A DNA stretch of 64,000 bases from an uncultured Acidobacteriota bacterium (GTDB lineage Bacteria; Acidobacteriota; Vicinamibacteria; Vicinamibacterales; UBA2999), in assembly GCA_963772065.1 (NCBI GenBank), contig CAVYVZ010000007.1, positions 212,249 to 276,248 of the forward strand. Reading direction: 5' to 3'. The notes beneath the pieces were generated by a model. It was not told the origin of the DNA, did not search any database, and was given only the letters and a program-made list of their open reading frames with translations. The number at the start of each line of letters is the position of its first letter. Position 1 is the first letter of the stretch. A program made the position numbers and the translations under genes. Below, one piece after another: positions 1-64,000 of the stretch.

Positions 1-2654
1 ATTTGCCCGGGGCCGCCATCGGCGGCATTCCGCCCTCCGTCGCCCAGCGATAGTCCCAGAGGAACCGGTTGTGCCCCGCTTTCGTCGTCAACACGCTCGC
101 GCCAGCGGCGGCGCGACGCGGACCACGCATGCCGGCGGCCGGCGCCCCGCTCTGCGCTCCGGCAGGCTGCACGGTCCGCACCACGCGGCCGCTCGCGTCG
201 GTGATCTCCAGCTTGAGATCCGCCGGTGCGGTGGCGGGCAGGTAGTAGTCGATCCCCAGCGACACGGGTGGGTACTGCGGAACGGTGAAGTCGCCTGGCG
301 TGGCGCCCGCGATGCCGCCGACGGTCGAATAGCGGAATCGCGCGTGTGTGCGGGGCGCCAGGATCTCGGCGCCCGAGGAGGTGCCCGCCCGCCGCGGTCA
401 TGGTCACGTCGCGACTGCCGATCCGCCGCAGCGGCGTGATGTCGTCCATGATCCAGAACGATCGCCCCATCGTTGCGATGATGAGGTCACCGCGGTGGAC
501 GCGGATGTCGGCCACCGGCGTCGCCGGCAGGTTCTGCTGCAGCGCCTGCCAGTTCCGGCCGTTGTTGAACGACACGAAGAAGCCGAACTCGGTGCCCGCG
601 TACAGCAGCCCTTCACGCTCGGGATCTTCGCGGACGACGCGCACCGGGTGATCGATCGGGATACCGTTCCTGCCATCGGTGAGCTTCGTCCAGGTGCGAC
701 CATAGTCGCTCGTCGTGTAGACGTACGGCTGCAGGTCATGCTCGCGCAGGAAGCGATACGCAGCGATGTACGCCGAGCCTTTGCGGTGTGGCGAGTCTTC
801 GATGTTCTGAATGCGCGCGCCGATCAGGTCCTTTGGCGTCACGTTCGTCCAGGTCTTGCCGGCATCGCGTGACACGTGCACCGGACCGTCGTTCGCACCG
901 GCCCACAGCACACCCTTCTCGTTGCGCGCCTCGGTAAAGGCGTAGAGCGACGAGTAGACCTCTTCACCCGTGATGTCGCGGGTGATCGGATTGCCGGGAA
1001 TGATCTGGTAATGCGGCTCGCGGGCGGTCAGATCGTCGCTGAGGCGCGTCCACGTCACACCATCATCCGTCGTCCGGTACACGCGATGCCCGCCGTGGTA
1101 GACCGTCTTCGGATCGTGCGGCGACACGTAGACGAACGACTGGCGCGGGAAGCGCTCGCGGATCTCGTCAGGGTCGTGGCCGTACCGGTTCTGCGGATAA
1201 ATCCAGTAATGCTGCTCCTGACCCGTTTCGCGGTTGTAGCGGCCGACCTCGCCCTTGCACACCCCCCAGAGGATCTTTCCGTCGGGTGTCGGCGAGACCT
1301 GCCCCGTCTCGCAGCCGGAGAACTGCATCCACGACATCGCTGCGTGGTCGAACCCCCATGCGACCGGCGGAACGCTCGGGACGGCGATCGTGCTGTTGTC
1401 CTGCTGCGGCGCGTACAGCCAGTACGGCGTCTGGTTGTCGACGGCCGCCATGTACAGCTCCGCCGTGGGCTGATTGAGGATGGTCGACCATGAACGGCCA
1501 TGATCGACCGAGACGTTGGCGCCGCCATCGTTCGACTGGATGATGTAGTCGGGATTGTCCGGGTTGAACCACATCCCCATGTTGTCGCCGTGCGGCGTCT
1601 CGACGGGCGTGAACGTCTTTCCACCGTCGGTGGACTTGTGGAGCCCGAGCTCGTTGACCCAGACCTCGTTCTCGTTCTTCGGATTCACGTCCACGTAGTG
1701 GAAGTAGAACGGCCGCGCGCGCAGGCGCTGGCTGTTGTTGACCAGGCGCCACGTCGCGCCTGCATCGTCGGACCGGTACAACCCGCCTTCGTCGCGCGGC
1801 GCTTCGACCATCGCGTAGACGACCTTCGAGTTGCTGCGTGCGATATCGATGTCGATCTTTCCGATGAGCCGCGACGGCAGGCCGCTCGAGAGCTTCGTCC
1901 ACGTCTCGCCCGCGTCGGTCGACTTGTAGATGCCGCCCTTGTCGGCGGGGCCGCCGCTGATGATGTCCCAGCCCTTACGGAAGCCGCGATACATCGCCGC
2001 GTAGAGCACGTTCGGATCGTTCTTGTCGACGGCCACGGTACGGCCGCCGTGCTCGTCGTCGACGAAGAGGGTCTTCTTCCAGGTTCGGCCGCCGTCGGTC
2101 GTCTTGAAGATGCCGCGCTCCGCGTTCGGGCCGAATGGCGAGCCGAGCGCCGCCAGCCACGCCACGTCGGGATTCGACGGATGTACCCGAACCTCTCCAA
2201 TCTGTCCGCTCTCCTTCAGACCGAGGAACTGCCACGTCTTGCCGGCATCGGTCGATTTGTAGGCGCCGCGTCCGATGATGACGTTCGAGCGGATGGCCGC
2301 GCTCCCCGTGCCGACGTACACGACGCTCGGATTCGACTCCGAGACGTCGATGGATCCGATCGATCCCGTCGCGATCTGACCGTCGCTCACGGGGGTCCAG
2401 ATGTTGCCGCACGTCTCGGTCTTCCACACACCGCCGCCCGTGGCGCCCATGTAGAACGTACACGGCTGCTGCCGAACGCCGGCGATGGCCGTGACGCGCC
2501 CGCCCCGGTGCGGCCCTACATTGCGCCACTTCAGATCCTGGTAAAGGCTCGCGTCGACGGTCGGATCGGCGTCGCGTTGTGCGACCACCCGTGGCGGATC
2601 GGCCGTGACGACGATGGCCAGGAGCAGCAGCGGAACACGGTGAGTGATGACCAT
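1..2654 (-). CDS. Sortilin/VPS10-like BNR (Asp-box) repeat beta-propeller protein; C-terminus runs off the window; apparent frame break near 384-390
   Basis: My own minus-strand translation from the ATG at 2654 gives MVITHRVPLLLLAIVV (signal peptide). Asp-box motifs follow (YKSTDAGKTW, FKTTDGGRTW). It is a paralogue of 45459..48605. It is absent from the ORF track because there is no stop inside the window. Near 384-390 the conserved sequence continues in another phase (..DVTMTAAG / GTSSGAEILAPRTHARFRY .. KAGHNRFLWDYRW). Confidence 0.85.
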   Translation of the reverse strand, partial: MVITHRVPLLLLAIVVTADPPRVVAQRDADPTVDASLYQDLKWRNVGPHRGGRVTAIAGVRQQPCTFYMGATGGGVWKTETCGNIWTPVSDGQIATGSIGSIDVSESNPSVVYVGTGSAAIRSNVIIGRGAYKSTDAGKTWQFLGLKESGQIGEVRVHPSNPDVAWLAALGSPFGPNAERGIFKTTDGGRTWKKTLFVDDEHGGRTVAVDKNDPNVLYAAMYRGFRKGWDIISGGPADKGGIYKSTDAGETWTKLSSGLPSRLIGKIDIDIARSNSKVVYAMVEAPRDEGGLYRSDDAGATWRLVNNSQRLRARPFYFHYVDVNPKNENEVWVNELGLHKSTDGGKTFTPVETPHGDNMGMWFNPDNPDYIIQSNDGGANVSVDHGRSWSTILNQPTAELYMAAVDNQTPYWLYAPQQDNSTIAVPSVPPVAWGFDHAAMSWMQFSGCETGQVSPTPDGKILWGVCKGEVGRYNRETGQEQHYWIYPQNRYGHDPDEIRERFPRQSFVYVSPHDPKTVYHGGHRVYRTTDDGVTWTRLSDDLTAREPHYQIIPGNPITRDITGEEVYSSLYAFTEARNEKGVLWAGANDGPVHVSRDAGKTWTNVTPKDLIGARIQNIEDSPHRKGSAYIAAYRFLREHDLQPYVYTTSDYGRTWTKLTDGRNGIPIDHPVRVVREDPEREGLLYAGTEFGFFVSFNNGRNWQALQQNLPATPVADIRVHRGDLIIATMGRSFWIMDDITPLRRIGSRDVTMTAAGGHLLGRRDPGAPHTRAIPLFDRRRHRGRHARRLHRSAVPTRVAGDRLLPARHRTGGSQAGDHRRERPRGADRAACRSAERGAGRRHAWSASRRRWRERVDDESGAQPVPLGLSLGDGGRNAADGGPGQ

Positions 2655-2695
2655 GCGAAACCTCTGTAAAGGCGCTGATCATATACTGCGGGCGC

Positions 2696-3607
2696 ATGGA
2701 CGGATCGACCGTATCGCGGCGGGAATTTCTCGTCTCCGCCGCCTCGCTCGCAGTCAGCAGACGAGTGCAGGCCCGCACGCGGCTCGTGCTGCTCGGCACG
2801 GCCGGTGGCCCGCGACCATCGCGCCTTCGTGCCGCGCCGGCACAGGCCATCTGCGTCGGCGACCGCACCTACCTGGTCGACTGCGGCGACGGAGTGGGCC
2901 GTCAGCTCGCGCTGGCGAACATTCCGCTGGCGACGCTGCGCGCCTTGTTCATCACGCACCAGCACTCCGACCACAACTCGGGATACGGACCGCTGCTGTC
3001 GATCGCCTGGAGCCAGCTGCAGCCGGTGCTCGAGGCCTACGGACCGCCGCCGATGGTCCAGATGACGAAGCTCTGGTTCGCCATGAACGCGTTCGATCTC
3101 GAGCTCCGGGTGTGGGACGAGGAAAGGCGGCCGCTCGGCGAGCTGGTGCGGGCGCACGACATCAGCGCCGACGGCATCGTCTTCAAGGATGATCGCGTGA
3201 CCGTTCGTGCGGCGCACAACCGGCACCCGCCCATCGAGCATTCACTCGCCTACCGCATCGAGTCGGCGGACCGCGCGATCGTCATCTCCGGGGATACGAC
3301 GTACTCGGACTCCGTGATTGCCCTCGCGAAGAACGCCGACGTGCTGGTGCACGAGGCGATCGATCGCGCCTACGTCGAGTCTGGGAAAGGTCCGTATTCT
3401 CCGGGCATCCGGCGCCATATCCTCACAACGCATACGACAACCGAAGATGTCGGCCGCGTCGCCGCCGCGGCCGGCGTCAAGACGGTCGTGCTCTCGCACA
3501 TCATCCCGAGCGACAACCCGGAGATCACCGACGAGATGTGGACGGCCGGCGTGCGCAAGCACTTCACCGGCACGGTCATCGCGGGCCGCGACCTGATGGA
3601 GATCTGA
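2696..3607 (+). CDS. MBL-fold metallo-hydrolase with twin-arginine-like signal
   Basis: ORF track, 303 aa. N-terminal SRREFLVSAASLAV. HxHxDH motif (HQHSDH) and later conserved His/Asp positions. Confidence 0.85.
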   Translation: MDGSTVSRREFLVSAASLAVSRRVQARTRLVLLGTAGGPRPSRLRAAPAQAICVGDRTYLVDCGDGVGRQLALANIPLATLRALFITHQHSDHNSGYGPLLSIAWSQLQPVLEAYGPPPMVQMTKLWFAMNAFDLELRVWDEERRPLGELVRAHDISADGIVFKDDRVTVRAAHNRHPPIEHSLAYRIESADRAIVISGDTTYSDSVIALAKNADVLVHEAIDRAYVESGKGPYSPGIRRHILTTHTTTEDVGRVAAAAGVKTVVLSHIIPSDNPEITDEMWTAGVRKHFTGTVIAGRDLMEI

Positions 3608-4248
3608 TGCGCATCCTTCTTCTCACCACGTTCGTACTCGCGCAGGCGATGCCGGCGGGCATCACGCGCACCGCCATTCTGGACAACGCGACGGTGATGG
3701 TGGCCCGGCTCACCCTCGCGCCCGGTGCGCGCGAACAGATGCACACCCACCCGTTCTCAGCCGTCGTGGTGCAGCTCGGTCCGGGGAATGTCGAAATGCG
3801 CCTCGGGCCGGCGGTCGACACGACGCGGCGGGATCTCGGGCACGTGGAGTTCATCGCGGCGGAGATGCCGCATGCGGCCGCCAACGTCGGCACGACGCCG
3901 TTCGACGTGGTCACGGTCGCCTTGAAGCCTTCCCGGCGGCGCGGAGGCGATCAGCCGCCTACCGCCGCGCGTCCCGATATCTCGCGGACGCTGATCCTCG
4001 ACAACGGCGAGGCACGCGTCGGGCGGGCCGTGTTCGAGCCTGGCGCTCGCGAAGCGGTGCACTCGCACCCGTTCGACATGGTGATCGTGCAGCTCGAGGC
4101 AGGGCGGATGGACGTGCAGGTGGGCGAGGATCGAACGGACAAGGATTACGCGGTTGGAGAGGTCGTCTTTCTCCCGCGCGACATTCCGCATTCGGTGGCG
4201 AATTCCGGCGGCCGGCCGCGAGCCATCCTGAGCGTCGCGATCAAATAG
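3607..4248 (+). CDS. Secreted bicupin (two cupin barrels)
   Basis: The in-frame ATG at 3607 overlaps the upstream stop (TGATG). MRILLLTTFVLAQA looks like a signal peptide. Two internal repeats are present (..REQMHTHPFSAVVVQLGPG.. and ..REAVHSHPFDMVIVQLEAG..). The ORF-track entry 3538..4248 starts too early. Confidence 0.75.
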   Translation: MRILLLTTFVLAQAMPAGITRTAILDNATVMVARLTLAPGAREQMHTHPFSAVVVQLGPGNVEMRLGPAVDTTRRDLGHVEFIAAEMPHAAANVGTTPFDVVTVALKPSRRRGGDQPPTAARPDISRTLILDNGEARVGRAVFEPGAREAVHSHPFDMVIVQLEAGRMDVQVGEDRTDKDYAVGEVVFLPRDIPHSVANSGGRPRAILSVAIK

Positions 4249-4252
4249 ACGC

Positions 4253-4888
4253 TCAAATAATCTCCGTTCGCGGCTCCTCCGGCGAGTCGTCGAAGATCGC
4301 TTCGGTCGAACCGAACGTCACCGTCATTCCGGCCACCAGCTTCGCAGGCGCCGTCACCCGCTTGCCGTTGACGAAGGTGCCGTTGGTGCTCCCGAGATCC
4401 TCGAGTGTCGCCGCGGAGTCCTGGACCGTGATGCGTGCGTGGCGTCGCGAGACATCGGTCGAATCCAGCCGCACCGCACAGTCCACCGACCGGCCCACGA
4501 GGTTCTCGCCGTTGGCGAGCACGATGACGCGGCCGTCCACAATCAGACGGCAGCTGCCCCTCGCCGTCAGCTCCACGCCGCCTTCCGGAACGAACGCGTA
4601 GCCGAAACCGTGCACGGTCCGGATGTACCGGGGCTCTCGCGCCGACTCTCCGAGCGCCGCCCGGAGGTCGAACACGAGGGCCGTCAGACTCGCATCCGAC
4701 ACGAACACCCCCGGCCAGATGTGCTCGTAAATCTCCTCTTTCGGCACCGGGCGGGGCCGCCGATCTACCAGCAACGCCAGCAGTTCCAGGGCTTTAGGGG
4801 TCAGGTGCACCGGTGTCCGGCGGCGGACCAGCAGCCGCACCGCCGGGTCGAAGACGAACTCGCCGAACGCAATAGGACCGGGCACCAA
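4253..4888 (-). CDS. OmpR/PhoB-type winged-helix DNA-binding domain fused to a C-terminal FHA domain
   Basis: ORF track, 211 aa. The N-terminus has the trans_reg_C pattern (LTPKALELLALLV..YIRTVHGFGYAFV). The C-terminus has the FHA pattern (LVGRS..CAVRL..VSRRHARI..LEDLGSTNGTFVNG). Confidence 0.8.
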   Translation of the reverse strand: MVPGPIAFGEFVFDPAVRLLVRRRTPVHLTPKALELLALLVDRRPRPVPKEEIYEHIWPGVFVSDASLTALVFDLRAALGESAREPRYIRTVHGFGYAFVPEGGVELTARGSCRLIVDGRVIVLANGENLVGRSVDCAVRLDSTDVSRRHARITVQDSAATLEDLGSTNGTFVNGKRVTAPAKLVAGMTVTFGSTEAIFDDSPEEPRTEII

Positions 4889-5002
4889 GGAATTCTAAGC
4901 CGAGCGCCGTCCGCCTTACACCGGGCCGTCATACGGAAAAAGTAATGTTTCCATGAGGACATCCAGCCGGTTCTTGCGTACCTTCTGAGGCAATAGAAGG
5001 AA

Positions 5003-5527
5003 ATGCACATGTCGATGCAGGTCATAGGAGCGGCCGCCATGAGCGGAATCATTGACGACGAACGCAACGAATGGCGCAGGCGCGCGCCGGGCCCCCCGAT
5101 AGGTGTCGAGTTCGAGGCGGACTTGCAGTGCGCGCTGACCAACACCTCGCCGGTGCTCATTACCGGACCGTCCGAGTTTGCCGAGGAGCTCGCGACGCGA
5201 ATCCACCGTTACGGTTTGAACGGGCGAGGGGCATTTCTGACAATCGACTGCGGCCGGACGCACGGGCCCGAGCAGCTCGAGGTGATATTCGAGACCGCCG
5301 CGCCCCGCGGCACGGTCTTCCTTCGCGACGTCGATCGCCTCACGCCGGCGCTGCAGATGGCGCTGTACATCCGGATGGCTCCGCTTGGCGTGCGCGTGAT
5401 CGCGGCGACGTCAGAGAGCCTCCTGACTGCGGCCGCCAAGGGAAACTTCGACGAGCGTCTGTTCTATCGCCTGAATCAGATCCATCTCATGGCCTCACCA
5501 GCGAGCGACCGCTTCCCGGCCGCATAG
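5003..5527 (+). CDS. Degenerate sigma54-activator-type AAA+ domain protein (no Walker A lysine, no GAFTGA loop, no HTH)
   Basis: ORF track, 174 aa. VLITGPSEFAEELATRIH aligns by eye to the enhancer-binding-protein Walker A region VLITGESGTGKE. GTVFLRDVDRL aligns to GTLFLDEI. VRVIAATSESL..GNFDERLFYRLN aligns to VRVIAATNRDL..GRFREDLYYRLN. The start could instead be the ATG at 5009. Confidence 0.6.
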   Translation: MHMSMQVIGAAAMSGIIDDERNEWRRRAPGPPIGVEFEADLQCALTNTSPVLITGPSEFAEELATRIHRYGLNGRGAFLTIDCGRTHGPEQLEVIFETAAPRGTVFLRDVDRLTPALQMALYIRMAPLGVRVIAATSESLLTAAAKGNFDERLFYRLNQIHLMASPASDRFPAA

Positions 5528-5536
5528 AATGGGCAG

Positions 5537-6926
5537 GTGCCCGAGTTCCACGCAGAACCATATCTGCACCTCGCGGGTCTCTCCCACAAAACAGCACTGA
5601 TCACCTGGGGCGCCTTTTACTTCAAGACGCGCTCCAGGGGCGGATGGAAGCTCGTAGACGACAGCGACCTCCGCTACGTCCATCCCCCGCGCCGCGAGAG
5701 CATCGGCGCGCGGTCGGATCCGTACGGACCGGCGCGCGTGAACGTCTACGACATGCAGGGCGCGCTCGTGTCGACCACGTTCGTCGAGACCTGCAACTAC
5801 TGCTGGGTGGCCGGCCTCGCGCCCGATACCCGCTATCGCTATGAAGTGATCGTCAAGGACGAGATGCTGGGCAGAGGGCGAGCGCTGGGACTGGTCGACG
5901 GGCGAGAGCCAGGGGCTCGCGCAGCGCGACAGCCGGTACGTGAATGAGTTCCGGACGCATCCCGATCCACTCCTGGAGCCCACGGAGCCGTTCACGTTCA
6001 TCGTGCTCGGCGACTACGGCACGGGAATCCGCAGGAGCACGCCGAAGCGCCGCCAACGTGAGATTGCGCTCGCGATGGAGCAGACGTTCGCCACGCACGA
6101 CGTGCGGCTGATCATCACGGCCGGCGACAACATCTACGCCGGCAATCGCATCCTCGGCATTCCGGTTGGCGCGCAGGGCGACGAAGACGACGACTGGTTC
6201 TTCACGTTCTTTCAGCCGTATCGCTACATGGTGAACCGGATTCCCGTGTACCCGTGCATCGGCAACCACGACAGCGGAGAGACCGAGGATCGCGACGACC
6301 GCGATCAGCTGGTCGACAACATGTATCTGAAGGAGCGTCTCGCCAACGACGAATCCGCCGGCCGCGCCTCCGTCGATCCCGGGTTGTTCTATCGATTCCG
6401 GTTCGGGCGTGACGTGGAGTTCATCTGCCTCGACACGTCGAAGGAGACCTTCTGGCGCCGGGGGCGCCTCTTCGAGTACCCGAAGCACTGGGAATGGATC
6501 GAGCAGACGTTCGCCGACAAGGGCTCGCGCTGGCGGATTGTGTTCTGCCATCACCCGCCGTTCTGCGCCGGCCCACAGCATTCGAACACCGATCACATGG
6601 AGAAACTCCTGCCGCTCTTCGCGCGCGGCGGAGCGCGCGTCGTCTTCAGCGGTCACGAGCACAACTTTCAGCACTCGCACCACGGGGGGATCGACTATTT
6701 CGTCACGGGCGCGGGCAGCAAAGTGCGCAAGGGAACGCCGACCGGCTTCGAGCGCGCGCATACCGTCTCCTGGTCCGACAACGCACACTTCCTCCTCGTC
6801 ACCATCGACGGCGACGACATGCTCGTCCGGCCGATTGGAGAACCTGTCGACGGGAAGGTGGAGGACATTCCCCGCTACTCTCCCGCGCTCGAGAAAGTCA
6901 CCGGTCCGCTGCTCATACACCTGTAG
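5537..6926 (+). CDS. Purple-acid-phosphatase-like metallophosphoesterase (FN3-like N-domain plus calcineurin-like domain); frame break near 5864-5868
   Basis: ORF 5537..5947 carries the N-domain (ALITWGAFYF..TRYRYEV). The protein continues in the phase of ORF 5940..6926 (WAEGERWDW..FIVLGDYGTG..TAGDNIYA..GNHD..HHPPF..GHEHNFQH). No signal peptide is seen. Confidence 0.8.
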
Positions 6927-6996
6927 AGCTCCCCGACTCCCGCCGAGGCCGGCATTGACGTTGCACCGTCGAGCATGGCTCTCTGGAGGATCGGAA

Positions 6997-7564
6997 ATGG
7001 CTGAAGTGTTCCTCTCATTCGACGCGCCGGTGACAGACGACTCTGGGACGTACCACGCTCGCGTCGTGGGACGCCGCGCTGATGACGGAATGTGGGAAGG
7101 CTGGCTGGAGTTCGATCCAATCGATCACACCGCCGAGACGGTCGTCGGACCCGTGGAATCGCGGCAGCCCGAGCGCGAGCACCTGACCTACTGGGCAACG
7201 GGCCTCACGCCTGTGTATCTCGAGGGTGCCTTGCGGCGGGCGCGGCGCCCAATCCTCGGTACGGACCCGTGTGGCCGAAGAGCCGGTTTCCGACGCGCCC
7301 GCGCCACGTGCGGTGGTCGTTCCCGTGTCACCGCACGTGCTGCACCGCGAAGCGGTGCTGGATCCGTTCGAAGTCGCGCGTCAGAGCGGGCTCGAGGTGC
7401 TCGAGCAGGAGCTCCACGCTCTCAACAGGCCGCGCCTGCTGAACATCATTGCGGAGTACGAGCTGAACCCCGGCAGCGAGGACATTACCTGGATGACCGA
7501 CGCGCAGCTCGTGCGCTTTATCGTGGTAGCCGTGGAGACGCAGCTGCTCAATCGGGTGAGGTAG
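6997..7564 (+). CDS. Conserved hypothetical protein (WEGWLEF..YWATGLTPVYLEGAL family); probable frame break between 7235 and 7275
   Basis: ATG at 6997 is preceded by GGAGGA. The first half lies in the phase of ORF 6409..7620 (MAEVFLSFDAPVTDDSGTYHARV..). The second half is ORF 7226..7564 (..VAEEPVSD..LDPFEVARQSGLEVLEQELHAL..). Two overlapping genes instead of one is an alternative reading. Confidence 0.55.
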
Positions 7565-7668
7565 GACTCGTAGTCCGTAGTCCGTGGTCCGTCAGATCGC
7601 GAAGAACGAAGGACAAGTGATTTGACGAACTACGGTCTACGGACTACGGACAACGGGTACGAGTGTCC
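7565..7668. repeat. Periodic-stem palindrome, unit GTAGTCC (left arm 7569-7593, right arm 7625-7651, outer pairing to 7668)
   Basis: Left arm is cgtagtccgtagtccgtggtccgtc. The reverse complement of the right arm is gtccgtagtccgtagaccgtagttcgtc. Thirteen consecutive matches are followed by scattered mismatches. The right arm encodes the last codons and the stop of the minus-strand gene 7630..8025. Confidence 0.85.
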
Positions 7669-8025
7669 GCAGGACGCCGCGAGGTGACGCATCGACGAGG
7701 CGCGCATCTCGCCGTCATGGACGGAGCCGGTCATCGAGACGCGGTGCCCGACGTGATCCTTCAGCTTCAGCTTCTTCGACGCGTCGACGATGTCGAGGTC
7801 GCTGTTTCTCTTGCGGATGAAGCCCGTCTTCCAGCTCCGCTCCTTCGGCGCCTGGGCGCCGTTCGTCTCCCTCAGCCGGTATGCCGCGTCATCGCGCTCC
7901 AGACAGCCAGAGACGGTCACCGGCGTCGCCACGGCCGCCTTCTCCTTGGCCTTGGCGCTGGCGCCAGCAACCACGGTCGCGTTGACGGCGCAGACGACGA
8001 TCGCAGCGATGGTATTGAAACGCAT
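7630..8025 (-). CDS. Small secreted protein of unknown function
   Basis: ORF track 7630..8040. The likely start is the internal M (MRFNTIAAIVVCAVNATVVAGASA, a signal peptide). The C-terminal SVVRRP-stop is encoded by the palindrome arm. Confidence 0.6.
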   Translation of the reverse strand: MRFNTIAAIVVCAVNATVVAGASAKAKEKAAVATPVTVSGCLERDDAAYRLRETNGAQAPKERSWKTGFIRKRNSDLDIVDASKKLKLKDHVGHRVSMTGSVHDGEMRASSMRHLAASCGHSYPLSVVRRP

Positions 8026-8109
8026 GCAGCCTTCCTCCACACCGGGAGGGGCAAATGGAGTGCCCGGATTGCAAAGCTGCTAAGTAGCTGCAAATCTGGC
8101 ACGTTGACG

Positions 8110-8134
8110 CGGCCCGCCGGGCGCCGGCGGGCCG
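8110..8134 (-). terminator. GC-rich hairpin about 30 nt downstream of the serine-hydrolase gene (putative intrinsic terminator without a clear U-tract)
   Basis: cggcccgccgg-gcg-ccggcgggccg forms a perfect 11-bp stem with a 3-nt loop. No strong U-run follows on the minus strand, so termination activity is only inferred. Confidence 0.35.
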
Positions 8135-8163
8135 GTGCGCTATCAGTTTTGTAATCGAAGTAA

Positions 8164-9342
8164 CTACTGCGGTTGTGTCGCCGGGGGCCGGATCGCTCCG
8201 ACAACCTTGCCCAGGAACTGGTCGAGGGCATCGCCTCCGCCGATCCAGCGGACCACCACGACGAGATCGTTCTGCCAGTCGACGTAGATGATGTTGGCGC
8301 CGTTGCCGCGGAACGTGACGCTCGACTCGGGAACCGAAGGCAGCGGTTTACGCGCCGTGTTGAGATACCAGTTCATGTACCCGTAATCGGCATTCGCCGA
8401 CCCGGGCGTGCGCGCCATCTGGATCCATTTCTCCGACACGAGCTGCTTGTCTCTCCATCTGCCGTTCCGGAGAAAGAGGTAGCCGAAGCGCGCCATGTCC
8501 CAGGCATTGATGAACATGCCGCCGCCCCAGTGGCCGCCGCCGGTCATCGACTGAATTTTCCGGCCATCGAGCTCGATCCAGGAGTTCTCGTACCCGTGCC
8601 AGCGCCAAGTGCTCGACGCGCCAATGGGCTCCATGATTTCATCGCGCAGCACGTCGGGAAGCGGACGCCTCAACACGTGCAGGGCCGCGAGCGCAAGAAC
8701 GTTCACGCGCACGTCGTTGTACTCGAACCGCGTTCCCGCCTCGTATCGCTTCGGCTCGGCCCACTGATTGCGCTCGCCTTCGGGTCGATCCGCCCAATCG
8801 GGCTTGCCCCACAGCGTGCCCTTCCAATCGCTCGTCTGACGCAGCAGGTGGTCCCACGCGATTCCCTGGTTGTGCGGATCCTCGAAGAGATCGACGCCGG
8901 GCGGCATGTAGTCGCGCACTTTATGGTTCACATCGCCGATGAGCCCCTTGTGCCACGCGAGGCCGACGACAGTGGACAGAAACGTCTTCGTGACGCTGAA
9001 CGTCATGTCCACGGCCTTCGTGTCGCCCCATTCCGCCACCACGTAGCCATTGCGGATGACAACGCCGTTGGTGGCGGCGCGCGGCTTCAGCGGGCCGATC
9101 GGATTGTCGAAGGGCTCGTTCGCGCCGAAGCTGATCGCGTGCGCAATCGTGAGGTCCTTGGGCGCCGGGTTCTCCCTCGCGATCGCGATCTTGATCGCCT
9201 CGTCGAGCGTCGCGGCATCCATTCCCGCCTGCGCAGGCGCGCGGCGCTGCCACTCGAAGCGTTCGGGGAAATAGCGGGGTTGCGCGAAGGCGCTCGATGC
9301 CTGGGTGACCAGAAGAACGGCGAGGAGGATGCGGGCGTTCAT
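8164..9342 (-). CDS. Secreted serine hydrolase, beta-lactamase/PBP (class C-like) family
   Basis: ORF track, 392 aa. Signal peptide MNARILLAVLLVTQASSAFA. SxxK motif (SVTK) and YxN motif (YND). Confidence 0.85.
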   Translation of the reverse strand: MNARILLAVLLVTQASSAFAQPRYFPERFEWQRRAPAQAGMDAATLDEAIKIAIARENPAPKDLTIAHAISFGANEPFDNPIGPLKPRAATNGVVIRNGYVVAEWGDTKAVDMTFSVTKTFLSTVVGLAWHKGLIGDVNHKVRDYMPPGVDLFEDPHNQGIAWDHLLRQTSDWKGTLWGKPDWADRPEGERNQWAEPKRYEAGTRFEYNDVRVNVLALAALHVLRRPLPDVLRDEIMEPIGASSTWRWHGYENSWIELDGRKIQSMTGGGHWGGGMFINAWDMARFGYLFLRNGRWRDKQLVSEKWIQMARTPGSANADYGYMNWYLNTARKPLPSVPESSVTFRGNGANIIYVDWQNDLVVVVRWIGGGDALDQFLGKVVGAIRPPATQPQ

Positions 9343-9357
9343 GGGGATCTCCAGACT

Positions 9358-11865
9358 CTATTCGTGACGCGAGGCGCGGCCGAGCTCGTCGGCCGCTGAG
9401 AGGATAGTCCAACGGAGCCGCTCGGGATACTCCGTCTGGCGGCGCAGGAACTCGCGGACGGTGGCCGCCGCCTCGGCACTGCGGTGCCCGCCGAGCGTCG
9501 CGTCCATCCATCGCTTCGGAAAAAAGATATCACCCGTCCGTTGGATCTCGCGCAGGAGGTCGAGGCTCGGCGCGATGAAGCGCCTGGCGTGCGCCTCGTG
9601 AAGCGGGTGATTCAGGTATTGCTGCGCCTCCAGCACCCACGGCTCCCGCCGTCGGTTCTGCAGCGACTTGAACCGCTCGAACGAGGCCTCGCGCTCGGCG
9701 GCGTTCGGTGACAAAGCCGGACGCACGAAGGCGAACCGCTGCTTGCGGTCAGGATTCCGGGTGCGTTCGTGCTGCGTGTCCAGAATGCGCGTGGACCCTG
9801 GCACGGCGCGCACGGCGAGCTCCATGGCCATGGTGATCTCGTCCGGCTCGGCAAAGGTGAGACCCGCGATCTTCTCCTCGCGCGCCCAGACCCGCTCGAG
9901 CCACGCGAGGCCTTCCCGCGTCTGTACGAGGTCGCGAAATGCGTTGAACCACGCGGACTTCTGGCTGGTGGTCTTCGCGCGCGCGATTCCGTCGCGCAGC
10001 AGCTGCTCGAGCGCGGCGGCGCGCTGAAGGCGCTCCGCCTGCGGGAGAAAGCGCCAGTACGCGCGGACCACGTAGTTGAGAATGCGCTGCGTGTTCTGCT
10101 CGTCGCTCTCGTCGGGGAGCGCACGAACCGCAAGATCGATGAGTGCGCGTGGATCGATGCGCCCCTCGAGCATGTTGTCCCAGAGCGTCACCCAGGCCGC
10201 GCCGCGAGTGAGCGCGTCGGGAATCTCGTGAAGGTGGCCGACCAGCCACGCACGGCTCGCGGGATCGAGCATGAAAAGTCCATAGCCGAGCCCGGCGCCA
10301 TTGGGCAGGACGAACGCGGGCGCCGAATCGCCGAGCGCGAGCGTGGTCGTGCCGCCGGCCGCAAGCACCGGCTCTTGCCGGAGACCCGCCGGCGTGCCAA
10401 TGGTCACGTTCAATCGCTGCGGCCACACGAGCCCCCGCCCGAGCGGATCGCGCGAGGCGAGCGTGACTATCCCCTGCGGAGTGGTCGACACGGTGAACTC
10501 GGGACGCCCGCGCTCCTCCACCCAGGCGCGGCTCCACGCGGCAAGGTCCTGCGTGGTCTTCGCGTCGAGAATGCGAATGAGATCGTTCCAGGTCGCGTTG
10601 CCGAAGGCGTACGACGTCAGGTATTCGCGCAGTCCCTCTCGGAACTTCGGCTCGCCAACCAGCATCTCGAGCTGACGCATGACGATCGGCGCCTTCTGAT
10701 AAATGATGGCGCCATAGAGCTGGCCCGCCTCGTTCAGGTTCGACAGCGGCTGGCGAATCGGGTTCGCGCCCGCCGTGCGGTCGACGTCGTAGGCGGCCGG
10801 GTAATGGGACAACAGGAACCGGAGGTCGTGATTGACCTCCGGAAACGTGGGATTCACGATCTTCGCCGCCATGAAGTTCGCGAAGACCTCCTTCATCCAC
10901 ACGTCATCGAACCAGCGCATCGTCACGAGGTCGCCGAACCACATGTGCGCCGTCTCGTGCGCAATCAGGCTGGCGCGGCCGAGGTACTGGCTCTGCGTGG
11001 CGGATTCGTCGAGGAGCAGGCCCTGCGCGTTGTACAGGATCGCGCCCGCGTGCTCCATGCCGCCGAACTGAAACGACGGAATCAGCACGAAATCGAACTT
11101 GCCGAACGGGTACGGAATCGCCGTGTAGCTCTCGAGCCAGCTCAGGGCCGACGCATGCAGGTCGAAGATCGCCGCGCGGTTGCGGTCGACTTTCGCGGGA
11201 TCCGTCTCGCGATGAAACATGCGGAGCGTGCGCCCGTTTCGCGTCGCGGTCTCGAGCTGAAACCTCCCTGCCGCGAACGAGAACAGATACGTCGGCAGCG
11301 GCTGGGTCTCGTCGAACGCGACACGATGGCGGCCGGCGGTGAGCGGAGTGGAAGGTCCCGCCAGGCCGTTCGCGACGGCCTGCCATCCCCCGGGAACGTC
11401 GAGTCGAAGCGTGTAGCGGGCCTTGAGATCCGGCTGGTCGAAACACGGAAACGCAAGGTGCGCGCGCGCCGGCACGAACAGCGTGTAGAGGAACTCGTCG
11501 TTGCGGTTCAGCGAGTCGTCGCCGGCGATGAACTCGATGGTGAAGGCGTTCTCGCCGCTGGTCGTGTGCCCCGCGGGGATGATGAGATGGTTGTCGCTGA
11601 ACGCCGCCTCAATGGCCTGGCCGTCGCGCGTCACCGACAAGACGCGGTCCTTCGGTTGCGCGAAGTCGACCACGATCCGGTGCGGCGACGCCAGCCGGAA
11701 GCGCACGACCTCGCGGCCCCGCAGCGGCTGCGTCCGCGATTCGGGAATGCGCAGCTCGAGCTCGTAGCGAAGCGAGGTGATAACCGCGGCCCGCTCGCGG
11801 GCCAGCGCCTCCGGAATGCCGGCGCCGGGCGCGACGGCGGCGGCCAGGACCAACGGGAGCATCAC
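9358..11865 (-). CDS. M1-family zinc aminopeptidase (aminopeptidase N-like) with a C-terminal helical domain
   Basis: ORF track, 835 aa. GGMEH exopeptidase motif. HETAH-x18-E zinc motif (IAHETAHMWFGDLVTMRWFDDVWMKE). Confidence 0.9.
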   Translation of the reverse strand: MMLPLVLAAAVAPGAGIPEALARERAAVITSLRYELELRIPESRTQPLRGREVVRFRLASPHRIVVDFAQPKDRVLSVTRDGQAIEAAFSDNHLIIPAGHTTSGENAFTIEFIAGDDSLNRNDEFLYTLFVPARAHLAFPCFDQPDLKARYTLRLDVPGGWQAVANGLAGPSTPLTAGRHRVAFDETQPLPTYLFSFAAGRFQLETATRNGRTLRMFHRETDPAKVDRNRAAIFDLHASALSWLESYTAIPYPFGKFDFVLIPSFQFGGMEHAGAILYNAQGLLLDESATQSQYLGRASLIAHETAHMWFGDLVTMRWFDDVWMKEVFANFMAAKIVNPTFPEVNHDLRFLLSHYPAAYDVDRTAGANPIRQPLSNLNEAGQLYGAIIYQKAPIVMRQLEMLVGEPKFREGLREYLTSYAFGNATWNDLIRILDAKTTQDLAAWSRAWVEERGRPEFTVSTTPQGIVTLASRDPLGRGLVWPQRLNVTIGTPAGLRQEPVLAAGGTTTLALGDSAPAFVLPNGAGLGYGLFMLDPASRAWLVGHLHEIPDALTRGAAWVTLWDNMLEGRIDPRALIDLAVRALPDESDEQNTQRILNYVVRAYWRFLPQAERLQRAAALEQLLRDGIARAKTTSQKSAWFNAFRDLVQTREGLAWLERVWAREEKIAGLTFAEPDEITMAMELAVRAVPGSTRILDTQHERTRNPDRKQRFAFVRPALSPNAAEREASFERFKSLQNRRREPWVLEAQQYLNHPLHEAHARRFIAPSLDLLREIQRTGDIFFPKRWMDATLGGHRSAEAAATVREFLRRQTEYPERLRWTILSAADELGRASRHE

Positions 11866-11872
11866 CGGCGGA

Positions 11873-12745
11873 TCATTTCCCCAGCTCGGCGTAGATCTTC
11901 GTCACGTTGTCCTTCACGCCGGTCATCTGATATCCGCTGAACTTCTCCGGAAGCTTGATCTCGGCGATCGCCTGCTCGGCCGTTTTGCCGCTCTTGATCG
12001 CTCCCTGCACGTAGGCCAGGAAGGCCCGATTGAACTCGGTGAACTCGGTGAGCGCAGGCCAGTCGGTCACGGGACTGTGACCCGGGATCACCGTGTCGAC
12101 ATTCCTGATCCCCTTGAGGGCCTTCTCCAGCGTGGCCGGGTACTCGACGCCGCTGCCGCCGTTGTTCATGTCGAGCAGTGGCGTGCCCTTCCGCGGAAAG
12201 AGGTCACCGGTGTGCACGACCCGAAGCTGCGGAAACACGATCCAGGCATCACCGTTGGTGTGGCCCCGTCCGAAGTAATACACGTCGACCTGCTCGCGGC
12301 CGCGGCCGAGCGTGAGGCGATCCTCGAAGGTGCGGTCCGGCATCGCGTGCGGCTTGCCTTTCAGCGAGTCCATCTTCTCCATGTTCGCTTTCGTGTTCAC
12401 ATGCGCGACGATCTCGACGCTGGGCTCGAAGAACTCATTGCTGCCCACATGGTCGCCGTGCGTGTGGGTGTTGATGATCGTGGTCACCGGCTTGTCGGTG
12501 ACGCTGCGCACCTTCTCCATGATCCGCTCGCCCCAGTTCGGGTTTTTCGTGTCGACGAGCGTGACGCCCTTCTCGCCGACGAACACGGCGGTGTTGCCGC
12601 CGCCGTTGCTGATCACGTACAGGTTTTCCTTGACCTTCTGGATCTCGGCCGTCTGCGGCTGTGTCGACGGCGTCTGGGCCGCTTTGACGGCTACGGCGAT
12701 GCTGCCCGCGCCCATCAACACCGCCAGGATCACGACTCGTTTCAT
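11873..12745 (-). CDS. Secreted MBL-fold metallo-hydrolase
   Basis: The internal start MKRVVILAVLMGAGSIAVAV is at 12745, and its ATG overlaps the upstream stop (ATGA). HTHGDH motif. The ORF-track entry 11873..13030 is over-extended at its 5' end. Confidence 0.85.
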   Translation of the reverse strand: MKRVVILAVLMGAGSIAVAVKAAQTPSTQPQTAEIQKVKENLYVISNGGGNTAVFVGEKGVTLVDTKNPNWGERIMEKVRSVTDKPVTTIINTHTHGDHVGSNEFFEPSVEIVAHVNTKANMEKMDSLKGKPHAMPDRTFEDRLTLGRGREQVDVYYFGRGHTNGDAWIVFPQLRVVHTGDLFPRKGTPLLDMNNGGSGVEYPATLEKALKGIRNVDTVIPGHSPVTDWPALTEFTEFNRAFLAYVQGAIKSGKTAEQAIAEIKLPEKFSGYQMTGVKDNVTKIYAELGK

Positions 12746-13818
12746 CACACCCCTCCCGTAAAGAACACGCGCTCGACGAACCAGTATGCACCGGCCGCCA
12801 TGACGACGACCGACCCGGCGAAAACGACGCGCCGCGCCGCAGCCTGATTGCGCTTTCGGACGAGCGCCAGCGCGCCCGCAACCGCCAGGACGATCATGAG
12901 CTGCCCTATCTCCACCCCGACATTGAACGAGAAGAGCGACCATGCCAGCGCTTCGCGCGGCAGGCCAAACTCCTTCAGGACGTACGCGAAGCCGAAACCG
13001 TGCACGAGGCCGAATGCCAGGGCAATCCATGCGCGCACGTCCCGCCCGCGAGCGCCGACCAGGAGATTGTCGGCGCCGACGAAGACGATGCTCAGCGCGA
13101 TGGCGGGCTCGATCAACGTGGCCGGCGGCGTCACGACGTCCAGGGCGGCAAGCGACAGCGTGATGCTATGGCCAATCGTGAACGCCGTGACGATGCGGAT
13201 GAGCGCCCACGGGCCGCCGCCGAGGAGCAACAGGCCAACGAGAAACAGGATGTGATCCGGTCCGATCAGGATGTGGTGGATACCCGCGGGCACGAACGTG
13301 CCGATCACCGCGAGCGCGCCCTGTGCGGTCCCCCGATAGTAGGTGCGCTCGTCGTCGGCCGCATTGAACACCATCTGCTGGCGCAGCGCCCCGGCTTCGT
13401 AGACGTTCACGAACGTCTGGTGGAGCGGGTCGTACTGAAACAGGCGTGCTCGAATGGTCATGTCGCCGCCGCTCGCCCTTGTCGCTCGAAACAGGAGCCG
13501 CACCGCGTCGCGCTCTGGAGCGGGCTCGAGTCGTTCCCAGTCGAGCATGAGCGCCTCACCGCCGGAGCGCAGCCACAGACGCGAGCTGACGAGTGCAATC
13601 ACCCGATCCCGCTCGCGCTGGGCCACGGCCGGATCGAGGAGATCCTGGGCCTTTGGCATCCCGAGATCGTGCGCCACATCGATGACGTGCAGCGTGAGCG
13701 ATCCCTCGACACGGGAGTCGCGGATGTGAAGGTCGAGATAACTGAACGGCGCTGGATGCGCGTCGGCGCTGCGCCCGGCCACGGCCAGGGCGGCGACGAG
13801 CAGGAGGACGAACCTCAC
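12745..13818 (-). CDS. HupE/UreJ-family membrane protein with an N-terminal periplasmic domain
   Basis: GTG at 13818 gives VRFVLLLVAALAVAG (signal peptide). The C-terminal half has GIHHILIGPDHILFLVGLLL and several transmembrane segments typical of HupE/UreJ. Confidence 0.75.
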   Translation of the reverse strand: MRFVLLLVAALAVAGRSADAHPAPFSYLDLHIRDSRVEGSLTLHVIDVAHDLGMPKAQDLLDPAVAQRERDRVIALVSSRLWLRSGGEALMLDWERLEPAPERDAVRLLFRATRASGGDMTIRARLFQYDPLHQTFVNVYEAGALRQQMVFNAADDERTYYRGTAQGALAVIGTFVPAGIHHILIGPDHILFLVGLLLLGGGPWALIRIVTAFTIGHSITLSLAALDVVTPPATLIEPAIALSIVFVGADNLLVGARGRDVRAWIALAFGLVHGFGFAYVLKEFGLPREALAWSLFSFNVGVEIGQLMIVLAVAGALALVRKRNQAAARRVVFAGSVVVMAAGAYWFVERVFFTGGV

Positions 13819-13880
13819 GCGCGGGATTGTACAGAAAACCGGCCGGCACACTCCCCGAGGACGGTCGTCGCGCGGGACGG

Positions 13881-15279
13881 CTATTTGGCGGCTGTGCGCT
13901 CGGCGTTCGTCCCTTCCTGGCGCTGGTCCAGCCCATACGGGTCGTCGAAGTAGGTCACCGAGCCATCTTCCTCGACCCATGCGGTCCAGTAGCCGATATG
14001 GACGGGAATCGGTTTTCTCAGCTTCACAGCCTGCTCGTGCTTGCTGTTCATGGCCACGCGTATGCGCTCAGGCGTCCACTGCGCCTTGTCCTGCAGCACG
14101 TACTCCGCGAGCGCAACGGGGTTCTCTATGCGAATGCAGCCGTGGCTGAACGTCCGCTTCTCCTTGTTGAAGAGCGAATCGGTTGGCGTGTCATGGAGGT
14201 ACACGTTGAAGTGGTTGGGGAAGATGAATTTGACGAGCCCCAGGGCGTTCTCCTCTCCGGGCGCCTGACGGAAGCGGAGTCCTTCTGTTGTGTCGACGTC
14301 ACTCCAGTCCACGCCCGACGCGTCGAGAATCTCACCCGAGGTATCGACGACCTCGATGTTGTTCCGCGACAGATAGTCGGGATCGTCCACGAGCCTGGGG
14401 AGCGTCTCCTCGCGAAGAATCGATTCGGGGATGTTCCAGTACGGACTGAAGACGATGTACGTCATCTCGTCGCTGAAGAGCGGCGTCGGCGTGTCGGTAG
14501 CACCCACGATCACGCGCATGGCGAGTGCCGGCCTGCCCCCGTCGATGACCTGCATCGCATAGTTCGGCACGTTGATCAGCACGTACCGATCGCCGAGCTC
14601 ACGCGGCGCCCAGCGCCAGCGCTCGAGGTTCATCGAGATTTTTGCGATGTCGAGACTCTCGCCCGCTCCCTTGCGCGCCCGTGCAAGCGCGGCCTGCAGC
14701 CCCTTGTACCTGAGGATGCGACGGGGCGATCGCGTCGAGCGTCTCCCGTACTTTGTTGCCTTTGAGCGCGTCGCGAAGATGCTGGAGCAGGTCCGCCCTC
14801 TTCGGCGATGGGAGCCAGTTGCGGTCGACCTCACGCGGCGACGATCGCCATCCAAGCAGATCGGCGGCGTGCGTGAGGAACGCATAGGTGAGCCGCAGAT
14901 CGGTTTCTGGAATCACATCGGGGTCGAACGAGGCGCCGAACCACGCGCGTTCATCGGCCTTCGCGAGCGCGGCCGCCAGTGCGTCATATCCATAGCCGGC
15001 CGGTTCGAGCCCGTGCACCTCGGCATCACGAATCGCCCCAAGGAGCGACTCGAGCTGCGGTGTTGGATCGTCGCCCTCAATCCACGCCGGCACGTACTGA
15101 CGCTCGGCATAGAACTTCTGCTCGAGCGCCCACAGGCGCCTGCCGGCCGCATCGCGATGAACCCACCGTGGAACGGACGACGCCGATTTCTTCAGGGCAC
15201 CCGCGAACTGTTGGCTGTCCTTCTCCCCGCACGCAATCGACACAACCAGGGCCAGCGCAACTGCAAGGGTCCGTTTCAC
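13881..15279 (-). CDS. L,D-transpeptidase (YcbB/YkuD type); frame break near 14709
   Basis: ORF 14599..15279 is the N-terminal half (lipoprotein-like MKRTLAVALALVVSIAC). ORF 13881..14885 is the C-terminal half, with the YkuD catalytic SHGCIR. Removing one G from cagGtac restores ..APSHPQYKGLQAALA.. Confidence 0.85.
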
Positions 15280-15338
15280 GCGAAGAGGTAGTGCAAGCTG
15301 AATACCGCGTCTTGTTATCTGTTTGCGAAGGAGGCGCG

Positions 15339-15440
15339 ATGGAAGAGAGGAACCGCAGTCAGTCGGGGCGCTCGACGGATCGTGACGAGGGCATCCCCGA
15401 GTCCGGCCGCCTTGACGACGACCAGATGAGCGAGCGCTAG
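15339..15440 (+). CDS. Possible 33-aa highly charged micro-ORF
   Basis: ATG at 15339 is preceded by AAGGAGG, 4 nt upstream. Product is MEERNRSQSGRSTDRDEGIPESGRLDDDQMSER. Its stop overlaps the stop of the convergent 72-aa gene (CTAG). There is no homology support. Confidence 0.25.
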   Translation: MEERNRSQSGRSTDRDEGIPESGRLDDDQMSER

Positions 15441-15655
15441 GCGCACTTGCGGAGGTGACGCATCGTCTGCTTCACCTCCCAGCCCGCGGCAAGTGTGTAC
15501 ACCACTGCGTTGGTCCTGAGATGGCGCTCGCGGCGGAAGCACCAGGCGGCGATGTTGTAAGCGGCCATCACCACGGCGATCGCACAGGCGGCTCCGTGCA
15601 CGCCACCTTTGACGACCTCCTGGTTTCCGCTGTGGCAAAACTGTTCGACCGTCAA
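15437..15655 (-). CDS. 72-aa predicted membrane protein, unknown family
   Basis: ORF track. TTG start is preceded by GGAGG, 5 nt upstream. Hydrophobic segment GGVHGAACAIAVVMAAYNIAAWCF. Third codon positions are GC-rich. Confidence 0.55.
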   Translation of the reverse strand: MTVEQFCHSGNQEVVKGGVHGAACAIAVVMAAYNIAAWCFRRERHLRTNAVVYTLAAGWEVKQTMRHLRKCA

Positions 15656-15730
15656 GCAGCCCTCCTGGGCACGGGCGAGCAGAGCAAGAGCAAATGAAAT
15701 GCCACAGCGCTATGGTGCGAGAACGGGCAA

Positions 15731-16517
15731 CTATTGGTTCTTTGGCAGGTAATAGCGCTCGAGCCAGCGACTGAGACCGTCCAAACCCGGAAACAGCGTT
15801 CGCTCGCTGATGTTCGCCTGGTCGAGCTTGTCGCGGACCTCCCACTTCAACTCCGCAGGAACCACGACGCGCCGGAATAGCTTCGGATGTCCTTCCAGCC
15901 AGTGATCCAGTCGCGCGGACGCCGTGGGCATGAGTGAGAAGAGGGCGAACTGGTTCAGGATTCGCGCGTCCAGCGACGGCGGCTCGATGAAGATCACGAA
16001 GGGATCGCGGCCGAGCGCGTCGAAGGAGCGAAGCGACGGAAACTCGCTGAGCATCTCCACCGTGAAGGTGTCGGAGTGCTCCTCCTCGAGGATCGTCTTC
16101 AGCCGCGGCGGCAGCAGACGGTTCGCCTCGACGAAGTTTACGCACCAGACGACGCCGTCGCCACGGAAGTCTCCGGGGCTCTCCGTGGCAAAGTGGAGCG
16201 CGACAAACGGCGAGTAGGTCCAGTCGACGAGACGAGTCGGCAGGCCGTGATGCTGACCGAGCGCGAGCCAGTGCCAGATCGAGTCGACGCGGTGCCACGG
16301 TTTGCGCGTACTTGCGGAAGTTGCGCACGAGCGAGAGCTCGAGCTTGCCCAGATCGATCCGGCCGGCCGCCAGCCGGATCAGACTGTTGGAGAGATCGTG
16401 ATCGAAGAGGGACAGCCCTCGAAAGGCGAACGGCGAACGGAAGCGGCCGAGGTCAGGGCTCCATGAATCCGCAAAGAGCTGCTCGATCAGTTCGGTCCAG
16501 GTCCGGGGGCGCTCCAC
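15731..16517 (-). CDS. FRG-domain protein; frame break near 16298-16304
   Basis: The N-terminus comes from ORF 15315..16517 (MERPRTWTELIEQLF..FRGLS..). My own translation of the other phase gives KPWHRVDSIWHWLALGQHHGLPTRLVDWTYSPFVALHFA, the FRG core. This continues into ORF 15731..16060. Confidence 0.8.
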
Positions 16518-16533
16518 GGGTCAATTCTAGGCT

Positions 16534-16714
16534 GTAGGCGGTTGGCGGTAGGCGGTAGTTGGCGGTAGGCGGTAGGTTGCCGGTAGGCGGTAGGTGCCGG
16601 TAGGCGGTAGGTGCCGGTAGGCGGTAGGTGCCGGTAGGCGGTAGTTGCCGGTAGGCGGTAGTTGCCGGCAGGCGGTAGGTTCGTTCGTCCGACGGCCTAC
16701 CGCCTACCGCCTAC
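16534..16714. repeat. Eight tandem copies of a 17-18 nt unit (GCCGGTAGGCGGTAGGT) followed by a complementary arm (cctaccgcctaccgcctac, 16696-16714)
   Basis: Read directly from the sequence. There are eight full units plus a partial one. The units are built from the heptamers GGTAGGC and GGTAGKT. The right arm overlaps the stop codon of the permease gene (16711). The element lies upstream of the FRG gene. Confidence 0.9.
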
Positions 16715-19203
16715 TCGTAGCGCAATGCCAGCATCGGGTCCACGCGCGTCGCGCGCCGCGCAGGCACGTAGCCGGCCAGCATGGCGACGCCGCTCAGCAA
16801 CGTCGACGCGAGGACGAACGTCGCCGGATCCGTGGGCGACAGCCCGTACAACTGCGACTCGACGAAGCGGCTGAGGCCGATGGCCACTGGCAGGCCGATC
16901 ACGATACCGACCGAGAGCATCACGGCGACCTCACGCAGCACCATCCACAGCACGGAGCCGCGCGCGGCACCGAGGGCCATGCGAATGCCAATCTCGCGCG
17001 TGCGGCGCGAGACGGTGTACGACATCACACCGTAGAGCCCGACGGCGGCCAGCACGGTGGCCAGCCCGCCGAACAGCATCGACAACGCCGCAACCAGCCG
17101 CTCGATGAACAGCGACTCGTCCACCTGCGCTTCCATCGTCTTCATGTTGAAGATTGGCAGGTTCGGGTCGAGGCGCTGAGCGACCTGTCGCGCGGATGCC
17201 GGCACGCCGCCGGCGTCGGGGTGCGATCGGACGTAGAACGTCATCTGATCGAGCGCTTCTTCCTGCATGTACGGCACGTACACGAACCGCGGGATCTCGT
17301 CGCGCATCGTGGTGAACTTCGAGTCGCGAACGACGCCGACCACCTCGATCGTGTTGTCGTTGTCGTCGCGTCCGAAGCCAAACCTGCGGCCGATCGGGTT
17401 CTGAGTTCCCCAGAAATACTTCGCCATCGTCTCATTGATGATCGCGACGCGCGGTGCGCCGAGGGCATCGGTCTCGCGGAACTCGCGTCCGAGCACGAGC
17501 GGCATCCCCAGCGTCGAGAAGTAACCGGGCGCCACGGCGTTGAAGGTCGGGTTCATGTCCTCGCCTTCCTTGCGAGTGTATCCCTGCACCTGCACGGTCG
17601 AACGCCATTCCGAGTCGGCCATCGCGGGTAGGACGGCCGCGGATGCCGCGGTGACGCCGGGCAGCGCGGCGAGCTGATCGTGGAGCTGGCGGAACAATGC
17701 GGCGCTCCGCTCGCGCGCGTACCCGCTCAACGCCGGATCCACGGAGAACTGCAGCAGGTCCTCGGCCACGAACCCCGGGTTGAGGCTGCGAAGGTTGTAC
17801 AGGCTTCGCGTGAAGAGGCCCGCGCCCGCGAGGAGCAGCACCGACAACGCCACCTGCGCGACGACGAGCCCTTTGCGGAAGCGGGCCTGCCCGCCGGCGA
17901 CGGCGCCCGCACCTTCCTTCAACGCCCCCGTCAGCGACGGCTTGGTCGCCTGGAATGCGGGCGCAAGGCCGAACAGCGTGGCCGTGATCGCGGAAATCGC
18001 AATCGCAAAGAGCACGACACGTAGATCGGGATCCGACGAGAGGTTCTGCACCGCGCGATCGAACGGGAGCGTGTCGATCAAGACGCTGGTCGTCCACCAG
18101 GCGAACAGCACGCCGACGATCGCACCGCCGAGCGCGAGCACGAAGCTCTCGGTGAGCCGCGTGCGCACGACGCGCCAGCGGCCGGCGCCGAGCGCCAGCC
18201 GGATCGCCACTTCCTTCTGCTGCCCCGCCGCTCGCGCGAGCAGCAGGTTGGCGACGTTCGCGCAGGCAATCAGCAGGACGAGACCCACCATCGCCATCAG
18301 CACGACGAGCGGTGTCGAGAACTCCGTGCGCAGGTCCGAGCGTCCCTGATGGCCGGGAAGGACGAGCAGGGTCTTGGCGAGAAAGCGCTTGCGGATGTTC
18401 TCGGGCATGCTCGCGCGGAGCGTCTTCGCGTCCTCCTGCAGCTGCTGGCGGTAGACGACGTTCATCGCCGCGCCTGCCTGCTCCATCGTCACGCCGGGCC
18501 TTCGGCGCCCCATGATGGTGACCCACCGGCTGCGCCACGTGTCGAGGTCGTTCCAGGTGGGCGTGAGCTGCGCCTTCATCATGATCGGCACGAAGAGATC
18601 CGCCGGCGAACCGGCGTCGAGGCCGCTGAAGCCGCGCGCGGCGACGCCGACGACCGTCATCGGATGATTGTTGATGCGGATCTCCTGGTTGAGGACGTTC
18701 GTCTGGCCGCCAAAGCGCCGCTGCCAGTAGCCATGGCTGAGCACCACGACCGGGTGACCGCTCGGCGTGCGGTCGTCTTCCGCGCCGAGCGTGCGGCCGA
18801 CGACAGATCCAACGCCGAGGACATTGAAGTAGTGGCCCGTGACGAGCTCGACGAACACACGCTCCGAGCGCGTGCCGGTGGTGAGCGTCGCGCTCGTGTC
18901 GTAGCGCGCGAGCATCCCGGTCATCACGTCACGCGACCCGTGCTCGAGGCCGCGAAACATCGGCACGGAGAACGTCATGTTGTTGTTGGTCCGCCCCGAG
19001 AACGGTCCGGGGCCGTCGAAGAGCACCAGCTCCTCCGGCGCGCGGACGGGGAGGGTCCGCAACAGCACTTGATCCATCAACGAGAAAATCGCGGTGTTGG
19101 CGCCAATGCCGAGGCCGAGCGTGAGGATGATGATCACGGAGAACGCTGGCGCGCGGCGAAGCGACCGGAGGGCGAATCGAAAGTCCTGACGCAGCTGGTC
19201 CAT
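16711..19203 (-). CDS. ADOP-family duplicated ABC permease (two MacB-like periplasmic core / FtsX halves)
   Basis: ORF track, 830 aa. N-terminus is MDQLRQDFRFALRSLRRAPAFSVIIILTLGLGIGANTAIFS. A second FtsX-type half sits at the C-terminus. Confidence 0.9.
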   Translation of the reverse strand: MDQLRQDFRFALRSLRRAPAFSVIIILTLGLGIGANTAIFSLMDQVLLRTLPVRAPEELVLFDGPGPFSGRTNNNMTFSVPMFRGLEHGSRDVMTGMLARYDTSATLTTGTRSERVFVELVTGHYFNVLGVGSVVGRTLGAEDDRTPSGHPVVVLSHGYWQRRFGGQTNVLNQEIRINNHPMTVVGVAARGFSGLDAGSPADLFVPIMMKAQLTPTWNDLDTWRSRWVTIMGRRRPGVTMEQAGAAMNVVYRQQLQEDAKTLRASMPENIRKRFLAKTLLVLPGHQGRSDLRTEFSTPLVVLMAMVGLVLLIACANVANLLLARAAGQQKEVAIRLALGAGRWRVVRTRLTESFVLALGGAIVGVLFAWWTTSVLIDTLPFDRAVQNLSSDPDLRVVLFAIAISAITATLFGLAPAFQATKPSLTGALKEGAGAVAGGQARFRKGLVVAQVALSVLLLAGAGLFTRSLYNLRSLNPGFVAEDLLQFSVDPALSGYARERSAALFRQLHDQLAALPGVTAASAAVLPAMADSEWRSTVQVQGYTRKEGEDMNPTFNAVAPGYFSTLGMPLVLGREFRETDALGAPRVAIINETMAKYFWGTQNPIGRRFGFGRDDNDNTIEVVGVVRDSKFTTMRDEIPRFVYVPYMQEEALDQMTFYVRSHPDAGGVPASARQVAQRLDPNLPIFNMKTMEAQVDESLFIERLVAALSMLFGGLATVLAAVGLYGVMSYTVSRRTREIGIRMALGAARGSVLWMVLREVAVMLSVGIVIGLPVAIGLSRFVESQLYGLSPTDPATFVLASTLLSGVAMLAGYVPARRATRVDPMLALRYE

Positions 19204-19256
19204 AAGTGTTCTCGACGGAAATTAGACGTTGAGCAGGCCCCGTCGGTTGAGTGCGG

Positions 19257-20057
19257 TTACGCCTTGCGATAACGCGATGCGGCGCGGCGATTCATGGCAT
19301 AGACCACGCGCTGAGGCAGCAGCCGCGACAGCGTCGCGATCGCCGCGTTTACTCGGCCAGGCACGAACGTGGGGCGGCCATCCATCACGGCCTCGTAGCC
19401 CTGCTGCGCCACGGCCTGGGCGTTCATCCACATGAACGAGGGCATGCGGCTGACGATCTGGCGTGTGCCGCTGACGTCGTGGAACTCGGTAAACGTGAAC
19501 CCCGGACACACCGCCGTGACGTGAACGCCATGCTGCGCGGTTTCCGTAGAGAGCGACTCGGAGAACCTGATGAGGAACGACTTCGTGGCCGCGTACAGCG
19601 TGTGGCCGGCGACACCCGGCAGCAATCCGGCCAGCGATGCAACGTTGACGATGCGGCCGTAGCCGCGATCGAGCATCGCAGGCAGCAAGCGATGGGTCAG
19701 CTCGACGACTGCGATGAGCATGACCTGCAGGAACTCGGCATGCCGCGGCCAGTCGCTCTTCACAAACGATCCGGGCACTGCGAACCCGGCGTTGTTGACG
19801 AGCGCGTCGATGAGGATCCCCTCCGCGGTCAGCTGGTCGCACAGTCGGGCGGACGCGTCAGGACGCGCCAGGTCCGACGCGATCACGTGAACCCGCCCGC
19901 CGTGCCGCTGCTCGAGGGACGCGGCGAGCGCGCGAAGCCGATCGTCACGGCGGGCGACGACGACCAGGTCGAAGCCGTTGGCCGCAAATTCTTCGGCGAA
20001 GGCCTGGCCGATGCCAGCCGAGGCTCCGGTGATCAGTGCGGTTCGACGCTGGCTCAT
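19257..20057 (-). CDS. SDR-family oxidoreductase
   Basis: The internal start MSQRRTALITGASAGIGQ is at 20057 and overlaps the upstream stop (ATGA). TGxxxGxG and YAATK (YxxxK) motifs. The ORF-track entry 19257..20447 is over-extended. Confidence 0.85.
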   Translation of the reverse strand: MSQRRTALITGASAGIGQAFAEEFAANGFDLVVVARRDDRLRALAASLEQRHGGRVHVIASDLARPDASARLCDQLTAEGILIDALVNNAGFAVPGSFVKSDWPRHAEFLQVMLIAVVELTHRLLPAMLDRGYGRIVNVASLAGLLPGVAGHTLYAATKSFLIRFSESLSTETAQHGVHVTAVCPGFTFTEFHDVSGTRQIVSRMPSFMWMNAQAVAQQGYEAVMDGRPTFVPGRVNAAIATLSRLLPQRVVYAMNRRAASRYRKA

Positions 20058-20662
20058 CGCTTCGCCACAGGGATCACGAACTTCTCGGCCGTGTGCGTGT
20101 CGGAGAACCGCGCGACCTTCACATCGACAAGGCCGGCAGCCTTGCCCGCCCGCATCACGTCCGCTTCGGTAATGGCCTGCGCACCCTTCGGCCTGATCAC
20201 CCAGATCGCGCCGGCTCGCTTCAGATGCTTCTGCAGCGGCACGAGCTTGTCCAGCGCCGCTCGCGATGCGGCGGCGTAGAAGATCACGTCCGCCTGACCC
20301 GAGGCTTTCGTCGTCACTCGCGCGCCGCGGTGCGCGAGCTCGCCGGCGAACTCCGCATCGTCGACGCCGAGCACGAGCACCTCGTGCGACGGCTTCACGC
20401 CGAGCTTGTCGAGACGACTCGGCGGATTCAAAATCTTCGACGCCCACTTCGGAGCCGCGTCGCCGATGGCGAACACCGCCACGCCGTCAGGGAACGTCAC
20501 CCGCAGCGCGCCCGCTTTCGCTTCGACCTTGGACATCTGTTTGTACGGCACCGACAGGCGAACGTCGCCCCCGCGAAAAATCAGCCCGTCCGTCTCGAGC
20601 AGCGCCTTGCCTTCTGCGCGCGTCTTGCCGAAGGTCAACGTGCATTTCGCTTCCGCTCCCAT
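20054..20662 (-). CDS. DUF3052-like protein with an N-terminal PH-like extension
   Basis: ORF track, 202 aa. The C-terminal pattern LGVKPSHEVLVLG..GAIWVIRPKG..ITEADV..AGLVDVKV matches my recollection of DUF3052. Confidence 0.7.
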   Translation of the reverse strand: MGAEAKCTLTFGKTRAEGKALLETDGLIFRGGDVRLSVPYKQMSKVEAKAGALRVTFPDGVAVFAIGDAAPKWASKILNPPSRLDKLGVKPSHEVLVLGVDDAEFAGELAHRGARVTTKASGQADVIFYAAASRAALDKLVPLQKHLKRAGAIWVIRPKGAQAITEADVMRAGKAAGLVDVKVARFSDTHTAEKFVIPVAKR

Positions 20663-20667
20663 GCTCG

Positions 20668-20710
20668 TTCTTCCTTTTCCTTTTTCCTTTTTCCTTTTTC
20701 CTTTTCCTTG
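20668..20710 (-). repeat. Homopurine (mRNA-sense) tract made of GGAAAA(A) repeats, filling the rlmI-DUF3052 intercistronic spacer
   Basis: Minus-strand reading is TAA-caaggaaaaggaaaaaggaaaaaggaaaaaggaaaaggaagaacgagc-ATG. There is no complementary arm nearby. Confidence 0.85.
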
Positions 20711-21787
20711 TTATTCCACACGTCGCAGAATGAAACATTTCAGATAGTACGTCTCGGGCACACCGACCAGCACGGGATGATCGCGCGACTGCAGGCGCTT
20801 CTCGACGATGGCCACCGACGTGTGACTGTCCACGGATGCGCTTTGGAGCATCTCGTCGAACAACGCCTCGTTCACGTTGTACGAGCAGCTGCACGTGATG
20901 AGGTACCCGCCAGGACTGAGCAGCCGAAGGGCGCGAAGATTGATCTCCTTGTACCCCGCGAGCGCGTTCGGCACCGATGCCTTGTTCTTCGCGAAGGCCG
21001 GCGGGTCGAGCACGATCGTGTCGTAGCGGGCGCCGGCCTTCTCGAGGCGACGCAGCTCGTCGAACACGTTCGCCTCTCGCGCCCGAAGCTGCGGCAGGTG
21101 GTTGCGCGCCGCGTTGGAGCGGAGCCGCGCCACGGCATCGGCGGAAATGTCGATCGCCTCCACTTCGGAACACTCGCGCGCCAGCCGCAGGGCGAACCCG
21201 CCGTGGTAGCTGAAGCAATCGAGCAGTTTTCCTCGCGCGTACCGCGCGGCCGCCTCACGGTTCTCGCGCTGATCGAGGAAGAGGCCGGTCTTCTGCCCTT
21301 TCCAGAGATCGACCTCGTATTCGATCGGCCCTTCCCGCACGATGATCGTGTCGGGAATGCTGCCGTGCAGCACTTCGACCTTCTGTTCGAGGCCCTCGAG
21401 CGCCCTCACGCGCGGGTCGTTGCGGGCCAGAATGCCGGCGGGCGACAGGAGATCGACGAGCTGCCTCGTAATCTCGGGCAGCATCCGATCGACACCCTGT
21501 GACAGCGTCTGCACGACCAGGTAATCGCCGTACCGATCGATCACGAGCGATGGCAGCAGGTCGGCCTCGCCGTGCACGAGGCGGTACGCGGTCGCGTCCA
21601 GCGCCAACGACTGGCGGAAACGAAGCGCCGCTTCCAGGCGGGTGCGCCAGAGCGCGCTTCCCGCGGGCGCGTCGCCGTGCGTGAGCATCCGCAGCGGTAT
21701 CAGCGAGCGATCGCTGAAGAGCGCGTGGCCGAGCAGGCGATGGCGGGGGCCGATGACCGCCACTGTATCGCCGCCGGCGGCCTGCAC
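20711..21787 (-). CDS. rlmI: Class I SAM-dependent rRNA methyltransferase, RlmI-like (PUA + MTase); the true start is probably upstream
   Basis: ORF track, 358 aa. MTase motifs are present (LDCFSYHGGFAL, IVLDPPAFAK). The reading frame stays open and protein-like up to about 21858 (TVIVSARGEQRIRGGHPWIYRADVRDV), with no ATG, GTG or TTG. Confidence 0.8.
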   Translation of the reverse strand: MQAAGGDTVAVIGPRHRLLGHALFSDRSLIPLRMLTHGDAPAGSALWRTRLEAALRFRQSLALDATAYRLVHGEADLLPSLVIDRYGDYLVVQTLSQGVDRMLPEITRQLVDLLSPAGILARNDPRVRALEGLEQKVEVLHGSIPDTIIVREGPIEYEVDLWKGQKTGLFLDQRENREAAARYARGKLLDCFSYHGGFALRLARECSEVEAIDISADAVARLRSNAARNHLPQLRAREANVFDELRRLEKAGARYDTIVLDPPAFAKNKASVPNALAGYKEINLRALRLLSPGGYLITCSCSYNVNEALFDEMLQSASVDSHTSVAIVEKRLQSRDHPVLVGVPETYYLKCFILRRVE

Positions 21788-21883
21788 GTCGCGGACGTCC
21801 GCGCGGTAAATCCAAGGATGGCCGCCGCGAATCCGCTGTTCACCCCTGGCCGAGACGATGACTGTCGGTGGAGACGATGGCTT

Positions 21884-21925
21884 GGCTTAAGGCGTTAAGG
21901 CCTTACGGCCTGAAGACCTTAAGCC
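21884..21925. repeat. Hairpin ggcttaaggcgttaaggcc-ttac-ggcctgaagaccttaagcc (unit CTTAAGG) in the rlmI/glyA divergent region
   Basis: Read directly. The arms are 19 nt with about 3 mismatches. It shares GGCTTAAGG with the element at 34147..34177. Confidence 0.7.
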
Positions 21926-21955
21926 GCTCGAGCCTGCATAGTACAATCAGCGGCC

Positions 21956-23227
21956 ATGGCCGATGTGATGCTTTCGCTCATCCAGCGCACGCTCGCCGAG
22001 TCCGACCCCGAGATCGCGAAGGCGATCGCCAGCGAGGTGCGCCGGCAGGCGGACGGCCTCGAGCTGATCGCATCCGAGAACTTCGTCAGCAACGCGATCC
22101 TCGAAGCGGCCGGCTCGGTCTTGACGAACAAGTACGCCGAGGGGTACCCGGGCAAGCGGTACTACGGCGGCTGCGAGTTCGTCGACATCGCCGAATCGCT
22201 TGCCATCTCGCGCGCGAAGACGCTCTTCGGCGCCGACCACGCGAACGTCCAGCCGCACTCGGGCGCGCAAGCCAACATGGCGGTCTACTTGACGCTCCTC
22301 AAGCCGGGCGACAAGGTGCTCGGCATGAACCTGGCCCACGGCGGCCACCTCACACACGGCCATCCGCTGAATTTCTCCGGCAAGCTCTACACGATCGTTC
22401 CCTACGGCGTGCGGCAGGACGACGAGCGGATCGACTACGACGAGTTGGAGCGGCTGGCCGACGAGCACAAGCCGGGCATGATCATGGTCGGCGCGAGCGC
22501 CTATCCGCGGGTGATCGACTTCGAGCGGATCGCGCGCGTGGCGAAGCGCATCGGCGCGCCGATGGTGGTCGACATGGCGCACATCGCCGGACTCGTGGCC
22601 GCCGGCGTGCACCCGAGTCCCGTGCCGCACGCGGAATTCGTCACCACCACGACGCACAAGACGCTGCGCGGCCCGCGCGCGGGCCTCGTGCTCTGCCGCG
22701 AGCAGTTTGCGAAAGACCTCGACCGCACGGTGTTTCCCGGCGTGCAGGGCGGTCCGCTGATGCACATCATCGCGGCCAAGGCGGTCTGCTTCAAGGAAGC
22801 GATGGAGCCCGCATTCGCCGAGTATCAGCGCCAGATTGCCGCCAACGCGAAGCGGCTCGCCGCGTCAATCAGCAGCCACGGGTTCCGTCTGGTGAGCGGC
22901 GGCACCGACAACCACCTCATGCTCGTGGACGTCTTCAGCAAGGGGATCACCGGCAAGGTCGCCGAGGCGGCGCTCGGCAAGGCCGCGATCACCGTCAACA
23001 AGAATGCGATCCCGTTCGACAAGAATCCGCCGATGGTGGCGAGCGGCATTCGCCTGGGAACGCCCGCAGTGACGACGCGCGGCATGCGCGAGCCGGAGAT
23101 GGATCAGATCGGCGAGCTCATCGCACGCGTCCTCGCCGCGCCGGACGACGACCGCGTCATTGGCATGGTCAAGGCGGACGTCGAGCGACTCTGCCGGAGA
23201 TTTCCGCTGTACCCCGATAAACAATAG
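21956..23227 (+). CDS. glyA: Serine hydroxymethyltransferase
   Basis: ORF track, 423 aa. [23 protein letters not shown] and the PLP-lysine motif [12 protein letters not shown]. Confidence 0.97.
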
Positions 23228-23334
23228 CGGTTCGTCGGTTCGCGGGTTCGACGGTTCGCGGGTTCCACGGTTCGTGAGATCGCTAGTGGGTCGGCGAACT
23301 GACGAACCCACGAACTGACGAACCCACGAACCGC
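23227..23334. repeat. Periodic-stem palindrome, 8-nt unit (C/G)GGTTCG(N), filling the whole convergent intergenic spacer
   Basis: The left arm has six units (cggttcgt cggttcgc gggttcga cggttcgc gggttcca cggttcgt). The right arm has five complementary units (cgaactga cgaaccca cgaactga cgaaccca cgaaccgc). The outermost pairing TAGCGGTTCG/CGAACCGCTA includes both stop codons. Confidence 0.9.
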
Positions 23335-24339
23335 TATGGTCTCGTTGCCGTGATGTTGCGCTTCGGGACCTGGCCGACCGGGAATCCTCGCAATTTCCTT
23401 GCGCGTCGCGATGTCCACCGCGGACACCGAGTTGGAGCCGGCGTTCGCGACGTAGACGCGCGTGCTGTCCGGCGTGAACGTCAGCCAGTCGGGATGATCG
23501 CCCACGTGCACGCCGCCGAGGAGCTTCAGGTCGGGCAGCGAGTAGCCGTAGATGTGGCTGTTGATCTTGCTGCACGCCCACAGCGTCTTGTTGTCGGGCG
23601 CGACGCCAATGCCGTGCGACGGTGATCCCTGAAGCGTGTCCAGATGGCGCTGCTCGGGCGGCACGTCCGGCAGCGTGATTCGTGACACCTCTTTCCGCTG
23701 CCCGAAATCCACGACGGCGAATCCGTGGAACAGCGAGATCTGGACGAACATCCGCTTCGTCGAGCCGTCGGGGTTCCTCTCGAAGGCGATCGGCCGTACG
23801 CCATCGTTGAACGACATCGTCCACAGCGGTTCCTCCGTCGTCGCATCGATGACCGTGAGATTCTTCCCGACGATCGAACCGGCGACGACATGCTTGCCGT
23901 CCGGTGTCATGAAGGTGTTGTGAATGCCGCCGGGCGTCGGGATCGTCTTTGCCTTCTTCACCGACGCCGTGTCGATCACATCGACCGCGCCAGGCGCCGA
24001 GACGATCGCCACATACACGCGGCGCCCGTCGAGGCTCACGGCCAGATTGTTCGGACGCCCGCTCAACGGAATCGAATTCGTGACCTTGAGGGTCTTGCCG
24101 TCGACCACGTCGAGCGTGTGATTCGCTTCGTTGGTGAAGTAGTAGCGGCTGCCGTCGGGCGCCGCGGCGGCGCCATGGTTCACTTCGATCCCCTTGATTT
24201 CGGCGACGACCGTGTTCGTGGCCGGATCGATGAGGTGGATGTTGTCGCCGGCCGCGTTGGTCTGCATGATGATCACGCGCCCACTGCTTGCCGTCAGCGG
24301 GAGCACCAGGAGAAAAGTCGCAGCGAGAGCGCGCGTCAT
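23334..24339 (-). CDS. Secreted YVTN/lactonase-type beta-propeller repeat protein; frame break near 23378-23382
   Basis: ORF 23104..24339 gives MTRALAATFLLVLPLTASS and then the propeller repeats. Removing one G from cccGgtc restores ..ARIPVGQVPKRNITATRP-stop at 23334. Otherwise the ORF reads through the palindrome. Confidence 0.8.
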
Positions 24340-24373
24340 GGCCCACCTCCGAGGTGCACACTCTAGCCGATCT

Positions 24374-24402
24374 TTGACGCTCCGGCGTCACCATGCTATA
24401 AG
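24374..24402 (+). promoter_or_regulatory. Sigma70-like promoter candidate (TTGACG-17 nt-TATAAG)
   Basis: TTGACG lies at 24374-24379 and TATAAG at 24397-24402, with exactly 17 nt between them. It sits about 17 nt upstream of the ATG at 24419. Confidence 0.45.
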
Positions 24403-24418
24403 CCCGCCGGGACACCTC

Positions 24419-25192
24419 ATGAAATCCGCCGCGTGGATTCTCGTCGCCGCAGCGATCGCCCCTGCCGTCGCGGGTGCGCAGGCGCCCGACTTCCAGACCT
24501 ATCGCACGCATGTGGAACCGATCTTCGTGAAGCCGCGCGGACCGCTCAACGGTCCGTGCTTCGTCTGCCACACGAAGGTGACGAGCCGCCTGCGCCTGCA
24601 GCCGCTTCCTCCCGGCGGCTCGTGGACGGAGGAACAGTCGCGGCGGAACTTCGAAGCGGTGTCACGCGTCATCTCGCCGGGTCAACCGGCCCAGAGCAAC
24701 CTCCTTCTGCTGCCGTTGGCTGTCGATGCCGGCGGCAGCCCCGTACATCCTGGCGGCAAGGTCTGGCAATCGCGCGACGATCTGGAGTGGCAAGCGGTCG
24801 CCGAGTGGATCCGGAGCGCGCCGGCCGGCGCGGCGTCGTCGCGGCGGGCGCTCGACTTCGAGGCGTTCAAGTCGCGCGTGCAGCCGATCTTCCTCGACAA
24901 GCGTGCGGGCTTCGCGCGCTGCTACGTCTGCCACTCGCAGGGCACGCCCTTCCGCCTGCAGCCGCTCGCGGCGGGCGCGACGTCGTGGACCGATGCGGAG
25001 TCGCGACAGAACTTCGACGCCATCCAGCGGCTCGTCGTCCCCGGCGATCCCTCGTCGAGCCGTCTGCTCATGATGCCGCTCGCCACCGCGGCGGGCGGCG
25101 ATCCGTTCCACCCGGGCGGCAAGCGCTGGACGTCGAAAGAGGACGCGGAGTGGCAGATGCTGGCCGCGTGGGTTCGCGACGCGCGCGACTAG
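24419..25192 (+). CDS. Secreted protein with two tandem ~115-aa modules, each carrying a CxxCH haem-binding motif (PSCyt1-like by recollection)
   Basis: ATG at 24419 gives MKSAAWILVAAAIAPAVAGA. Module 1 is ..HVEPIFVKPRGPLNGPCFVCH..LRLQPL..HPGGKVWQSRDDLEWQAVAEW. Module 2 is ..RVQPIFLDKRAGFARCYVCH..FRLQPL..HPGGKRWTSKEDAEWQMLAAW. Confidence 0.7.
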   Translation: MKSAAWILVAAAIAPAVAGAQAPDFQTYRTHVEPIFVKPRGPLNGPCFVCHTKVTSRLRLQPLPPGGSWTEEQSRRNFEAVSRVISPGQPAQSNLLLLPLAVDAGGSPVHPGGKVWQSRDDLEWQAVAEWIRSAPAGAASSRRALDFEAFKSRVQPIFLDKRAGFARCYVCHSQGTPFRLQPLAAGATSWTDAESRQNFDAIQRLVVPGDPSSSRLLMMPLATAAGGDPFHPGGKRWTSKEDAEWQMLAAWVRDARD

Positions 25193-25657
25193 CTACTTCG
25201 GTATTCCCGAGGCGCCGACGGCGTAGGTCTGATGACAACTCGCGCAGACCTCATAGATGTCGCCGCCGACGGTGAATATCGCGTCCTTGTCCTTTGCCTC
25301 GGCAGCCTTCACTGCCCGGATCCCGGCATCGATCAACGCCTGCGACTGCTTCATCCATTCGCCGGTGTCCCGCACGCGACTGCCCATCATCATCAGGTTG
25401 CCCGATTCGGCGATCACGTACGCGCTGTTCACGACGGCGGCCCACTCCGCGTCCGTTTTCGGCGCCCGCTCCTCGGTGCCCTGCGCCGAGACAATGGTGC
25501 CGACCGATCCCCAGATCACATCGGCGGCCGGATCGATCACCGAGTTCATCAGCTGCTTGACGTCGGCGACCGGCCTGAACGGAGGAGGAGGCGACTCCTG
25601 GCGGCACCCGCACGCGAGCAGTGACAGGAGCGCGAGCGTCACGGGGCGTCTGCGCAT
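25193..25657 (-). CDS. Cytochrome c'-like (class II) lipoprotein
   Basis: The internal start MRRRPVTLALLSLLACGC carries a lipobox. About 150 aa, helical-looking, with a C-terminal CASCH. The ORF-track entry 25193..25879 is over-extended. Confidence 0.7.
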   Translation of the reverse strand: MRRRPVTLALLSLLACGCRQESPPPPFRPVADVKQLMNSVIDPAADVIWGSVGTIVSAQGTEERAPKTDAEWAAVVNSAYVIAESGNLMMMGSRVRDTGEWMKQSQALIDAGIRAVKAAEAKDKDAIFTVGGDIYEVCASCHQTYAVGASGIPK

Positions 25658-25709
25658 GACATCGAGTAGACTACGCGCACTTCGGGGGCCTTGAGGAGGT
25701 TTCCTGCGT

Positions 25710-26573
25710 ATGCGGAATCGGCTCACGTCGATGCTGAGCGCGCTGGCGGCGTCTGCAGTGACCGCCGTCTGGTTTGCCGGGATGCCGATCGCGGGCCAGA
25801 GTCCGCCGGATCGCATCCCGCGAACGCCGGAGGGCCGGCCCGACCTGAATGGGATCTGGCAGGTTCTCAACACCGCCAACTACGACTTGCAGCCGCACAC
25901 GGCGCGCCCGGCGATGGCGCTCAGGCCCGGCCCCGCGGGCCCGGTGCCCGCCGCGCCGGTTGTCGCGCTCGGCGCCGTGGGCGCAGTCCCTGCCGGCATC
26001 GGCGTCGTCGAGGGCGGCGAAATCCCATACCAGCCGTGGGCCGCCAAGAAAAAACAGGAGAACCACGACGCCTGGCTCACGCTCGACCCGGAGATCAAAT
26101 GCTACCTGCCGGGCGTGCCGCGCGCCACCTACATGCCGTTCCCGTTTCAGATCTTCCAGAGCGCGGCGGCCACGTTCATTGCGTACGAATACGCCGGCGC
26201 GGTTCGCAACATTCACATGAAGGACCCGGGGCCTGCGCCGCTCGATTCGTGGATGGGCCAGTCGGTCGGACGATGGGACGGCGACACGTTCGTGGTGGAC
26301 GTCACAGCGCTCAACGATCAGAGCTGGTTCGATCGCGCAGGCAACTTCCACAGCGAAGCGCTGCACGTGGTGGAGCGCTACACGATGACGGATCGCGATC
26401 ACATCCGGTACGAGGCGACCATCGAGGACCCGAAGGTGTTCACGAAGCCATGGACGATCGGCATGCCGCTCTACCGGCACGTGAACCCGGACGCGCGCCT
26501 GCAGCAGTTCAAATGCGTCGAGTTCGTCGAGGAGTTGATGTATGGGCACCTGCGGAAGACGCCGCTCCAGTAG
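25710..26573 (+). CDS. Secreted protein of unknown family (paralogue A)
   Basis: ORF track, 287 aa. GAGGAGG lies upstream and a signal peptide is present. It shares motifs with the next gene (PRTPEGRPDLNGIW, GRWDGDTFVVDVT, ERYT..IRYEATIEDPKVFTKPW). Confidence 0.7.
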   Translation: MRNRLTSMLSALAASAVTAVWFAGMPIAGQSPPDRIPRTPEGRPDLNGIWQVLNTANYDLQPHTARPAMALRPGPAGPVPAAPVVALGAVGAVPAGIGVVEGGEIPYQPWAAKKKQENHDAWLTLDPEIKCYLPGVPRATYMPFPFQIFQSAAATFIAYEYAGAVRNIHMKDPGPAPLDSWMGQSVGRWDGDTFVVDVTALNDQSWFDRAGNFHSEALHVVERYTMTDRDHIRYEATIEDPKVFTKPWTIGMPLYRHVNPDARLQQFKCVEFVEELMYGHLRKTPLQ

Positions 26574-27618
26574 GGCCGTCCTGACGATTGCAGTCGCCGG
26601 CCTCACCCTGGTGCCGGTCGCCGGCCAGGCGCCGTGGAAGGCGCCTCGCACCTCGGAGGGGCGTCCGGATCTGCAGGGCACGTGGAGCAACGCGACGATC
26701 ACGCTGGTCGAGCGTCCGAAGGAATACGCGAGCCTGGTGCTGAGCAAAGAGGAGGCGGCGCGCCTCGAGAAAAGCGTCGCCGAGCGGATCGAGCTCCTCG
26801 CGCAGCCGAGCAGCCCGGAGCGTCCGGCTCCGCCAAAGGGTGGCGACGGATCCACCGGCGCCGCCGGCAACGTCGGCGGCTACAACGATTTCTGGATCGA
26901 TTCGGGCACGACGGTCGCGGTGGTGAACGGCGAGCCGAGAAGCTCGCTGATCGTCGATCCGCCGGATGGCCGCATCCCGGCGCTCACGCAAGAGGGACAG
27001 AAGCGGGCGGCCGAACGGATCGCCGCGCTTCAGGCGCGCGGAAGTCAGTACGACCATCCCGAATACCGGCCGCTCGCCGAGCGGTGCCTGCTCTCGTTCG
27101 GCTCGAGCTCGGGTCCGCCCATGCTTCCCAACTATTTCTACAACAACAACTATCAGATCGTTCAGACGCCGGACCACATCATGATCCTCGTCGAGATGGT
27201 CCACGACGCCCGCATCATCCGGATGAACGCGACGCAGCACCCTCCGAAGCACGTTCGCCCGTGGATGGGCGACTCGATCGGCCGTTGGGAAGGCGACACG
27301 CTCGTCGTCGAGACGACCAACTTCCATCGCGCGCAGACCGAGGTCAGGAACTTTCATCCCTATCAGGCCATCAGGGGGGCTTCGGACGACCTCCGCGTGA
27401 TCGAGCGCTTCACGCGCGTGGATGCGGACACGATCCTGTACAAGTTCACGATCGACGATCCGTCCACGTTCACGAGGCCGTGGAGCGGCGAGGTTCCGTT
27501 CAAGGCGACCCACGAGCCGATCTACGAGTACGCGTGCCACGAGGGGAACTACGCGCTCTCGAACGTGCTCAGCGGCGAGCGCAACCGCGAAGCTCGCAGC
27601 AAGACGCAGCAGAAATAG
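26542..27618 (+). CDS. Secreted protein of unknown family (paralogue B)
   Basis: ORF track, 358 aa, with its own signal peptide. Motifs PRTSEGRPDLQGTW, GRWEGDTLVVETT and ERFT..ILYKFTIDDPSTFTRPW. It overlaps paralogue A by 32 nt. Confidence 0.7.
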   Translation: MGTCGRRRSSRAVLTIAVAGLTLVPVAGQAPWKAPRTSEGRPDLQGTWSNATITLVERPKEYASLVLSKEEAARLEKSVAERIELLAQPSSPERPAPPKGGDGSTGAAGNVGGYNDFWIDSGTTVAVVNGEPRSSLIVDPPDGRIPALTQEGQKRAAERIAALQARGSQYDHPEYRPLAERCLLSFGSSSGPPMLPNYFYNNNYQIVQTPDHIMILVEMVHDARIIRMNATQHPPKHVRPWMGDSIGRWEGDTLVVETTNFHRAQTEVRNFHPYQAIRGASDDLRVIERFTRVDADTILYKFTIDDPSTFTRPWSGEVPFKATHEPIYEYACHEGNYALSNVLSGERNREARSKTQQK

Positions 27619-27632
27619 CGTGAGGTGATGCC

Positions 27633-28073
27633 ATGCGCGTGATTGCGATTCTGCTCCTCGCCCTCGCGGCAGCCGGCGCTCGCGTGAGCGCGCATCACGC
27701 GTTCGGCGCGGAATTCGATCCCGATGCGCCCGTGAGGCTGCAGGGGAAGATCGTCAAAGTCGAGTGGGTCAACCCGCACGCCTGGATTCACGTAGAGATC
27801 AAGAAACCCGACGGCGCCAGCGAGGTCTGGATGGTGGAAGGCGGGACGCCCAACACGCTGCTCCGGCGCGGCCTGAACCGGGACACGCTGACGTACGGCA
27901 CCGAGATCATCGTCGACGGCTATCAGACGAAAGACCACTCGCTGAAGCGCGCGAACGGACGTGACGTGACGTTCACCGACGGCCGCAAGCTGTTCATGGG
28001 GTCGTCCGGCACCGGCGCCCCGCGCGACGGGCGCGATCCCACCGAGTCCCGTCGGAAGCCACCCGGGAACTAA
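27633..28073 (+). CDS. Small secreted protein, DUF6152-like (recollection)
   Basis: ORF track, 146 aa. A signal peptide is followed by AHHAFGAEFD..VKVEWVNPHAWIHVEI..WMVEGG. Confidence 0.65.
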   Translation: MRVIAILLLALAAAGARVSAHHAFGAEFDPDAPVRLQGKIVKVEWVNPHAWIHVEIKKPDGASEVWMVEGGTPNTLLRRGLNRDTLTYGTEIIVDGYQTKDHSLKRANGRDVTFTDGRKLFMGSSGTGAPRDGRDPTESRRKPPGN

Positions 28074-28097
28074 CGTCGTCCGCTTCGCTCGATGAAT

Positions 28098-28245
28098 CTC
28101 GTGACTTCGCCTGTCACGAGCCACGAAGCCACGAAGATGCGTTCGACTGCGGCCTGCGAAGCGAGCCGCCCTCGGCGGCTCAGTCGAACGCATTCTGACC
28201 GCAATGATTCTTCGTGCCCTTCGTGATCTTCGTGGCCTTCGTGGT
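28098..28245. repeat. Multi-branched structured element with CACGAAG / CTTCGTG periodic arms
   Basis: Nested pairings read directly from the sequence: ctcgtgac/gtcacgag (28098-28120); ccacgaagccacgaag (28121-28136) against four cttcgtg units (28210-28244); atgcgttcgact/agtcgaacgcat (a perfect 12 bp); and gagccgcc/ggcggctc (a perfect 8 bp). Confidence 0.8.
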
Positions 28246-28300
28246 TGCTTTGGAAAAGTGCGGTCGTGAGAGTCCGCGAGCGCAGCGCACAAGTAAAGGC

Positions 28301-28778
28301 TTAAGAAAATCCGATCCATCGCCCAGCCGCCGCGACGCCGAACCACAGCATCAGCGAGACGAGCGCGACGAGTCTGCTTCGATACGGCCCCGCGTACGTG
28401 TCGTCGGCCATCGTCACCCTTCGGCGGACGGTGAACGTGAACAGGATCGCCACGGGCAGCGTGCTGATCTTCACCCAGAACGCCGTGTTGTAGTAGCACT
28501 TGATCGACTCGGACAGGAAGAGCGGAACCCCGGTGGCCATCATCACCAGGAGCGCGCCGACGAGCCACGGGTGCGCGTCGCGGGCGAGCTGGCGAACGGA
28601 CTGCTCGCGGAGGCCGGCGCCGAACAGGCGCAGGTCCACGACGAGCAGCGTCCCGCCCAGGACCGCGAGTGCGAGAAGGTGCACCGACTCGATCACGGGA
28701 AACAGCCACGACGACTCGCGAATCGCACTTCCGAGCGCCGTCGCCTCGCACCACTCGAAGAACGGGCAGCAGGTTCAT
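28301..28778 (-). CDS. Four-TM membrane protein, paralogue of 28775..29314; frame break near 28760-28763
   Basis: ATG at 28778 overlaps the upstream stop (ATGA). After MNLLP the conserved sequence continues in the phase of ORF 28301..28696 (FEWCEATALGSAIRESSWLFPVIESVHLLALAVLGG..DLRLFG). Confidence 0.65.
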
Positions 28779-29314
28779 CGACAGCCGGCGGCCCAGTTGA
28801 TGAACGCCGACTGCGGCTGGATATCGCAGTCGAACCAGTTGTACGCCGTCATTCGGCCGGCGACGATGATGCCTGCCCACAGGACGAGGGACGCGATCGC
28901 GGCGACCCTGGCGCCTCGCGGCGGCACAGCCTGCAGGTCCCACGCCGCGACGGTGGGCCTGACCCGCGTGTGGAAGATCCACACGTTCAGCCCGGCGAGG
29001 ATCAGCATCGCGACCTTCAGCCTGAAAAAGATGCTGTGATACGTCCTCACGGGAATGGCGAAGAACAGCAGCGCCCCGGTGACGACCATGATGGCGAAGC
29101 CCGCCCTCGTCCATGGCAGGAGGCGTCGAATGACCTCCGATGCCGGCACCTGTCGCATGGTCAGGCCGAGCAGCCGCAGATCGAGCATCACGGCCGTGCC
29201 GACGAAGAGGCACAGCGTCAGCACATGCGTCGACTCCACGAGGGGATACATGTACTGGGACTCGTGAAGCGCAATGCTGGCGCGCGTGCTCGCGAGCCAC
29301 TGCACGAAGGTCAC
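28775..29314 (-). CDS. Four-TM membrane protein of unknown function (DUF6644-like by recollection)
   Basis: ORF track, 179 aa. The GTG start overlaps the stop of the PQQ gene (GTGA). Motif is ..HESQYMYPLVESTHVLTLCLFVG..DLRLLG.. Confidence 0.7.
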   Translation of the reverse strand: MTFVQWLASTRASIALHESQYMYPLVESTHVLTLCLFVGTAVMLDLRLLGLTMRQVPASEVIRRLLPWTRAGFAIMVVTGALLFFAIPVRTYHSIFFRLKVAMLILAGLNVWIFHTRVRPTVAAWDLQAVPPRGARVAAIASLVLWAGIIVAGRMTAYNWFDCDIQPQSAFINWAAGCR

Positions 29315-31114
29315 TTCCTCACCTCGAACGCCAGAAGCACGTTCCCGGGCTTGCCCAGGAACTGACCGTAGCCGGAGTTCGTGAACACCATCCCATCGAC
29401 CGCCACCGGCCCAGCGGCATCGATGGAGCCTCCATTGGCCTTGACGCGATTGACTGTCTCGAACTCGCGTGCGGTGTCGAAGGCCCAGACGATGCTGCCG
29501 TCGCGTGTCGAGTAGGCGCGTAGATGACCGTCCAGCGAGCCGGCGAAGACCACGCCCGGAATGACCGTGATGGCTGCGGACTGCGCGCCCACGCAGCCCC
29601 GTCCGCCGCTGCAGCTCAGTGGAGGCGCGGGCGCGTGCCAGACCTGTTCGCCGGTGGCGATGCGCAGGGCAAAGAGGCCGCGCGGTGTCGCGCCGCGTTC
29701 GAGGACGTCGGACACCGGAACGTAGACATGTTCGTCATCGGACGCAATGCCCCATTCGATTCCGCCGAGGAGCCCACCTTTGCCGGCCCGGAACTGCCAC
29801 ACGACTGATCCTTCCTTGTCAGGATCCAGTCCGTACACCACACCTGACTTCTGCGCGACCACCAGCAGACTTCGGCCGGCAGACGTCCGGCGGAGGATCG
29901 GTGAGCTGCCGAAGTCGAAGTCGGGGCCAACCTCTTTCGGGCAGTTCGGGTTGTCGTCGCGGCAGTTCACGACGAAGACGTCGTTGGGCGTGAGCTGTCG
30001 TATCCAGCGGATGCTCCCGGTATCCACGTCGAGCGCGAGGATTGCGTCGCTCGTCCTCGTCGCCGGCTCCGAGTACGCGTTGCCGGTTCCGATGTAGAGG
30101 GTCCGGCGCGCAGCGTCGATGGTCGGCGCCGTCCACGTGGCCGCCCCCGACGGGCCGTGAAGCTGCGTACCGGTCGGCGTCTTTCGGGTCGGACGCGCGG
30201 GCTCGGCGAATCGTGTGCGTCTGCCAAATGACCGCGCCCGTTGCCGTATCGATCGCGGCCACGCTGCCGCGGAACGTGCAGCACTCGTACCCCGCCTTCG
30301 CGCCCGCGCCCTCCTCCCACGAGGACACCGGCACGTACAAGCGGTTGCCGTGCAACGCGGGCGCGCCCGTGATGCGCGCGGATTCGTGCGAATCGAGCCT
30401 CCGGGTCCAGAGGGGCGCACCCGTCGACGCGTCGAGCGCGTGGACCGTCGCGGCCAGGTCGCCGAAGAACACGGCGTACCTCGGCGGCGCCGCGCCGGAA
30501 ATCGAGCCGATGCTGATCGCCGTGCGGACGCCGGCCGGCGCCGTGTACGACCAGTGAACGCAGCCGCGCCGGGCATCGAGCGAATACACCACTCCGGGAG
30601 CGCTGCCGACGAACACCCGGCCGGCGGCAACCGCGGGCTGCGCGTACGCGACGGTCGCGCCGGGGAACCCGAAGGCCCACTTCAAGGCCAGCTTCGGCAC
30701 ATCGGCGGCGTCGAGGCCCGCCTGTTTCTGGAAGCGGCTGTTCTCCGCGTCGAGGCCCCACCCACTCCAGCGAGGCCCCCCGGTCGGATCGCGCAAAGGC
30801 GCCGCCTCGCACAGCGGGGGCTGCCCCGCGCCCGCGCCGCGCTTTGCCGGCGTCCCCAGCATGTCGGCGATGGCCCGCTTGTCCGCCGCGCTCAGTCCTC
30901 GCGCCTGAACCGCCATCGTGCCGGCGATCATCACGGCAAGGATGTCCTCGGGCGTCTTCAGCTGGAGCGTCTGGCGATCGGGCGCGCGCACCTCCGAGCC
31001 GTCATGGCAGGCAGCGCAATTCGCCTTGTAGAGGGCGGCCGGATCGCTTTGAGCCAGCGCGGATGCGGACGACAGAACGGCCGCGGCAACGGCGGTCGAG
31101 AAAAGGGTCTTCAT
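29311..31114 (-). CDS. Secreted PQQ-like beta-propeller protein with an N-terminal c-type cytochrome domain; frame break near 30208
   Basis: ATG at 31114 gives MKTLFSTAVAAAVLSSASALA, then CAACH, then propeller repeats with a vicinal CC (GYECCTFRGS). It continues in the phase of ORF 29311..30630 (..AEPARPTRKTPTGTQLHGPSGAATW..). Confidence 0.8.
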
Positions 31115-31165
31115 GCGTTGTCCGTGACACGCGAATCCTGCGCCGGACGACGGTAAACTGGCAAG

Positions 31166-33133
31166 GTGAATCTCCCCGCCGCGCCGGCTGATGCGCTGAA
31201 GATCGCCGTCGGTGCTGCATTCTCCGATACCGGCGCCCTCGCCCGTGCGGTGAATGGCTACGAGCCCCGAGCGGGGCAGCGCGCGATGGCGGAGGCGGTC
31301 GCATCGGTGATCGAGTCTGGCGGGACCTTGCTCGTCGAGGCAGGCACCGGGACGGGCAAGACGCTCGCGTATCTGATCCCGGCCATTCTCAGCGGCCGCC
31401 GCGTACTTGTCTCCACCGGAACGAAGAACCTGCAGGAGCAGATCTTCTTCAAGGATCTTCCGGCCCTGCGGAACGCGCTTGGACCTTCCGTTCACCGCCA
31501 CGCTGATGAAAGGCCGGTCCAATTACCTCTGTCTCCACCGCTTCGAGCAGGTACAAGATGACCGAAGCGCCCGACACATTTCTTCTGCCGATGCTCGAGG
31601 ACTGGGCGAAGGAGACGCAGACCGGCGATCGCGCGGAGCTCCGCGACCTCCCTGAAGATCTGCCGCTCTGGAAAGAGATCGCGGCGACCGCGGAAACCTG
31701 TCTCGGCGCGGAGTGCCCGCAGTTCGACACCTGCTTCGTCACCCGCATGCGCCAGCGCGCCGCCGAGTCCGACGTCGTCATCGTCAACCACCATTTGCTG
31801 TGTGCCGACGCGTCCATCCGGCAGAGCGCCTACGGCGAAGTGATTCCGAGCTGCCCGACCCTCGTGGTCGACGAGGCGCACCAGCTCGAGGACGTGGCGA
31901 CGCAGGACTTCGGCGTGGCAGTCAGCAACTACCGAGTGGATGACTTGGTGCGCGATGCCGACAGCGTAGGGCGGGCCTTTGCGGCCCGCCAAGCCGACGA
32001 GGTGGCCCGCGATCTCGAACGCATCGCCGATCGCGCCCGCATATTCTTCGCTGGCCTGCAGCTCGCGCCGCGCAAGGAGGATCGCGCTCGTTACACCGCA
32101 GAATCAATCTCGGAGTTCTTCCAGGATGGCATGATGCTCGTCGGAGCGCTCGACGGGCTGGAGGCCACACTGGCGCTGGCGCTCAAGCGTCCCGCCGAAC
32201 CCGGGGCGATCAGCGAAGCCAACGAAGATGCCGAAGCGCTCATGCGGCGCGCCGGGAGAGATCCGCGACGACCTGAAGCTCCTGCTTCGCGCGAGCGATC
32301 CAGACTTCGTCTACTACCTCGAGATGCGAGCCCGGGGGGTGTTCCTCCGGGCGGCCCCGATCGACGTCTCCCGGATCGTGCAGGATGCGCTGTTCAACCG
32401 CATGCGCGCCATCGTGCTCACCTCCGCCACGCTCGCCGTGGACGGATCGTTCGAGTACGTCCGCGGGCGCCTCGGCATCAGGCACCCCGAGGAGCTCCGC
32501 GTCGCATCGGAGTTCGACTACGCCAGCCAGGCGATTCTGTACCTGCCGCGTCGAATGCCGCCGCCACGCAACCCGAGGTTCGCCGAGTCGGTGGCCCGTG
32601 AAGTGATCGAGATCCTCAAGCGGACCGAAGGCCGCGCATTCGTCCTCTTCACGAGCTACTCGGTGCTGCACATCGTGCAGCAGTTCGTCGAGATGGCGGT
32701 CCCGTATCCGGTCTTCGTCCAGGGGACCCTCCCGCGATCGGCGCTCATCGAGCAGTTTCGGCGCACGTCGAATGCGGTCCTTCTCGCCACTTCGAGCTTC
32801 TGGCAGGGTGTCGACGTCGTCGGGGAAGCACTGAGCTGCGTCATCATCGACAAGCTGCCGTTCGCGTCGCCTTCCGACCCGGTCACGGGGGCACGCATCG
32901 AGGCGATTACGGCGCGCGGCGGCGACGCATTCAGCGAGTATCAGGTTCCGCTCGCGATCCTCACGCTTCAGCAGGGGCTCGGGCGTCTCATCCGCCACCG
33001 GCACGATCGGGGCGTGCTTGCCGTGCTCGATCCCAGGCTTCGGACCATGGGATACGGCCGCCGGTTCCTGGATTCGCTGCCGCCGGCGCCCGTCACCAGC
33101 GACATCCGCGATATCGACCAGTTCTTCCAGTAA
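31166..33133 (+). CDS. dinG: DinG/XPD-like ATP-dependent DNA helicase; three frame breaks (about 31483-31490, 31545-31565, 32254-32256)
   Basis: The protein is pieced from ORFs 31166, 31407, 31558 and 32228. Walker A EAGTGTGKT. DEAH box (VVDEAHQL). Cys cluster (NYLCLH..CLGAECPQFDTCF). C-terminal helicase motifs (ATSSFWQGVDV..LQQGLGRLIR). Confidence 0.85.
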
Positions 33134-33196
33134 GATGAACTGCAGGCGGAGCCAGTTCGCGACGTCAGCTCAGCTTTACAAATACGGAGGAGTCAT

Positions 33197-34147
33197 ATGC
33201 GGACGCATCTGAGCCGCGGCGTGCTTGCGCTCGTCGTGGCACTCGGCCTGGCCGCGCCGGCCGCCGCGCAGTCGACCGGCATGGTGAAGGGCAAGGTCGT
33301 GGACGCGAAGGGTGAGGTAGTCGAAGGCGCGAAAGTCCTGATCGAGTTCGCCGAAGGCACCAGCCGGAAGCACGAGACCAAGACGAACAAGAAGGGCGAG
33401 TTCATCCAGATCGGTCTATTCCCCGGCCCCTACAAGGTCACCGCCTCCAAGGAAGGCGTCGGCGCGCAGATGTTCGAGGTCCGCGTCCGGATCGGAGCGG
33501 CCGCTGAAGTGAACTTCCAGCTTTCGCCGCAGTCCGGCCTGAGCGACGAGGACAAGAAGAAGCAGGCCGCGTTGACAGGCTCGCTCACCGCCGGCGAGGC
33601 GCTGATCAAGGAAGGGAAGCACGACGAGGCGATCGCGAAGTTCAACGAGGCAATCGCCGTGCTGCCGGCGTGCCACGTCTGCTACTACTACATCGGCTTC
33701 GCGCACGCCCAGAAGCAGCAGTACGCCGAGGCGGAAGCCGCGTACAAGAAGGCCATCGAGGTGAAGCCCGATTTCGCCGAGGCCTACAACGCACTCGCCG
33801 GCGTGTACAACACGCAGAAGAAGTACGAAGAAGCGCTCGCGGCGAGCGCGAAGGCCGCGGAACTTGCGGGCGCGGGCGGCGCGGGCGGCGGCAATGCCTC
33901 GGCGATCTACAACCAGGGCGTCACGCTCTGGAACGCGCAGAAGTTCCCCGAGGCGAAGGCGCAATTCGAGAAGGCGGTCGCGCTCGATCCGAACATGGCC
34001 GAAGCGTGGTACCAGCTTGGTATGGCGAACCTGAATACCGGCGACATGACCGGCGCCGTGACAGCGTTCGAGGGGTACCTCAAGGCGGCTCCGAACGGAC
34101 CCAAGGCGGCGGAAGCGAAGACGATCATTTCGCAACTCAAGAAATAG
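33197..34147 (+). CDS. Secreted CarboxypepD_reg-like domain plus TPR-repeat protein
   Basis: ORF track, 316 aa. GGAGGAG lies upstream and a signal peptide is present. GMVKGKVVDAKGEVVEGAKV.. is followed by TPR-like AEAYNALAGVY / AEAWYQLGMA. Confidence 0.8.
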   Translation: MRTHLSRGVLALVVALGLAAPAAAQSTGMVKGKVVDAKGEVVEGAKVLIEFAEGTSRKHETKTNKKGEFIQIGLFPGPYKVTASKEGVGAQMFEVRVRIGAAAEVNFQLSPQSGLSDEDKKKQAALTGSLTAGEALIKEGKHDEAIAKFNEAIAVLPACHVCYYYIGFAHAQKQQYAEAEAAYKKAIEVKPDFAEAYNALAGVYNTQKKYEEALAASAKAAELAGAGGAGGGNASAIYNQGVTLWNAQKFPEAKAQFEKAVALDPNMAEAWYQLGMANLNTGDMTGAVTAFEGYLKAAPNGPKAAEAKTIISQLKK

Positions 34148-34177
34148 GCTTAGGGCTCAAGGCTCAAGCCTTAAGCC
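34147..34177. repeat. Short palindrome ggcttagggct-caaggctca-agccttaagcc, filling the stop-to-start spacer
   Basis: Read directly. It spans from the G of the TAG stop (34147) to the base before the yggS ATG (34178). GGCTCAA is repeated twice. Confidence 0.6.
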
Positions 34178-34870
34178 ATGTCGTCCATTTCCAGCCGGTT
34201 GGCCGAGGTACGGGAGCGCATAGCCGCTGCCGCCCGGTCGGCCGGCCGGAACCCCTCCTCTATCCGGCTCGTTGCCGTCTCCAAGACTTTTCCTCTCGAG
34301 GCCGTCCGCGAGGCGTGGCTGGCGGGTCAGCGCGACTTCGGTGAAAACCGGGTCCAGGAAGCCCTACAGAAGATCGGCGCATCGGCCGACCTAACGATCA
34401 GGTGGCATCTCCTCGGCCACCTGCAGACGAACAAGGCGCGCAAGGCCGCTCTGGCGTTTTCGGTGATCCAATCAGTGGACAGCGTCGATCTGCTCCGGAA
34501 GCTGGACCAGGCGGCGATCGAGGCCGGGACGCGGCCGGAACTGCTCGTACAGGTGGATCTGGCCCGGGAGGCGACGAAGTTTGGAGCGCCGAGGGACGAG
34601 GCCCGCCGCGTGCTCGAGGCCGCAGCGGGCTGCCAGGCCGTCAGGGTGACCGGGCTCATGACGTTGCCTCCCTTGCCCGATATTCCGGAAGACGCTCGTC
34701 CCTGGTTTCGCCAGCTCCGGGAGCTGCGCGACGGCCTGAGGGCCGACGGCGTTCCCGGGGACATGCTCGAGGAGCTGTCGATGGGCATGAGCGGGGATTT
34801 CGAGGTCGCCGTCCAGGAAGGGGCGACGATCGTTCGCGTGGGAACGGCGATCTTTGGGAGCCGGGAGTGA
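34178..34870 (+). CDS. yggS: YggS-family PLP homeostasis protein
   Basis: ORF track, 230 aa. LVAVSKT, FGENRVQE and WHLLGHLQTNK. Confidence 0.9.
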   Translation: MSSISSRLAEVRERIAAAARSAGRNPSSIRLVAVSKTFPLEAVREAWLAGQRDFGENRVQEALQKIGASADLTIRWHLLGHLQTNKARKAALAFSVIQSVDSVDLLRKLDQAAIEAGTRPELLVQVDLAREATKFGAPRDEARRVLEAAAGCQAVRVTGLMTLPPLPDIPEDARPWFRQLRELRDGLRADGVPGDMLEELSMGMSGDFEVAVQEGATIVRVGTAIFGSRE

Positions 34871-35412
34871 TGATGGACGACAAGCTGCAGCCCGAACGTC
34901 CGATGAAGGTCACGCCGCTCGATCTGCGGCAGTCGCGCTTCAAGACGGCGATGCGCGGCTACGACAAGACCGAGGTGACGGCGCTCCTCGAGGCGGTGGC
35001 CGATGACTACGAGAACACCCTGCGCGACAACGATCGGCTGCGCCAGGAGATGTCGCGCCTCGAGGCGGTGCTGACGCAGCATCGCGAGCTCGAGGGCAGC
35101 CTGAAAAGCACGCTGATCAGCGCGCAGAAAGTGGCCGACGACCTGCGCGACACGGCACAGGCCGAAGCGCTGCGGATCATCCGCGAGGCGGAAGGACGCG
35201 CCGAGCTGCTGCAGCACAAGGCGTTGTCGCGGCTCGAGGACGTGCAGCGCGAGATCGATGGCTTGAAGATGAAGCGGCGCGAGACCGAAACGGGCGTGGA
35301 AGCCCTCATCTCGACGCTGCAGAACACCCTCGAGTTCATCCGCGATCAGGAATCGCGTGACGATCGCCTCGTCGCGCACCGCCCCGTCGTCGAAATCGCC
35401 CGGCCTGCGTAA
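34870..35412 (+). CDS. DivIVA-domain protein
   Basis: ATG at 34870 shares the A of the yggS TGA. VTPLDLRQSRFKTAMRGYDKTEV is followed by coiled-coil sequence. It lies inside the over-extended ORF 34402..35412. Confidence 0.8.
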   Translation: MMDDKLQPERPMKVTPLDLRQSRFKTAMRGYDKTEVTALLEAVADDYENTLRDNDRLRQEMSRLEAVLTQHRELEGSLKSTLISAQKVADDLRDTAQAEALRIIREAEGRAELLQHKALSRLEDVQREIDGLKMKRRETETGVEALISTLQNTLEFIRDQESRDDRLVAHRPVVEIARPA

Positions 35413-35416
35413 CCAA

Positions 35417-35481
35417 TTTTGATTTTTGGCTTTTGATTTTTGATTTCAACCAAATCAAAAATCAAAGATCAGAAATCAAAA
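35417..35481. repeat. AT-rich periodic-stem hairpin, unit TTTTGAT (30-nt arms, 26/30 paired, loop caacc)
   Basis: Left arm is ttttgatttttggcttttgatttttgattt. Right arm is aaatcaaaaatcaaagatcagaaatcaaaa. The right arm ends at the base before the yggU ATG (35482). Only 6 G/C occur in the 30-nt left arm. Confidence 0.9.
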
Positions 35482-35748
35482 ATGGACAGCGTGATTCTGA
35501 CCATTCGCGTGATCCCGCGGGCCGGTCGATCCGGACCCGCGGGCATCCGCGACCATGCCTTCCTGATTCGCCTCAACGCCCCGCCTGTCGAAGGCGCCGC
35601 CAACGCCGAGTTGATCGACGTCCTGGCGGACCTGCTCGACGTGCCGAAGCGCAACGTCACGATCGTCAGCGGCGAACGCAGCCGCCTGAAGCGCGTGCGA
35701 ATAATCGGCATTACGCTCGAACGCGCGCGCGCGATTCTCCATTCCTGA
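35482..35748 (+). CDS. yggU: DUF167 (YggU) family protein
   Basis: The internal ATG gives MDSVILTIRVIPRAGRSG..V.APPVEGAANAELIDVLADLL. The ORF-track start at 35440 lies inside the hairpin. Confidence 0.8.
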   Translation: MDSVILTIRVIPRAGRSGPAGIRDHAFLIRLNAPPVEGAANAELIDVLADLLDVPKRNVTIVSGERSRLKRVRIIGITLERARAILHS

Positions 35749-35817
35749 ACCACGAAAACACGAAAATCACGAAAACATCACAAACAGATTCGTGTCTTTC
35801 GTGCGTTTCGTGGTTTC
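35747..35817. repeat. Periodic-stem hairpin, unit CACGAAAA / TTTCGTG
   Basis: Left arm is gaaccacgaaaacacgaaaatcacgaaaac. Right arm is ttcgtgtctttcgtgcgtttcgtggtttc. It begins within the yggU stop codon. Confidence 0.8.
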
Positions 35818-35840
35818 AAATCTAGAATCAAGAACCAGGA

Positions 35841-37098
35841 ATGAGACCCTCTGCGGATTTCGTCATCGACAACGCGGCGCTCATCGCGACCTGCGCGGGC
35901 GCCGCTCCGCGGCGCGGCCCCGCTCAGCACGACATCTCGCCCGTTCGACAGGCCTCGGTCGCGTCCGCCGGAGGCCGCATCGTGTACGTCGGACCGGCGG
36001 CCGGACTCGCTCGCGCCGTCGACGTCGCGGCGGATGCGCTTCGCGTGGACGCACGCGGCCGCGTCGTCGTGCCCGGCTTCGTCGACGCGCACACGCACGT
36101 CGTGTTCGCCGGCGATCGCCGGCAGGAGCTCCAGCGCCGGCTGGCGGGCGCGACCTATGCGGAGATTGCCGCCGACGGCGGGGGCATCCTGCGGACGGTG
36201 GAGGCGACGCGGCGCGCCTCGGAAGACGAGCTCGTCGCTGCCACGCGCGCGAGGCTCGACGAGATGCTGGCCTGCGGCACGACAACCGCGGAAGCCAAGA
36301 GCGGCTACGGCCTGACCACGGACTCCGAGCTGCAGCAGCTTCGCGTCATCCGGCGGCTCGATGCGGAACATGGCATCGACCTGGTCCCGACGTTCATGGG
36401 CGCGCACGACGTGCCCGTCGAATACCGCGCCAGGCGCGGCGCGTACGTCTCGCTGGTCATCAACGAGATGATCCCCCGGGTGCAGCGCGAGCGCCTCGCC
36501 GAGTGGTGCGACGTGTTCTGCGAGGACGGCGTCTTCACCCCCGACGAATCGGTCGCGATTCTGAAAGCGGGGGCCAGGGCGGGACTGAAGCCTCGCATCC
36601 ACGCCGACGAGCTCGGCCCGAGCGGCGGATCGCGTGTCGCCGCCCGCGTCGCGGCGCGGTCCGCGGATCATCTTCTCTTCGTCGACGAGGAAGGCGCCGA
36701 TGCGATGGCTGCGGCCGGCGTGTGCGCGACGCTCCTCCCCTCGGCGGCGTTCTATCTGAAGATCGGCCGCTTCGCGCCGGCGCGGATGCTCGATCGAGCG
36801 GGGCGTGCCGGTGGCGCTCGCCACCGATGTCAACCCGGGCGGTGGCTTCTCGCCGTCGATGCCGTTCGCGATCACGCTCGCCTGTTTCGCGATGCGGCTG
36901 ACGATCGAGGAAGCGCTCGTGGCGGCGACGATCAACGCCGCGTGGTCGGTGGACCGGGCCGACCGCGTGGGGAGCCTCGAAGTCGGCAAGCTGATGGATG
37001 CCGTCATCCTCGACGGCGAGCTGGTCGATCTCATTCGCGTCGGCGCGCCGGCGATCCGTCACGTCATCAAAGCCGGACGCATCGTTCACACCCGCTGA
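35841..37098 (+). CDS. hutI: Imidazolonepropionase; frame break in the G-run at 36800-36803
   Basis: The first part of ORF 35841..37751 (PGFVDAHTHVVFAG..KSGYGL..RIHADEL) joins to ORF 36805..37098 (VPVALATDVNPG..). Deleting one G from gcgggg restores RMLDRAGVPVALATD. Confidence 0.88.
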
Positions 37099-37124
37099 AG
37101 GTATTAGCCGACTACAATCGCGGG

Positions 37125-37751
37125 ATGCCGACGCTCACGACGATGGCTCTCGCGGACCTGCTGGATGCGTTTGCGTCGAACGATCCCGTGCCAGGAGGCG
37201 GATCCGCATCCGCCGTCACCGGCGCCCTCGGCGTCTCGCTGCTGCTGATGGTGGCGGGAATGCAGAGGACACGATCGGGCACGCCTGAAGAAACCGCGGA
37301 CCTCGCGGAGGCGGCCGCGCGTCTGCGGCCGCTGCGCGACCGGTTGGCGACGCTCGCCGACGAGGACAGCGACGCCTACGCGACGGTCGCGGCGGCATTC
37401 AAGCTGCCCAAGGGATCGGACGAAGAGAAGGCGGCGCGTCGAGCCGCGATTCAAGCGGCCGGCCGCCGGGCCACCGACGTGCCGCTCGAGACGATGCGGG
37501 TGTGCCGCGATGCGCTGCGCCATTCGGTGATCGTGGCGCGCAACGGCAATCGCAACGCCACGAGCGACGTCGGCGTCGCGGTGGAGCTCCTGCTCGCCGG
37601 CCTCAAGGGCGCGGCCCTCAACGTCGACATCAACCTCGCCGGCCTGTCGGATCAGCCGTACGTGGAGCGCGCGCGATGGGAACGTCAGGACCTGGAGTTG
37701 ACGGGTGCCGATGAAGCGGGCCGGGCGCGCGGGCTACTGAATAGTGCCTGA
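37125..37751 (+). CDS. Formiminotetrahydrofolate cyclodeaminase-like (FTCD_C) protein
   Basis: ATG at 37125 gives MPTLTTMALADLLDAFASNDPVPGGGSASAVTGALGVSLLLMV. This is the last third of ORF 35841..37751. Confidence 0.8.
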   Translation: MPTLTTMALADLLDAFASNDPVPGGGSASAVTGALGVSLLLMVAGMQRTRSGTPEETADLAEAAARLRPLRDRLATLADEDSDAYATVAAAFKLPKGSDEEKAARRAAIQAAGRRATDVPLETMRVCRDALRHSVIVARNGNRNATSDVGVAVELLLAGLKGAALNVDINLAGLSDQPYVERARWERQDLELTGADEAGRARGLLNSA

Positions 37752-38090
37752 CGCGATGTTCCGGCCTTCGACCGTGAACGAGAGCTTCAGCGGGTACTTC
37801 TGGTGCGGAAAATACTCGACGAGCTGCTCGTAGTTCGCTTCGATCAGCGTGATCGGACCATTGCGCGTGACAACGATCTGATCCTCGGTGATCGGAATGA
37901 ACAGCTCATTCGCTTTCGAGAATGCCTGGCTGCGCAGGACTTCCGGCTGAGCCTGCCAGCCGAAGACCGCAAGCTGCTGCGCCGCATCCTTCAACTGGTA
38001 ATAGCTCCAGTACACGAGCGCGGCACGCGCCGTCCCGTTGATGATCGCGACCACGAGCGCGATCCGGAGCACCGACATGAGGTAACGCAT
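37734..38090 (-). CDS. Membrane-anchored hypothetical protein translationally coupled to lepB
   Basis: ORF track, 118 aa. The ATG overlaps the lepB stop by 1 nt (TGATG). N-terminal TM is SVLRIALVVAIINGTARAALVYW. Confidence 0.5.
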   Translation of the reverse strand: MRYLMSVLRIALVVAIINGTARAALVYWSYYQLKDAAQQLAVFGWQAQPEVLRSQAFSKANELFIPITEDQIVVTRNGPITLIEANYEQLVEYFPHQKYPLKLSFTVEGRNIASGTIQ

Positions 38091-38836
38091 CAGTGAATCT
38101 GGTGCAGTAGCCGGTCCCAGCGCGTCCTGGTGAAGAAGTGTGCAACCGTCGAGAAGACACCCCCCACCTGATCGCCGAGATCGGTCCGCTGATAATCTTC
38201 TCGGTCAGCCTCGTAGGACCAATAGACCATCAGCGCCTTTCCTTTGATGTAGCTCCGGGGCAGGAAGCCCCAGTACCGGCTGTCTTGCGAGTTGTCGCGG
38301 TTGTCTCCCATCGCGAAATAGTGGTCGGCCGGCACGGTAACCGGACCGTACCGCCGCCGCACGTCGAAGTCGGTGTGGTCGGCGTCCCCGGGCTGGCTGT
38401 CGTCCGGCGGCTCGAGAAAATGGACGTATGGCTCGTCGAGGGGCCGTCCGTTTATGAACACCCGCTTGTTGCGCAGCTCGATGGTCTCGCCGGGCAGCCC
38501 GATGATCCGCTTGATGAAGTCCCGTTCCGGCTCCTCGGGGTACTTGAAGACCACGACGTCTTGCCGCCGGATCGGTTCGATCGGCAGCAGCGTCTGCTCG
38601 AGGCCGGTCATCGTCGGGCCGAAGATGAATTTGTTGACGAGCAGATGATCGCCGATGAGCAGGTTGTTCTCCATCGACCCGGTCGGAATCTTGAACGCCT
38701 GCACCACGAACGTGCGGATGAAGAGCGCCAGGATGACGGCGATGACGATGGATTCGAAGTACTCACGCGCCGTGGACTTCTTGAATCCCGGCTCCACGGC
38801 CGGTGATTCGGCGTCCGCAGCCTGCCTCGCCTTCAT
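38090..38836 (-). CDS. lepB: Signal peptidase I
   Basis: The internal start MKARQAAD is at 38836 (ATGA overlap with the lepA stop). Motifs [10 protein letters not shown] and [14 protein letters not shown]. Confidence 0.9.
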
Positions 38837-40636
38837 TCCGTCCCCACCTTGAGCACCGCGAGAAAGGCTTCCTGCGGGATCTCGACGCGCCCGACCCGTT
38901 TCATCCGCTTCTTCCCTTCCTTCTGCTTCTCGAGCAGCTTGCGCTTGCGGGTGATGTCGCCGCCGTAGCACTTCGCAAGGACGTTCTTTCGCAGCGCTTT
39001 CACGCTCTCGCGCGCGATCACCCGGTTGCCGATTGAAGCCTGGATCGCGATCTCGAACATCTGCCTCGGGATGAGCTCGCGCATCTTCGACGCCAGCGCA
39101 CGCCCGCGCTCATAAGCGGCGTCGCGGTGCACGATGATCGAGAGCGCGTCCACGGGCTCGCCATTGACCAGGATATCCATTTTGACGAGCGGCGACTCCC
39201 AATAGCCGGTCACGTGATAGTCGAGCGACGCGTAGCCGCGCGAGATGGTCTTCAGCCGATCATAGAAGTCCATCACGACCTCGTTGAACGGAAGCTCGTA
39301 GGTGATCAGCACGCGATCGGACTTCAGGTATTCGAGCTTCTTCTGGACGCCGCGCTTGTCCTGGCAGAGCTGCAGGATCGGCCCGACGTGCTCCGACGGC
39401 GTGAGAATCATGGCCGTGATCACCGGCTCTTCGAGCTTCGCGATCCGGCCCGCGTCTGGCAGCTTCGCAGGACTGTCGATTTCCTCCACGACGCCATCGG
39501 TCGTTGTCACGCGATAGAGCACCCCCGGCGCCGTCGTGACGAGGTCCATGTCGTACTCGCGCTCGAGGCGCTCCTGGACGATCTCCATGTGCAGGAGCCC
39601 GAGGAAGCCGCAGCGGAACCCGAAGCCCAGCGCGGCCGACGTTTCCGGCTCGTAGAAGAACGACGCGTCGTTCAACCGGAGCTTCTCGAGCGCTTCGCGC
39701 AGCTCCGAGGTACTGATGGCTCTCAACCGGGTACAGGCCGGCGAAGACCATCGGCTTCAACTCCTTGAAGCCCGGAAACGGCTCCGTCGTAGGACGGTTC
39801 ACCTCGGTGATCGTGTCGCCGATCTTCGCATCGGCCACGCGCTTGATGTTGGCGACCAGGAAGCCGACCTCGCCGACGCCAAGCTCCTCGACCGGTATGG
39901 CCTTCGGAGAAAAGACACCGAGGCCGTCGACCTCGTAGTCCTGTCCCTCTGCCATCAGCTTGATCTTCATCTTCGGCTTCATCACGCCGTCGATCACGCG
40001 CACGACGATGACGACCCCGCGGTACGCGTCGTACCAGGAGTCGAAGATGAGCGCCTTGAGCGGCGCGTCTGCGACGCCCGTTGGCGGATGGAAGCGAGCG
40101 ATCACCGCCTCGAGGATGTCCTGAACGCCGGTGCCCTCCTTGGCGCTCGCCAGGATGGCGTGGGAACTGTCGAGGCCGATGATGTCTTCGATCTGACGCT
40201 TGCACTCGTCGGGCTGCGCGCTCGGCAGGTCGATCTTGTTGATGACCGGAATGATCTCCAGGTTGTTCTCGACGGCGAGGTACGCGTTGGCGAGCGTCTG
40301 CGCCTCGACGCCCTGCGAGGCATCGACCAGCAGCAGCGCCCCCTCGCAGGCTGCGAGCGACCGGGTCACTTCGTAGCTGAAGTCGACATGCCCCGGGGTG
40401 TCGATGAGGTTCAGGACGTACTGCTCACCCGACTTGCTCGTGTAGTTCAGGCGGACCGGATGCGCCTTGATCGTGATGCCGCGCTCCCGCTCGAGATCCA
40501 TCGCGTCGAGGACCTGCGCCTCCATCTCGCGTGGTTGCAGGGCGCCGGTCAGCTCGAGGAAACGATCGGCCAGCGTCGACTTGCCATGGTCGATGTGCGC
40601 GATGATCGAGAAGTTGCGGATGTAGCGCTGGTCCAT
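38833..40636 (-). CDS. lepA: Translation elongation factor 4 (LepA); frame break near 39709
   Basis: The start [21 protein letters not shown] is at 40636. ORF 39260..40705 is joined to ORF 38833..39726. Deleting one C from taCctcgg restores ..[24 protein letters not shown].. Confidence 0.93.
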
Positions 40637-40752
40637 TGAGTTACGAACACTCAATTGTATCAGTCCGAACGCGTCGTCACGCTTTTCGTCCCTCGGTCCG
40701 CACATCGCCTCGACGATCTGCTAGCATGCGGGTCCTTCCCGGAGGTGTGGAT

Positions 40753-43558
40753 ATGCTCGCCTCACGAAAACGACGTCCTCGCATTCTCTTATTCGCCTTT
40801 CTGTTCATCGCTGCCGTCCGACCGGCCATCGCGCAGAACCCGACGTTTGCCGTCGAAGGCATCGTCGAGGACGCGCAGCAGGCGGTGCTGCCCGGCGCGA
40901 CGGTGACCATTCAGAACGTGTCGACCGGGTTGAGTCGGACCATCACGACCGACGCGGGCGGCCGCTTCGTCGCCACCGCGCTGCCGCCGGAGGGCCGCTA
41001 CAACATCAAGGTCGAGCTCACGGGGTTCGCGAGCGAGGTGCGCGAAAACCTGGTGTTCAACGCGGGTCAGCGCGTCGTGCTGAATTTCGCGCTGAAGCTA
41101 TCGAGCGTTCAGGAAACGATCACCGTGGCGGGCGACGCGCCACTGGTGCAGACGACGTCCGCCGAGGTGACGAGCACGATCGATCAGCGCGCGTTCGAGA
41201 CGCTGCCGGTGAAGGAGCGCAACTACTTCCGACTGCTGACGCTCGACTCCAACGTGGTGGCCGCGGGCACCGGCTCGAACGCCGTCAACGTCGGCGGCGG
41301 CGAGGTGTGGAACTTCGGGACGTACGTCGACGGCACCAACAATCACTCGAAGTGGCTGACGCTGCAGCGCGCGCCGCAGCTCGGGTCGAGCGGCTTCGCG
41401 ATCGAGACCGTGAAGGAAGTGCAGCTCATCACCAACCAGTTCTCCGCCGAATTCGGCGGCCACTCCGCTGGCGTGGCGAGCATGATCACGAAGAGCGGCA
41501 CGAACGCCGTGAACGGCAGCGCATTCGTCATGGCCCGCCCCGGCGACTGGGACGCGCGGCCGCCGCTGTCGCCGGTCAAGGCGCCGTACAACCAGCAGCA
41601 GTTCGGCGGCACGATCGGCGGGCCGATCGTCCGCGACCGCATCTTCTACTTCGGCAGCTACGAGCGCCGGCGCGAGCGAAGCTCGGTGACCGTCACGTCG
41701 GCCGAAGCATTCGGCATCGTCGTGCCGACTCCGGCGGACGAGCACCAGGGACATTTCAAGGGCGACATCCGCTTCTCGGAGAAGAACTCGCTCGGCGTGC
41801 GCTACAACATGGTTCGGTGGAAGAAGGACAACGAGAGCGGCGGCTTGAACCTGCCGGGGACCGGCTTCATGTGGGACAACAACGTGGACACGGTCCACGG
41901 CAACTTTCTGACCGTGGTGTCCGACCGCTTCCTGAACGAAGTGCGCGGCCAGTACTCACGCTACACCGATCGTCGCGCCGCGAAATGCGACTGCGTGTCC
42001 ATTCAGCGTCAGGGCTTCAGCAACAGCGGCGGCTACGATCAGGGCACGTGGGGCGTGCTGCCGGAGCAGACCTACGACGTCTCCAACACCGTTTCGCTAT
42101 GGATGGGCAATCACAGCATCAAGACGGGCGCATCGTTCACGTACGACGTCACCGATCAGCTCTTCCAGCCTCTGCAGAACGGCGTGTATACGTTCAGCGG
42201 CGCGCCCAACGTCGCTCCCAACCCGATTCGCTACCAGCAGTCGTTCGCGCTGACGCCCGAAGCGCGCCTGATGTTCCCCAAGGCGTACGTCTTCGCCGGC
42301 TTTCTCCAGGACGACTGGCGGGCGCGGAGCAACCTGACCCTCAATTTCGGCCTCCGTTACGAGGTGGAGACCATCAAGGACATCCCGGACTGGCCGGCGG
42401 GCACGGACGCGAACAACATCGACCCGCGCGTCGGATTCGCCTGGGATCCAAAGGGGGACCAGAAGTGGTCGATTCGCGGCGGCGTCGGCCGGTTCACGCA
42501 GCAGCATCCCATCTTCACGATCGTCAAGGGAGGCGTCGGCGGGCGCAACGGCCAGGTGACCGTGACACTGACGCCGGCCGACGCGCTCTTCCCGCCGTTC
42601 CCGAACGCGTTGCCGGCGTTCCCCCCGGGCGCCGTGCTGCCTGCGCGCAGCATCCAGGAGATCTCTCCCGACCTCGAGAACGAACACGCCTGGACCACCA
42701 GCTTCGGGTTCCAGCGCCAGCTCGGTTCGCGGACCGCGATTCAAGTGGACGCCAACATCAACCGCGGCAGGAAGCACGGGTTCCTCGACATCAATCAGCC
42801 CGTGCCCATCCCCAAAGACGTGCTCAACGCGGCGCTCAGCGCCAACCCGAACGCCGTCGTCCGCACGCTGGCGCAGGCGGATGCCACGCGACCGAGCCCT
42901 GCGGTGCCAAACGGTTTCCGGCACATGGATCTCCTGACAAATGAAGGACGCTTCTGGTACGAGGGCGTTCGGATTGCGATGCAGCATCGCACCGAGCCGC
43001 TGCAGATCACGGCGTCGTACACGGCGTCGCGCGCCGAGGATCGGCTGAATCACTGGTTCTCGCCCGAGGACAGCTCGGATCCGGAGCTCGATCGCGGCCC
43101 GAGCGGCGCCAGCACACCGCACAATTTCGTGACCAGCGCGATGTGGAACATGCCGGGCAGCGGACCGGTGTTGGCGAGGGTGGCAGCTCAGCATGGTTTC
43201 GCATCACCAGAGTGGTTCTCCGTACACGATCCGTTACGCCGGCGACCCCACGGGCGCCGGTGCCGGGCTGGGCGCCGCTTGCAACTCGCGCGGGTGCCAG
43301 TTCAGCAGACCAGGTGAGCGCGGTTCCGCCCGCGGCATGTTCATGAACTGGGCGGACATCTCGCTGGCGCGCACGTTTCCCGTCGGGCCGGACCGCCTCG
43401 AGTTCCGTGCCGACGTGTTCAATGTCCTCAACAACTGGAACCTGCTGTCGGGTGGCTACATCAACCTCGTGGGCAACCCGCGGTTCGGGCAGCACAGCGG
43501 CGGTTCGAACGTCCTGCCGGGCCGTCAGTTCCAGTTCGCCGGGACGTACCGGTTCTGA
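40753..43558 (+). CDS. TonB-dependent receptor with an N-terminal CarboxypepD_reg-like domain; frame break near 43177
   Basis: ATG at 40753 follows GGAGG. A signal peptide is present, then VEGIVEDAQQAVLPGATVTIQN..GRF. The C-terminal part is ORF 43193..43558, ending ..FQFAGTYRF. Confidence 0.85.
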
Positions 43559-44127
43559 TGCGACCGCTCCTCGTCGCGCTCGCCTTTCTGTTTGCATACC
43601 AGGACGCGCCGCTTCCGCGCGTCCTGGTCCAGACCGATCTCGGGGACATCGAGATCGCGGTCGATACCAAGCGGGCCCCGATCTCCGGCGGCTTGTTCCT
43701 GAAGCAGGTCGACGCGGGCATGTACAACGGCGGTCAGTTTCATCGCACGGTCAAGATGGACAACCAGCCGAACAACGACGTGAAGATCGAGGTCATCCAG
43801 GGGAGCATCGCCGCGGCCCGGGAAAAGGAGCTCGGCGATCCGATTCCGTTGGAGCGCACGACCGTGACGGGATTGAAGCATACCGACGGCTGCGTCTCGA
43901 CGCCGCGAGGGGCACCCGAGAGCGCGCGGACGGGATTCTTCATCTGCATCAACGATCAGCCGTCGCTCGACTTCGGCGGCAAACGCAATCCCGACGGCCA
44001 AGGCTTCGCCGCTTTCGGGCGGGTCGTGCGTGGAATGGAGGTCGTCCGGAAGATTCAACAGGCGCCCAACAAGGACGCCCAACTGCTGACGCCGCCGATC
44101 ACCATCACGTCGATCAAGAGGTTGTGA
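43558..44127 (+). CDS. Cyclophilin-type peptidyl-prolyl isomerase, secreted
   Basis: ORF track, 189 aa. The ATG overlaps the upstream TGA. Motifs GGQFHRTV, FFICINDQPSLDF and FGRVVRGMEVVRKI. Confidence 0.88.
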   Translation: MRPLLVALAFLFAYQDAPLPRVLVQTDLGDIEIAVDTKRAPISGGLFLKQVDAGMYNGGQFHRTVKMDNQPNNDVKIEVIQGSIAAAREKELGDPIPLERTTVTGLKHTDGCVSTPRGAPESARTGFFICINDQPSLDFGGKRNPDGQGFAAFGRVVRGMEVVRKIQQAPNKDAQLLTPPITITSIKRL

Positions 44128-44130
44128 TTC

Positions 44131-44640
44131 GTGACAGTCCCTGCGTATCAACTCGCTCAGCTCAACGTCGCGCGGATGACGGCGCCGCTGACCGATCCGG
44201 TCATGGCCGACTTCGTCGCCAACCTCGAACCGATCAACGCGCGTGCCGAGCGCAGCCCTGGCTTCGTCTGGCGGTTCCAGACCGACGGCGGCGACGCGAC
44301 CGCAGTTCGCCCGTACGACGACGACCGGATCATCATCAACTTCTCCGTCTGGGAAGATGCGGCCTCGCTGCGCGAGTTCGTCTATCGTGGCGATCACGCT
44401 GGCATCATGAAGCGCCGCCGCGAATGGTTCGAGCGTCTCGACGATCTGTACCTCGTCCTCTGGTGGGTGCCAGCCGGCCATCGTCCGTCGGTGCAGGAAG
44501 CCGTCGAGCGACTCGAGCACCTGAAACAGCACGGCCCGTCGCGGGAGGCGTTCACGTTTCGCGAGCCGTATCCGATGCCCGGCGCGACGGCGAGCGACCT
44601 CGTCACCGGGATCGACGATGCCTGTTCCGCGTGGACCTAG
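44131..44640 (+). CDS. DUF3291-like protein
   Basis: ORF track, 169 aa. YQLAQLNVARM..PGFVWRFQ..INFSVWEDAASLREFVY matches my recollection of DUF3291. Confidence 0.7.
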   Translation: MTVPAYQLAQLNVARMTAPLTDPVMADFVANLEPINARAERSPGFVWRFQTDGGDATAVRPYDDDRIIINFSVWEDAASLREFVYRGDHAGIMKRRREWFERLDDLYLVLWWVPAGHRPSVQEAVERLEHLKQHGPSREAFTFREPYPMPGATASDLVTGIDDACSAWT

Positions 44641-44935
44641 AGCCAATGAGTGTGGACAGACGATTCTCCTCGACTCGCGCTCCAGCCGTGAGGAGCTCAT
44701 TGGCGAGGTGAAGCGCCTGCGAGCCGGCATTCGCGAGCATCGCGACACTTCTCTCCACGCACTGTGCTGGCATCATCCGCAGCTGTGGGGACTTCTGCCG
44801 GAGCAATCCGACCCGCAGCCCGTGGTGCCCGACTGGCCGCAGTTCATGCGCGGCTGCATCCGGTATCGGCAGTCGCTCGACGAGCAGCTGCCTCACGCGC
44901 CGCGCAAGGGGACCGAATTCGGCGACAACACCTGA
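44618..44935 (+). CDS. Small conserved-looking hypothetical protein
   Basis: ORF track, 105 aa. Sequence ..HALCWHHPQLWGLLPE..PDWPQFMRGCIRYRQSLDEQ. The start is uncertain, since it overlaps the previous gene by 23 nt. Confidence 0.45.
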   Translation: MPVPRGPRANECGQTILLDSRSSREELIGEVKRLRAGIREHRDTSLHALCWHHPQLWGLLPEQSDPQPVVPDWPQFMRGCIRYRQSLDEQLPHAPRKGTEFGDNT

Positions 44936-44940
44936 CCGGG

Positions 44941-45393
44941 TCAGCGCGCGCGCAGCCGCTCACGCTGCGCGATGACCACCAGCGTCGAGGTGCACTTGGC
45001 GACCAGCGTCCGCTCGTCGCCGTCCAACGAGAACACCTCCGATTCGGCGACGACGATGGTCCGGCCGGCGCGCAGCGTCCGCCCGACGCATGTGAGTGGA
45101 CGATTGGGCGCGGCGCGCAGGAAGTTCATCTTGAACTCCACCGTGAGGACGTCGGAGCCCTCTGGAACGCTCGCCCGGGCGGCGCCGCCAGCCGTGTGAT
45201 CCGCCAGCGTGGTGATCAAGCCGGCATGGACGTATCCATGCTGCTGGAGATGCGCCGCCTGCGGCGTCAGCGCAGTCTCGCACCAGCCTGGACCGGCGGC
45301 CACGAGCACGATCCCAAGGTGGCTCACGAATGCCGCGTCTTCGAAGATCGGCGCGACACGCTCGACGAGGTTCGCGGAAGGGTCCTGACCCAT
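44941..45393 (-). CDS. PaaI-family (hotdog fold) thioesterase
   Basis: ORF track, 150 aa. Sequence ..HLQQHGYVHAGLITTLADHTAGGAA..VEFKMNFLRAA.. Confidence 0.8.
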   Translation of the reverse strand: MGQDPSANLVERVAPIFEDAAFVSHLGIVLVAAGPGWCETALTPQAAHLQQHGYVHAGLITTLADHTAGGAARASVPEGSDVLTVEFKMNFLRAAPNRPLTCVGRTLRAGRTIVVAESEVFSLDGDERTLVAKCTSTLVVIAQRERLRAR

Positions 45394-45458
45394 CTTCAGA
45401 TCATTCCCGAGATCGACCGGGCCGCGTCCTACTTACATCATGGCGCCCGCGATTGACG

Positions 45459-48400
45459 TCAGGGCTGCGACGTCGTGGTCGGCCGCACGACTGGCCACGG
45501 CACCGTGATCGGAAGAATCTTCAGTCGTGTGATCTGATCGTTCAGCTGCTTCAGCTCCGTCACGAGCACTCGATCGACCTCGGCCGACAGCTTCTCGACC
45601 TCCACCTGCGCCGCGGCAAGCCTGGCCGACTGCACGGTTGTGGGCCCGTGCAGCGTTCCCTGTTGCACGCCGGTACCGTCGATCTCGTTGACGAGCGTGT
45701 TGACCCGCGACCGCAGTCCACTGCCGCCGCCACCTTCCTCGTCGCCGCCTCCGCCACCGCCGATGCGACGTTGGACCTCCTCGATGGATGCCGCGAAGCG
45801 CGTCGCGGCATCCACGGTCCGTGCGGTCGCGCGCGCGGTCGTGAGCTGTTCCTGCACCGACGTCAGCTGCGTGCGCCCTTCTCCCAGTGCCACGCCTGCG
45901 GCCTGGAGCCTTCCCTGAAGAACGCCTGCGTCCGTCAGGAAGCGGAATCGCGACGCGCGCTCCTCGTCGGTCAGCGGAAACTCCGAGTCCCAGTCGACGC
46001 GCAGGGGCGCGGAGAGGCGATCTCCGGCCGCGGACAGGTGCACTCGATACGCGCCCGGCAGGACGAAGGGTCCGCGTGCATTCGGCACGTCGGGCCGGGT
46101 TGCGCGCAGGTCCCACACGGCGCGGTTCAGCCCCGCCTCTCCCGGCACGTCGAGCTCGCGCACGAGCACGCCTTTCTCGTCGCGTACGGCCAGCTTCATC
46201 CCCTGCCGTGCGGCCTTCATGTAGTAGTGCACGATCGCGCCCCGAGGAGGATTCGGACCGATGAACTGCCGTTGCGCGCCGTAGCTCTCGTGCTTCCAGA
46301 GCTGCATCACCGTGGCCGATCGCGGGAGGAACAACTGAAAGTCCAGCGTCCAGGTCTCGGCCGTGACGGCGCCGAGCCACGAGATGTCGTCCAGCACGTA
46401 CAGCGAGCGGCCGTGCGTGGCGACGATCAGGTCGCCGTCGCGCGGGTGAATCACGAGGTCGTCCACCGGGACGGTCGGGAACGCGCCGGTGAACGGCGCC
46501 CAGCGGCGACCGCCGTCGACGCTGACAAACAGTCCCGTCTCGGTACCGACGAACAGCACCTGTGGGTTCGCGGGATGCTCGCGAACGACGTTGATCCATC
46601 CGCGCGGCGGCAGCCCGGCCGCGATGCTCGTCCACGTCTGTCCAAAGTCGCGCGTGACGTACAGGTACGGCGCGAAGTCGTCGTACTCATGACGATCGAC
46701 GGCCAGGTACGCCGTGCCCGCGTTGACGTGTGACGGCTCGACGCGACTGATGCGGCCGCGGGTCTTCAGCGTCGGCACGTGGTCCTGCAGAAGCGTCCAG
46801 GTCGCCGCGGCGTCCCGCGACACCGCCACGCTGCCATCGTCGGTGCCGGCCCACAGCAGTCCGGGTGTCACGCGCGACTCGGCGAGCGTGGTGATCGTTC
46901 CCCACGCCGCTACGCCATCGTGCCGAGCGAGCATCTCGGCAGAGGGCAGCACGCCCATGATGGACTGCGTGTCACGGTCTTCCGCGCGTGTGAGATCGTT
47001 GCTGGCGGTCCACGTGTCGCCGCGATCGCGCGAAGTGAACACCCGGTTCCCCCCGAGATACACGCGTTTCGAATCGTGCGGTGAGATGACGATCGGCGCG
47101 GTCCAGTTGAAGCGGTAGGGCGGCTGCCCCGCGGGCGGGTGCGGCTTGATGGATCGGCGATCGCCCGTCGTGCGATGGAAGCGGACGATGTTTCCATCTT
47201 GCGACTCGGTGTAGACGATATCGGGATCGGACGGGTCGACCTGCGCGTACATCCCGTCGCCGAAGTTGATCTGGAACCAGTCGCCGTTCGTGATGCCGAT
47301 CTGATGCCGCGTCGCGCTCGGGCCTCCCCACGAATGGGTGTCCTGAAGTCCGCCGTAGATGTTGTACGGCTTCGCCATGTCGACGCCGATGCCGTAGAAC
47401 TGCGCGAGCGGAATGTTGGCGACCTTGTCCCACGTCACGCTCGCGTCGAAGGAGAAGTAGAGCCCGCCGTCATTGCCGAGAATCAAGTGCTTCGAGTTCG
47501 CCGGGTTGATCCAGAGCGCATGGTGATCGCCGTGGACGCCGACGTCGTAGGTCGGACTCATGCCCTGATTCGCTCCGGGGCGGCCGGTCGTCGGATCCAC
47601 GAACGTCTTCCCGCCATCGTCGGAGACGAACATCGAGGCACCGAGCACGTAGATGCGCCGATCGTCCTGCGGGTCGATGTGGATTTTGCTGTAGTACATC
47701 GGCCGAGGGTTCAGCGAATTGATCTTGCGCCACGTCGCGCCGGCGTCGTCCGAGCGGAAGATGCCGCCGTTCTCGCGGTGTTCGACTGTCGCATACAGCA
47801 CCTGCGGATTCCTGCGCCAGACGGCCAGGCCGATGCGACCGAGGATGCCTTGCGGCAGCCCGCCGGCCAGCTTCGTCCAGGTGCGGCCGCCGTCCGTGCT
47901 CTTGTGAATGCCTCCGCCGGGACCGCCCCCGTTGAAGCCCCATGGCGCGCGGCGGCGCTGATAGGCCGCGGCATAGAGCACCTCGCGGTTCTGCGCATCA
48001 ATCGCCATGTCGACGACGCCCGTGTCTTCGTTGATGAAGAGAACGTTCGTCCACGTGCGACCGCCGTCGATCGTCTTGAAGACGCCGCGTTCCTTGTTCG
48101 GCCCCCACAAATGACCGAGCGCCGCCACGTACACGATGTCGGGATCGGATGGATCGACGATGACGCGGCCGATGTGATGGGAATCGCGCAGGCCGGCGTG
48201 CGTCCAGCTGCGGCCGCCGTCGCTCGACCGGTAGACGCCGTCGCCGAACGTGGAGCTCTGACGATTGTTCGGCTCGCCCGTTCCGACCCACACGATGTCG
48301 GGGTTCGACGGCGCAAGCGCGATGTCGCCGATCGATGAGACGCTCTGTCGATCGAACAGCGGCGTCCACGTCGTGCCCGCGTTGATGCTCTTCCACAAAC

Positions 48401-48605
48401 CGCCCGACGCCGCGCCGACGTAGATCACGGACGGATTGCGTTCGTCCACCGCCACATCGTCGATCCGCCCCCCCATCACGGCGGGACCGATCGCGCGCCA
48501 TGGAAGCCGGCTCAGAAAGCCGTCGTCGAGCTGCTGTGCGTCGACGCGATACGCGAAGGCGAGAACAACGAGCCACAACGTTGCCGATCGTGCGGTGCGG
48601 AGCAT
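45459..48605 (-). CDS. Sortilin/VPS10-like BNR repeat protein (intact paralogue)
   Basis: ORF track, 1048 aa, with a signal peptide. Many Asp-boxes are present (KSINAGTTW, RSSDGGRSW, KTIDGGRTW, KSTDGGRTW, RSDDAGATW ...). Confidence 0.9.
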   Translation of the reverse strand: MLRTARSATLWLVVLAFAYRVDAQQLDDGFLSRLPWRAIGPAVMGGRIDDVAVDERNPSVIYVGAASGGLWKSINAGTTWTPLFDRQSVSSIGDIALAPSNPDIVWVGTGEPNNRQSSTFGDGVYRSSDGGRSWTHAGLRDSHHIGRVIVDPSDPDIVYVAALGHLWGPNKERGVFKTIDGGRTWTNVLFINEDTGVVDMAIDAQNREVLYAAAYQRRRAPWGFNGGGPGGGIHKSTDGGRTWTKLAGGLPQGILGRIGLAVWRRNPQVLYATVEHRENGGIFRSDDAGATWRKINSLNPRPMYYSKIHIDPQDDRRIYVLGASMFVSDDGGKTFVDPTTGRPGANQGMSPTYDVGVHGDHHALWINPANSKHLILGNDGGLYFSFDASVTWDKVANIPLAQFYGIGVDMAKPYNIYGGLQDTHSWGGPSATRHQIGITNGDWFQINFGDGMYAQVDPSDPDIVYTESQDGNIVRFHRTTGDRRSIKPHPPAGQPPYRFNWTAPIVISPHDSKRVYLGGNRVFTSRDRGDTWTASNDLTRAEDRDTQSIMGVLPSAEMLARHDGVAAWGTITTLAESRVTPGLLWAGTDDGSVAVSRDAAATWTLLQDHVPTLKTRGRISRVEPSHVNAGTAYLAVDRHEYDDFAPYLYVTRDFGQTWTSIAAGLPPRGWINVVREHPANPQVLFVGTETGLFVSVDGGRRWAPFTGAFPTVPVDDLVIHPRDGDLIVATHGRSLYVLDDISWLGAVTAETWTLDFQLFLPRSATVMQLWKHESYGAQRQFIGPNPPRGAIVHYYMKAARQGMKLAVRDEKGVLVRELDVPGEAGLNRAVWDLRATRPDVPNARGPFVLPGAYRVHLSAAGDRLSAPLRVDWDSEFPLTDEERASRFRFLTDAGVLQGRLQAAGVALGEGRTQLTSVQEQLTTARATARTVDAATRFAASIEEVQRRIGGGGGGDEEGGGGSGLRSRVNTLVNEIDGTGVQQGTLHGPTTVQSARLAAAQVEVEKLSAEVDRVLVTELKQLNDQITRLKILPITVPWPVVRPTTTSQP

Positions 48606-48695
48606 GGCACCTCGTTTCGCGCGGGATTCTACACGACGATTGACTCAGGTATTCGGCGGGGGCTAGTGTGAGCGCTCCGCTCAGGAGGTCCGCCC

Positions 48696-51600
48696 ATGCT
48701 CCGCCGTCTCGCCGTGCTGACCGGGCTCTTGTTCGTCGCGTTTGAGGTCATCTCCCACAGCCAGGTAGCGCGCATCTCACCCGAGACTTACGGCGCGCTG
48801 CGTTGGCGCTACATCGGCCCCGAGGGAAATCGTTTCAGCGCCATCGCCGGCATCCCGGGCGACCCGCTGGTTGTCTATGCCGGATCCGCCTCGGGCGGCA
48901 TCTTCAAGACAACCGACGGCGGCATCAACTGGGAGCCCATCTTCGACGAGCAAGCCGTCCATTCGATCGGTGACATCGCCGTCGCGCCCTCGGATCCAAG
49001 CATCGTGTGGGCGGGAACCGGCGAGTCGTGCATCCGCAGCCACATCTCCGTGGGCGAGGGCATCTTCAAGTCCACCGACGCCGGCCGCTCGTGGACGCGG
49101 ATGGGCCTCGAGAAGACCGGCCGCATCGGCAAGGTCATCGTGCATCCGCAAGACCCTGACCGCGTGCTGGCATGCGCTCTCGGCCACGCGTACGGACCGC
49201 AGCAGGAGCGCGGGGTGTTCCGCACGACGGACGGCGGCAAAACCTGGGAGCGTACGCTCTTCGCGGACGAGAACACCGGCTGCTCGGACCTCGAGGTGGA
49301 TCCGCGCAATCCTCGAAAGGTCTTCGCCGGCATGTGGACGCTCGACATCAAGACGTGGGTACGTGAAAGCGGCGGACCCGGCAGCGGTCTGTACGAATCG
49401 AACGACGCCGGCATCACGTGGCAGAAGCTGACCGGCCGCGGTCTGCCGACGAAGACCGTCGGCAAGACGATGGTCGCGATCGCCCCCTCGAATCCCGAGC
49501 GCGTGTACGCGCTCTTCGAGACGGGGGACGGCGTGCCATGGAAGGGCCAGGCGACCGAGACCGGTCAGCTCTGGCGGTCGGATGACGGCGGTCGGCAGTG
49601 GCAGCGGATCAGCAGCGATAGAAACTGGATGGGCCGAGCGCACTACTACTCCCACATGGAAGTCGCACCAGACAACGAGAATGAGACGTACGCCTTCAAC
49701 GCTGCGTGGAACATCTCGCGCGACGGCGGCCGGACGCTCGATCAGGTAACGGGCCACGAGGCGCCGGGCGGCGACCATCACGACATGTGGATCGATCCGC
49801 GCGATCCGAGCCGGATGCTGGTGGCCCACGATCAGGGGCTATCGATCTCGACGAACCGCGGGCGCAGCTGGGTACGGGTGCGGCTCGCGAACGCGCAGAT
49901 GTATCACGTGACAGTCGACAGCCAGGTGCCCTACTACGTGTACGGCAACAAGCAGGATGGTCCGTCCTACCGCGGCCCGAGCAACAGCAAGTCAGGTGGA
50001 TTCGGCGCCGGTGCAGGTCGCATTCCGCGCTCCGCGTGGCACGGCGTGCTCGGCGGCGAAAGCGGCTGGGCGACCCCGGACCCGGGCGATCCGAACATCA
50101 TCTGGTCGAGCGCGTCGGGCGCGGGCAGCGTGGGAGGCATCGTCGTCAGGTACGAGCTGGACAAGCGGCAGGGACGCAACGTCGAGGTCTGGCCCGATCA
50201 GACCAATGGCGTGCCTGCCGATCTGAAGTACCGATTCAACTGGACGACGCCGCTGACGATCTCGCCGCACGATCGCAACACGATCTACGTCGGCAGCCAG
50301 CACGTGCATCGGACGACGAACGGCGGCCAGAGCTGGGACCTCATCAGTCCCGACCTGTCGACCAACGACAAATCGCGGCAGCAGTTCTCGGGCGGGCTGA
50401 CCGGCGACAACATCGGCGTCGAGTACGCGTTCGCCGTGATGGCGATTGCGGAGTCGCCGCGCGAAAAAGGAATGATTTGGGCGGGCACCAACGACGGCCA
50501 GGTGCAGCTCACGCGAGATGCCGGCAAGACGTGGGTCAACGTCACGAAGAACATCCCCAGCCTGCCGCCGTGGGGGACCGTCGGCAATATCGAGCCGTCC
50601 CGCCACGACGCGGGAACGGCCTACCTCACGGTGGATCTGCATCAGGTGAACAATCGCGACCCGTTCGTCTACCGGACGACCGACTACGGAAAGAGCTGGA
50701 CGGCGATCACCAACGGCATCCCCCGGTCGATGCTCAGCTACGCGCACTGCATCCGCGAAGATCCCGTACGAAGGGGCTGCTGTACCTCGGGACCGAAAAC
50801 GCGCTGTATGTGTCCTTCGACGACGGCGGGAACTGGCAGCCGCTGCAGTCGGGACTGCCGGCCGCGCCCGTGTACTGGCTCACGTTCGCCGAGCACATGA
50901 ACGATCTGGTGATCGCGACGTACGGGCGAGGGTTCTGGGTGCTCGACGACCTCTCGCCGCTCCAGCAGCTCACCCCGCAAGTGGTGGCGTCGGAGGCCCA
51001 CCTCTTCGCGCCGAAGCCCGCCTACCGCTTCCGCGAGGTGACGAACAACTACTCGATGCCGAACGATGCGACGAGCGGATTCGATCCGCCGTACGGCGCG
51101 GGCATCGACTTCTACCTGCGCGACGCGGCCAACGTGACCGTGACGATCCACGATGAAGCGGGCCAGCAGGTGCGGGCGCTGCGGGTGACCGGCCGCGCGG
51201 GCGTGAACCGGGTGATGTGGGACCTGCGGCACGAGCCGACGAAAGAGGTGCAGCTGCGCACGAAGCCGACCTACGTGAACGATTTCGCCATGCCGGCGAG
51301 CGGGTCGCGTTCCGGCGGCCAGCGCCTCTCGATTCTCGCCGCGCCCGGCACCTACACCGTGAAGCTCTCGGCGGCCGGCCGCGAGCTCACGCAGAAGATT
51401 GTCGTGCGAAAGGATCCAGGCTCAGGAGGCAGCGAGGCGGAGCTGACCGAGCAGACGAAGACACTGTTCCAGCTGCGCACGACGATCGAGCAGGCCGCCG
51501 ACGTGATCAATCAGGCGGAGCTCGTGCGGAACCAGCTGCAGGAGCTGCCGAAGCTTGCCGGCGACGCCGACATTGCGCAGGTTGCGGCGTCGATCGAGCA

Positions 51601-51913
51601 GAAGTTCACGGACCTCGAGATGAAGCTCGTCGAGCTCCGCGCGACGGGCCGGGGACAGGACGCGGTGCGCTTCGGGGCAAAGCTCTATTCGAAGCTCACG
51701 TACCTCGCGAACGGCCTGATGAGCAACGACTACCGGCCCACGGCGCAGCAGCTCGAGGTGCAGAAGCTCCACGAGCAGCAGGTGAAGGAGCTTCAGGATC
51801 GGCTGAACACCCTGCTCAACACCGACGTCGCCATGTTCAACGAGAAGCTCCGCGCGCGGAAGCTCTCCACGATCATGGTTCAACCGACGCGACGCGGGAC
51901 GTCTGAGCAGTAG
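48696..51913 (+). CDS. Sortilin/VPS10-like BNR repeat protein; frame break near 50769-50771
   Basis: ORF 48696..50900 is joined to the phase of ORF 49706..51913 (..IREDPVR / KGLLYLGTENALYVSFDDGGNW..). One base appears to be missing in gtacgaagggg. Confidence 0.88.
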
Positions 51914-51919
51914 GAGCGA

Positions 51920-51942
51920 CTACGGACTGCGGACTACGGTAA
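51920..51942. repeat. Solo copy of the CTACGG(A/T)CT(G/A)CGGACTACGG arm seen at 7630-7652
   Basis: ctacggactgcggactacgg is 18/20 identical to ctacggtctacggactacgg at 7630. I found no complementary arm nearby. It supplies the last codons and the stop (..TVVRSP-stop) of the RES gene. Confidence 0.6.
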
Positions 51943-52588
51943 CCGTCGGCTCCCCGCGCCCCTGCCACACGTACTCGTAGTGTGCGGCCACGCGAACGTT
52001 GAGAACGAGCTTCGGCCGGAAACAGGCGAGGCATTCGCCGCCTTCGTGGCGGACGCTTCGATAGACGATGCCGTTGCCGCCGTGCTGGAGTAGACGCGCG
52101 CCGAAGCGCTGAGACTCGGCGTACGAATCCGGGTCGTAGAGCGGCGCGTATTCCCGGCGAGAACCACGGATGTCGTGAAACGTGGCGCGAAAGTCCGCGT
52201 GGTACAGGCGCATCTGCATCCGCGTCTCGAGCGCGCCCACCTCCGCGATCTCGAGCGTGCGCTGATAGGTCGACTCCGCGACCGCCGTCGCGAGCGTCCG
52301 CGCCGCGTACCACGCCCCGCGCTCGGCGCCCGAGAAGCGCGAGCCGCCGGGACGCGGATGGCAGAAGGCGGCCATGACGACCGTCGCATGCGGACGTCCC
52401 ACGAGCCACTCGCCGCGCGGCACGACGTGGAGGATGCCGAGCTCGTTGCTCACGCGGTCGTTGGTCCACGCCTCGAGCTCGAGGAGCGCCTCGAGGTCAG
52501 CGGCCGCCGCGATCCGGTCGAAGGCGCCGACGGTCGGAAAGCGGCTGGGAATCAGGCGGCACGATTTCGTCCACCTGACTGCACTCAC
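51920..52588 (-). CDS. RES-domain toxin (NAD+-targeting family)
   Basis: ORF track 51920..52657. I prefer the GTG at 52588, which is preceded by GGAG. RES hallmarks are ..GGSRFSG..AVAESTYQ..NGIVYRSVRHEGGEC. Confidence 0.8.
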   Translation of the reverse strand: MSAVRWTKSCRLIPSRFPTVGAFDRIAAAADLEALLELEAWTNDRVSNELGILHVVPRGEWLVGRPHATVVMAAFCHPRPGGSRFSGAERGAWYAARTLATAVAESTYQRTLEIAEVGALETRMQMRLYHADFRATFHDIRGSRREYAPLYDPDSYAESQRFGARLLQHGGNGIVYRSVRHEGGECLACFRPKLVLNVRVAAHYEYVWQGRGEPTVTVVRSP

Positions 52589-52598
52589 CGATGGCTCC

Positions 52599-52639
52599 AC
52601 GTTCCGGGTTCCAGGTTCCGGGTTCTTGTTCTGGAACGG
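52599..52639. repeat. Heptamer array gttccgg gttccag gttccgg gttcttg plus complementary ctggaac, between antitoxin and toxin
   Basis: Read directly. It lies between the antitoxin stop (52641) and the preferred toxin start (52588). Confidence 0.8.
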
Positions 52640-52640
52640 C

Positions 52641-53081
52641 TCAGCCCCTTCGGGCATCGAGCAGGCGCCGCAGTTGGAAGAGGCCGTCGATGCCCGCGTC
52701 GGCGAGGAACGCGATCGGCGCCCTGCCGGCGAACAGCGGGTTGACGTTGGGCATGCGGATCCACCGGTCGGCGAATGCCTGCTCGGGATAGAGGATCTGC
52801 AGCGATTTGTAGATGCCCAGCACGAGCGAGATGCGCGTCAGCGTGTCGAAGGACAGCGGTCCCGCGTCGCCGCTCTTGTACTTGTGGAAGGTGGACGAGG
52901 GCGGCCAGCCGAGGAGCGCGCGCTGCTCGGCGACCGTGAGCTGCCACGCGCGCGCGATGTTGAAGAACGCTCTCAGCGCCGGCGCCGACAGCCGGCGGCG
53001 CACCTCGGGGTCCTGGCGGTCGGCCGCGGGAAGCGGCATCCAGGAGACGTCCGGCGCGCGGGGCGCGCGCGCTCTCTGCAT
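52641..53081 (-). CDS. Xre/MbcA/ParS-type antitoxin (DUF2384-like C-terminal toxin-binding domain)
   Basis: ORF track, 146 aa. Sequence ..LTVAEQRALLGW..STFHKYK..RWIRMPNVNPLFAGRAPIAFL. It sits immediately upstream of the RES gene. Confidence 0.75.
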   Translation of the reverse strand: MQRARAPRAPDVSWMPLPAADRQDPEVRRRLSAPALRAFFNIARAWQLTVAEQRALLGWPPSSTFHKYKSGDAGPLSFDTLTRISLVLGIYKSLQILYPEQAFADRWIRMPNVNPLFAGRAPIAFLADAGIDGLFQLRRLLDARRG

Positions 53082-53119
53082 ATGGAGAGCCTACTCCAAA
53101 TATGGATTCGACGCAAAAC

Positions 53120-54259
53120 CTAGCGCCGATCGAGCGGCACGAACCGCTGCGGGTACGCGGGACCCGTGTAGTCGGCGCGCGGCCGGATCAGACGGTTGTT
53201 CGCGTACTGCTCGAGGACGTGCGCCGTCCAGCCGGACATGCGGCTGACGGCAAAGATCGGCGTGTAGAGATCGATGGGAATGCCGAGCGCGTAGTAGGTG
53301 GAGGCCGAGTAGAAATCGACGTTCGGGTTGAGCTTCTTCTCGCCCTTCACGAGCGCCTCGATCCGCTGCGAGATGTCGAACCACGCGGTGCCGCCGGCCC
53401 GCTTCCCGAGCTCGCGCGACATCTGCCGCAGGTGTGTCGCGCGCGGGTCCTCGGTGCGGTATACGCGGTGTCCGAACCCGGGGATCTTCTCCTTCTTCGC
53501 CAGCTTGCCGCGGATCACCTGATCGACGCGGTCGCCGGTCGCCTGTTCGCCGAGCTCGAGGAGCAGCCGCATCACGTCGGCGTTCGCGCCGCCATGCAGC
53601 GGCCCTTTCAACGTGCCGATCGCCGCCACGATGGCGGAGTACATGTCGGTGAGCGTGGCTGCGGCCACGCGCGCCGCGAACGTCGAGGCGTTCAGCTCGT
53701 GATCGGCATGGAGCACCAGGGCGACATCGAACGCGCGCTCGGCGGTCGGGTTCGGCCGCTCGCCGGTGAGCATGTACAGGAAGTTCGCGGCGTGCCCGAG
53801 CACCGCGTCGGGCGCCACCGGTCCGGCGCCCGCCTGGAGCCGGCCCCACGTCGCCACCAGCGTCGCAACGCGTGCCGTGAGGCGAACGGCCTTTCGATAC
53901 TGCGCCTGCGGCGACGGATCGTTGGCCTCTGGATCGTAATGCCCGAGCGCCGACGTCAGCGTCCGCAGCGCGTCCATGCCGTCGACGCTCGGCAGCGCGC
54001 GCATCAGGCGGAGGATCGGCTCGGGCAGCGGCCGCTCGGCCGCGAGCTGCGACTGGAGATCGCCGAGCTCGGCCCGCGTCGGCAGGCGCCGACGCCACAG
54101 CAGAAAGCACACTTCCTCGAACGACGCGTGCTGCGCCAGATCGTGGATGTCGTGCCCACAGTAGGCGAGCACCCCTCGATCGCCGTCGAGATAACAGATC
54201 GCTGAGCTCGTGGCGGTGACGTCTTCGAGGCCGCCTTTGGGCTTTACGTCGGTGCTCAT
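53120..54259 (-). CDS. Citrate synthase family (short ~380-aa type; citrate versus 2-methylcitrate synthase unresolved)
   Basis: ORF track, 379 aa. Motifs LVLHADHELNAST, GPLHGGAN and IPGFGHRVYRTEDPRA. Confidence 0.93.
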   Translation of the reverse strand: MSTDVKPKGGLEDVTATSSAICYLDGDRGVLAYCGHDIHDLAQHASFEEVCFLLWRRRLPTRAELGDLQSQLAAERPLPEPILRLMRALPSVDGMDALRTLTSALGHYDPEANDPSPQAQYRKAVRLTARVATLVATWGRLQAGAGPVAPDAVLGHAANFLYMLTGERPNPTAERAFDVALVLHADHELNASTFAARVAAATLTDMYSAIVAAIGTLKGPLHGGANADVMRLLLELGEQATGDRVDQVIRGKLAKKEKIPGFGHRVYRTEDPRATHLRQMSRELGKRAGGTAWFDISQRIEALVKGEKKLNPNVDFYSASTYYALGIPIDLYTPIFAVSRMSGWTAHVLEQYANNRLIRPRADYTGPAYPQRFVPLDRR

Positions 54260-54295
54260 ACCGTGATCTTATGCTGTCTGCCGCTGGAGGGTGTG

Positions 54296-55189
54296 ATGCT
54301 GCATGTGACCCCCCTGCTACTCATCCTGACCGCGAGTCCGGCGGTCCAGGCCACCGACGTTACGGTCGAGCGCGGGGTTGTCTTCGGGATGTACTCGGGG
54401 CTTGCGCTGCTGATGGATGTTCACCGGCCGCAGACGCCGAACGGGATCGGGATCGTCTATGTCCCCGGCAGCGGCTTCCACACGCCGCTCGGATACGATG
54501 CACAGCCGATCACGCGATTCACGGCGCCGTACCGTACCGGCGCTGACCCGAGCCGGCTACACCGTGTTCGTCGTCAACCATCGTGCGGCGCCGCGATTCA
54601 GATATCCGGCCGCCGTCGAGGACGTGCAGCGGGCCGTCCGATACGTGCGTCATAACGCGGCGCGGTATGGGGTCGCGCCGGACCGGATCGGTGCGATCGG
54701 CTACTCGTCCGGCGGGACGCTCGCGAGCCTCCTCGGCGTGCTCGGCGGTGAGGGCACTCCGAGCGATACGGATCCCGTCCAGCGCGAGAGCGCGCGCGTC
54801 CAGTGCGTCGTCGCCGGCGGCGCGGCCTTCGACTTCACGAAGGTGCAGACACTAGTCGGACTTCCGGTAATGGGCTCGTACCTCGGATCGACTATCGCTC
54901 TCGGCTATGGCGAGACGAGCCCTGGTACAAGACGTACCAGGAAGGTTCGCCGCAGTTCCATGTGAGCCGGGGCGACGCGCCGACGCTGCTCGTGCATGGC
55001 GACGCGGACGAGATTCTGCCGTTCGCGCAGGCCGAAGCCATGGAGCGCGCGCTGCGCGAGGCCGGTGTTCCCGTGAAGCTCCTGCGGATGCCCGGCGGCA
55101 CGCATTTCAAGCCCCGCCCGCCGGGTGCGCCAGACGACGCTGCCGAGATTGCGCGGTGGTTCGATCAGTACTTGAAGGGCAAGAACTAA
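54296..55189 (+). CDS. Secreted alpha/beta hydrolase (esterase/peptidase S9-like); two frame breaks (about 54532 and about 54905)
   Basis: The protein is pieced from ORFs 54263, 54417 and 54803. GxSxG motif (GYSSGG) and C-terminal LLVHGDADEILPF. Deleting one C from taCcgtacc restores ..TAPYVPALTRAGYTVFVV.. Confidence 0.75.
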
Positions 55190-56685
55190 AGCTCTTTGGC
55201 TTCAGTGGCAGGCTTGAGCACCACGGAATCGCCGGCGTACTGCTGCACGATCGACAGCAGACCCGTATAGAGGAAGCCGATCTGGAACAGCACGAGGAAC
55301 GGCAGCGTGCCGTAGATGCCGTTCGACAGCGCGTAGAAGACGGTCGCGGTGAAATAGAGACCGAGCGCCAGCTCGATCATCGGCTGCACGGTGAAGCTCT
55401 GGCGGTACTTCTTGCCGATCCACTCGTCCTCGGATCGCTCGATGCGGTATTTCGGCGTGCGGGCGAAATCGCTCTGGCGGTTGAACAGCGCCTCCAGCAC
55501 CGCCTTCGTGTTGTTCACCGTCAGGCCAATCCCGATCGACATCAGGAACGGCAGGTACTTGAGGCGCGTGGCCCAGTCGGCGTGCAGCTCCCGTTGGCAC
55601 ACCATGTAGAAGTTGGCCACCGACGCGGTCGCCGCGAAGAACAGGGGGATGTCGATCAGCAGCATCTCGTACCAACCCATGTTGTAGCGGATGACCATCG
55701 ACGGCGCCATCAGCACCGACAGCACGCACATGAGCAGGTAGTTGAAGTTCGCGGAGAGGTGAAAGAACGCCTCGGCCTTCACCCCGAGAGGGAGCTTCGA
55801 CTGAAGAATCCGGGGTAGCAGCTTGCGGCACGTCTGAATCGAACCCTTGGCCCAGCGATGCTGCTGCGACTTGAACGCGTTCATCTCCACCGGCACTTCC
55901 GCCGGCGCCAGGAGATCCTGGAGGAAGACGAACCGCCAGCCGCGGAGCTGCGCCCGGTAGCTGAGGTCCAGATCCTCCGTCAGCGTATCGTGCTGCCAGC
56001 CCCCCGCATCGGCAATGGCGCTGCGCCTCCAGATGCCGGCGGTGCCGTTGAAGTTGAAGAACAGGCCGGCCCGGTTGCGGCCGCCGTGCTCGAGCACGAA
56101 ATGCCCGTCGAGCAGAATCGACTGGATCTTCGTGAGGAGCGAATAGTCCTGATTGATATGCCCCCAGCGCGCCTGCACCATGCCGACGCGCGGGCCCGTG
56201 AAGTGATGAATCGTCCGGCGGAGGAAATCGGACGGCGGGATGAAGTCCGCGTCGAAGATCGCGATGTACTCACCGCGCGCGGACGCGAGGCCCGCTTCGA
56301 GCGCACCGGCCTTGAAGCCGCTTCGGTCGGTCCGGTGTATGTACTTGATGTCGACGCCGCGCGCGGCGTTGCGGCGCACGGCCTGCTCCGCCACGTTTCG
56401 CGTCTCGTCGATCGAGTCGTCCAGCACCTGGATTTCGAGCAGCTCGGTCGGATAGTCGAGCTCGCAGACGGCGTCGATGAGCCGGTCCGCCACGTACATC
56501 TCGTTGTAGATGGGAAGCTGGATCGTCACAACCGGCAGCGAATCGAACTGACCGGCCGGGACCGGCTGCCGATCCTTGTTCTTCATGTACAGGTAGACGA
56601 GGTAATAGCGGTGCCACCCGTAAACGGCGAGAATGACCAGAACGAAGAAGTATGTCGCGAGAATGAGGGTCTCGACGGGCGTCAT
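55186..56685 (-). CDS. Family 2 processive glycosyltransferase (CslA/BcsA-like membrane enzyme)
   Basis: ORF track, 499 aa. Motifs IQLPIYNE, IAIFDADF, TEDLDLS and QQHRWAKG (QxxRW). Transmembrane helices sit at both ends. Confidence 0.88.
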   Translation of the reverse strand: MTPVETLILATYFFVLVILAVYGWHRYYLVYLYMKNKDRQPVPAGQFDSLPVVTIQLPIYNEMYVADRLIDAVCELDYPTELLEIQVLDDSIDETRNVAEQAVRRNAARGVDIKYIHRTDRSGFKAGALEAGLASARGEYIAIFDADFIPPSDFLRRTIHHFTGPRVGMVQARWGHINQDYSLLTKIQSILLDGHFVLEHGGRNRAGLFFNFNGTAGIWRRSAIADAGGWQHDTLTEDLDLSYRAQLRGWRFVFLQDLLAPAEVPVEMNAFKSQQHRWAKGSIQTCRKLLPRILQSKLPLGVKAEAFFHLSANFNYLLMCVLSVLMAPSMVIRYNMGWYEMLLIDIPLFFAATASVANFYMVCQRELHADWATRLKYLPFLMSIGIGLTVNNTKAVLEALFNRQSDFARTPKYRIERSEDEWIGKKYRQSFTVQPMIELALGLYFTATVFYALSNGIYGTLPFLVLFQIGFLYTGLLSIVQQYAGDSVVLKPATEAKEL

Positions 56686-56771
56686 AGAGTCAACAGGTTG
56701 GCAAACAGCACAAATCGCGATTATATGGTTGAGTCACGAAAACTTCAACGAACGGAGACCAATTCCGGCAC

Positions 56772-57533
56772 GTGATGAATCCTTCCGACCTTCGACACCT
56801 GCTGGATCGCGTGCGCGATCGCGACGTCGATCCTGCGGCAGCGGCCGATCGCATCCTCGACGCCCTGCGCTCGGCGCCCTACGAGGACCTCGGCTTCGCT
56901 CGCGTCGACCACCACCGCGAAATCCGGCAGGGGTTCCCCGAAGTGATCCTCGGCTTAGGCAAAACTCCGGCCCAGATCGCCGCCATCGCCGAACGCATCG
57001 CCGTGCGCGGCCGTCCGCTGCTGGTCACGCGCGTTCAACCTGATGTGTTCGACGCCGTCCGAGCAGTCATTCCTCAAGCGACGTACCACCTCGAGGCGCG
57101 TGCCATCACGTTGAGCCAAGGGGACATCCCGCGCGGTAACGGCACAGTCCTGATCGTCAGCGCGGGGACCTCCGACATCCCTGTCGCAGAAGAAGCGGTC
57201 GTCACGGCCGAGCTGATGGGGAATACGATCGACCGTCTCTACGACGTGGGTGTGGCGGGCCTCCACCGTCTGCTTCGCGAACAGTCGCGCCTCCAAAGTG
57301 CACGAGTGGTAATCGTCGTCGCAGGAATGGAAGGCGCGCTACCCAGCGTCGTTGCGGGGCTGATCGCGGTTCCGGTCATCGCCGTTCCTACGAGCATCGG
57401 TTACGGCGCGAGCTTCGGCGGGATTGCCGCGCTGCTTGGAATGCTCAACAGCTGCGCCAACGGCGTCTCGGTGGTGAACATCGACAACGGCTTCGGGGCC
57501 GGCTGCATCGCCAGCCTCATCAATCATTTGTAG
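56772..57533 (+). CDS. larB: LarB-like (AIR carboxylase family) nickel-pincer cofactor biosynthesis protein
   Basis: ORF track, 253 aa (the ATG at 56775 is more likely than the GTG at 56772). Sequence ..ARVDHHREIRQGFPEVI..VSAGTSDIPVAEEA..VVAGMEGALPSVVAG.. Confidence 0.8.
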   Translation: MMNPSDLRHLLDRVRDRDVDPAAAADRILDALRSAPYEDLGFARVDHHREIRQGFPEVILGLGKTPAQIAAIAERIAVRGRPLLVTRVQPDVFDAVRAVIPQATYHLEARAITLSQGDIPRGNGTVLIVSAGTSDIPVAEEAVVTAELMGNTIDRLYDVGVAGLHRLLREQSRLQSARVVIVVAGMEGALPSVVAGLIAVPVIAVPTSIGYGASFGGIAALLGMLNSCANGVSVVNIDNGFGAGCIASLINHL

Positions 57534-57627
57534 GTTCGTGGGTTCGTGGGTTCGTAGGTTCTGGGTTCCTCGGTTTTTCGGCCGAACCAACGAACTCGAA
57601 CCGAGGAACCGACGAACTGACGAACCG
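57531..57627. repeat. Periodic-stem palindrome, unit GGGTTCGT, with a perfect inner 12-bp stem (ggttcctcggtt/aaccgaggaacc)
   Basis: Left side is taggttcgtgggttcgtgggttcgtaggttctgggttcctcggtt. Right side is aaccgaggaaccgacgaactgacgaaccgcc. It begins with the larB stop TAG and shares GCGGTTCGT..CAGTTCGT with the element at 23227..23334. Confidence 0.85.
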
Positions 57628-57658
57628 CCCCGATCTAGTAGACTGGGACTTTCCAAAA

Positions 57659-60118
57659 ATGTATCCGGGCGCCCTCAGAGCCCTTGAATTCGACCGCATC
57701 GTGTCGGTAGTCACCGGCCTGGCGGTCACCCCCACGGGAGCCGCACGGCTGGCGCAGCTGCGCCCGCTCACCGATCCGGGGCGCGTGATCGCCTCGCAGC
57801 GGGCGACCTCCGAGGGCGTGCGCTTTCTCGCTGACAATCCGGGGTTTCCACTCCGTGCCCCAGCCGACCTCGACGCGACGCTCGACGCACTCGGCATCGA
57901 AGGGCGGCCCCTCGAACCGCTGCGTCTGCTCGGTCTCGCCGATTATCTCGAGTCGATCGAGCAGTCGCGCGCCGCCATTGCGAAGCTGGGATCGTCGTTC
58001 CCGCTGCTCTCGAACCTCGTGGACGGGGTCGCGTCGTTCAAGGCGGAGATCGCCGACATCCGCCACAAGATCGATCCGGCCGGCGAGGTCGCCGACCATG
58101 CGAGCCCTGCGCTCGCGAGCATCCGCGACCGCCTGCGTCGCCAGAAGGCGCGCCTCCGCAGCACCCTCGAGTCGTTCCTGCGCGGCCGCGACACGTCGAA
58201 ATACCTGCAGGACCAGGTCGTCACCGATCGCAACGGCCGATACGTGCTCGTCGTGCGGGCGGAGCATCGATCAGCCATCCCCGGCATCATCCATGGCGCT
58301 TCGGCCAGCGGCGCCAGCCTCTTCCTCGAGCCGCTCTCCACGGTGGAGATCAACAACGACATCGTGGCGACCGAAGAGCAGGAAGCGGAGGAGGTGCGGC
58401 GCATCCTGTCGCAGCTCACGAACGCGCTCCGCTCCAGGCCAGCCGACCTGCGCAGGACGCTCGACGTGGCCACCGAGCTCGACATGGTCCAGGCGAAGGC
58501 GCGCTTCTCTCGCATCGTTGCGGGCATCGAGCCGGCGATTGCCGCCGATTCGACCTTTGAGCTGCGCGGTGCGCGCCATCCGCTGCTGATGAAAGCCGTC
58601 AACGAGCGGCTCGAGGACGGCCGCGACGAAGGCATCGAGCCCGTGCCCGTGGACGTGCTGCTGATTCCCCCCGCCCGCGTCCTGGTGATTACCGGGCCGA
58701 ACACCGGCGGCAAGACGGTGGCGCTGAAGACCGCCGGTCTGCTCGCCGTGATGGCGCAGGCGGGGCTGCACATCCCGGCGGAACACGGCTCGCGGCTGCC
58801 GGTGTTCCGGTCGGTTTTCGCCGATATCGGCGACGAGCAGTCGATCTCCGCGAGCCTCAGCACGTTCTCCGCGCATGTCAGCAACGTGGTCTCGATGGAT
58901 CGCGACCTGCAGCTCCCCGCGCTGGTGCTGCTCGACGAGGTGGGCGCGGGCACCGATCCGGTGGAGGGTGGCGCGCTCGGGACGGCCGTGATCGACCACT
59001 TCAGGCAGCGGGGCGCGCATCTCATCGCCACCACTCACTACGATGCGCTGAAGTCGTACGCGTCAACCACAGCGGGCGTGCAAAGCGCCGCCTTCGGCTT
59101 CAACGCGGAGACGTTTGCCCCCACCTATCGCCTGATCTACGGGTCCCCCGGTCGCAGCCTCGCAATCGAGATTGCCGCGCGGCTCGGGATGCCCGCCAGC
59201 GTCATCGGGTCGGCCCGTGCGAATCTCGGCGAGCGCGAGAAGCAGCTGGCGGATCAGCTCGCGAAGATGGACGGCGAGCTGCGCGCGCTCGAGCACGAGC
59301 GGCGGCTCGTCGCGCGCGAGCGCCAGTCTGTTGGCGATACCGAGCAGAAGCTGCGCGCGCGCGAGGATGCGATCAGGGACCGTGAAACGACCGTCAAGCA
59401 GCGGCTCGACAAGCGGCTCGATGAGCAGCTGCGCGACGCGAGGCGCGAGATCGACGCGGTGATCGAGGGCCTCAAAGCGCGCGCGGCCGAGATGACGACG
59501 CAGGCGGCGCGATTGGTGATGCCCGCGATCAGCACCGGTCACTCGGGCGCCGCCAGAGCGGACGCGCGCGCCGCGGTCGAGCGGGTGGTGGACCGCGTCA
59601 GGGAAGGTACGTCCGGTTCATCGGCTGCGGCTCGCGGAGGCGCTGCTCCGGGCGAATCGCAGGCCGCCGTCATCGAAGGCGCCCGCGTGGCCGTGGGCGG
59701 GCTCGGCCTCGAGGGCGTCGTCATGCACGTGCACGAGGGTCACGCGGAAGTGGACGTGCGCGGCAAGCGGCTTCGGGCGGCCGTTTCCGAGCTGCACGTC
59801 CTCGGCCAGGCGCCTTCGCCGGCGTCCGCCCCATCGGTCAGGGTGAACGTGGATCTCCAACCTCGCCAAGGATCGCTGTCGGACTTGAACGTCATCGGCT
59901 GCTCGGTCGACGAGGCGATCACGCGCGCGGAAAAGTTCCTCGATGAGACGACGGTGAGCGATCAGCGCACCGTCCGCTTCATCCACGGATTCGGCACGGG
60001 GCAGCTTCGGCGTGCGCTGCAGGACTTCCTGAAAAACCACCCGCTCGTCGCGAGCTACCATCTGGCCCCGCAGGATCAAGGTGGCGGCGGCGTCACGGTT
60101 GTCGAACTGAAGGACTGA
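57659..60118 (+). CDS. mutS2: Endonuclease MutS2 (MutS ATPase domain plus C-terminal Smr domain)
   Basis: ORF track, 819 aa. Walker A is GPNTGGKT. The Smr tail is ..VRFIHGFGTGQLRRAL.. Confidence 0.93.
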   Translation: MYPGALRALEFDRIVSVVTGLAVTPTGAARLAQLRPLTDPGRVIASQRATSEGVRFLADNPGFPLRAPADLDATLDALGIEGRPLEPLRLLGLADYLESIEQSRAAIAKLGSSFPLLSNLVDGVASFKAEIADIRHKIDPAGEVADHASPALASIRDRLRRQKARLRSTLESFLRGRDTSKYLQDQVVTDRNGRYVLVVRAEHRSAIPGIIHGASASGASLFLEPLSTVEINNDIVATEEQEAEEVRRILSQLTNALRSRPADLRRTLDVATELDMVQAKARFSRIVAGIEPAIAADSTFELRGARHPLLMKAVNERLEDGRDEGIEPVPVDVLLIPPARVLVITGPNTGGKTVALKTAGLLAVMAQAGLHIPAEHGSRLPVFRSVFADIGDEQSISASLSTFSAHVSNVVSMDRDLQLPALVLLDEVGAGTDPVEGGALGTAVIDHFRQRGAHLIATTHYDALKSYASTTAGVQSAAFGFNAETFAPTYRLIYGSPGRSLAIEIAARLGMPASVIGSARANLGEREKQLADQLAKMDGELRALEHERRLVARERQSVGDTEQKLRAREDAIRDRETTVKQRLDKRLDEQLRDARREIDAVIEGLKARAAEMTTQAARLVMPAISTGHSGAARADARAAVERVVDRVREGTSGSSAAARGGAAPGESQAAVIEGARVAVGGLGLEGVVMHVHEGHAEVDVRGKRLRAAVSELHVLGQAPSPASAPSVRVNVDLQPRQGSLSDLNVIGCSVDEAITRAEKFLDETTVSDQRTVRFIHGFGTGQLRRALQDFLKNHPLVASYHLAPQDQGGGGVTVVELKD

Positions 60119-61878
60119 TGGCGCTCTTCCCGCAGCAGTTCATCGACGACCTGAAGCAGCAGGCCGACATCGTCGTCGTGATTCAGGACTATGTGTCCTT
60201 GAAGAAGACGGGGGCGAGCTACAAGGGGCTCTGTCCGTTTCACGGTGAAAAGACTCCCTCGTTCATCGTCCACCGCGACAAGGGGTTCTTTCACTGCTTC
60301 GGCTGCAACGTCGGCGGCGACGTCATCAAGTTCATCGAGCTCCACGAGAAGGTGGGCTTTGCCGATGCGGTCAAGATGCTGGCACAGCGCTTCGGCATCC
60401 CGCTGCCCGAGCTCGAGGCAAGCGATGAGCAGCGGACCACTGCGATCGAGCGGGAGGCGCTGCTGAAGGTCCATGAGGCCGCCGCTGCCTTCTTTCGTCA
60501 ACAGCTGGCGTCCAATGCGGGAGCGCGGGTTCGCCGGCAGATCGCCGATCGCGGGATCAGTCAGGCCACGAGCGATGCGCTCGGACTGGGCTATGCGCCG
60601 AACGCACGGGACTCTCTGAGGACCGCGCTGTTCGGGCAGGGGTTCTCCCAGCCACTCCTCCTGCGCGCCGGCCTCCTCGTGCAGCGGGACGATGGGACCG
60701 CGATCGACCGGTTCCGGCATCGGCTGATGATCCCGATCTGCCGCGACACGGGCTCGGTGATTGCCTTTGGCGGCCGCGCCATTGACGGGGATCAGCAGCC
60801 GAAGTACCTCAACTCGCCGGAAACGCCGATCTACTCGAAGAGTCGAACGCTCTATGGCCTGAACCTCTCGAAGGCGGCGATGCGTCAAGGCGGCTTCGCG
60901 GTGCTCGTCGAGGGGTATTTCGATTTCGCGCAGGTGTATCAGGCCGGCTTTCAGGCTGTGGTGGCATCGTGCGGAACGGCGCTGACGCCGCAGCAGGCGC
61001 AGCAGCTCCGGCGCTTCACCGGCAAGGTCGTTCTGAGCTTCGACCCGGACGCCGCGGGGCAGGGAGCGGCGGCCAAATCGTGCGAGATGCTCGTCGCCGA
61101 AGGCTTCGAGGTGAACGTCGCGGTGCTGCCGGCGGGCGATGACCCGGACACGTTCGTCCGGAAACAAGGTGGCGCCGGTTACGCCGAGCGCCTCCGCCGA
61201 TCGATGCCCTACCTGGACTTCCTCCTCGACCGAACGGCAACCCGGTTCGACCTGAAAACTGCCGAAGGCAAGGCGCGCTACGTCCAAGAGATGCTGCCGG
61301 TCGGCAATCGACTCACGGAACGCACCCGGCGGGAGCTGTTCGCGGAGGCGCTGGCGGGACGGGCCGGTGTGTCCAGCGAAGCGGTGTTGAGCGAGCTGAG
61401 AAAGGTGGCCACGCAGGGCACGGTTACAAAACGGGAGGTCCCCAGCTTTGGGCAGGTCACCAAGGCAGAAAAGGGACTGATTTGGCTGTTAATCCATCGA
61501 CCCCAGGAGGCGTTACCGGCGGTCGAAGGGCTCGAACCGGCCGATCTCGAGGGGCTGGCCGCCAGTTCGGTGCTGGACCTGACGAGGAAACTGAACGATG
61601 ATAAGGGGTTCTCTCCATCTGTGCTCCTCGAGCGTCTAAGCATGGTAGAGGCGCAGCTGGTCACCGGGATTGCCGGGGGACAGCCTGAGCCGCACGTGCA
61701 CGACGCCGACGGATGCGTGCGCAGCATCAAGCGTCTGAGGTACGAGCGGGAGCGCGCCGCGGTGCAAAGGGAGATCGATCGGTTGCAGCAGCTCGGGGCG
61801 GCGGAGCATGGAGCGCAGATCGACGCGCTCTGGTCGCGCAAGCAGGATCTGATACATCGCATCGAAGCACTCATCTGA
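60118..61878 (+). CDS. dnaG: DNA primase
   Basis: ORF track, 586 aa. The ATG overlaps the mutS2 TGA. Zinc ribbon CPFHGEKTPSF..FHCFGC. Toprim motif EGYFD. Confidence 0.95.
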   Translation: MALFPQQFIDDLKQQADIVVVIQDYVSLKKTGASYKGLCPFHGEKTPSFIVHRDKGFFHCFGCNVGGDVIKFIELHEKVGFADAVKMLAQRFGIPLPELEASDEQRTTAIEREALLKVHEAAAAFFRQQLASNAGARVRRQIADRGISQATSDALGLGYAPNARDSLRTALFGQGFSQPLLLRAGLLVQRDDGTAIDRFRHRLMIPICRDTGSVIAFGGRAIDGDQQPKYLNSPETPIYSKSRTLYGLNLSKAAMRQGGFAVLVEGYFDFAQVYQAGFQAVVASCGTALTPQQAQQLRRFTGKVVLSFDPDAAGQGAAAKSCEMLVAEGFEVNVAVLPAGDDPDTFVRKQGGAGYAERLRRSMPYLDFLLDRTATRFDLKTAEGKARYVQEMLPVGNRLTERTRRELFAEALAGRAGVSSEAVLSELRKVATQGTVTKREVPSFGQVTKAEKGLIWLLIHRPQEALPAVEGLEPADLEGLAASSVLDLTRKLNDDKGFSPSVLLERLSMVEAQLVTGIAGGQPEPHVHDADGCVRSIKRLRYERERAAVQREIDRLQQLGAAEHGAQIDALWSRKQDLIHRIEALI

Positions 61879-61911
61879 TTATTCGCGTCATACCGTCGGA
61901 GGAAGAGCGTC

Positions 61912-63618
61912 TTGTCCATCGAAGAAAAATACGACGAAGTCCGGCAGCTGATTAACGTCGGCAAGGAGAAGGGGTACCTGCTCTACGACGAGATCAACGA
62001 GCTGCTACCGTCGGAGGTCACCTCCTCTGAAGAGCTGGATGACCTCTTCAACGCGTTCGGCAGCGCGGGCATCGAGGTCGTCGATTCGGACAAGGCCTAC
62101 CTGGGCGAAAAGGGATTCGATCGTGAGGGCTCGGGCGACGAGCCGGAGCTCGATCTCACGCCGGGCGCGCTCGACAAGACGAACGACCCCGTCCGCATGT
62201 ACCTGCGCGAGATGGGCACCGTGCCGCTCCTCACCCGCGAGGGCGAGGTGGCGATCGCGAAGCGCATCGAGCAGGGCAAGCTCGCGGTGATCAAGTCGAT
62301 CTCACGGACGCCGACGATCGCGAAGGCGATCATCAACATGGGCGATCAGCTCCGGGCCGGCGAGCGGACCGTGCGGGAGCTGATCATCTTCACCGACGAG
62401 GAGATCACCGACGACCTCATCGAGGAGCGCGCGCAGCACCTGCTCAAGCAGATTGAGGCGGTGAGGAAGGCGCGCGTCGACTATCAGAAGCTCGCGGAGA
62501 AGATGGAGGAGACGCCGCGGAAGGACAAGCGGAAGTTCCGCCGCGCCCGCTGGAAGGCGCTCCGCGCGCGAATCCGCGTGTCGCAGCTCATTCGGAAGAT
62601 CGAGTTCACCGAGTCGGTGAAGCGGCGGCTTGTCGACGAAGTGAAGGAAGCGGTGGACGCGGTCCAGCGCGTGCAGCGCGAAGTGGACCTGATCGAACGG
62701 CAGCTGAATCCGCGCATCGCCGGCAAGATCAAGCCGGCGAAGATGAAGGACGAGGACCGCAAGAACCTTCAGAAGAAGCAGAAGGATCTCCGGACGAGCG
62801 TGAAGGCGCTCATCGACGAGCTCGAGGAAACGCCGGAGCGGCTGCGCCGCACGATCGAGGTGATCGCGCGCGGCGAGGCGCAGGCCGAGCAGGCCAAGAA
62901 GGAGCTCGTCGAAGCCAACCTCCGTCTCGTCGTCTCGATCGCGAAGAAGTACACGAACCGCGGCCTCCAGTTTCTCGACCTCATTCAGGAGGGCAACATC
63001 GGCCTGATGAAGGCGGTCGACAAGTTCGAGTACCGCCGCGGCTACAAGTTCTCCACGTACGCGACGTGGTGGATCCGGCAGGCAATCACCCGCGCGATCG
63101 CCGACCAGGCGCGGACGATTCGCATTCCCGTCCACATGATCGAGACGATCAACAAGCTGATTCGCACGTCGCGCGCGCTCGTGCAGGAGCTGGGTCGCGA
63201 GCCGACCTCCGAGGAGATCGCCAAGCGCATGGACATTCCGGTGGCGAAGGTCCGCAAGGTGCTGAAGATCGCGCAGGAGCCGATCTCCCTCGAGACGCCC
63301 ATCGGCGAGGAGGAAGATTCGCATCTCGGCGACTTCATCGAGGACCGGAACATCGTGTCGCCGGCCGAGGCGGTGATCAATCTGAACCTCAAGGAGCAGA
63401 CCGAGTCGGTGCTGAAGACGCTGACGCCGCGCGAGGAAAAGGTCATCAAGATGCGCTTCGGCGTCGGCGACGGCAGCGAGCACACGCTCGAGGAAGTGGG
63501 CCAGAGCTTCGCCGTCACGCGAGAACGCATACGTCAGATCGAGGCGAAGGCGCTGCGGAAGCTGCGCCACCCATCGCGGTCGCGTAAGCTGAAAGCGTTC
63601 CTCGAAGGACGCACGTAA
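61912..63618 (+). CDS. rpoD: Primary RNA polymerase sigma factor
   Basis: ORF track, 568 aa. The TTG start follows GGAGGAAG. Region 2 is [13 protein letters not shown]. Region 4.2 is [30 protein letters not shown]. Confidence 0.97.
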
Positions 63619-63622
63619 GTGC

Positions 63623-63695
63623 GGGCCCGTAGCTCAGCGGTTAGAGCGGCCGGCTCATAATCGGTTGGTCCCAGGTTCGAATCCTGGCGGGCCCA
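63623..63695 (+). tRNA. tRNA with anticodon CAT (Met or lysidine-dependent Ile2); no encoded CCA
   Basis: Cloverleaf folded by hand: acceptor GGGCCCG/CGGGCCC, D-arm GCTC-AGCGGTTA-GAGC, anticodon arm GCCGG-CTCATAA-TCGGT, variable loop TGGTC, T-arm CCAGG-TTCGAAT-CCTGG, discriminator A. Confidence 0.9.
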
Positions 63696-63700
63696 TTCAA

Positions 63701-63796
63701 GAAGTTGAAAAGTGGACAAGTTCAAAGTGCAAAGTAGGTCTTGCAAATTCAGGATTGCCGCGACTGACTTGCCCATTTTGCACTTTCGACTTTCGC
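63701..63796. repeat. Weaker inverted repeat with (C)AAAGTG-type units between the tRNA and the next gene
   Basis: Left side is ..gaaaagtggacaagttcaaagtgcaaagtagg. Right side is cccattttgcactttcgactttcgc. The core caaagtgcaaa/tttgcactttg pairs, and the loop is about 33 nt. Confidence 0.45.
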
Positions 63797-64000
63797 ATGT
63801 CCGTGATGTCCCCTGACTTAGAGCGCCTGATCAAGCTTCAGCATCTCGAATCTGCCATCGAGGAGGCGAAGCGGACGATTGCGTCTCAGCCCGAGCGTCT
63901 CGCCGCCGCCGATGCGCGGCTGAACGACGCGAAGCACGCGGTCGACCACGCCAAGCAGCGGCTGAAAGACAGCCAGGACGTCCGCCGGGCCCTCGAAAAG
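63797..64000 (+). CDS. DUF164/COG1579-like coiled-coil zinc-ribbon protein, N-terminal fragment (runs off the window)
   Basis: My own translation from the ATG at 63797 gives MSVMSPDLERLIKLQHLESAIEEAKRTIASQPERLAAADARLNDAKHAVDHAKQRLKDSQDVRRALEK. The frame is open to the window end. Confidence 0.7.
   Translation, partial: MSVMSPDLERLIKLQHLESAIEEAKRTIASQPERLAAADARLNDAKHAVDHAKQRLKDSQDVRRALEK

Follow-up and report, generated by a model that had tools for sequence, protein, structure and literature searches.

The tandem array between the permease gene and the FRG-domain gene of the source genome (G000, a soil acidobacterium) is probably a gene-less hairpin of the TAGGCGG family that was acquired at the stop/start junction of the two genes and whose distal arm was later amplified by 17-nt duplications. 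The locus is a member of this family, with the fixed polarity of the family and its adjacency to a stop codon; its junction falls into a series of filled, empty and decayed relatives, and the 17-mers are a local amplification. Positions given without a contig or locus prefix are those of the window (the whole 64-kb stretch of DNA that was analysed), and the features are collected in Table 1.

Table 1. Coordinates of the array, its flanking genes and related repeats; window positions unless a contig is named.
Feature	Position	Strand	Details	Source or comparison
MacB/FtsX-type (ADOP-like) permease gene	16711..19203	-	830 aa	Pfam MacB_PCD 2.1e-39, FtsX 1.8e-27
Short arm, stop-proximal	16695..16714		+ strand GCCTACC x2.9; permease transcript UAGGCGG x2.9	TRF, sequence
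Loop/spacer ttcgttcgtccgacg	16680..16694		15 nt	without homology to the loop of the closest relative, L139
17-nt unit block	16579..16679		six units (GCCGGTAGGCGGTAGGT and variants; 7+7+3)	TRF, sequence
Basal heptamers, distal arm	16528..16578		TAGGCTG TAGGCGG TTGGCGG TAGGCGG ...; units 1-2	
Tail, array to FRG start	16518..16527		10 nt	common to L139 (..CAGCCTAcAATTGcCCC GTG)
FRG-domain gene	15734..16517	-	about 261 aa if intact; GTG start at 16517	
Further inverted pairs in the window	7569-7656, 23228-23332, 28115-28244, 35417-35483, 35751-35812, 57533-57627			
Single arrays in the window	20671-20709, 21886-21923, 51918-51939, 52596-52625			
Arms around the C1 PF05635 gene	C1:91219-91293, C1:91827-91902		G-arm, C-arm	
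Units bracketing Y1_Tnp genes			GTTCAGAGTACCC / CAGGTACTCTGAA and TCAGAGTCAGG / CTCTGAGCCGA	

TRF reads positions 16541-16678 as 8.1 copies of a 17-nt period (95% matches, score 225, the top score in the window); the eight units of 17-18 nt counted in the preliminary description were exact, and an underlying period-7 reading takes in 16528-16679 as TAGGCGG x19.6. The short complementary arm matches its own heptamer at 100%. As had also been described, units 3-5 are identical (GCCGGTAGGCGGTAGGT, three consecutive copies starting at 16579, 16596 and 16613) and so are units 6-7 (GCCGGTAGGCGGTAGTT, two consecutive copies starting at 16630 and 16647), while unit 8 (GCCGGCAGGCGGTAGGT) has one change. 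The 17-mer is composed of two heptamers plus three bases and is a derived higher-order unit of the heptamer TAGGCGG; the exact 17-mer GCCGGTAGGCGGTAGGT is confined to the array and does not occur elsewhere in the genome. Higher-order periods of 14, 22 and 28 nt are found at other places in G000, and periods of 16, 21 and 23 nt around the cassettes of relatives. The recent local expansion proposed earlier is plausible because adjacent units are identical and because no more than 3-4 heptamers make up the homologous (distal) arm in L139.

The complement CCTACCGCCTACCGCCTAC lies at 16696-16714 and overlaps the permease stop codon, in agreement with the preliminary description, CTA at 16711-16713 being the TAG of the gene. 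The permease transcript ends ...ALRYE and continues UAG GCGG UAGGCGG UAGG; as it reads UAGGCGG from the stop onward, the stop codon is the first triplet of the first heptamer. The short arm in fact offers a UAG to each of the three reading frames, at offsets 0, 7 and 14. Pairing of this arm in several registers had been predicted, and duplexfold gives at least ten, at -36 to -43 kcal/mol, with the strongest duplexes formed by the distal pure-heptamer units. Folding of both strands in silico had been proposed as a check and gave the same picture: in the MFE structure of the transcript (-86.8 kcal/mol, z=-2.9) the short arm is paired with the distal pure-heptamer units and the 17-mer block is looped out, and the + DNA strand folds similarly. 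The basal heptamers, which share homology with the 3' arm of the hairpin in L139, are the best pairing partner for the short arm. The RNA stem of 14-20 bp predicted right after the permease stop could act as a 3' stem-loop or as an RNase III substrate, and an RNase III gene is present in G000. No Shine-Dalgarno-like motif was seen in the tail at 16518..16527. The loop at 16680-16694 holds about 1.5 units of another family (GGTTCGT), and at C11:56913-57023 in G000 a TAGGCGG hairpin carries GATTTGT-type repeats of another family inside its loop; with foreign units inside two loops, it follows that nested or compound elements occur.

The layout of the locus is the layout of the TAGGCGG family. 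There are 506 period-7 arrays of at least three copies in G000, far above the numbers for neighbouring periods, and they fall into 233 unit classes, the commonest being ACCGCCT/TAGGCGG with 36 loci when a locus is defined by at least 12 nt of TAGGCGG repeat. The design of this family is a G-rich arm that starts at the stop codon of the upstream gene and supplies it, a short loop and a complementary C-rich arm. Among the inverted pairs of all unit classes (n=107) the 5' arm has more G than C in 92 and more C than G in 11 (p=4e-17); as inverted repeats read alike on both strands, the polarity belongs to the elements themselves and is no strand effect. In the TAGGCGG loci that have both arms the G-rich arm comes first in every case, and by our own count, which used a crude gene model, the arm that abuts a gene end (within 30 nt) is the sense-G-rich one in 24 instances and the C-rich one in a single instance. 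A stop codon within the 5' arm is a feature of the TAGGCGG, TAGTCCG and TGATTTT families; as a general rule for all families this was discarded, GTTCGGG, AGGGGCG and GGTCAAA being without one. Within this setting the locus stands out by its scale: at 152 nt no heptamer-class array of the genome is longer, and no inverted pair is more asymmetric (7.6:1, the next being 4.0:1). From one TAGGCGG locus to the next the loop sequences differ and are unrelated, a poor fit to simple copy-and-paste of a whole element. In the window itself TRF detected at least six other inverted pairs with units of 7-8 nt, besides several single arrays.

The distribution of the repeat among relatives is patchy. With up to one mismatch allowed (TAGGCGG)3 has 61 matches in G000, and there is no match in the same-genus genome G001; among 40 relatives the matches number 289 in G031, 27 in G015, 10 in G005, 5 in G022 and 2 in G030. 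(TAGGCGG)4 is found in many phyla (members of the Gemmatimonadota, Planctomycetota, Chloroflexota and Verrucomicrobiota) and in many Streptomyces, and Neolewinella antarctica DSM 105096 has ten (TAGGCGG)4 loci.

Relatives of the junction were retrieved with the C-terminal part of FRG as query, and four of the 80 metagenome loci obtained keep the permease-FRG order. An exact search of metagenome contigs for a 31-nt stretch of the junction gave no match, and a contig search with the permease as query found nothing. The ...LRYE* end of the permease is common to the orthologues in L139-L142 and G001. In the FRG tree the six syntenic loci fall together (93/97 support), the group (G000, L139, G001) at 89/88 being sister to (L142, (L140, L141)); in the outgroups FRG is preceded by a different gene and the spacers measure -4 to 45 nt. 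In two of these outgroups (L150 and L152) the short spacer 5' of FRG holds 9-mer arrays of AGGCGGGAA.

The spacer between the two genes, 193 nt in G000, takes a different form in each of the other five loci. In L139, the closest relative (with 93% identity in FRG across the 185 aa of the query), it is 87 nt long and forms a symmetric TAGGCGG hairpin, with (TAGGCGG)x4.6 running from the stop (TAG GCGG, then (TAGGCGG)x3.6), a 24-nt unrelated loop, CCGACCG CCGACCG CCCACAG and finally CCTACAATTGCCCC before the GTG; its tail and last heptamers align with ...CCAACCGCCTACAGCCTAGAATTGACCC GTG of G000. In G001 the spacer is 118 nt and degenerate, with GTAGGCG...CGCCTAC at its edges and scattered variant units. 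In L140 there is no spacer at all (0 nt, ...RYE TGA GTG...). The 237 nt of L141 (L141:2030-2266) contain two copies of a different hairpin and a CGATTGGC x3.8 array with its complement, and the 168 nt of L142 are without heptamers. The 17-nt units are absent from the L139, G001 and L140 junctions, and the 17-nt unit block is a lineage-specific amplification. A filled/empty series for one permease-FRG junction is new here.

This filled, empty and decayed series argues that the distal arm in G000 was amplified locally in 17-nt steps. The 0-nt junction of L140 likewise suggests that FRG was ancestrally co-transcribed and translationally coupled with the permease and that the hairpin is an insertion in a former operon junction, so that the element would now separate two genes that were once translationally coupled; the reading of the empty site as ancestral rather than derived rests on one contig (L140) and a moderately supported tree. 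In the course of events that we favour, the ancestor that G000, L139 and G001 have in common would have gained a small symmetric TAGGCGG hairpin at the junction. The hairpin would then have decayed in G001, and in G000 amplification in 17-nt steps would have added about 100 nt to the part of the distal arm next to the loop, taking the arm from some 3-4 heptamers to about 150 nt. Such growth could have come about by repeated tandem duplication of the 17-nt block through slipped-strand mispairing or unequal recombination. The amplification is probably the neutral runaway of a slippage-prone repeat and no selected switch. No target duplication is visible at the hairpin borders. A second filled/empty comparison with G001 was sought for the hairpin at C10:128739-128841, whose two flanks lie on separate contigs there.

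The array had been placed directly upstream of the FRG gene. It ends about 10 nt before the GTG at 16517. The 400-aa ORF at 15315-16517 is an out-of-frame read-through and for this reason has no Pfam match. The FRG domain (PF08867) is matched in Pfam by both gene pieces and by the orthologues. When the intact 263-aa orthologue from G001 was used in tblastn, residues 1-78 mapped to 16517-16290 and residues 79-263, in a different frame, to 16288-15734, the gene being split by one extra base near 16289-16290, within the FRG domain. The gene is intact in 18 of 18 relatives examined, at 260-300 aa, with orthologues of 262-269 aa among them. The L,D-transpeptidase gene at 13881-15279 (- strand) also appears to be split, into a Scaffold ORF (14599-15279) and a YkuD ORF (13881-14885) that overlap in different frames, and this second frame break within 3 kb hints at assembly indels. 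The FRG frame break is either a real pseudogene or an assembly indel error, and as the neighbouring gene is split as well the frameshift may be the latter. With both genes split the assembly appears indel-prone, and fine details of the units could therefore be errors too. It is nevertheless quite unlikely that assembly of a long-read metagenome bin created the copy number, or some of the array, as an artefact. The two frame-split neighbours would fit this, as would a completeness of 85% in only 12 contigs (G000 comprises 5.48 Mb at 66% GC), but L139, an independent metagenome contig, has a homologous hairpin between the same flanking sequences and G001 has a decayed copy, and the unit variants lie in ordered blocks with no random scatter.

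No sigma-70-like promoter consensus was found near the locus, no Rfam covariance-model match at E<=1 was obtained in 15000-18000, and a search of 16000-17200 for terminator-like sites (a GC-rich stem plus a U-tract) returned none, so that an intrinsic terminator was rejected. A CRISPR was dismissed as there are no spacers, and a coding repeat as the period is not divisible by 3 and TAG interrupts each frame of the + strand. An iteron reading was considered and rejected.

The preliminary description had suggested that the array might act as a contingency locus, in which FRG would be switched or tuned as 17-nt units come and go, by way of read-through or altered promoter spacing. Identical adjacent units do indicate recent duplication, the array ends 10 nt from the FRG start and the copy numbers of the arms vary among relatives. 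These points are outweighed by the lack of a promoter-like site, by the 0-nt junction of L140 with the ancestral co-transcription and translational coupling of FRG that it implies, by the presence of more than 100 similar hairpins behind unrelated genes, by the broken frame of FRG in the present assembly and by the imperfect identity of the units (95%); phase variation was moreover judged unlikely for such repeats (Rehm et al., PMC4692102). We consider this reading highly improbable. We think equally little of the chance that two-tetrad G-quadruplexes on the G-rich + strand, which is the template for both genes, hinder or modulate transcription or replication. G3-type heptamer repeats form G-quadruplexes in vitro (PMC4692102). 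GGTAGGCGGTAGG fits the G2N1-3 four-tract motif six times in the array, but the potential of the array is low: the G4Hunter maximum is 0.96 and the mean about 0.7 (25-nt window), below the threshold of 1.2 in common use, and there are GG runs only and no G3 runs. G2N1-7 four-tract motifs are in any case commonplace (376 in the 64 kb), many families of G000 have the same architecture without G-tracts (e.g. ATTTTTG and GGTCAAA), and the G-rich strand here is the template and not the displaced strand.

A possible consequence of the asymmetry, though one that we regard as rather unlikely, is that the unpaired surplus of the C-rich arm serves as a Rho loading (rut) site and brings about Rho-dependent termination or polarity between permease and FRG. 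Rho prefers long, C-rich, G-poor and unstructured RNA. In the family at large the G-rich arm, which is transcribed first, would normally pair with the C-rich arm, but at this locus some 110-130 nt would be left single-stranded: as there are only about 19 nt of G-rich arm to pair with, most of the distal arm should be unpaired in the transcript. The 17-nt unit block is C-rich and G-poor in the transcript, and as the surplus arm makes the transcript extremely so it may load Rho by accident. In the sense RNA of the array C makes up 49% and G 18% (C/G 2.8), its maximum C/G over 100 nt (3.5) is reached by none of 5112 windows on both strands of the 64 kb, and the MFE fold leaves the 17-mer block unpaired except for 3-bp hairpins. 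Two Rho homologues are encoded in the genome, the G-rich arm comes first in 92 of 103 skewed pairs, as expected under selection against exposed C-rich RNA, and the FRG gene downstream is frame-broken here only. On the other hand the argument is one from composition, the FRG frameshift may be an assembly error and the polarity has other possible explanations.

In G000 all 11 matches to PF05635 (the 23S rRNA IVS protein) lie between inverted tandem arrays. Each match has a unit to itself, and eight of the units also rank among the 17 gene-less families that are commonest. One of the genes, coding for a four-helix-bundle protein (- strand, 113.7 bits), is bracketed by TAGGCGG arms at C1:91219-91902. 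Its closest homologue, in G015 (51% identity), has TAGCCGG arms and the next, in G005 (42%), AGTAGGC arms, and the PF05635 genes of relatives likewise lie between inverted tandem arrays. In L112, a Planctomycetaceae MAG, a PF05635 gene of 32% identity is enclosed by TAGGCGG arms at 2249-2276 and 2723-2743. Strict dependence of the gene-less elements on a 'master gene' of PF05635 type with the same unit is weakened by G031, where there are 289 matches to (TAGGCGG)3 and only two to PF05635, with CAGGCTC and AATGCAC arms; from this pattern a PF05635 gene with the same unit appears unnecessary for an abundant TAGGCGG family. Two of the Y1_Tnp (IS200/RAYT-like) genes in G000, at C10:290165-291082 and C7:201549-202433, lie between inverted arrays whose tandem units measure 11-13 nt.

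It has to be asked whether the heptamer hairpins grew in place from chance seeds at all or were made by an active, unit-specific process at breaks or stop/start junctions, for example one in which the G-rich strand is added from a template to each 3' end of a break before the ends are joined. If this were so it would account for the G-rich-5' polarity on both strands, the unrelated loops, the missing target duplications and the nested elements; the junction would then reflect one event with later re-expansion, and different families would have struck it independently in sister lineages. We regard such a process as unlikely.

The element belongs to a known but unexplained kind, the dispersed heptamer repeats near gene ends. 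Intergenic heptameric repeats have been described in Xanthomonas (GGGAATC) and Nostoc (GGGGA(C/T)T) (Rehm et al. 2015, PMC4692102), where they lie on the sense strand within 50 bp of stop codons, vary in length among close relatives and were judged unlikely to be phase variable, and heptanucleotide elements of four and five units are known from Geobacter metallireducens (PMC2700814). The repeats described here resemble them in being dispersed, tandem arrays of 7-nt units, enriched in noncoding DNA no more than about 50 bp past stop codons on the sense strand, in part inverted and capable of forming stem-loops, with a length and sequence that vary among close relatives. They differ in that dozens of unrelated unit families are held together in G000 and in that the locus has a secondary 17-nt period and an arm asymmetry of 7.6:1. 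Unlike the Xanthomonas and Nostoc units, TAGGCGG has GG runs only, and the G-quadruplex rationale of PMC4692102 is therefore inapplicable. In Coxiella the stems of the 23S rRNA IVS are cut by RNase III and the number of heptamers differs between strains (PMC4990558). The locus shares with the ORF-bearing IVS/PF05635 cassettes a long stem of inverted arms built from tandem heptamers, but there is no gene between its arms, only a 15-nt loop, and unlike the rRNA IVS it sits in an mRNA spacer.

REP, BIME and REPIN elements with their RAYT (Y1) transposases (PMC3733652) are likewise short extragenic palindromes found behind genes in many copies. One REP superfamily has GTAG as its head motif, and this tetramer is also contained in the unit of the locus. 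The locus differs from REP in that its arms are 7-nt arrays of variable copy number with unrelated loops and not a single palindrome of 20-40 bp. A REP/RAYT origin was rejected, as none of the three Y1_Tnp genes in G000 has TAGGCGG flanks and the loops are not shared. With the phase-variable simple sequence repeats of Haemophilus and Neisseria the locus has in common a tandem repeat near a gene start and slippage as the likely mutational mechanism; unlike them it is built from an imperfect 17-nt unit, lies between a stop and a start codon where no promoter was found, and belongs to a genome-wide class.

Taken alone the locus is an ordinary though extreme member of its family and no switch for the neighbouring gene. 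The series of junctions, which includes an empty site, a small hairpin, a decayed one, an over-expanded one and elements of other families, shows that over genus-level time such hairpins come, change and disappear at exact stop/start junctions. The family-wide order in which the G-rich arm comes first would see to it that C-rich arms are paired once they are made, a rule that this locus appears to break. Together the G-first polarity and the exposed C-rich tract may offer ideas, such as avoidance of Rho or processing by RNase III, for the unexplained excess of heptamer repeats in bacteria.

Follow-up and report, generated by a model that had tools for sequence, protein, structure and literature searches.

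The window analysed here is a 64,000-nt stretch of a contig from an uncultured bacterium of the Vicinamibacterales (Acidobacteriota). On its plus strand lies glyA, and the glyA stop codon forms the base of a long periodic hairpin which ends at the stop codon of a convergent gene (Table 1). Tandem Repeats Finder (TRF), an inverted-repeat search and direct reading of the sequence all returned the layout described for this archetype element in the initial annotation (stop codon, left arm, non-periodic centre, right arm, CTA). In the left arm, TRF detected the period of 8 nt (5.9 copies) together with a 16-nt super-period, GGTTCGACGGTTCGCG (2.9 copies, 93% matches); the right arm has a separate 16-nt super-period (100% matches), of which the spacer bases are unlike those of the left arm. 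The predicted RNA fold was -66 kcal/mol, compared with -41 +/- 3.5 kcal/mol for dinucleotide shuffles (z = -7 on both strands). The element had also been described as taking in both convergent stops. This holds in the frame kept by all homologues of the convergent gene (...IPVGQVPKRNIT...), in which the gene stops at the TAG named in the initial annotation, but not in the window ORF as written, which is frameshifted by one extra G in the run at 23380-23382 and thus formally reads through the palindrome. A GGTTCG array downstream of glyA was present in the window and in the genomes L081 and L135; that of L081 is approximately 225 nt long with a period of 9, and its unit variants occur in mirror order across both arms.

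Table 1. The archetype element downstream of glyA and the other repeat elements of the window
Feature	Position	Strand	Evidence
glyA (serine hydroxymethyltransferase)	21956-23227	+	ORF and translation
glyA stop codon TAG, base of archetype hairpin	23225-23227	+	ORF, sequence
Archetype left arm, ~6 units (5.9 x 8-nt) GGTTCGnn	23228-23274		TRF, inverted-repeat search
Archetype centre, non-periodic (loop region)	23275-23294		fold
Archetype right arm, ~5 units CGAAC(C)nn	23295-23333		TRF, inverted-repeat search, fold
CTA (TAG stop of convergent gene)	23334-23336	-	ORF and homologue frame
Hairpin, GTAGTCC / GGACTAC heptamer arms, between convergent genes	7565-7668		TRF, inverted repeats, z -7.6 / -5.3
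Asymmetric element, ~8 x 17-nt (GGTAGGC GGTAG..) left, 3 x 7 nt GCCTACC right	16528-16715		TRF, inverted repeats, fold
One-sided array, TTCCTTT on plus strand, AAAGGAA on sense (minus) strand	20668-20710		TRF; no fold
Hairpin, quasi-palindromic 8-nt units CTTAAGGC	21884-21925		TRF, fold
Compound element between convergent DUF6152 and DUF6644 genes	28098-28245		TRF, fold
Small hairpin, GCTTAGG / GCTCAAG units	34147-34177		fold z -3.3 / -4.7
AT-rich hairpin, TTTTGAT / AAATCAA units	35413-35485		TRF, inverted repeats, z -7.7
3+3 hairpin, CACGAAA / TTTCGTG units, terminal helix AACCACGAAA / TTTCGTGGTT	35747-35817		TRF, fold
Small array GACTACG x3, at RES-toxin gene stop	51918-51939		TRF
GGTTCCn array, ~4 units, ~1 opposing unit	52596-52639		TRF; weak fold, z -1.7 / -0.4
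Hairpin, GGTTCGTG / CGAACCnn units	57531-57627		TRF, z -6.8
Weak element, AAAGTG(C) units	63701-63796		TRF, z -1.7

The initial annotation had grouped eleven palindromes with arms of tandem short units and one armless repeat. Nine of the eleven are strong hairpins (z from -3 to -8 against dinucleotide shuffles) with tandem 7-9-nt arms, and z reached -5 to -8 on at least one strand at 7565, 16534, 21884, 28098, 35417, 35747 and 57531 (starts as in that annotation). The other two, 52599 and 63701, are genuine tandem arrays, but they are mostly one-armed and fold weakly (z = -1.7 or weaker). The 20668-20710 repeat has no opposing arm, as had been stated; the GACTACG array was absent from the list. 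With a strict ungapped detector, for which both arms were required to be periodic, 7 loci were found in the window and 0-1 (mean 0.1) in 20 dinucleotide shuffles. The density of period-7 and period-8 arrays was 17.2 and 7.8 per 100 kb, respectively, in the window; the corresponding values for a set of diverse genomes totalling 1.29 Mb were 2.6 and 0.5, which makes the window 7-15 times denser. In a fold survey of 31 spacers, z <= -4 was obtained only for these elements and for one plain GC hairpin in the spacer 8041-8163. Most arrays in this genome are inverted pairs (9 of 11 elements) that give long imperfect hairpins, with helices of 5-11 bp broken by 1-2-nt mismatches at the variable spacer bases, and the pairing of the arrays is strongly non-random. 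When the whole window was searched against Rfam 15 at the gathering threshold, the sole match was tRNA-Met, and the elements matched no family. The two strands were compared for fold stability and G-U pairs to look for selection at the RNA level. The sense fold was the more stable one in 11 of 18 co-directional cases; sense and antisense stabilities are similar, and the comparison therefore gave no clear strand signature of such selection.

Every listed element is located in a spacer. They begin at stop codons or within a few bases of them and, as the initial annotation proposed, fill the spacers and absorb stop or start codons, the stop codons being embedded in the first unit. The right arm of the 7565 element overlaps the 3' end of a minus-strand ORF (7630-8040), the 16528 element includes the stop of a MacB-type permease gene (16711-19203, minus strand), the 35747 hairpin begins inside the TGA stop of yggU, and the 57531 hairpin, which lies upstream of mutS2, starts at the TAG stop of the gene 56772-57533. 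The 34147 hairpin occupies exactly the interval between a TPR gene stop and the yggS start, and the 35413 hairpin fills that between the divIVA stop and the yggU start. Among the weaker elements, the 20668 array is directly upstream of the start of the gene 20054-20662, the essentially one-armed 52596 array is between the Xre-antitoxin and RES-toxin genes, and the 63701 element is between tRNA-Met (63623-63695) and the ATG at 63797. In the compound element at 28098, the outer arms consist of CACGAAG / CTTCGTG units (28115-28136 and 28209-28244), and a foreign, non-periodic palindrome with no second copy within the window is nested in the loop (28136-28194); its L132 orthologue is 63 nt long and consists of a simple 3+3 CACGAAA hairpin. 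By gene orientation, an element was present in 3-4 of the approximately 5 spacers between convergent genes and in 8 of the approximately 17 between co-directional genes, whereas of the 9 divergent spacers one held an element (21884, between a methyltransferase gene and glyA).

Like intrinsic (Rho-independent) terminators, the elements are stable stem-loops just downstream of genes, convergent pairs included. They differ from such terminators, as had been noted initially, in that inspection of the window elements found no T-tract after them; moreover, their stems of 20-40 pairs are periodic and mismatched, and many of them are located within operons and abut the next start codon. Terminator-like sites numbered 14 in 44001-64000, compared with 9.3 +/- 3.5 in shuffles, and T-tract terminators were not enriched. 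A role as Rho-binding (rut) sites was not supported, the arrays being A-rich with few pyrimidine-C dinucleotides. The idea that the heptamers provide stop codons in all frames applies to GTAGTCC, CTTAAGG and TTTTGAT; it is not general because the CACGAAA and GGTTCG units do not fit.

The loci had been described as differing in sequence. Instead, they are members of a few unit families (CACGAAA, GGTTCG, GCTTAAG, GTAGTCC, TTGATTT and GGTTCC), which were also found elsewhere, both at further loci and in phage contigs and related genomes. At least six families occur within the 64 kb, with GC contents from 25% to 67% and mostly without G-tracts. The units are 7-9 nt long and often consist of a 6-7-nt core plus spacer bases; across loci and genomes, the cores are invariant and the spacer bases variable. 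The CACGAAA family is found at two loci in the window and two in L132, which have cores and termini alone in common, and its loci within one genome share the terminal helix AACCACGAAA/TTTCGTGGTT. An origin of the units from the 3' end of the adjacent gene was rejected, since identical units recur at unrelated genes.

In orthologous spacers, the element, its position, its family and its cores persist, and the spacer bases and copy number change fast. When the 35747 element was compared between the window and L132, 41 of 42 core positions were identical versus 14 of 31 non-core positions (Fisher p = 2e-7), and the four-fold degenerate sites of yggS were 72% identical in the window versus L132 comparison. 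The length of the 34147 element across relatives was 31 (the window), 83, 83, 51, 16 and 4 nt; the 83-nt forms belong to L139 and L140, of which YggS is 98% and 97% identical to that of the window. This difference between near-identical strains, together with the 16-nt super-periods particular to each arm of the archetype, supports growth by slippage, one of the explanations suggested initially. A non-periodic GC hairpin occupies the 34147 spacer in L132 and L133; to judge from these sequences, a plain hairpin can stand in for the periodic one there. Copy number shifts independently in each arm, and one arm is longer than the other at 16528 and in L081. The 35413 element is built of TTGATTT/AAATCAA units in the window but of TTGATTC/GAATCA units in L135, so that the two arms have changed together; in L132 the same spacer carries another family (GCAAGGC). 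The same junctions in related genomes often have no spacer at all, and the elements are therefore dispensable. In L001, the closest genome (glyA 83% identical), synteny differs and no elements were found, so that it did not serve for the comparison of orthologues. Arrays without a partner arm occur at 20668 and 52596 and also in L091, L128 and L086; these and the element in the divergent spacer (21884) count against reading the elements as transcript folds.

A REP is an imperfect palindrome of 20-40 nt with an unpaired GTAG or CGTC tag (PMC3733652). The units here are 7-9 nt long and are not hairpins themselves, and GTAG occurs in the window elements only within the GTAGTCC / GGTAGGC units, with no unpaired tag. 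The resemblance to REP/BIME/REPIN lies in the intergenic position at gene ends, hairpin formation, several families per genome, long persistence in a lineage, clusters of direct and inverted copies, and proposed roles in mRNA stabilisation and termination; a REP cluster around the RAYT gene of L141 even has the same '[unit]n ... [inverted unit]n' plan, with a 37-nt period. No RAYT or Y1 transposase gene was detected among the approximately 55 window genes. RAYT genes (only one in the first 1.66 Mb of sequence examined) are present in the relatives L137 and L141, and the repeats that flank them there are not short-unit elements but classical GTAG REPs, 25-37 nt long, GTAGCGCGATGGC-TTCA-GCCATCGCG. 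Thus, the search for a RAYT partner, which had been recommended, gave no association in the window, L137 or L141, and on the features tested the distinction initially drawn from REP/REPIN families is upheld. The RAYT genes of relatives do occupy the spacer that in the window carries the 35747 element. Inverted GGTTCCn arrays bound an 830-nt insertion in L137 that neither L132 nor L135 has, and the small ORFs inside it have no family match. As in MITEs, inverted arrays could serve as terminal repeats; no target-site duplication or related transposase was seen.

In Vicinamibacterales chromosomes the CACGAAA family takes the form of a 3+3 hairpin, whereas at more than 60 phage-contig loci a single arm, on the sense strand, lies between genes. 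In viral contigs, 62 distinct instances of a (CACGAAA-nn)x3 module were found, nearly always with three units and with the AAC prefix kept at 77-95%. The module is single-armed in 49 of the 62 and has an inverted arm in 13; the CACGAAA family therefore does not need a hairpin. It is gene-polar: the end of a same-strand gene lies within 60 nt upstream in 25 of 45 cases, compared with 6 of 45 for an opposite-strand gene, and in a phage tail operon (tape-measure/tail) the module fills stop-to-start spacers. Phages such as L227 carry many different arrays. A phage RNA polymerase promoter is unlikely, given that the carriers include the tape-measure/tail operon and a temperate phage and that some arrays abut an ATG. 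Integron attC sites, suggested by the AAC...GTT ends and the post-stop position, were also set aside (no integrase in the window, the same module inside a phage tail operon, and a poor fit of the flanks to the core-site consensus).

The statement that no element class with these properties had been described proved too strong. The observation is real and has been described before in part only: inverted heptamer arrays are known in Xanthomonas, and long simple sequence repeats (SSRs) with heptanucleotide units are known. Xanthomonas genomes have 70-75 inverted pairs of heptamer arrays each (Rehm et al. 2015, PMC4692102). Like the present elements, these GGGAATC arrays are intergenic tandem heptamers near stop and start codons, include two convergent arrays able to form stem-loops, are scarcer between divergent genes, and are conserved between species as single or inverted-pair type with variable length; their function is unknown (PMC4692102). 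They differ in that a single G-rich unit, which could form G-quadruplexes, dominates and is preferentially present four times (PMC4692102), and inverted pairs make up about 40% of the arrays; here at least six families occur, and inverted pairs are the rule. The window arrays do share the convergent arrangement of same-unit arrays on opposite strands close together; their units, however, are GGTTCGnn, CACGAAA, GTAGTCC, CTTAAGG, TTTTGAT and GGTTCCn rather than a single GGGNATC type, and GGGA-type units were seen only in the relative L137 (GGGAGAT) and at some phage loci. For most units, G-quadruplex formation was ruled out by composition. Further comparable repeats are the cyanobacterial STRR heptamers and the TAACTGA heptamers. 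The latter, found in Beggiatoaceae, cyanobacteria and Bacteroidetes, resemble our elements in that one heptamer occurs across distant genomes, in intergenic and gene-polar sets of 2-6 copies, often next to a start codon, for which a binding-protein role was suggested; they comprise 169 direct sets versus 1 inverted and lie upstream of starts (MacGregor 2015, PMC4679880), whereas ours are mostly inverted pairs after stops. Heptanucleotide long SSRs are an over-represented class in many bacteria (Mrazek 2007, as summarised in PMC4679880), and a polymerase footprint has been proposed as their explanation, according to the same summary and PMC4692102. Long SSRs of 5-11-nt units, dominated by heptanucleotides (Mrazek et al. 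2007; Huang and Mrazek 2014, PMC4060949), share with our elements head-to-tail 7-9-nt repeats beyond chance, an intergenic bias, a scattered phylogenetic distribution and slippage as the proposed origin. The window arrays likewise consist of 5-11-nt head-to-tail units above chance expectation, are intergenic, and vary in copy number between close strains. The long-SSR work treats arrays singly and describes no inverted-pair hairpins, no families across loci, genomes or phages, and no stop-codon anchoring (PMC4060949). The literature on Vicinamibacteria repeats and on CACGAAA yielded nothing relevant.

Our preferred explanation, which we hold tentatively, is that the elements are slippage-prone, family-structured repeats of gene-end spacers which fold into RNA hairpins without a U-tract. 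The arrays would lengthen and shorten by replication slippage, selection would keep the paired cores, and the inverted layout would be selected since the transcript folds. The fold might act as a 3'-end or intercistronic stem-loop lacking a U-tract, which could block 3' exonucleases or pause or terminate RNA polymerase, and where it spans the distance from stop to start (34147, 35413) it could couple translation of the downstream gene to that of the upstream gene. Such roles have been shown for REP/BIME hairpins in enterobacteria; for the present elements, we infer an RNA role only from position and thermodynamics. As far as the sequence comparison goes, selection for pairing alone does not explain the same heptamers at unrelated loci, in different genomes and in phages, and because of this recurrence the units would also be spread, or be recognised, by virtue of their sequence. 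A serious rival, though in our estimate a somewhat doubtful one, takes up the binding-site arrays suggested initially, which gain weight from the single-armed (CACGAAA-nn)x3 modules of phage operons. On this view, each array offers several sites to a protein or RNA factor (one or more such factors) that recognises their sequence in RNA or in single- or double-stranded DNA; the functional entity would be the unit, and the hairpin potential would be a side effect of having sites in both orientations; bound arrays could be roadblocks at gene ends or protein platforms in 3'-UTRs and intercistronic regions. Ribbon-helix-helix proteins bind direct and inverted 7-8-bp repeats (the heptads of the omega repressor, MetJ boxes, ParG sites), and the unit periods of 7-9 fit known cooperative protein arrays. 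The stereotyped, gene-polar three-unit module in stop-to-start spacers of a phage operon and the invariant cores with variable spacer bases also speak for binding sites. The conservation of cores is, however, also predicted by base-pairing selection, as the cores are the paired positions. To serve at least six families in 64 kb, there would have to be several factors or a single one of great tolerance, and the analysis yielded no candidate gene. Moreover, the inverted layout is the rule in the host with co-varying arms, so that either pairing is important or one arm is copied from the other. A more specific proposal, to which we give a somewhat lower probability still, is that the unit families, most clearly AAC-(CACGAAA-nn)x3 by stop codons, are recognition arrays of an undescribed sequence-specific system marking gene ends, for instance a factor that binds RNA or DNA or an enzyme dedicated to copying.

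We consider it improbable that the elements are REPIN- or MITE-like mobile DNA of a non-autonomous kind, copied in trans by a Y1/RAYT-type or other transposase or carried by phages. The hairpins and gene-end sites would then reflect enzyme needs and tolerated places of insertion. Such an origin would suit one family at several loci per genome with a common terminal helix, the family replacement in the 35413 spacer between the window and L132, the bounded insertion in L137, the foreign palindromes nested in loops (in the window and L128), the lineage RAYT genes at the spacer matching the 35747 element, and the unit families in phage contigs. Against it stand the classical REPs around the known RAYTs and the scarcity of RAYT genes; the orthologous elements are of long standing and have kept their positions, target-site duplications were not observed, and copies at different loci agree in cores and termini but not in spacer bases, which gives no indication that whole elements were copied recently. 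Still less probable is a functionless by-product of a lineage-specific mutational bias (7-9-nt slippage plus template switching) tolerated in spacers. The general excess of heptanucleotide SSRs with its polymerase-footprint proposal, the very fast length turnover, the dispensability of the elements in relatives and the many different arrays of a phage replicating in such hosts (L227) would agree with it, but the cores are far better conserved than the four-fold degenerate sites (41/42 versus 72%), the same units and a fixed three-unit module recur independently at many loci and in many genomes and phages, arrays persist in compact phage operons, and the hairpin pairing is strongly non-random. 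The frameshifts in many window genes point to an error-prone long-read assembly; that the repeats are artefacts, raised initially as a concern, is nevertheless of negligible probability for both assembly and sequencing, since metagenomes of other samples, assembled independently (L081, L132, L135, L139 and L140), have the same families in the same spacers.

Vicinamibacterales acidobacteria are abundant in soil, and to our knowledge nothing is known of their transcript ends or of gene balance within their operons. Heptamer repeats have been a statistical oddity without an assigned function since 2007, and this lineage offers a tractable case, with several families, orthologous series of fast turnover and a three-unit module common to phages, in which function can be tested directly against mutational bias. 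In practice, the strain-specific copy numbers make the elements usable as strain markers, and, as ORFs continue across them, they put gene calling and assembly at risk. If the units are indeed recognition arrays, they would represent a new class of cis-element common to hosts and phages, apart from REP/RAYT, intrinsic terminators and Shine-Dalgarno signals. In the window, hardly any intergenic sequence other than these elements is structured, and canonical terminators show no enrichment; should the elements act on RNA, as in the reading that we prefer, they would likely be the main gene-end signal of the lineage.

The hairpin 3' of glyA, regarded as the archetype, was laid out as the initial annotation had described it, with the stop codon followed by the GGTTCGnn arm, the centre, the CGAACCnn arm and CTA (see the table). 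Its predicted RNA fold was -66 kcal/mol, compared with -41 +/- 3.5 kcal/mol for dinucleotide shuffles (z = -7 on both strands). Each arm has a separate 16-nt super-period and the spacer bases are unlike between the arms; thus, the arms were expanded independently. The placement of the stops of both convergent genes in the element held for the TAG and for the conserved frame of the opposing gene (51 of 51 homologues end ...IPVGQVPKRNIT(A)V(L)P*), but the minus-strand ORF in the window formally runs through the palindrome, with one surplus G in the run 23380-23382 relative to the homologues' frame. Several window genes are in two frames and are intact in relatives (beta-propeller, PQQ dehydrogenase, helicase, LepA, outer-membrane beta-barrel and sortilin/BNR protein), and the amidohydrolase and FTCD_C form one fused gene in the window and two genes in the related contigs L132, L135 and L137; these frame-split or fused genes look like homopolymer indel errors of long-read assembly, or pseudogenes.

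Among the other listed loci, 7565, 16534, 21884, 28098, 35417, 35747 and 57531 were strong periodic-arm hairpins (z of -5 to -8) and 34147 was a clear though small one, whereas 52599 and 63701 were genuine arrays that fold weakly; 20668 had no opposing arm, in agreement with its description as armless. An additional locus, (GACTACG)x3 at 51918-51939, had not been listed. With a strict ungapped detector (each arm at least 16 nt, at least 75% complementary, periodic), 7 loci were found in the window versus 0-1 across 20 shuffles. Outside the window, 11 matches were obtained versus 0-1 in shuffles (other Acidobacteriota, Thermoanaerobaculia, Verrucomicrobiota, Binatia and Rudaea), so that the architecture is above chance there too; their units differ from those of the window. 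Compared with diverse bacterial loci totalling 1.29 Mb, the window had a 7-15 times higher density of period-7 and period-8 arrays. The periodic-arm hairpin architecture is real and non-random. Note that non-periodic GC-rich palindromes lie inside the loops of periodic-arm hairpins at 28136-28194 and in L128 (1560-1830). On its sense (minus) strand, the array at 20668-20710 reads (AAGGAAA)n immediately 5' of a start codon and may be a string of Shine-Dalgarno-like sites. In an Xre-antitoxin/RES-toxin pair (51920-53081), a GGTTCCn array is located between the genes, with GACTACG x3 at the toxin stop.

On the evidence of its glyA and YggS relatives, the window belongs to the Acidobacteriota, order Vicinamibacterales, and the genes beside the elements have ordinary housekeeping functions. 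Elements were present in 3-4 of the roughly 5 spacers between convergent genes, 8 of the roughly 17 between co-directional genes and 1 of the 9 between divergent genes. They usually start 0-6 nt from the stop codon, which is often included in the first unit (TAG-GCTTAGG, TAG-GTTCGTG, TGA-ACCACGAAA, CTA inside GCCTAC), and 34147 and 35413 (the 35417 element with wider bounds) span exactly from stop to next ATG, which bears out the claim that the elements fill spacers and absorb stop or start codons. The elements are thus anchored at gene ends. In a survey of 31 spacers, z <= -4 was found only at these elements, except for a plain GC hairpin in the spacer 8041-8163. This sole strong non-periodic spacer hairpin of the window (GGCCCGCCGG-CGC-CCGGCGGGCC, about 8111-8133) is 3' of a beta-lactamase-family gene and has no T-tract. 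T-tract terminators were not enriched, and an Rfam search gave no match to any element. Relatives share much of the sequence of the helicase-to-TPR spacer (GATGAATTGCAGGGCGGAGTTAGTTCGCG...GGAGGAGTCAT); neither a repeat nor a strong fold was found in it, and a conserved promoter or leader is one possible role.

Coordinates of the archetype, unit families and associated features
Feature	Contig	Position	Strand or remark
glyA	window	21956-23227	+; TAG stop at 23225-23227
Archetype left arm	window	23228-23274	~6 GGTTCGnn units
Archetype centre	window	between 23274 and 23295	20 nt
Archetype right arm	window	23295-23333	~5 CGAACCnn units
CTA	window	23334-23336	directly after right arm
Split/fused genes	window	23380-23382; 29311-31522; 31558-33133; 38833-40639; 40747-43558; 48696-51913; 35841-37751	
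Helicase-to-TPR spacer	window	33134-33196	
Helicase-to-TPR spacer	L132	7803-7867	
Helicase-to-TPR spacer	L134	1173-1236	
Helicase-to-TPR spacer	L135	5771-5834	
Helicase-to-TPR spacer	L137	8988-9050	
RAYT	L137	11547-12050	minus
RAYT	L141	2098-2565	
Family CACGAA[AG]	window	28098; 35747	also L132 (two loci), L094, L113
Family GGTTCG	window	23227; 57531	also L081, L135, L129
Family GCTTAAG/GCAAGGC	window	21884; 34147	also L132, L134, L139, L140
Family GTAG[TG]CC	window	7565; 16534; 51918	also L091, L128
Family TTGATT	window	35417	also L135, L131
Family GGTTCC	window	52596	also L137
Sense-strand CACGAAA arrays filling stop-to-start spacers	L225	927-951; 4523-4547; 5792-5816	

The loci had been described as differing in sequence, with cores shared within sub-groups; their units group into six families recurring across loci and genomes. 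Window-family arrays were absent from the 1.29 Mb of diverse genomes, except for a GGGAGA type. The CACGAAA family has a constant terminal helix (AACCACGAAA/TTTCGTGGTT) and usually 3+3 units. Orthologous spacers were compared in syntenic contigs found via the beta-propeller protein and YggS. Downstream of glyA, the two convergent genes are retained in L081, where the element measures about 225 nt and has the GTTCG/CGAAC core of the window (period 9, about 17 units versus about 9, unit variants mirror-ordered along both arms), and in L135 only the left array remains after a deletion. The 35747 element has 3+3 CACGAAA units in the window and in L132, with identity of 41/42 in the core and 14/31 outside it (p = 2e-7), compared with 72% at yggS four-fold degenerate sites; the variable bases of its spacers are unpaired in the window and L132 alike. 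The 28098 element is a plain 63-nt 3+3 hairpin in L132 with a 5-nt loop, whereas the window loop holds a nested foreign palindrome. The 34147 element, 31 nt long in the window, reaches 83 nt in two strains with 97-98% identical YggS and is 51, 16 or 4 nt in remoter relatives; L132 and L133 carry an unrelated plain hairpin instead. At 35413, TTGATTT/AAATCAA units in the window correspond to TTGATTC/GAATCA units in L135, so that the arms changed together. At the same position, L132 carries another family (GCAAGGC), and L134 and L137 have no spacer. Thus, position, family and cores persist long, units are gained and lost very fast, and replacement or loss is occasional: the cores are conserved and the length is quick to change. 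L137 also contains an 830-nt insertion (14901-15727) not present in L132 or L135, with about 9 GGTTCCn units at one end and about 14 GGAACn at the other, of the same family as window 52596-52639; the two short ORFs that it encloses on the minus strand (76 and 61 aa) had no family match.

Among about 55 genes of the window, none codes for a Y1 transposase. A genuine RAYT (REP-associated tyrosine transposase; NCBIfam NF047646, 96.5 bits) was found in L137, L141 and a third contig, the latter known from its gene map only. In at least three related lineages, RAYT lies in the yggU/amidohydrolase spacer, the site of the 35747 CACGAAA hairpin in the window. Its flanking repeats are classical GTAG REPs (GTAGCGCGATGGC-TTCA-GCCATCGCG); REP/RAYT systems of the usual kind are thus present in the lineage, and the short-unit elements are distinct from them, as their separation from REPINs had implied. 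By the features tested, they are independent of RAYT/REP. The REP cluster of L141 (four copies in direct and three to four in inverted orientation, period about 37 nt) nevertheless shares with them the plan [unit]n - centre - [inverted unit]n, a notable likeness. In L096 and L110, classical REP-like repeats (GTAGTGCGGACC-TTCA-GGTCCGCC) fill the spacer 3' of the beta-propeller gene, where the window has a GGTTCG hairpin.

An IMG/VR scan gave 91 stretches of (CACGAAA-n1-2)x3 and 38 of GGTTCGnn x3. Viral contigs of GC >=0.48 held 62 distinct CACGAAA instances, almost all with exactly three units; the prefix AAC, 77-95% conserved, is the same as in the terminal unit of the window, and just 13 of the 62 had an inverted arm. 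At GC >=0.55, in 25 of 45 instances a same-strand gene ended no more than 60 nt upstream, and in 6 of 45 an opposite-strand end lay beside the module; the module is polar relative to genes. It lies on the sense strand directly behind stop codons (TAA in 12 of the 25, commonly as TAA-C-CACGAAA) and at times reaches up to the following ATG. Among the carriers are a tailed-phage tail module (L225; tape measure and tail assembly proteins) and a temperate phage (L229), and these contigs have many further arrays of 7-9-nt units. The viral contig L227 (14 kb, GC 0.61) has at least 12 array kinds in its spacers, e.g., AAATCTG, CACAGAGA, CCTCCGTG and AGGGACnnn; the many-families-per-genome pattern is thus found in phages too. 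Unit families are common to the host lineage and phages, and, as the viral modules are mostly single-armed and polar, a hairpin is not needed for at least one family to work, or to spread, as a sequence module.

In the reading that we favour from the sequence comparisons, that of a hairpin role, the dominant inverted pairs and arm co-variation in the host genome carry the weight. Length change would be driven by slippage, arm complementarity would be kept by selection or by copying between arms, and the hairpins, once transcribed, would serve as structures at 3' ends or between cistrons that lack a U-tract. The main rival takes the units as sites recognised by a sequence-specific factor and is only somewhat less probable: the single-armed, polar, three-unit modules of phage operons speak for it, whereas the host's dominant, co-varying inverted pairs argue that pairing has a role. 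The two readings are compatible; recognition or spread could rest on the unit and folding on the inverted pair. That the elements are mobile DNA finds support in the families swapped at one spacer, the insertion bounded by arrays and the palindromes nested in loops; we consider it unlikely. A purely neutral origin is consistent with the fast turnover but not with conserved, recurrent cores, and appears quite improbable.

Heptanucleotide long SSRs are described as the commonest long-unit class in many bacteria, with polymerase slippage put forward as their origin (Mrazek 2007, as cited in PMC4679880; PMC4060949), and TAACTGA repeats are common to Beggiatoaceae, cyanobacteria and Bacteroidetes (PMC4679880). 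Our literature search turned up no work that describes such elements in Acidobacteria, nor any on CACGAAA arrays. The statement that no such class had been described was too strong, as the inverted heptamer arrays of Xanthomonas are the nearest precedent. Stem-loop-capable GGGAATC arrays occur there at 70-75 convergent pairs per genome, the type conserved across species, lengths variable, scarce between divergent genes and with the function unresolved in the source (PMC4692102). The elements are a real, lineage-wide class, neither REPIN nor canonical terminator, best filed among the poorly understood heptamer-type repeat arrays as a hitherto undescribed form. The stereotyped module common to host and phage is the most interesting lead.
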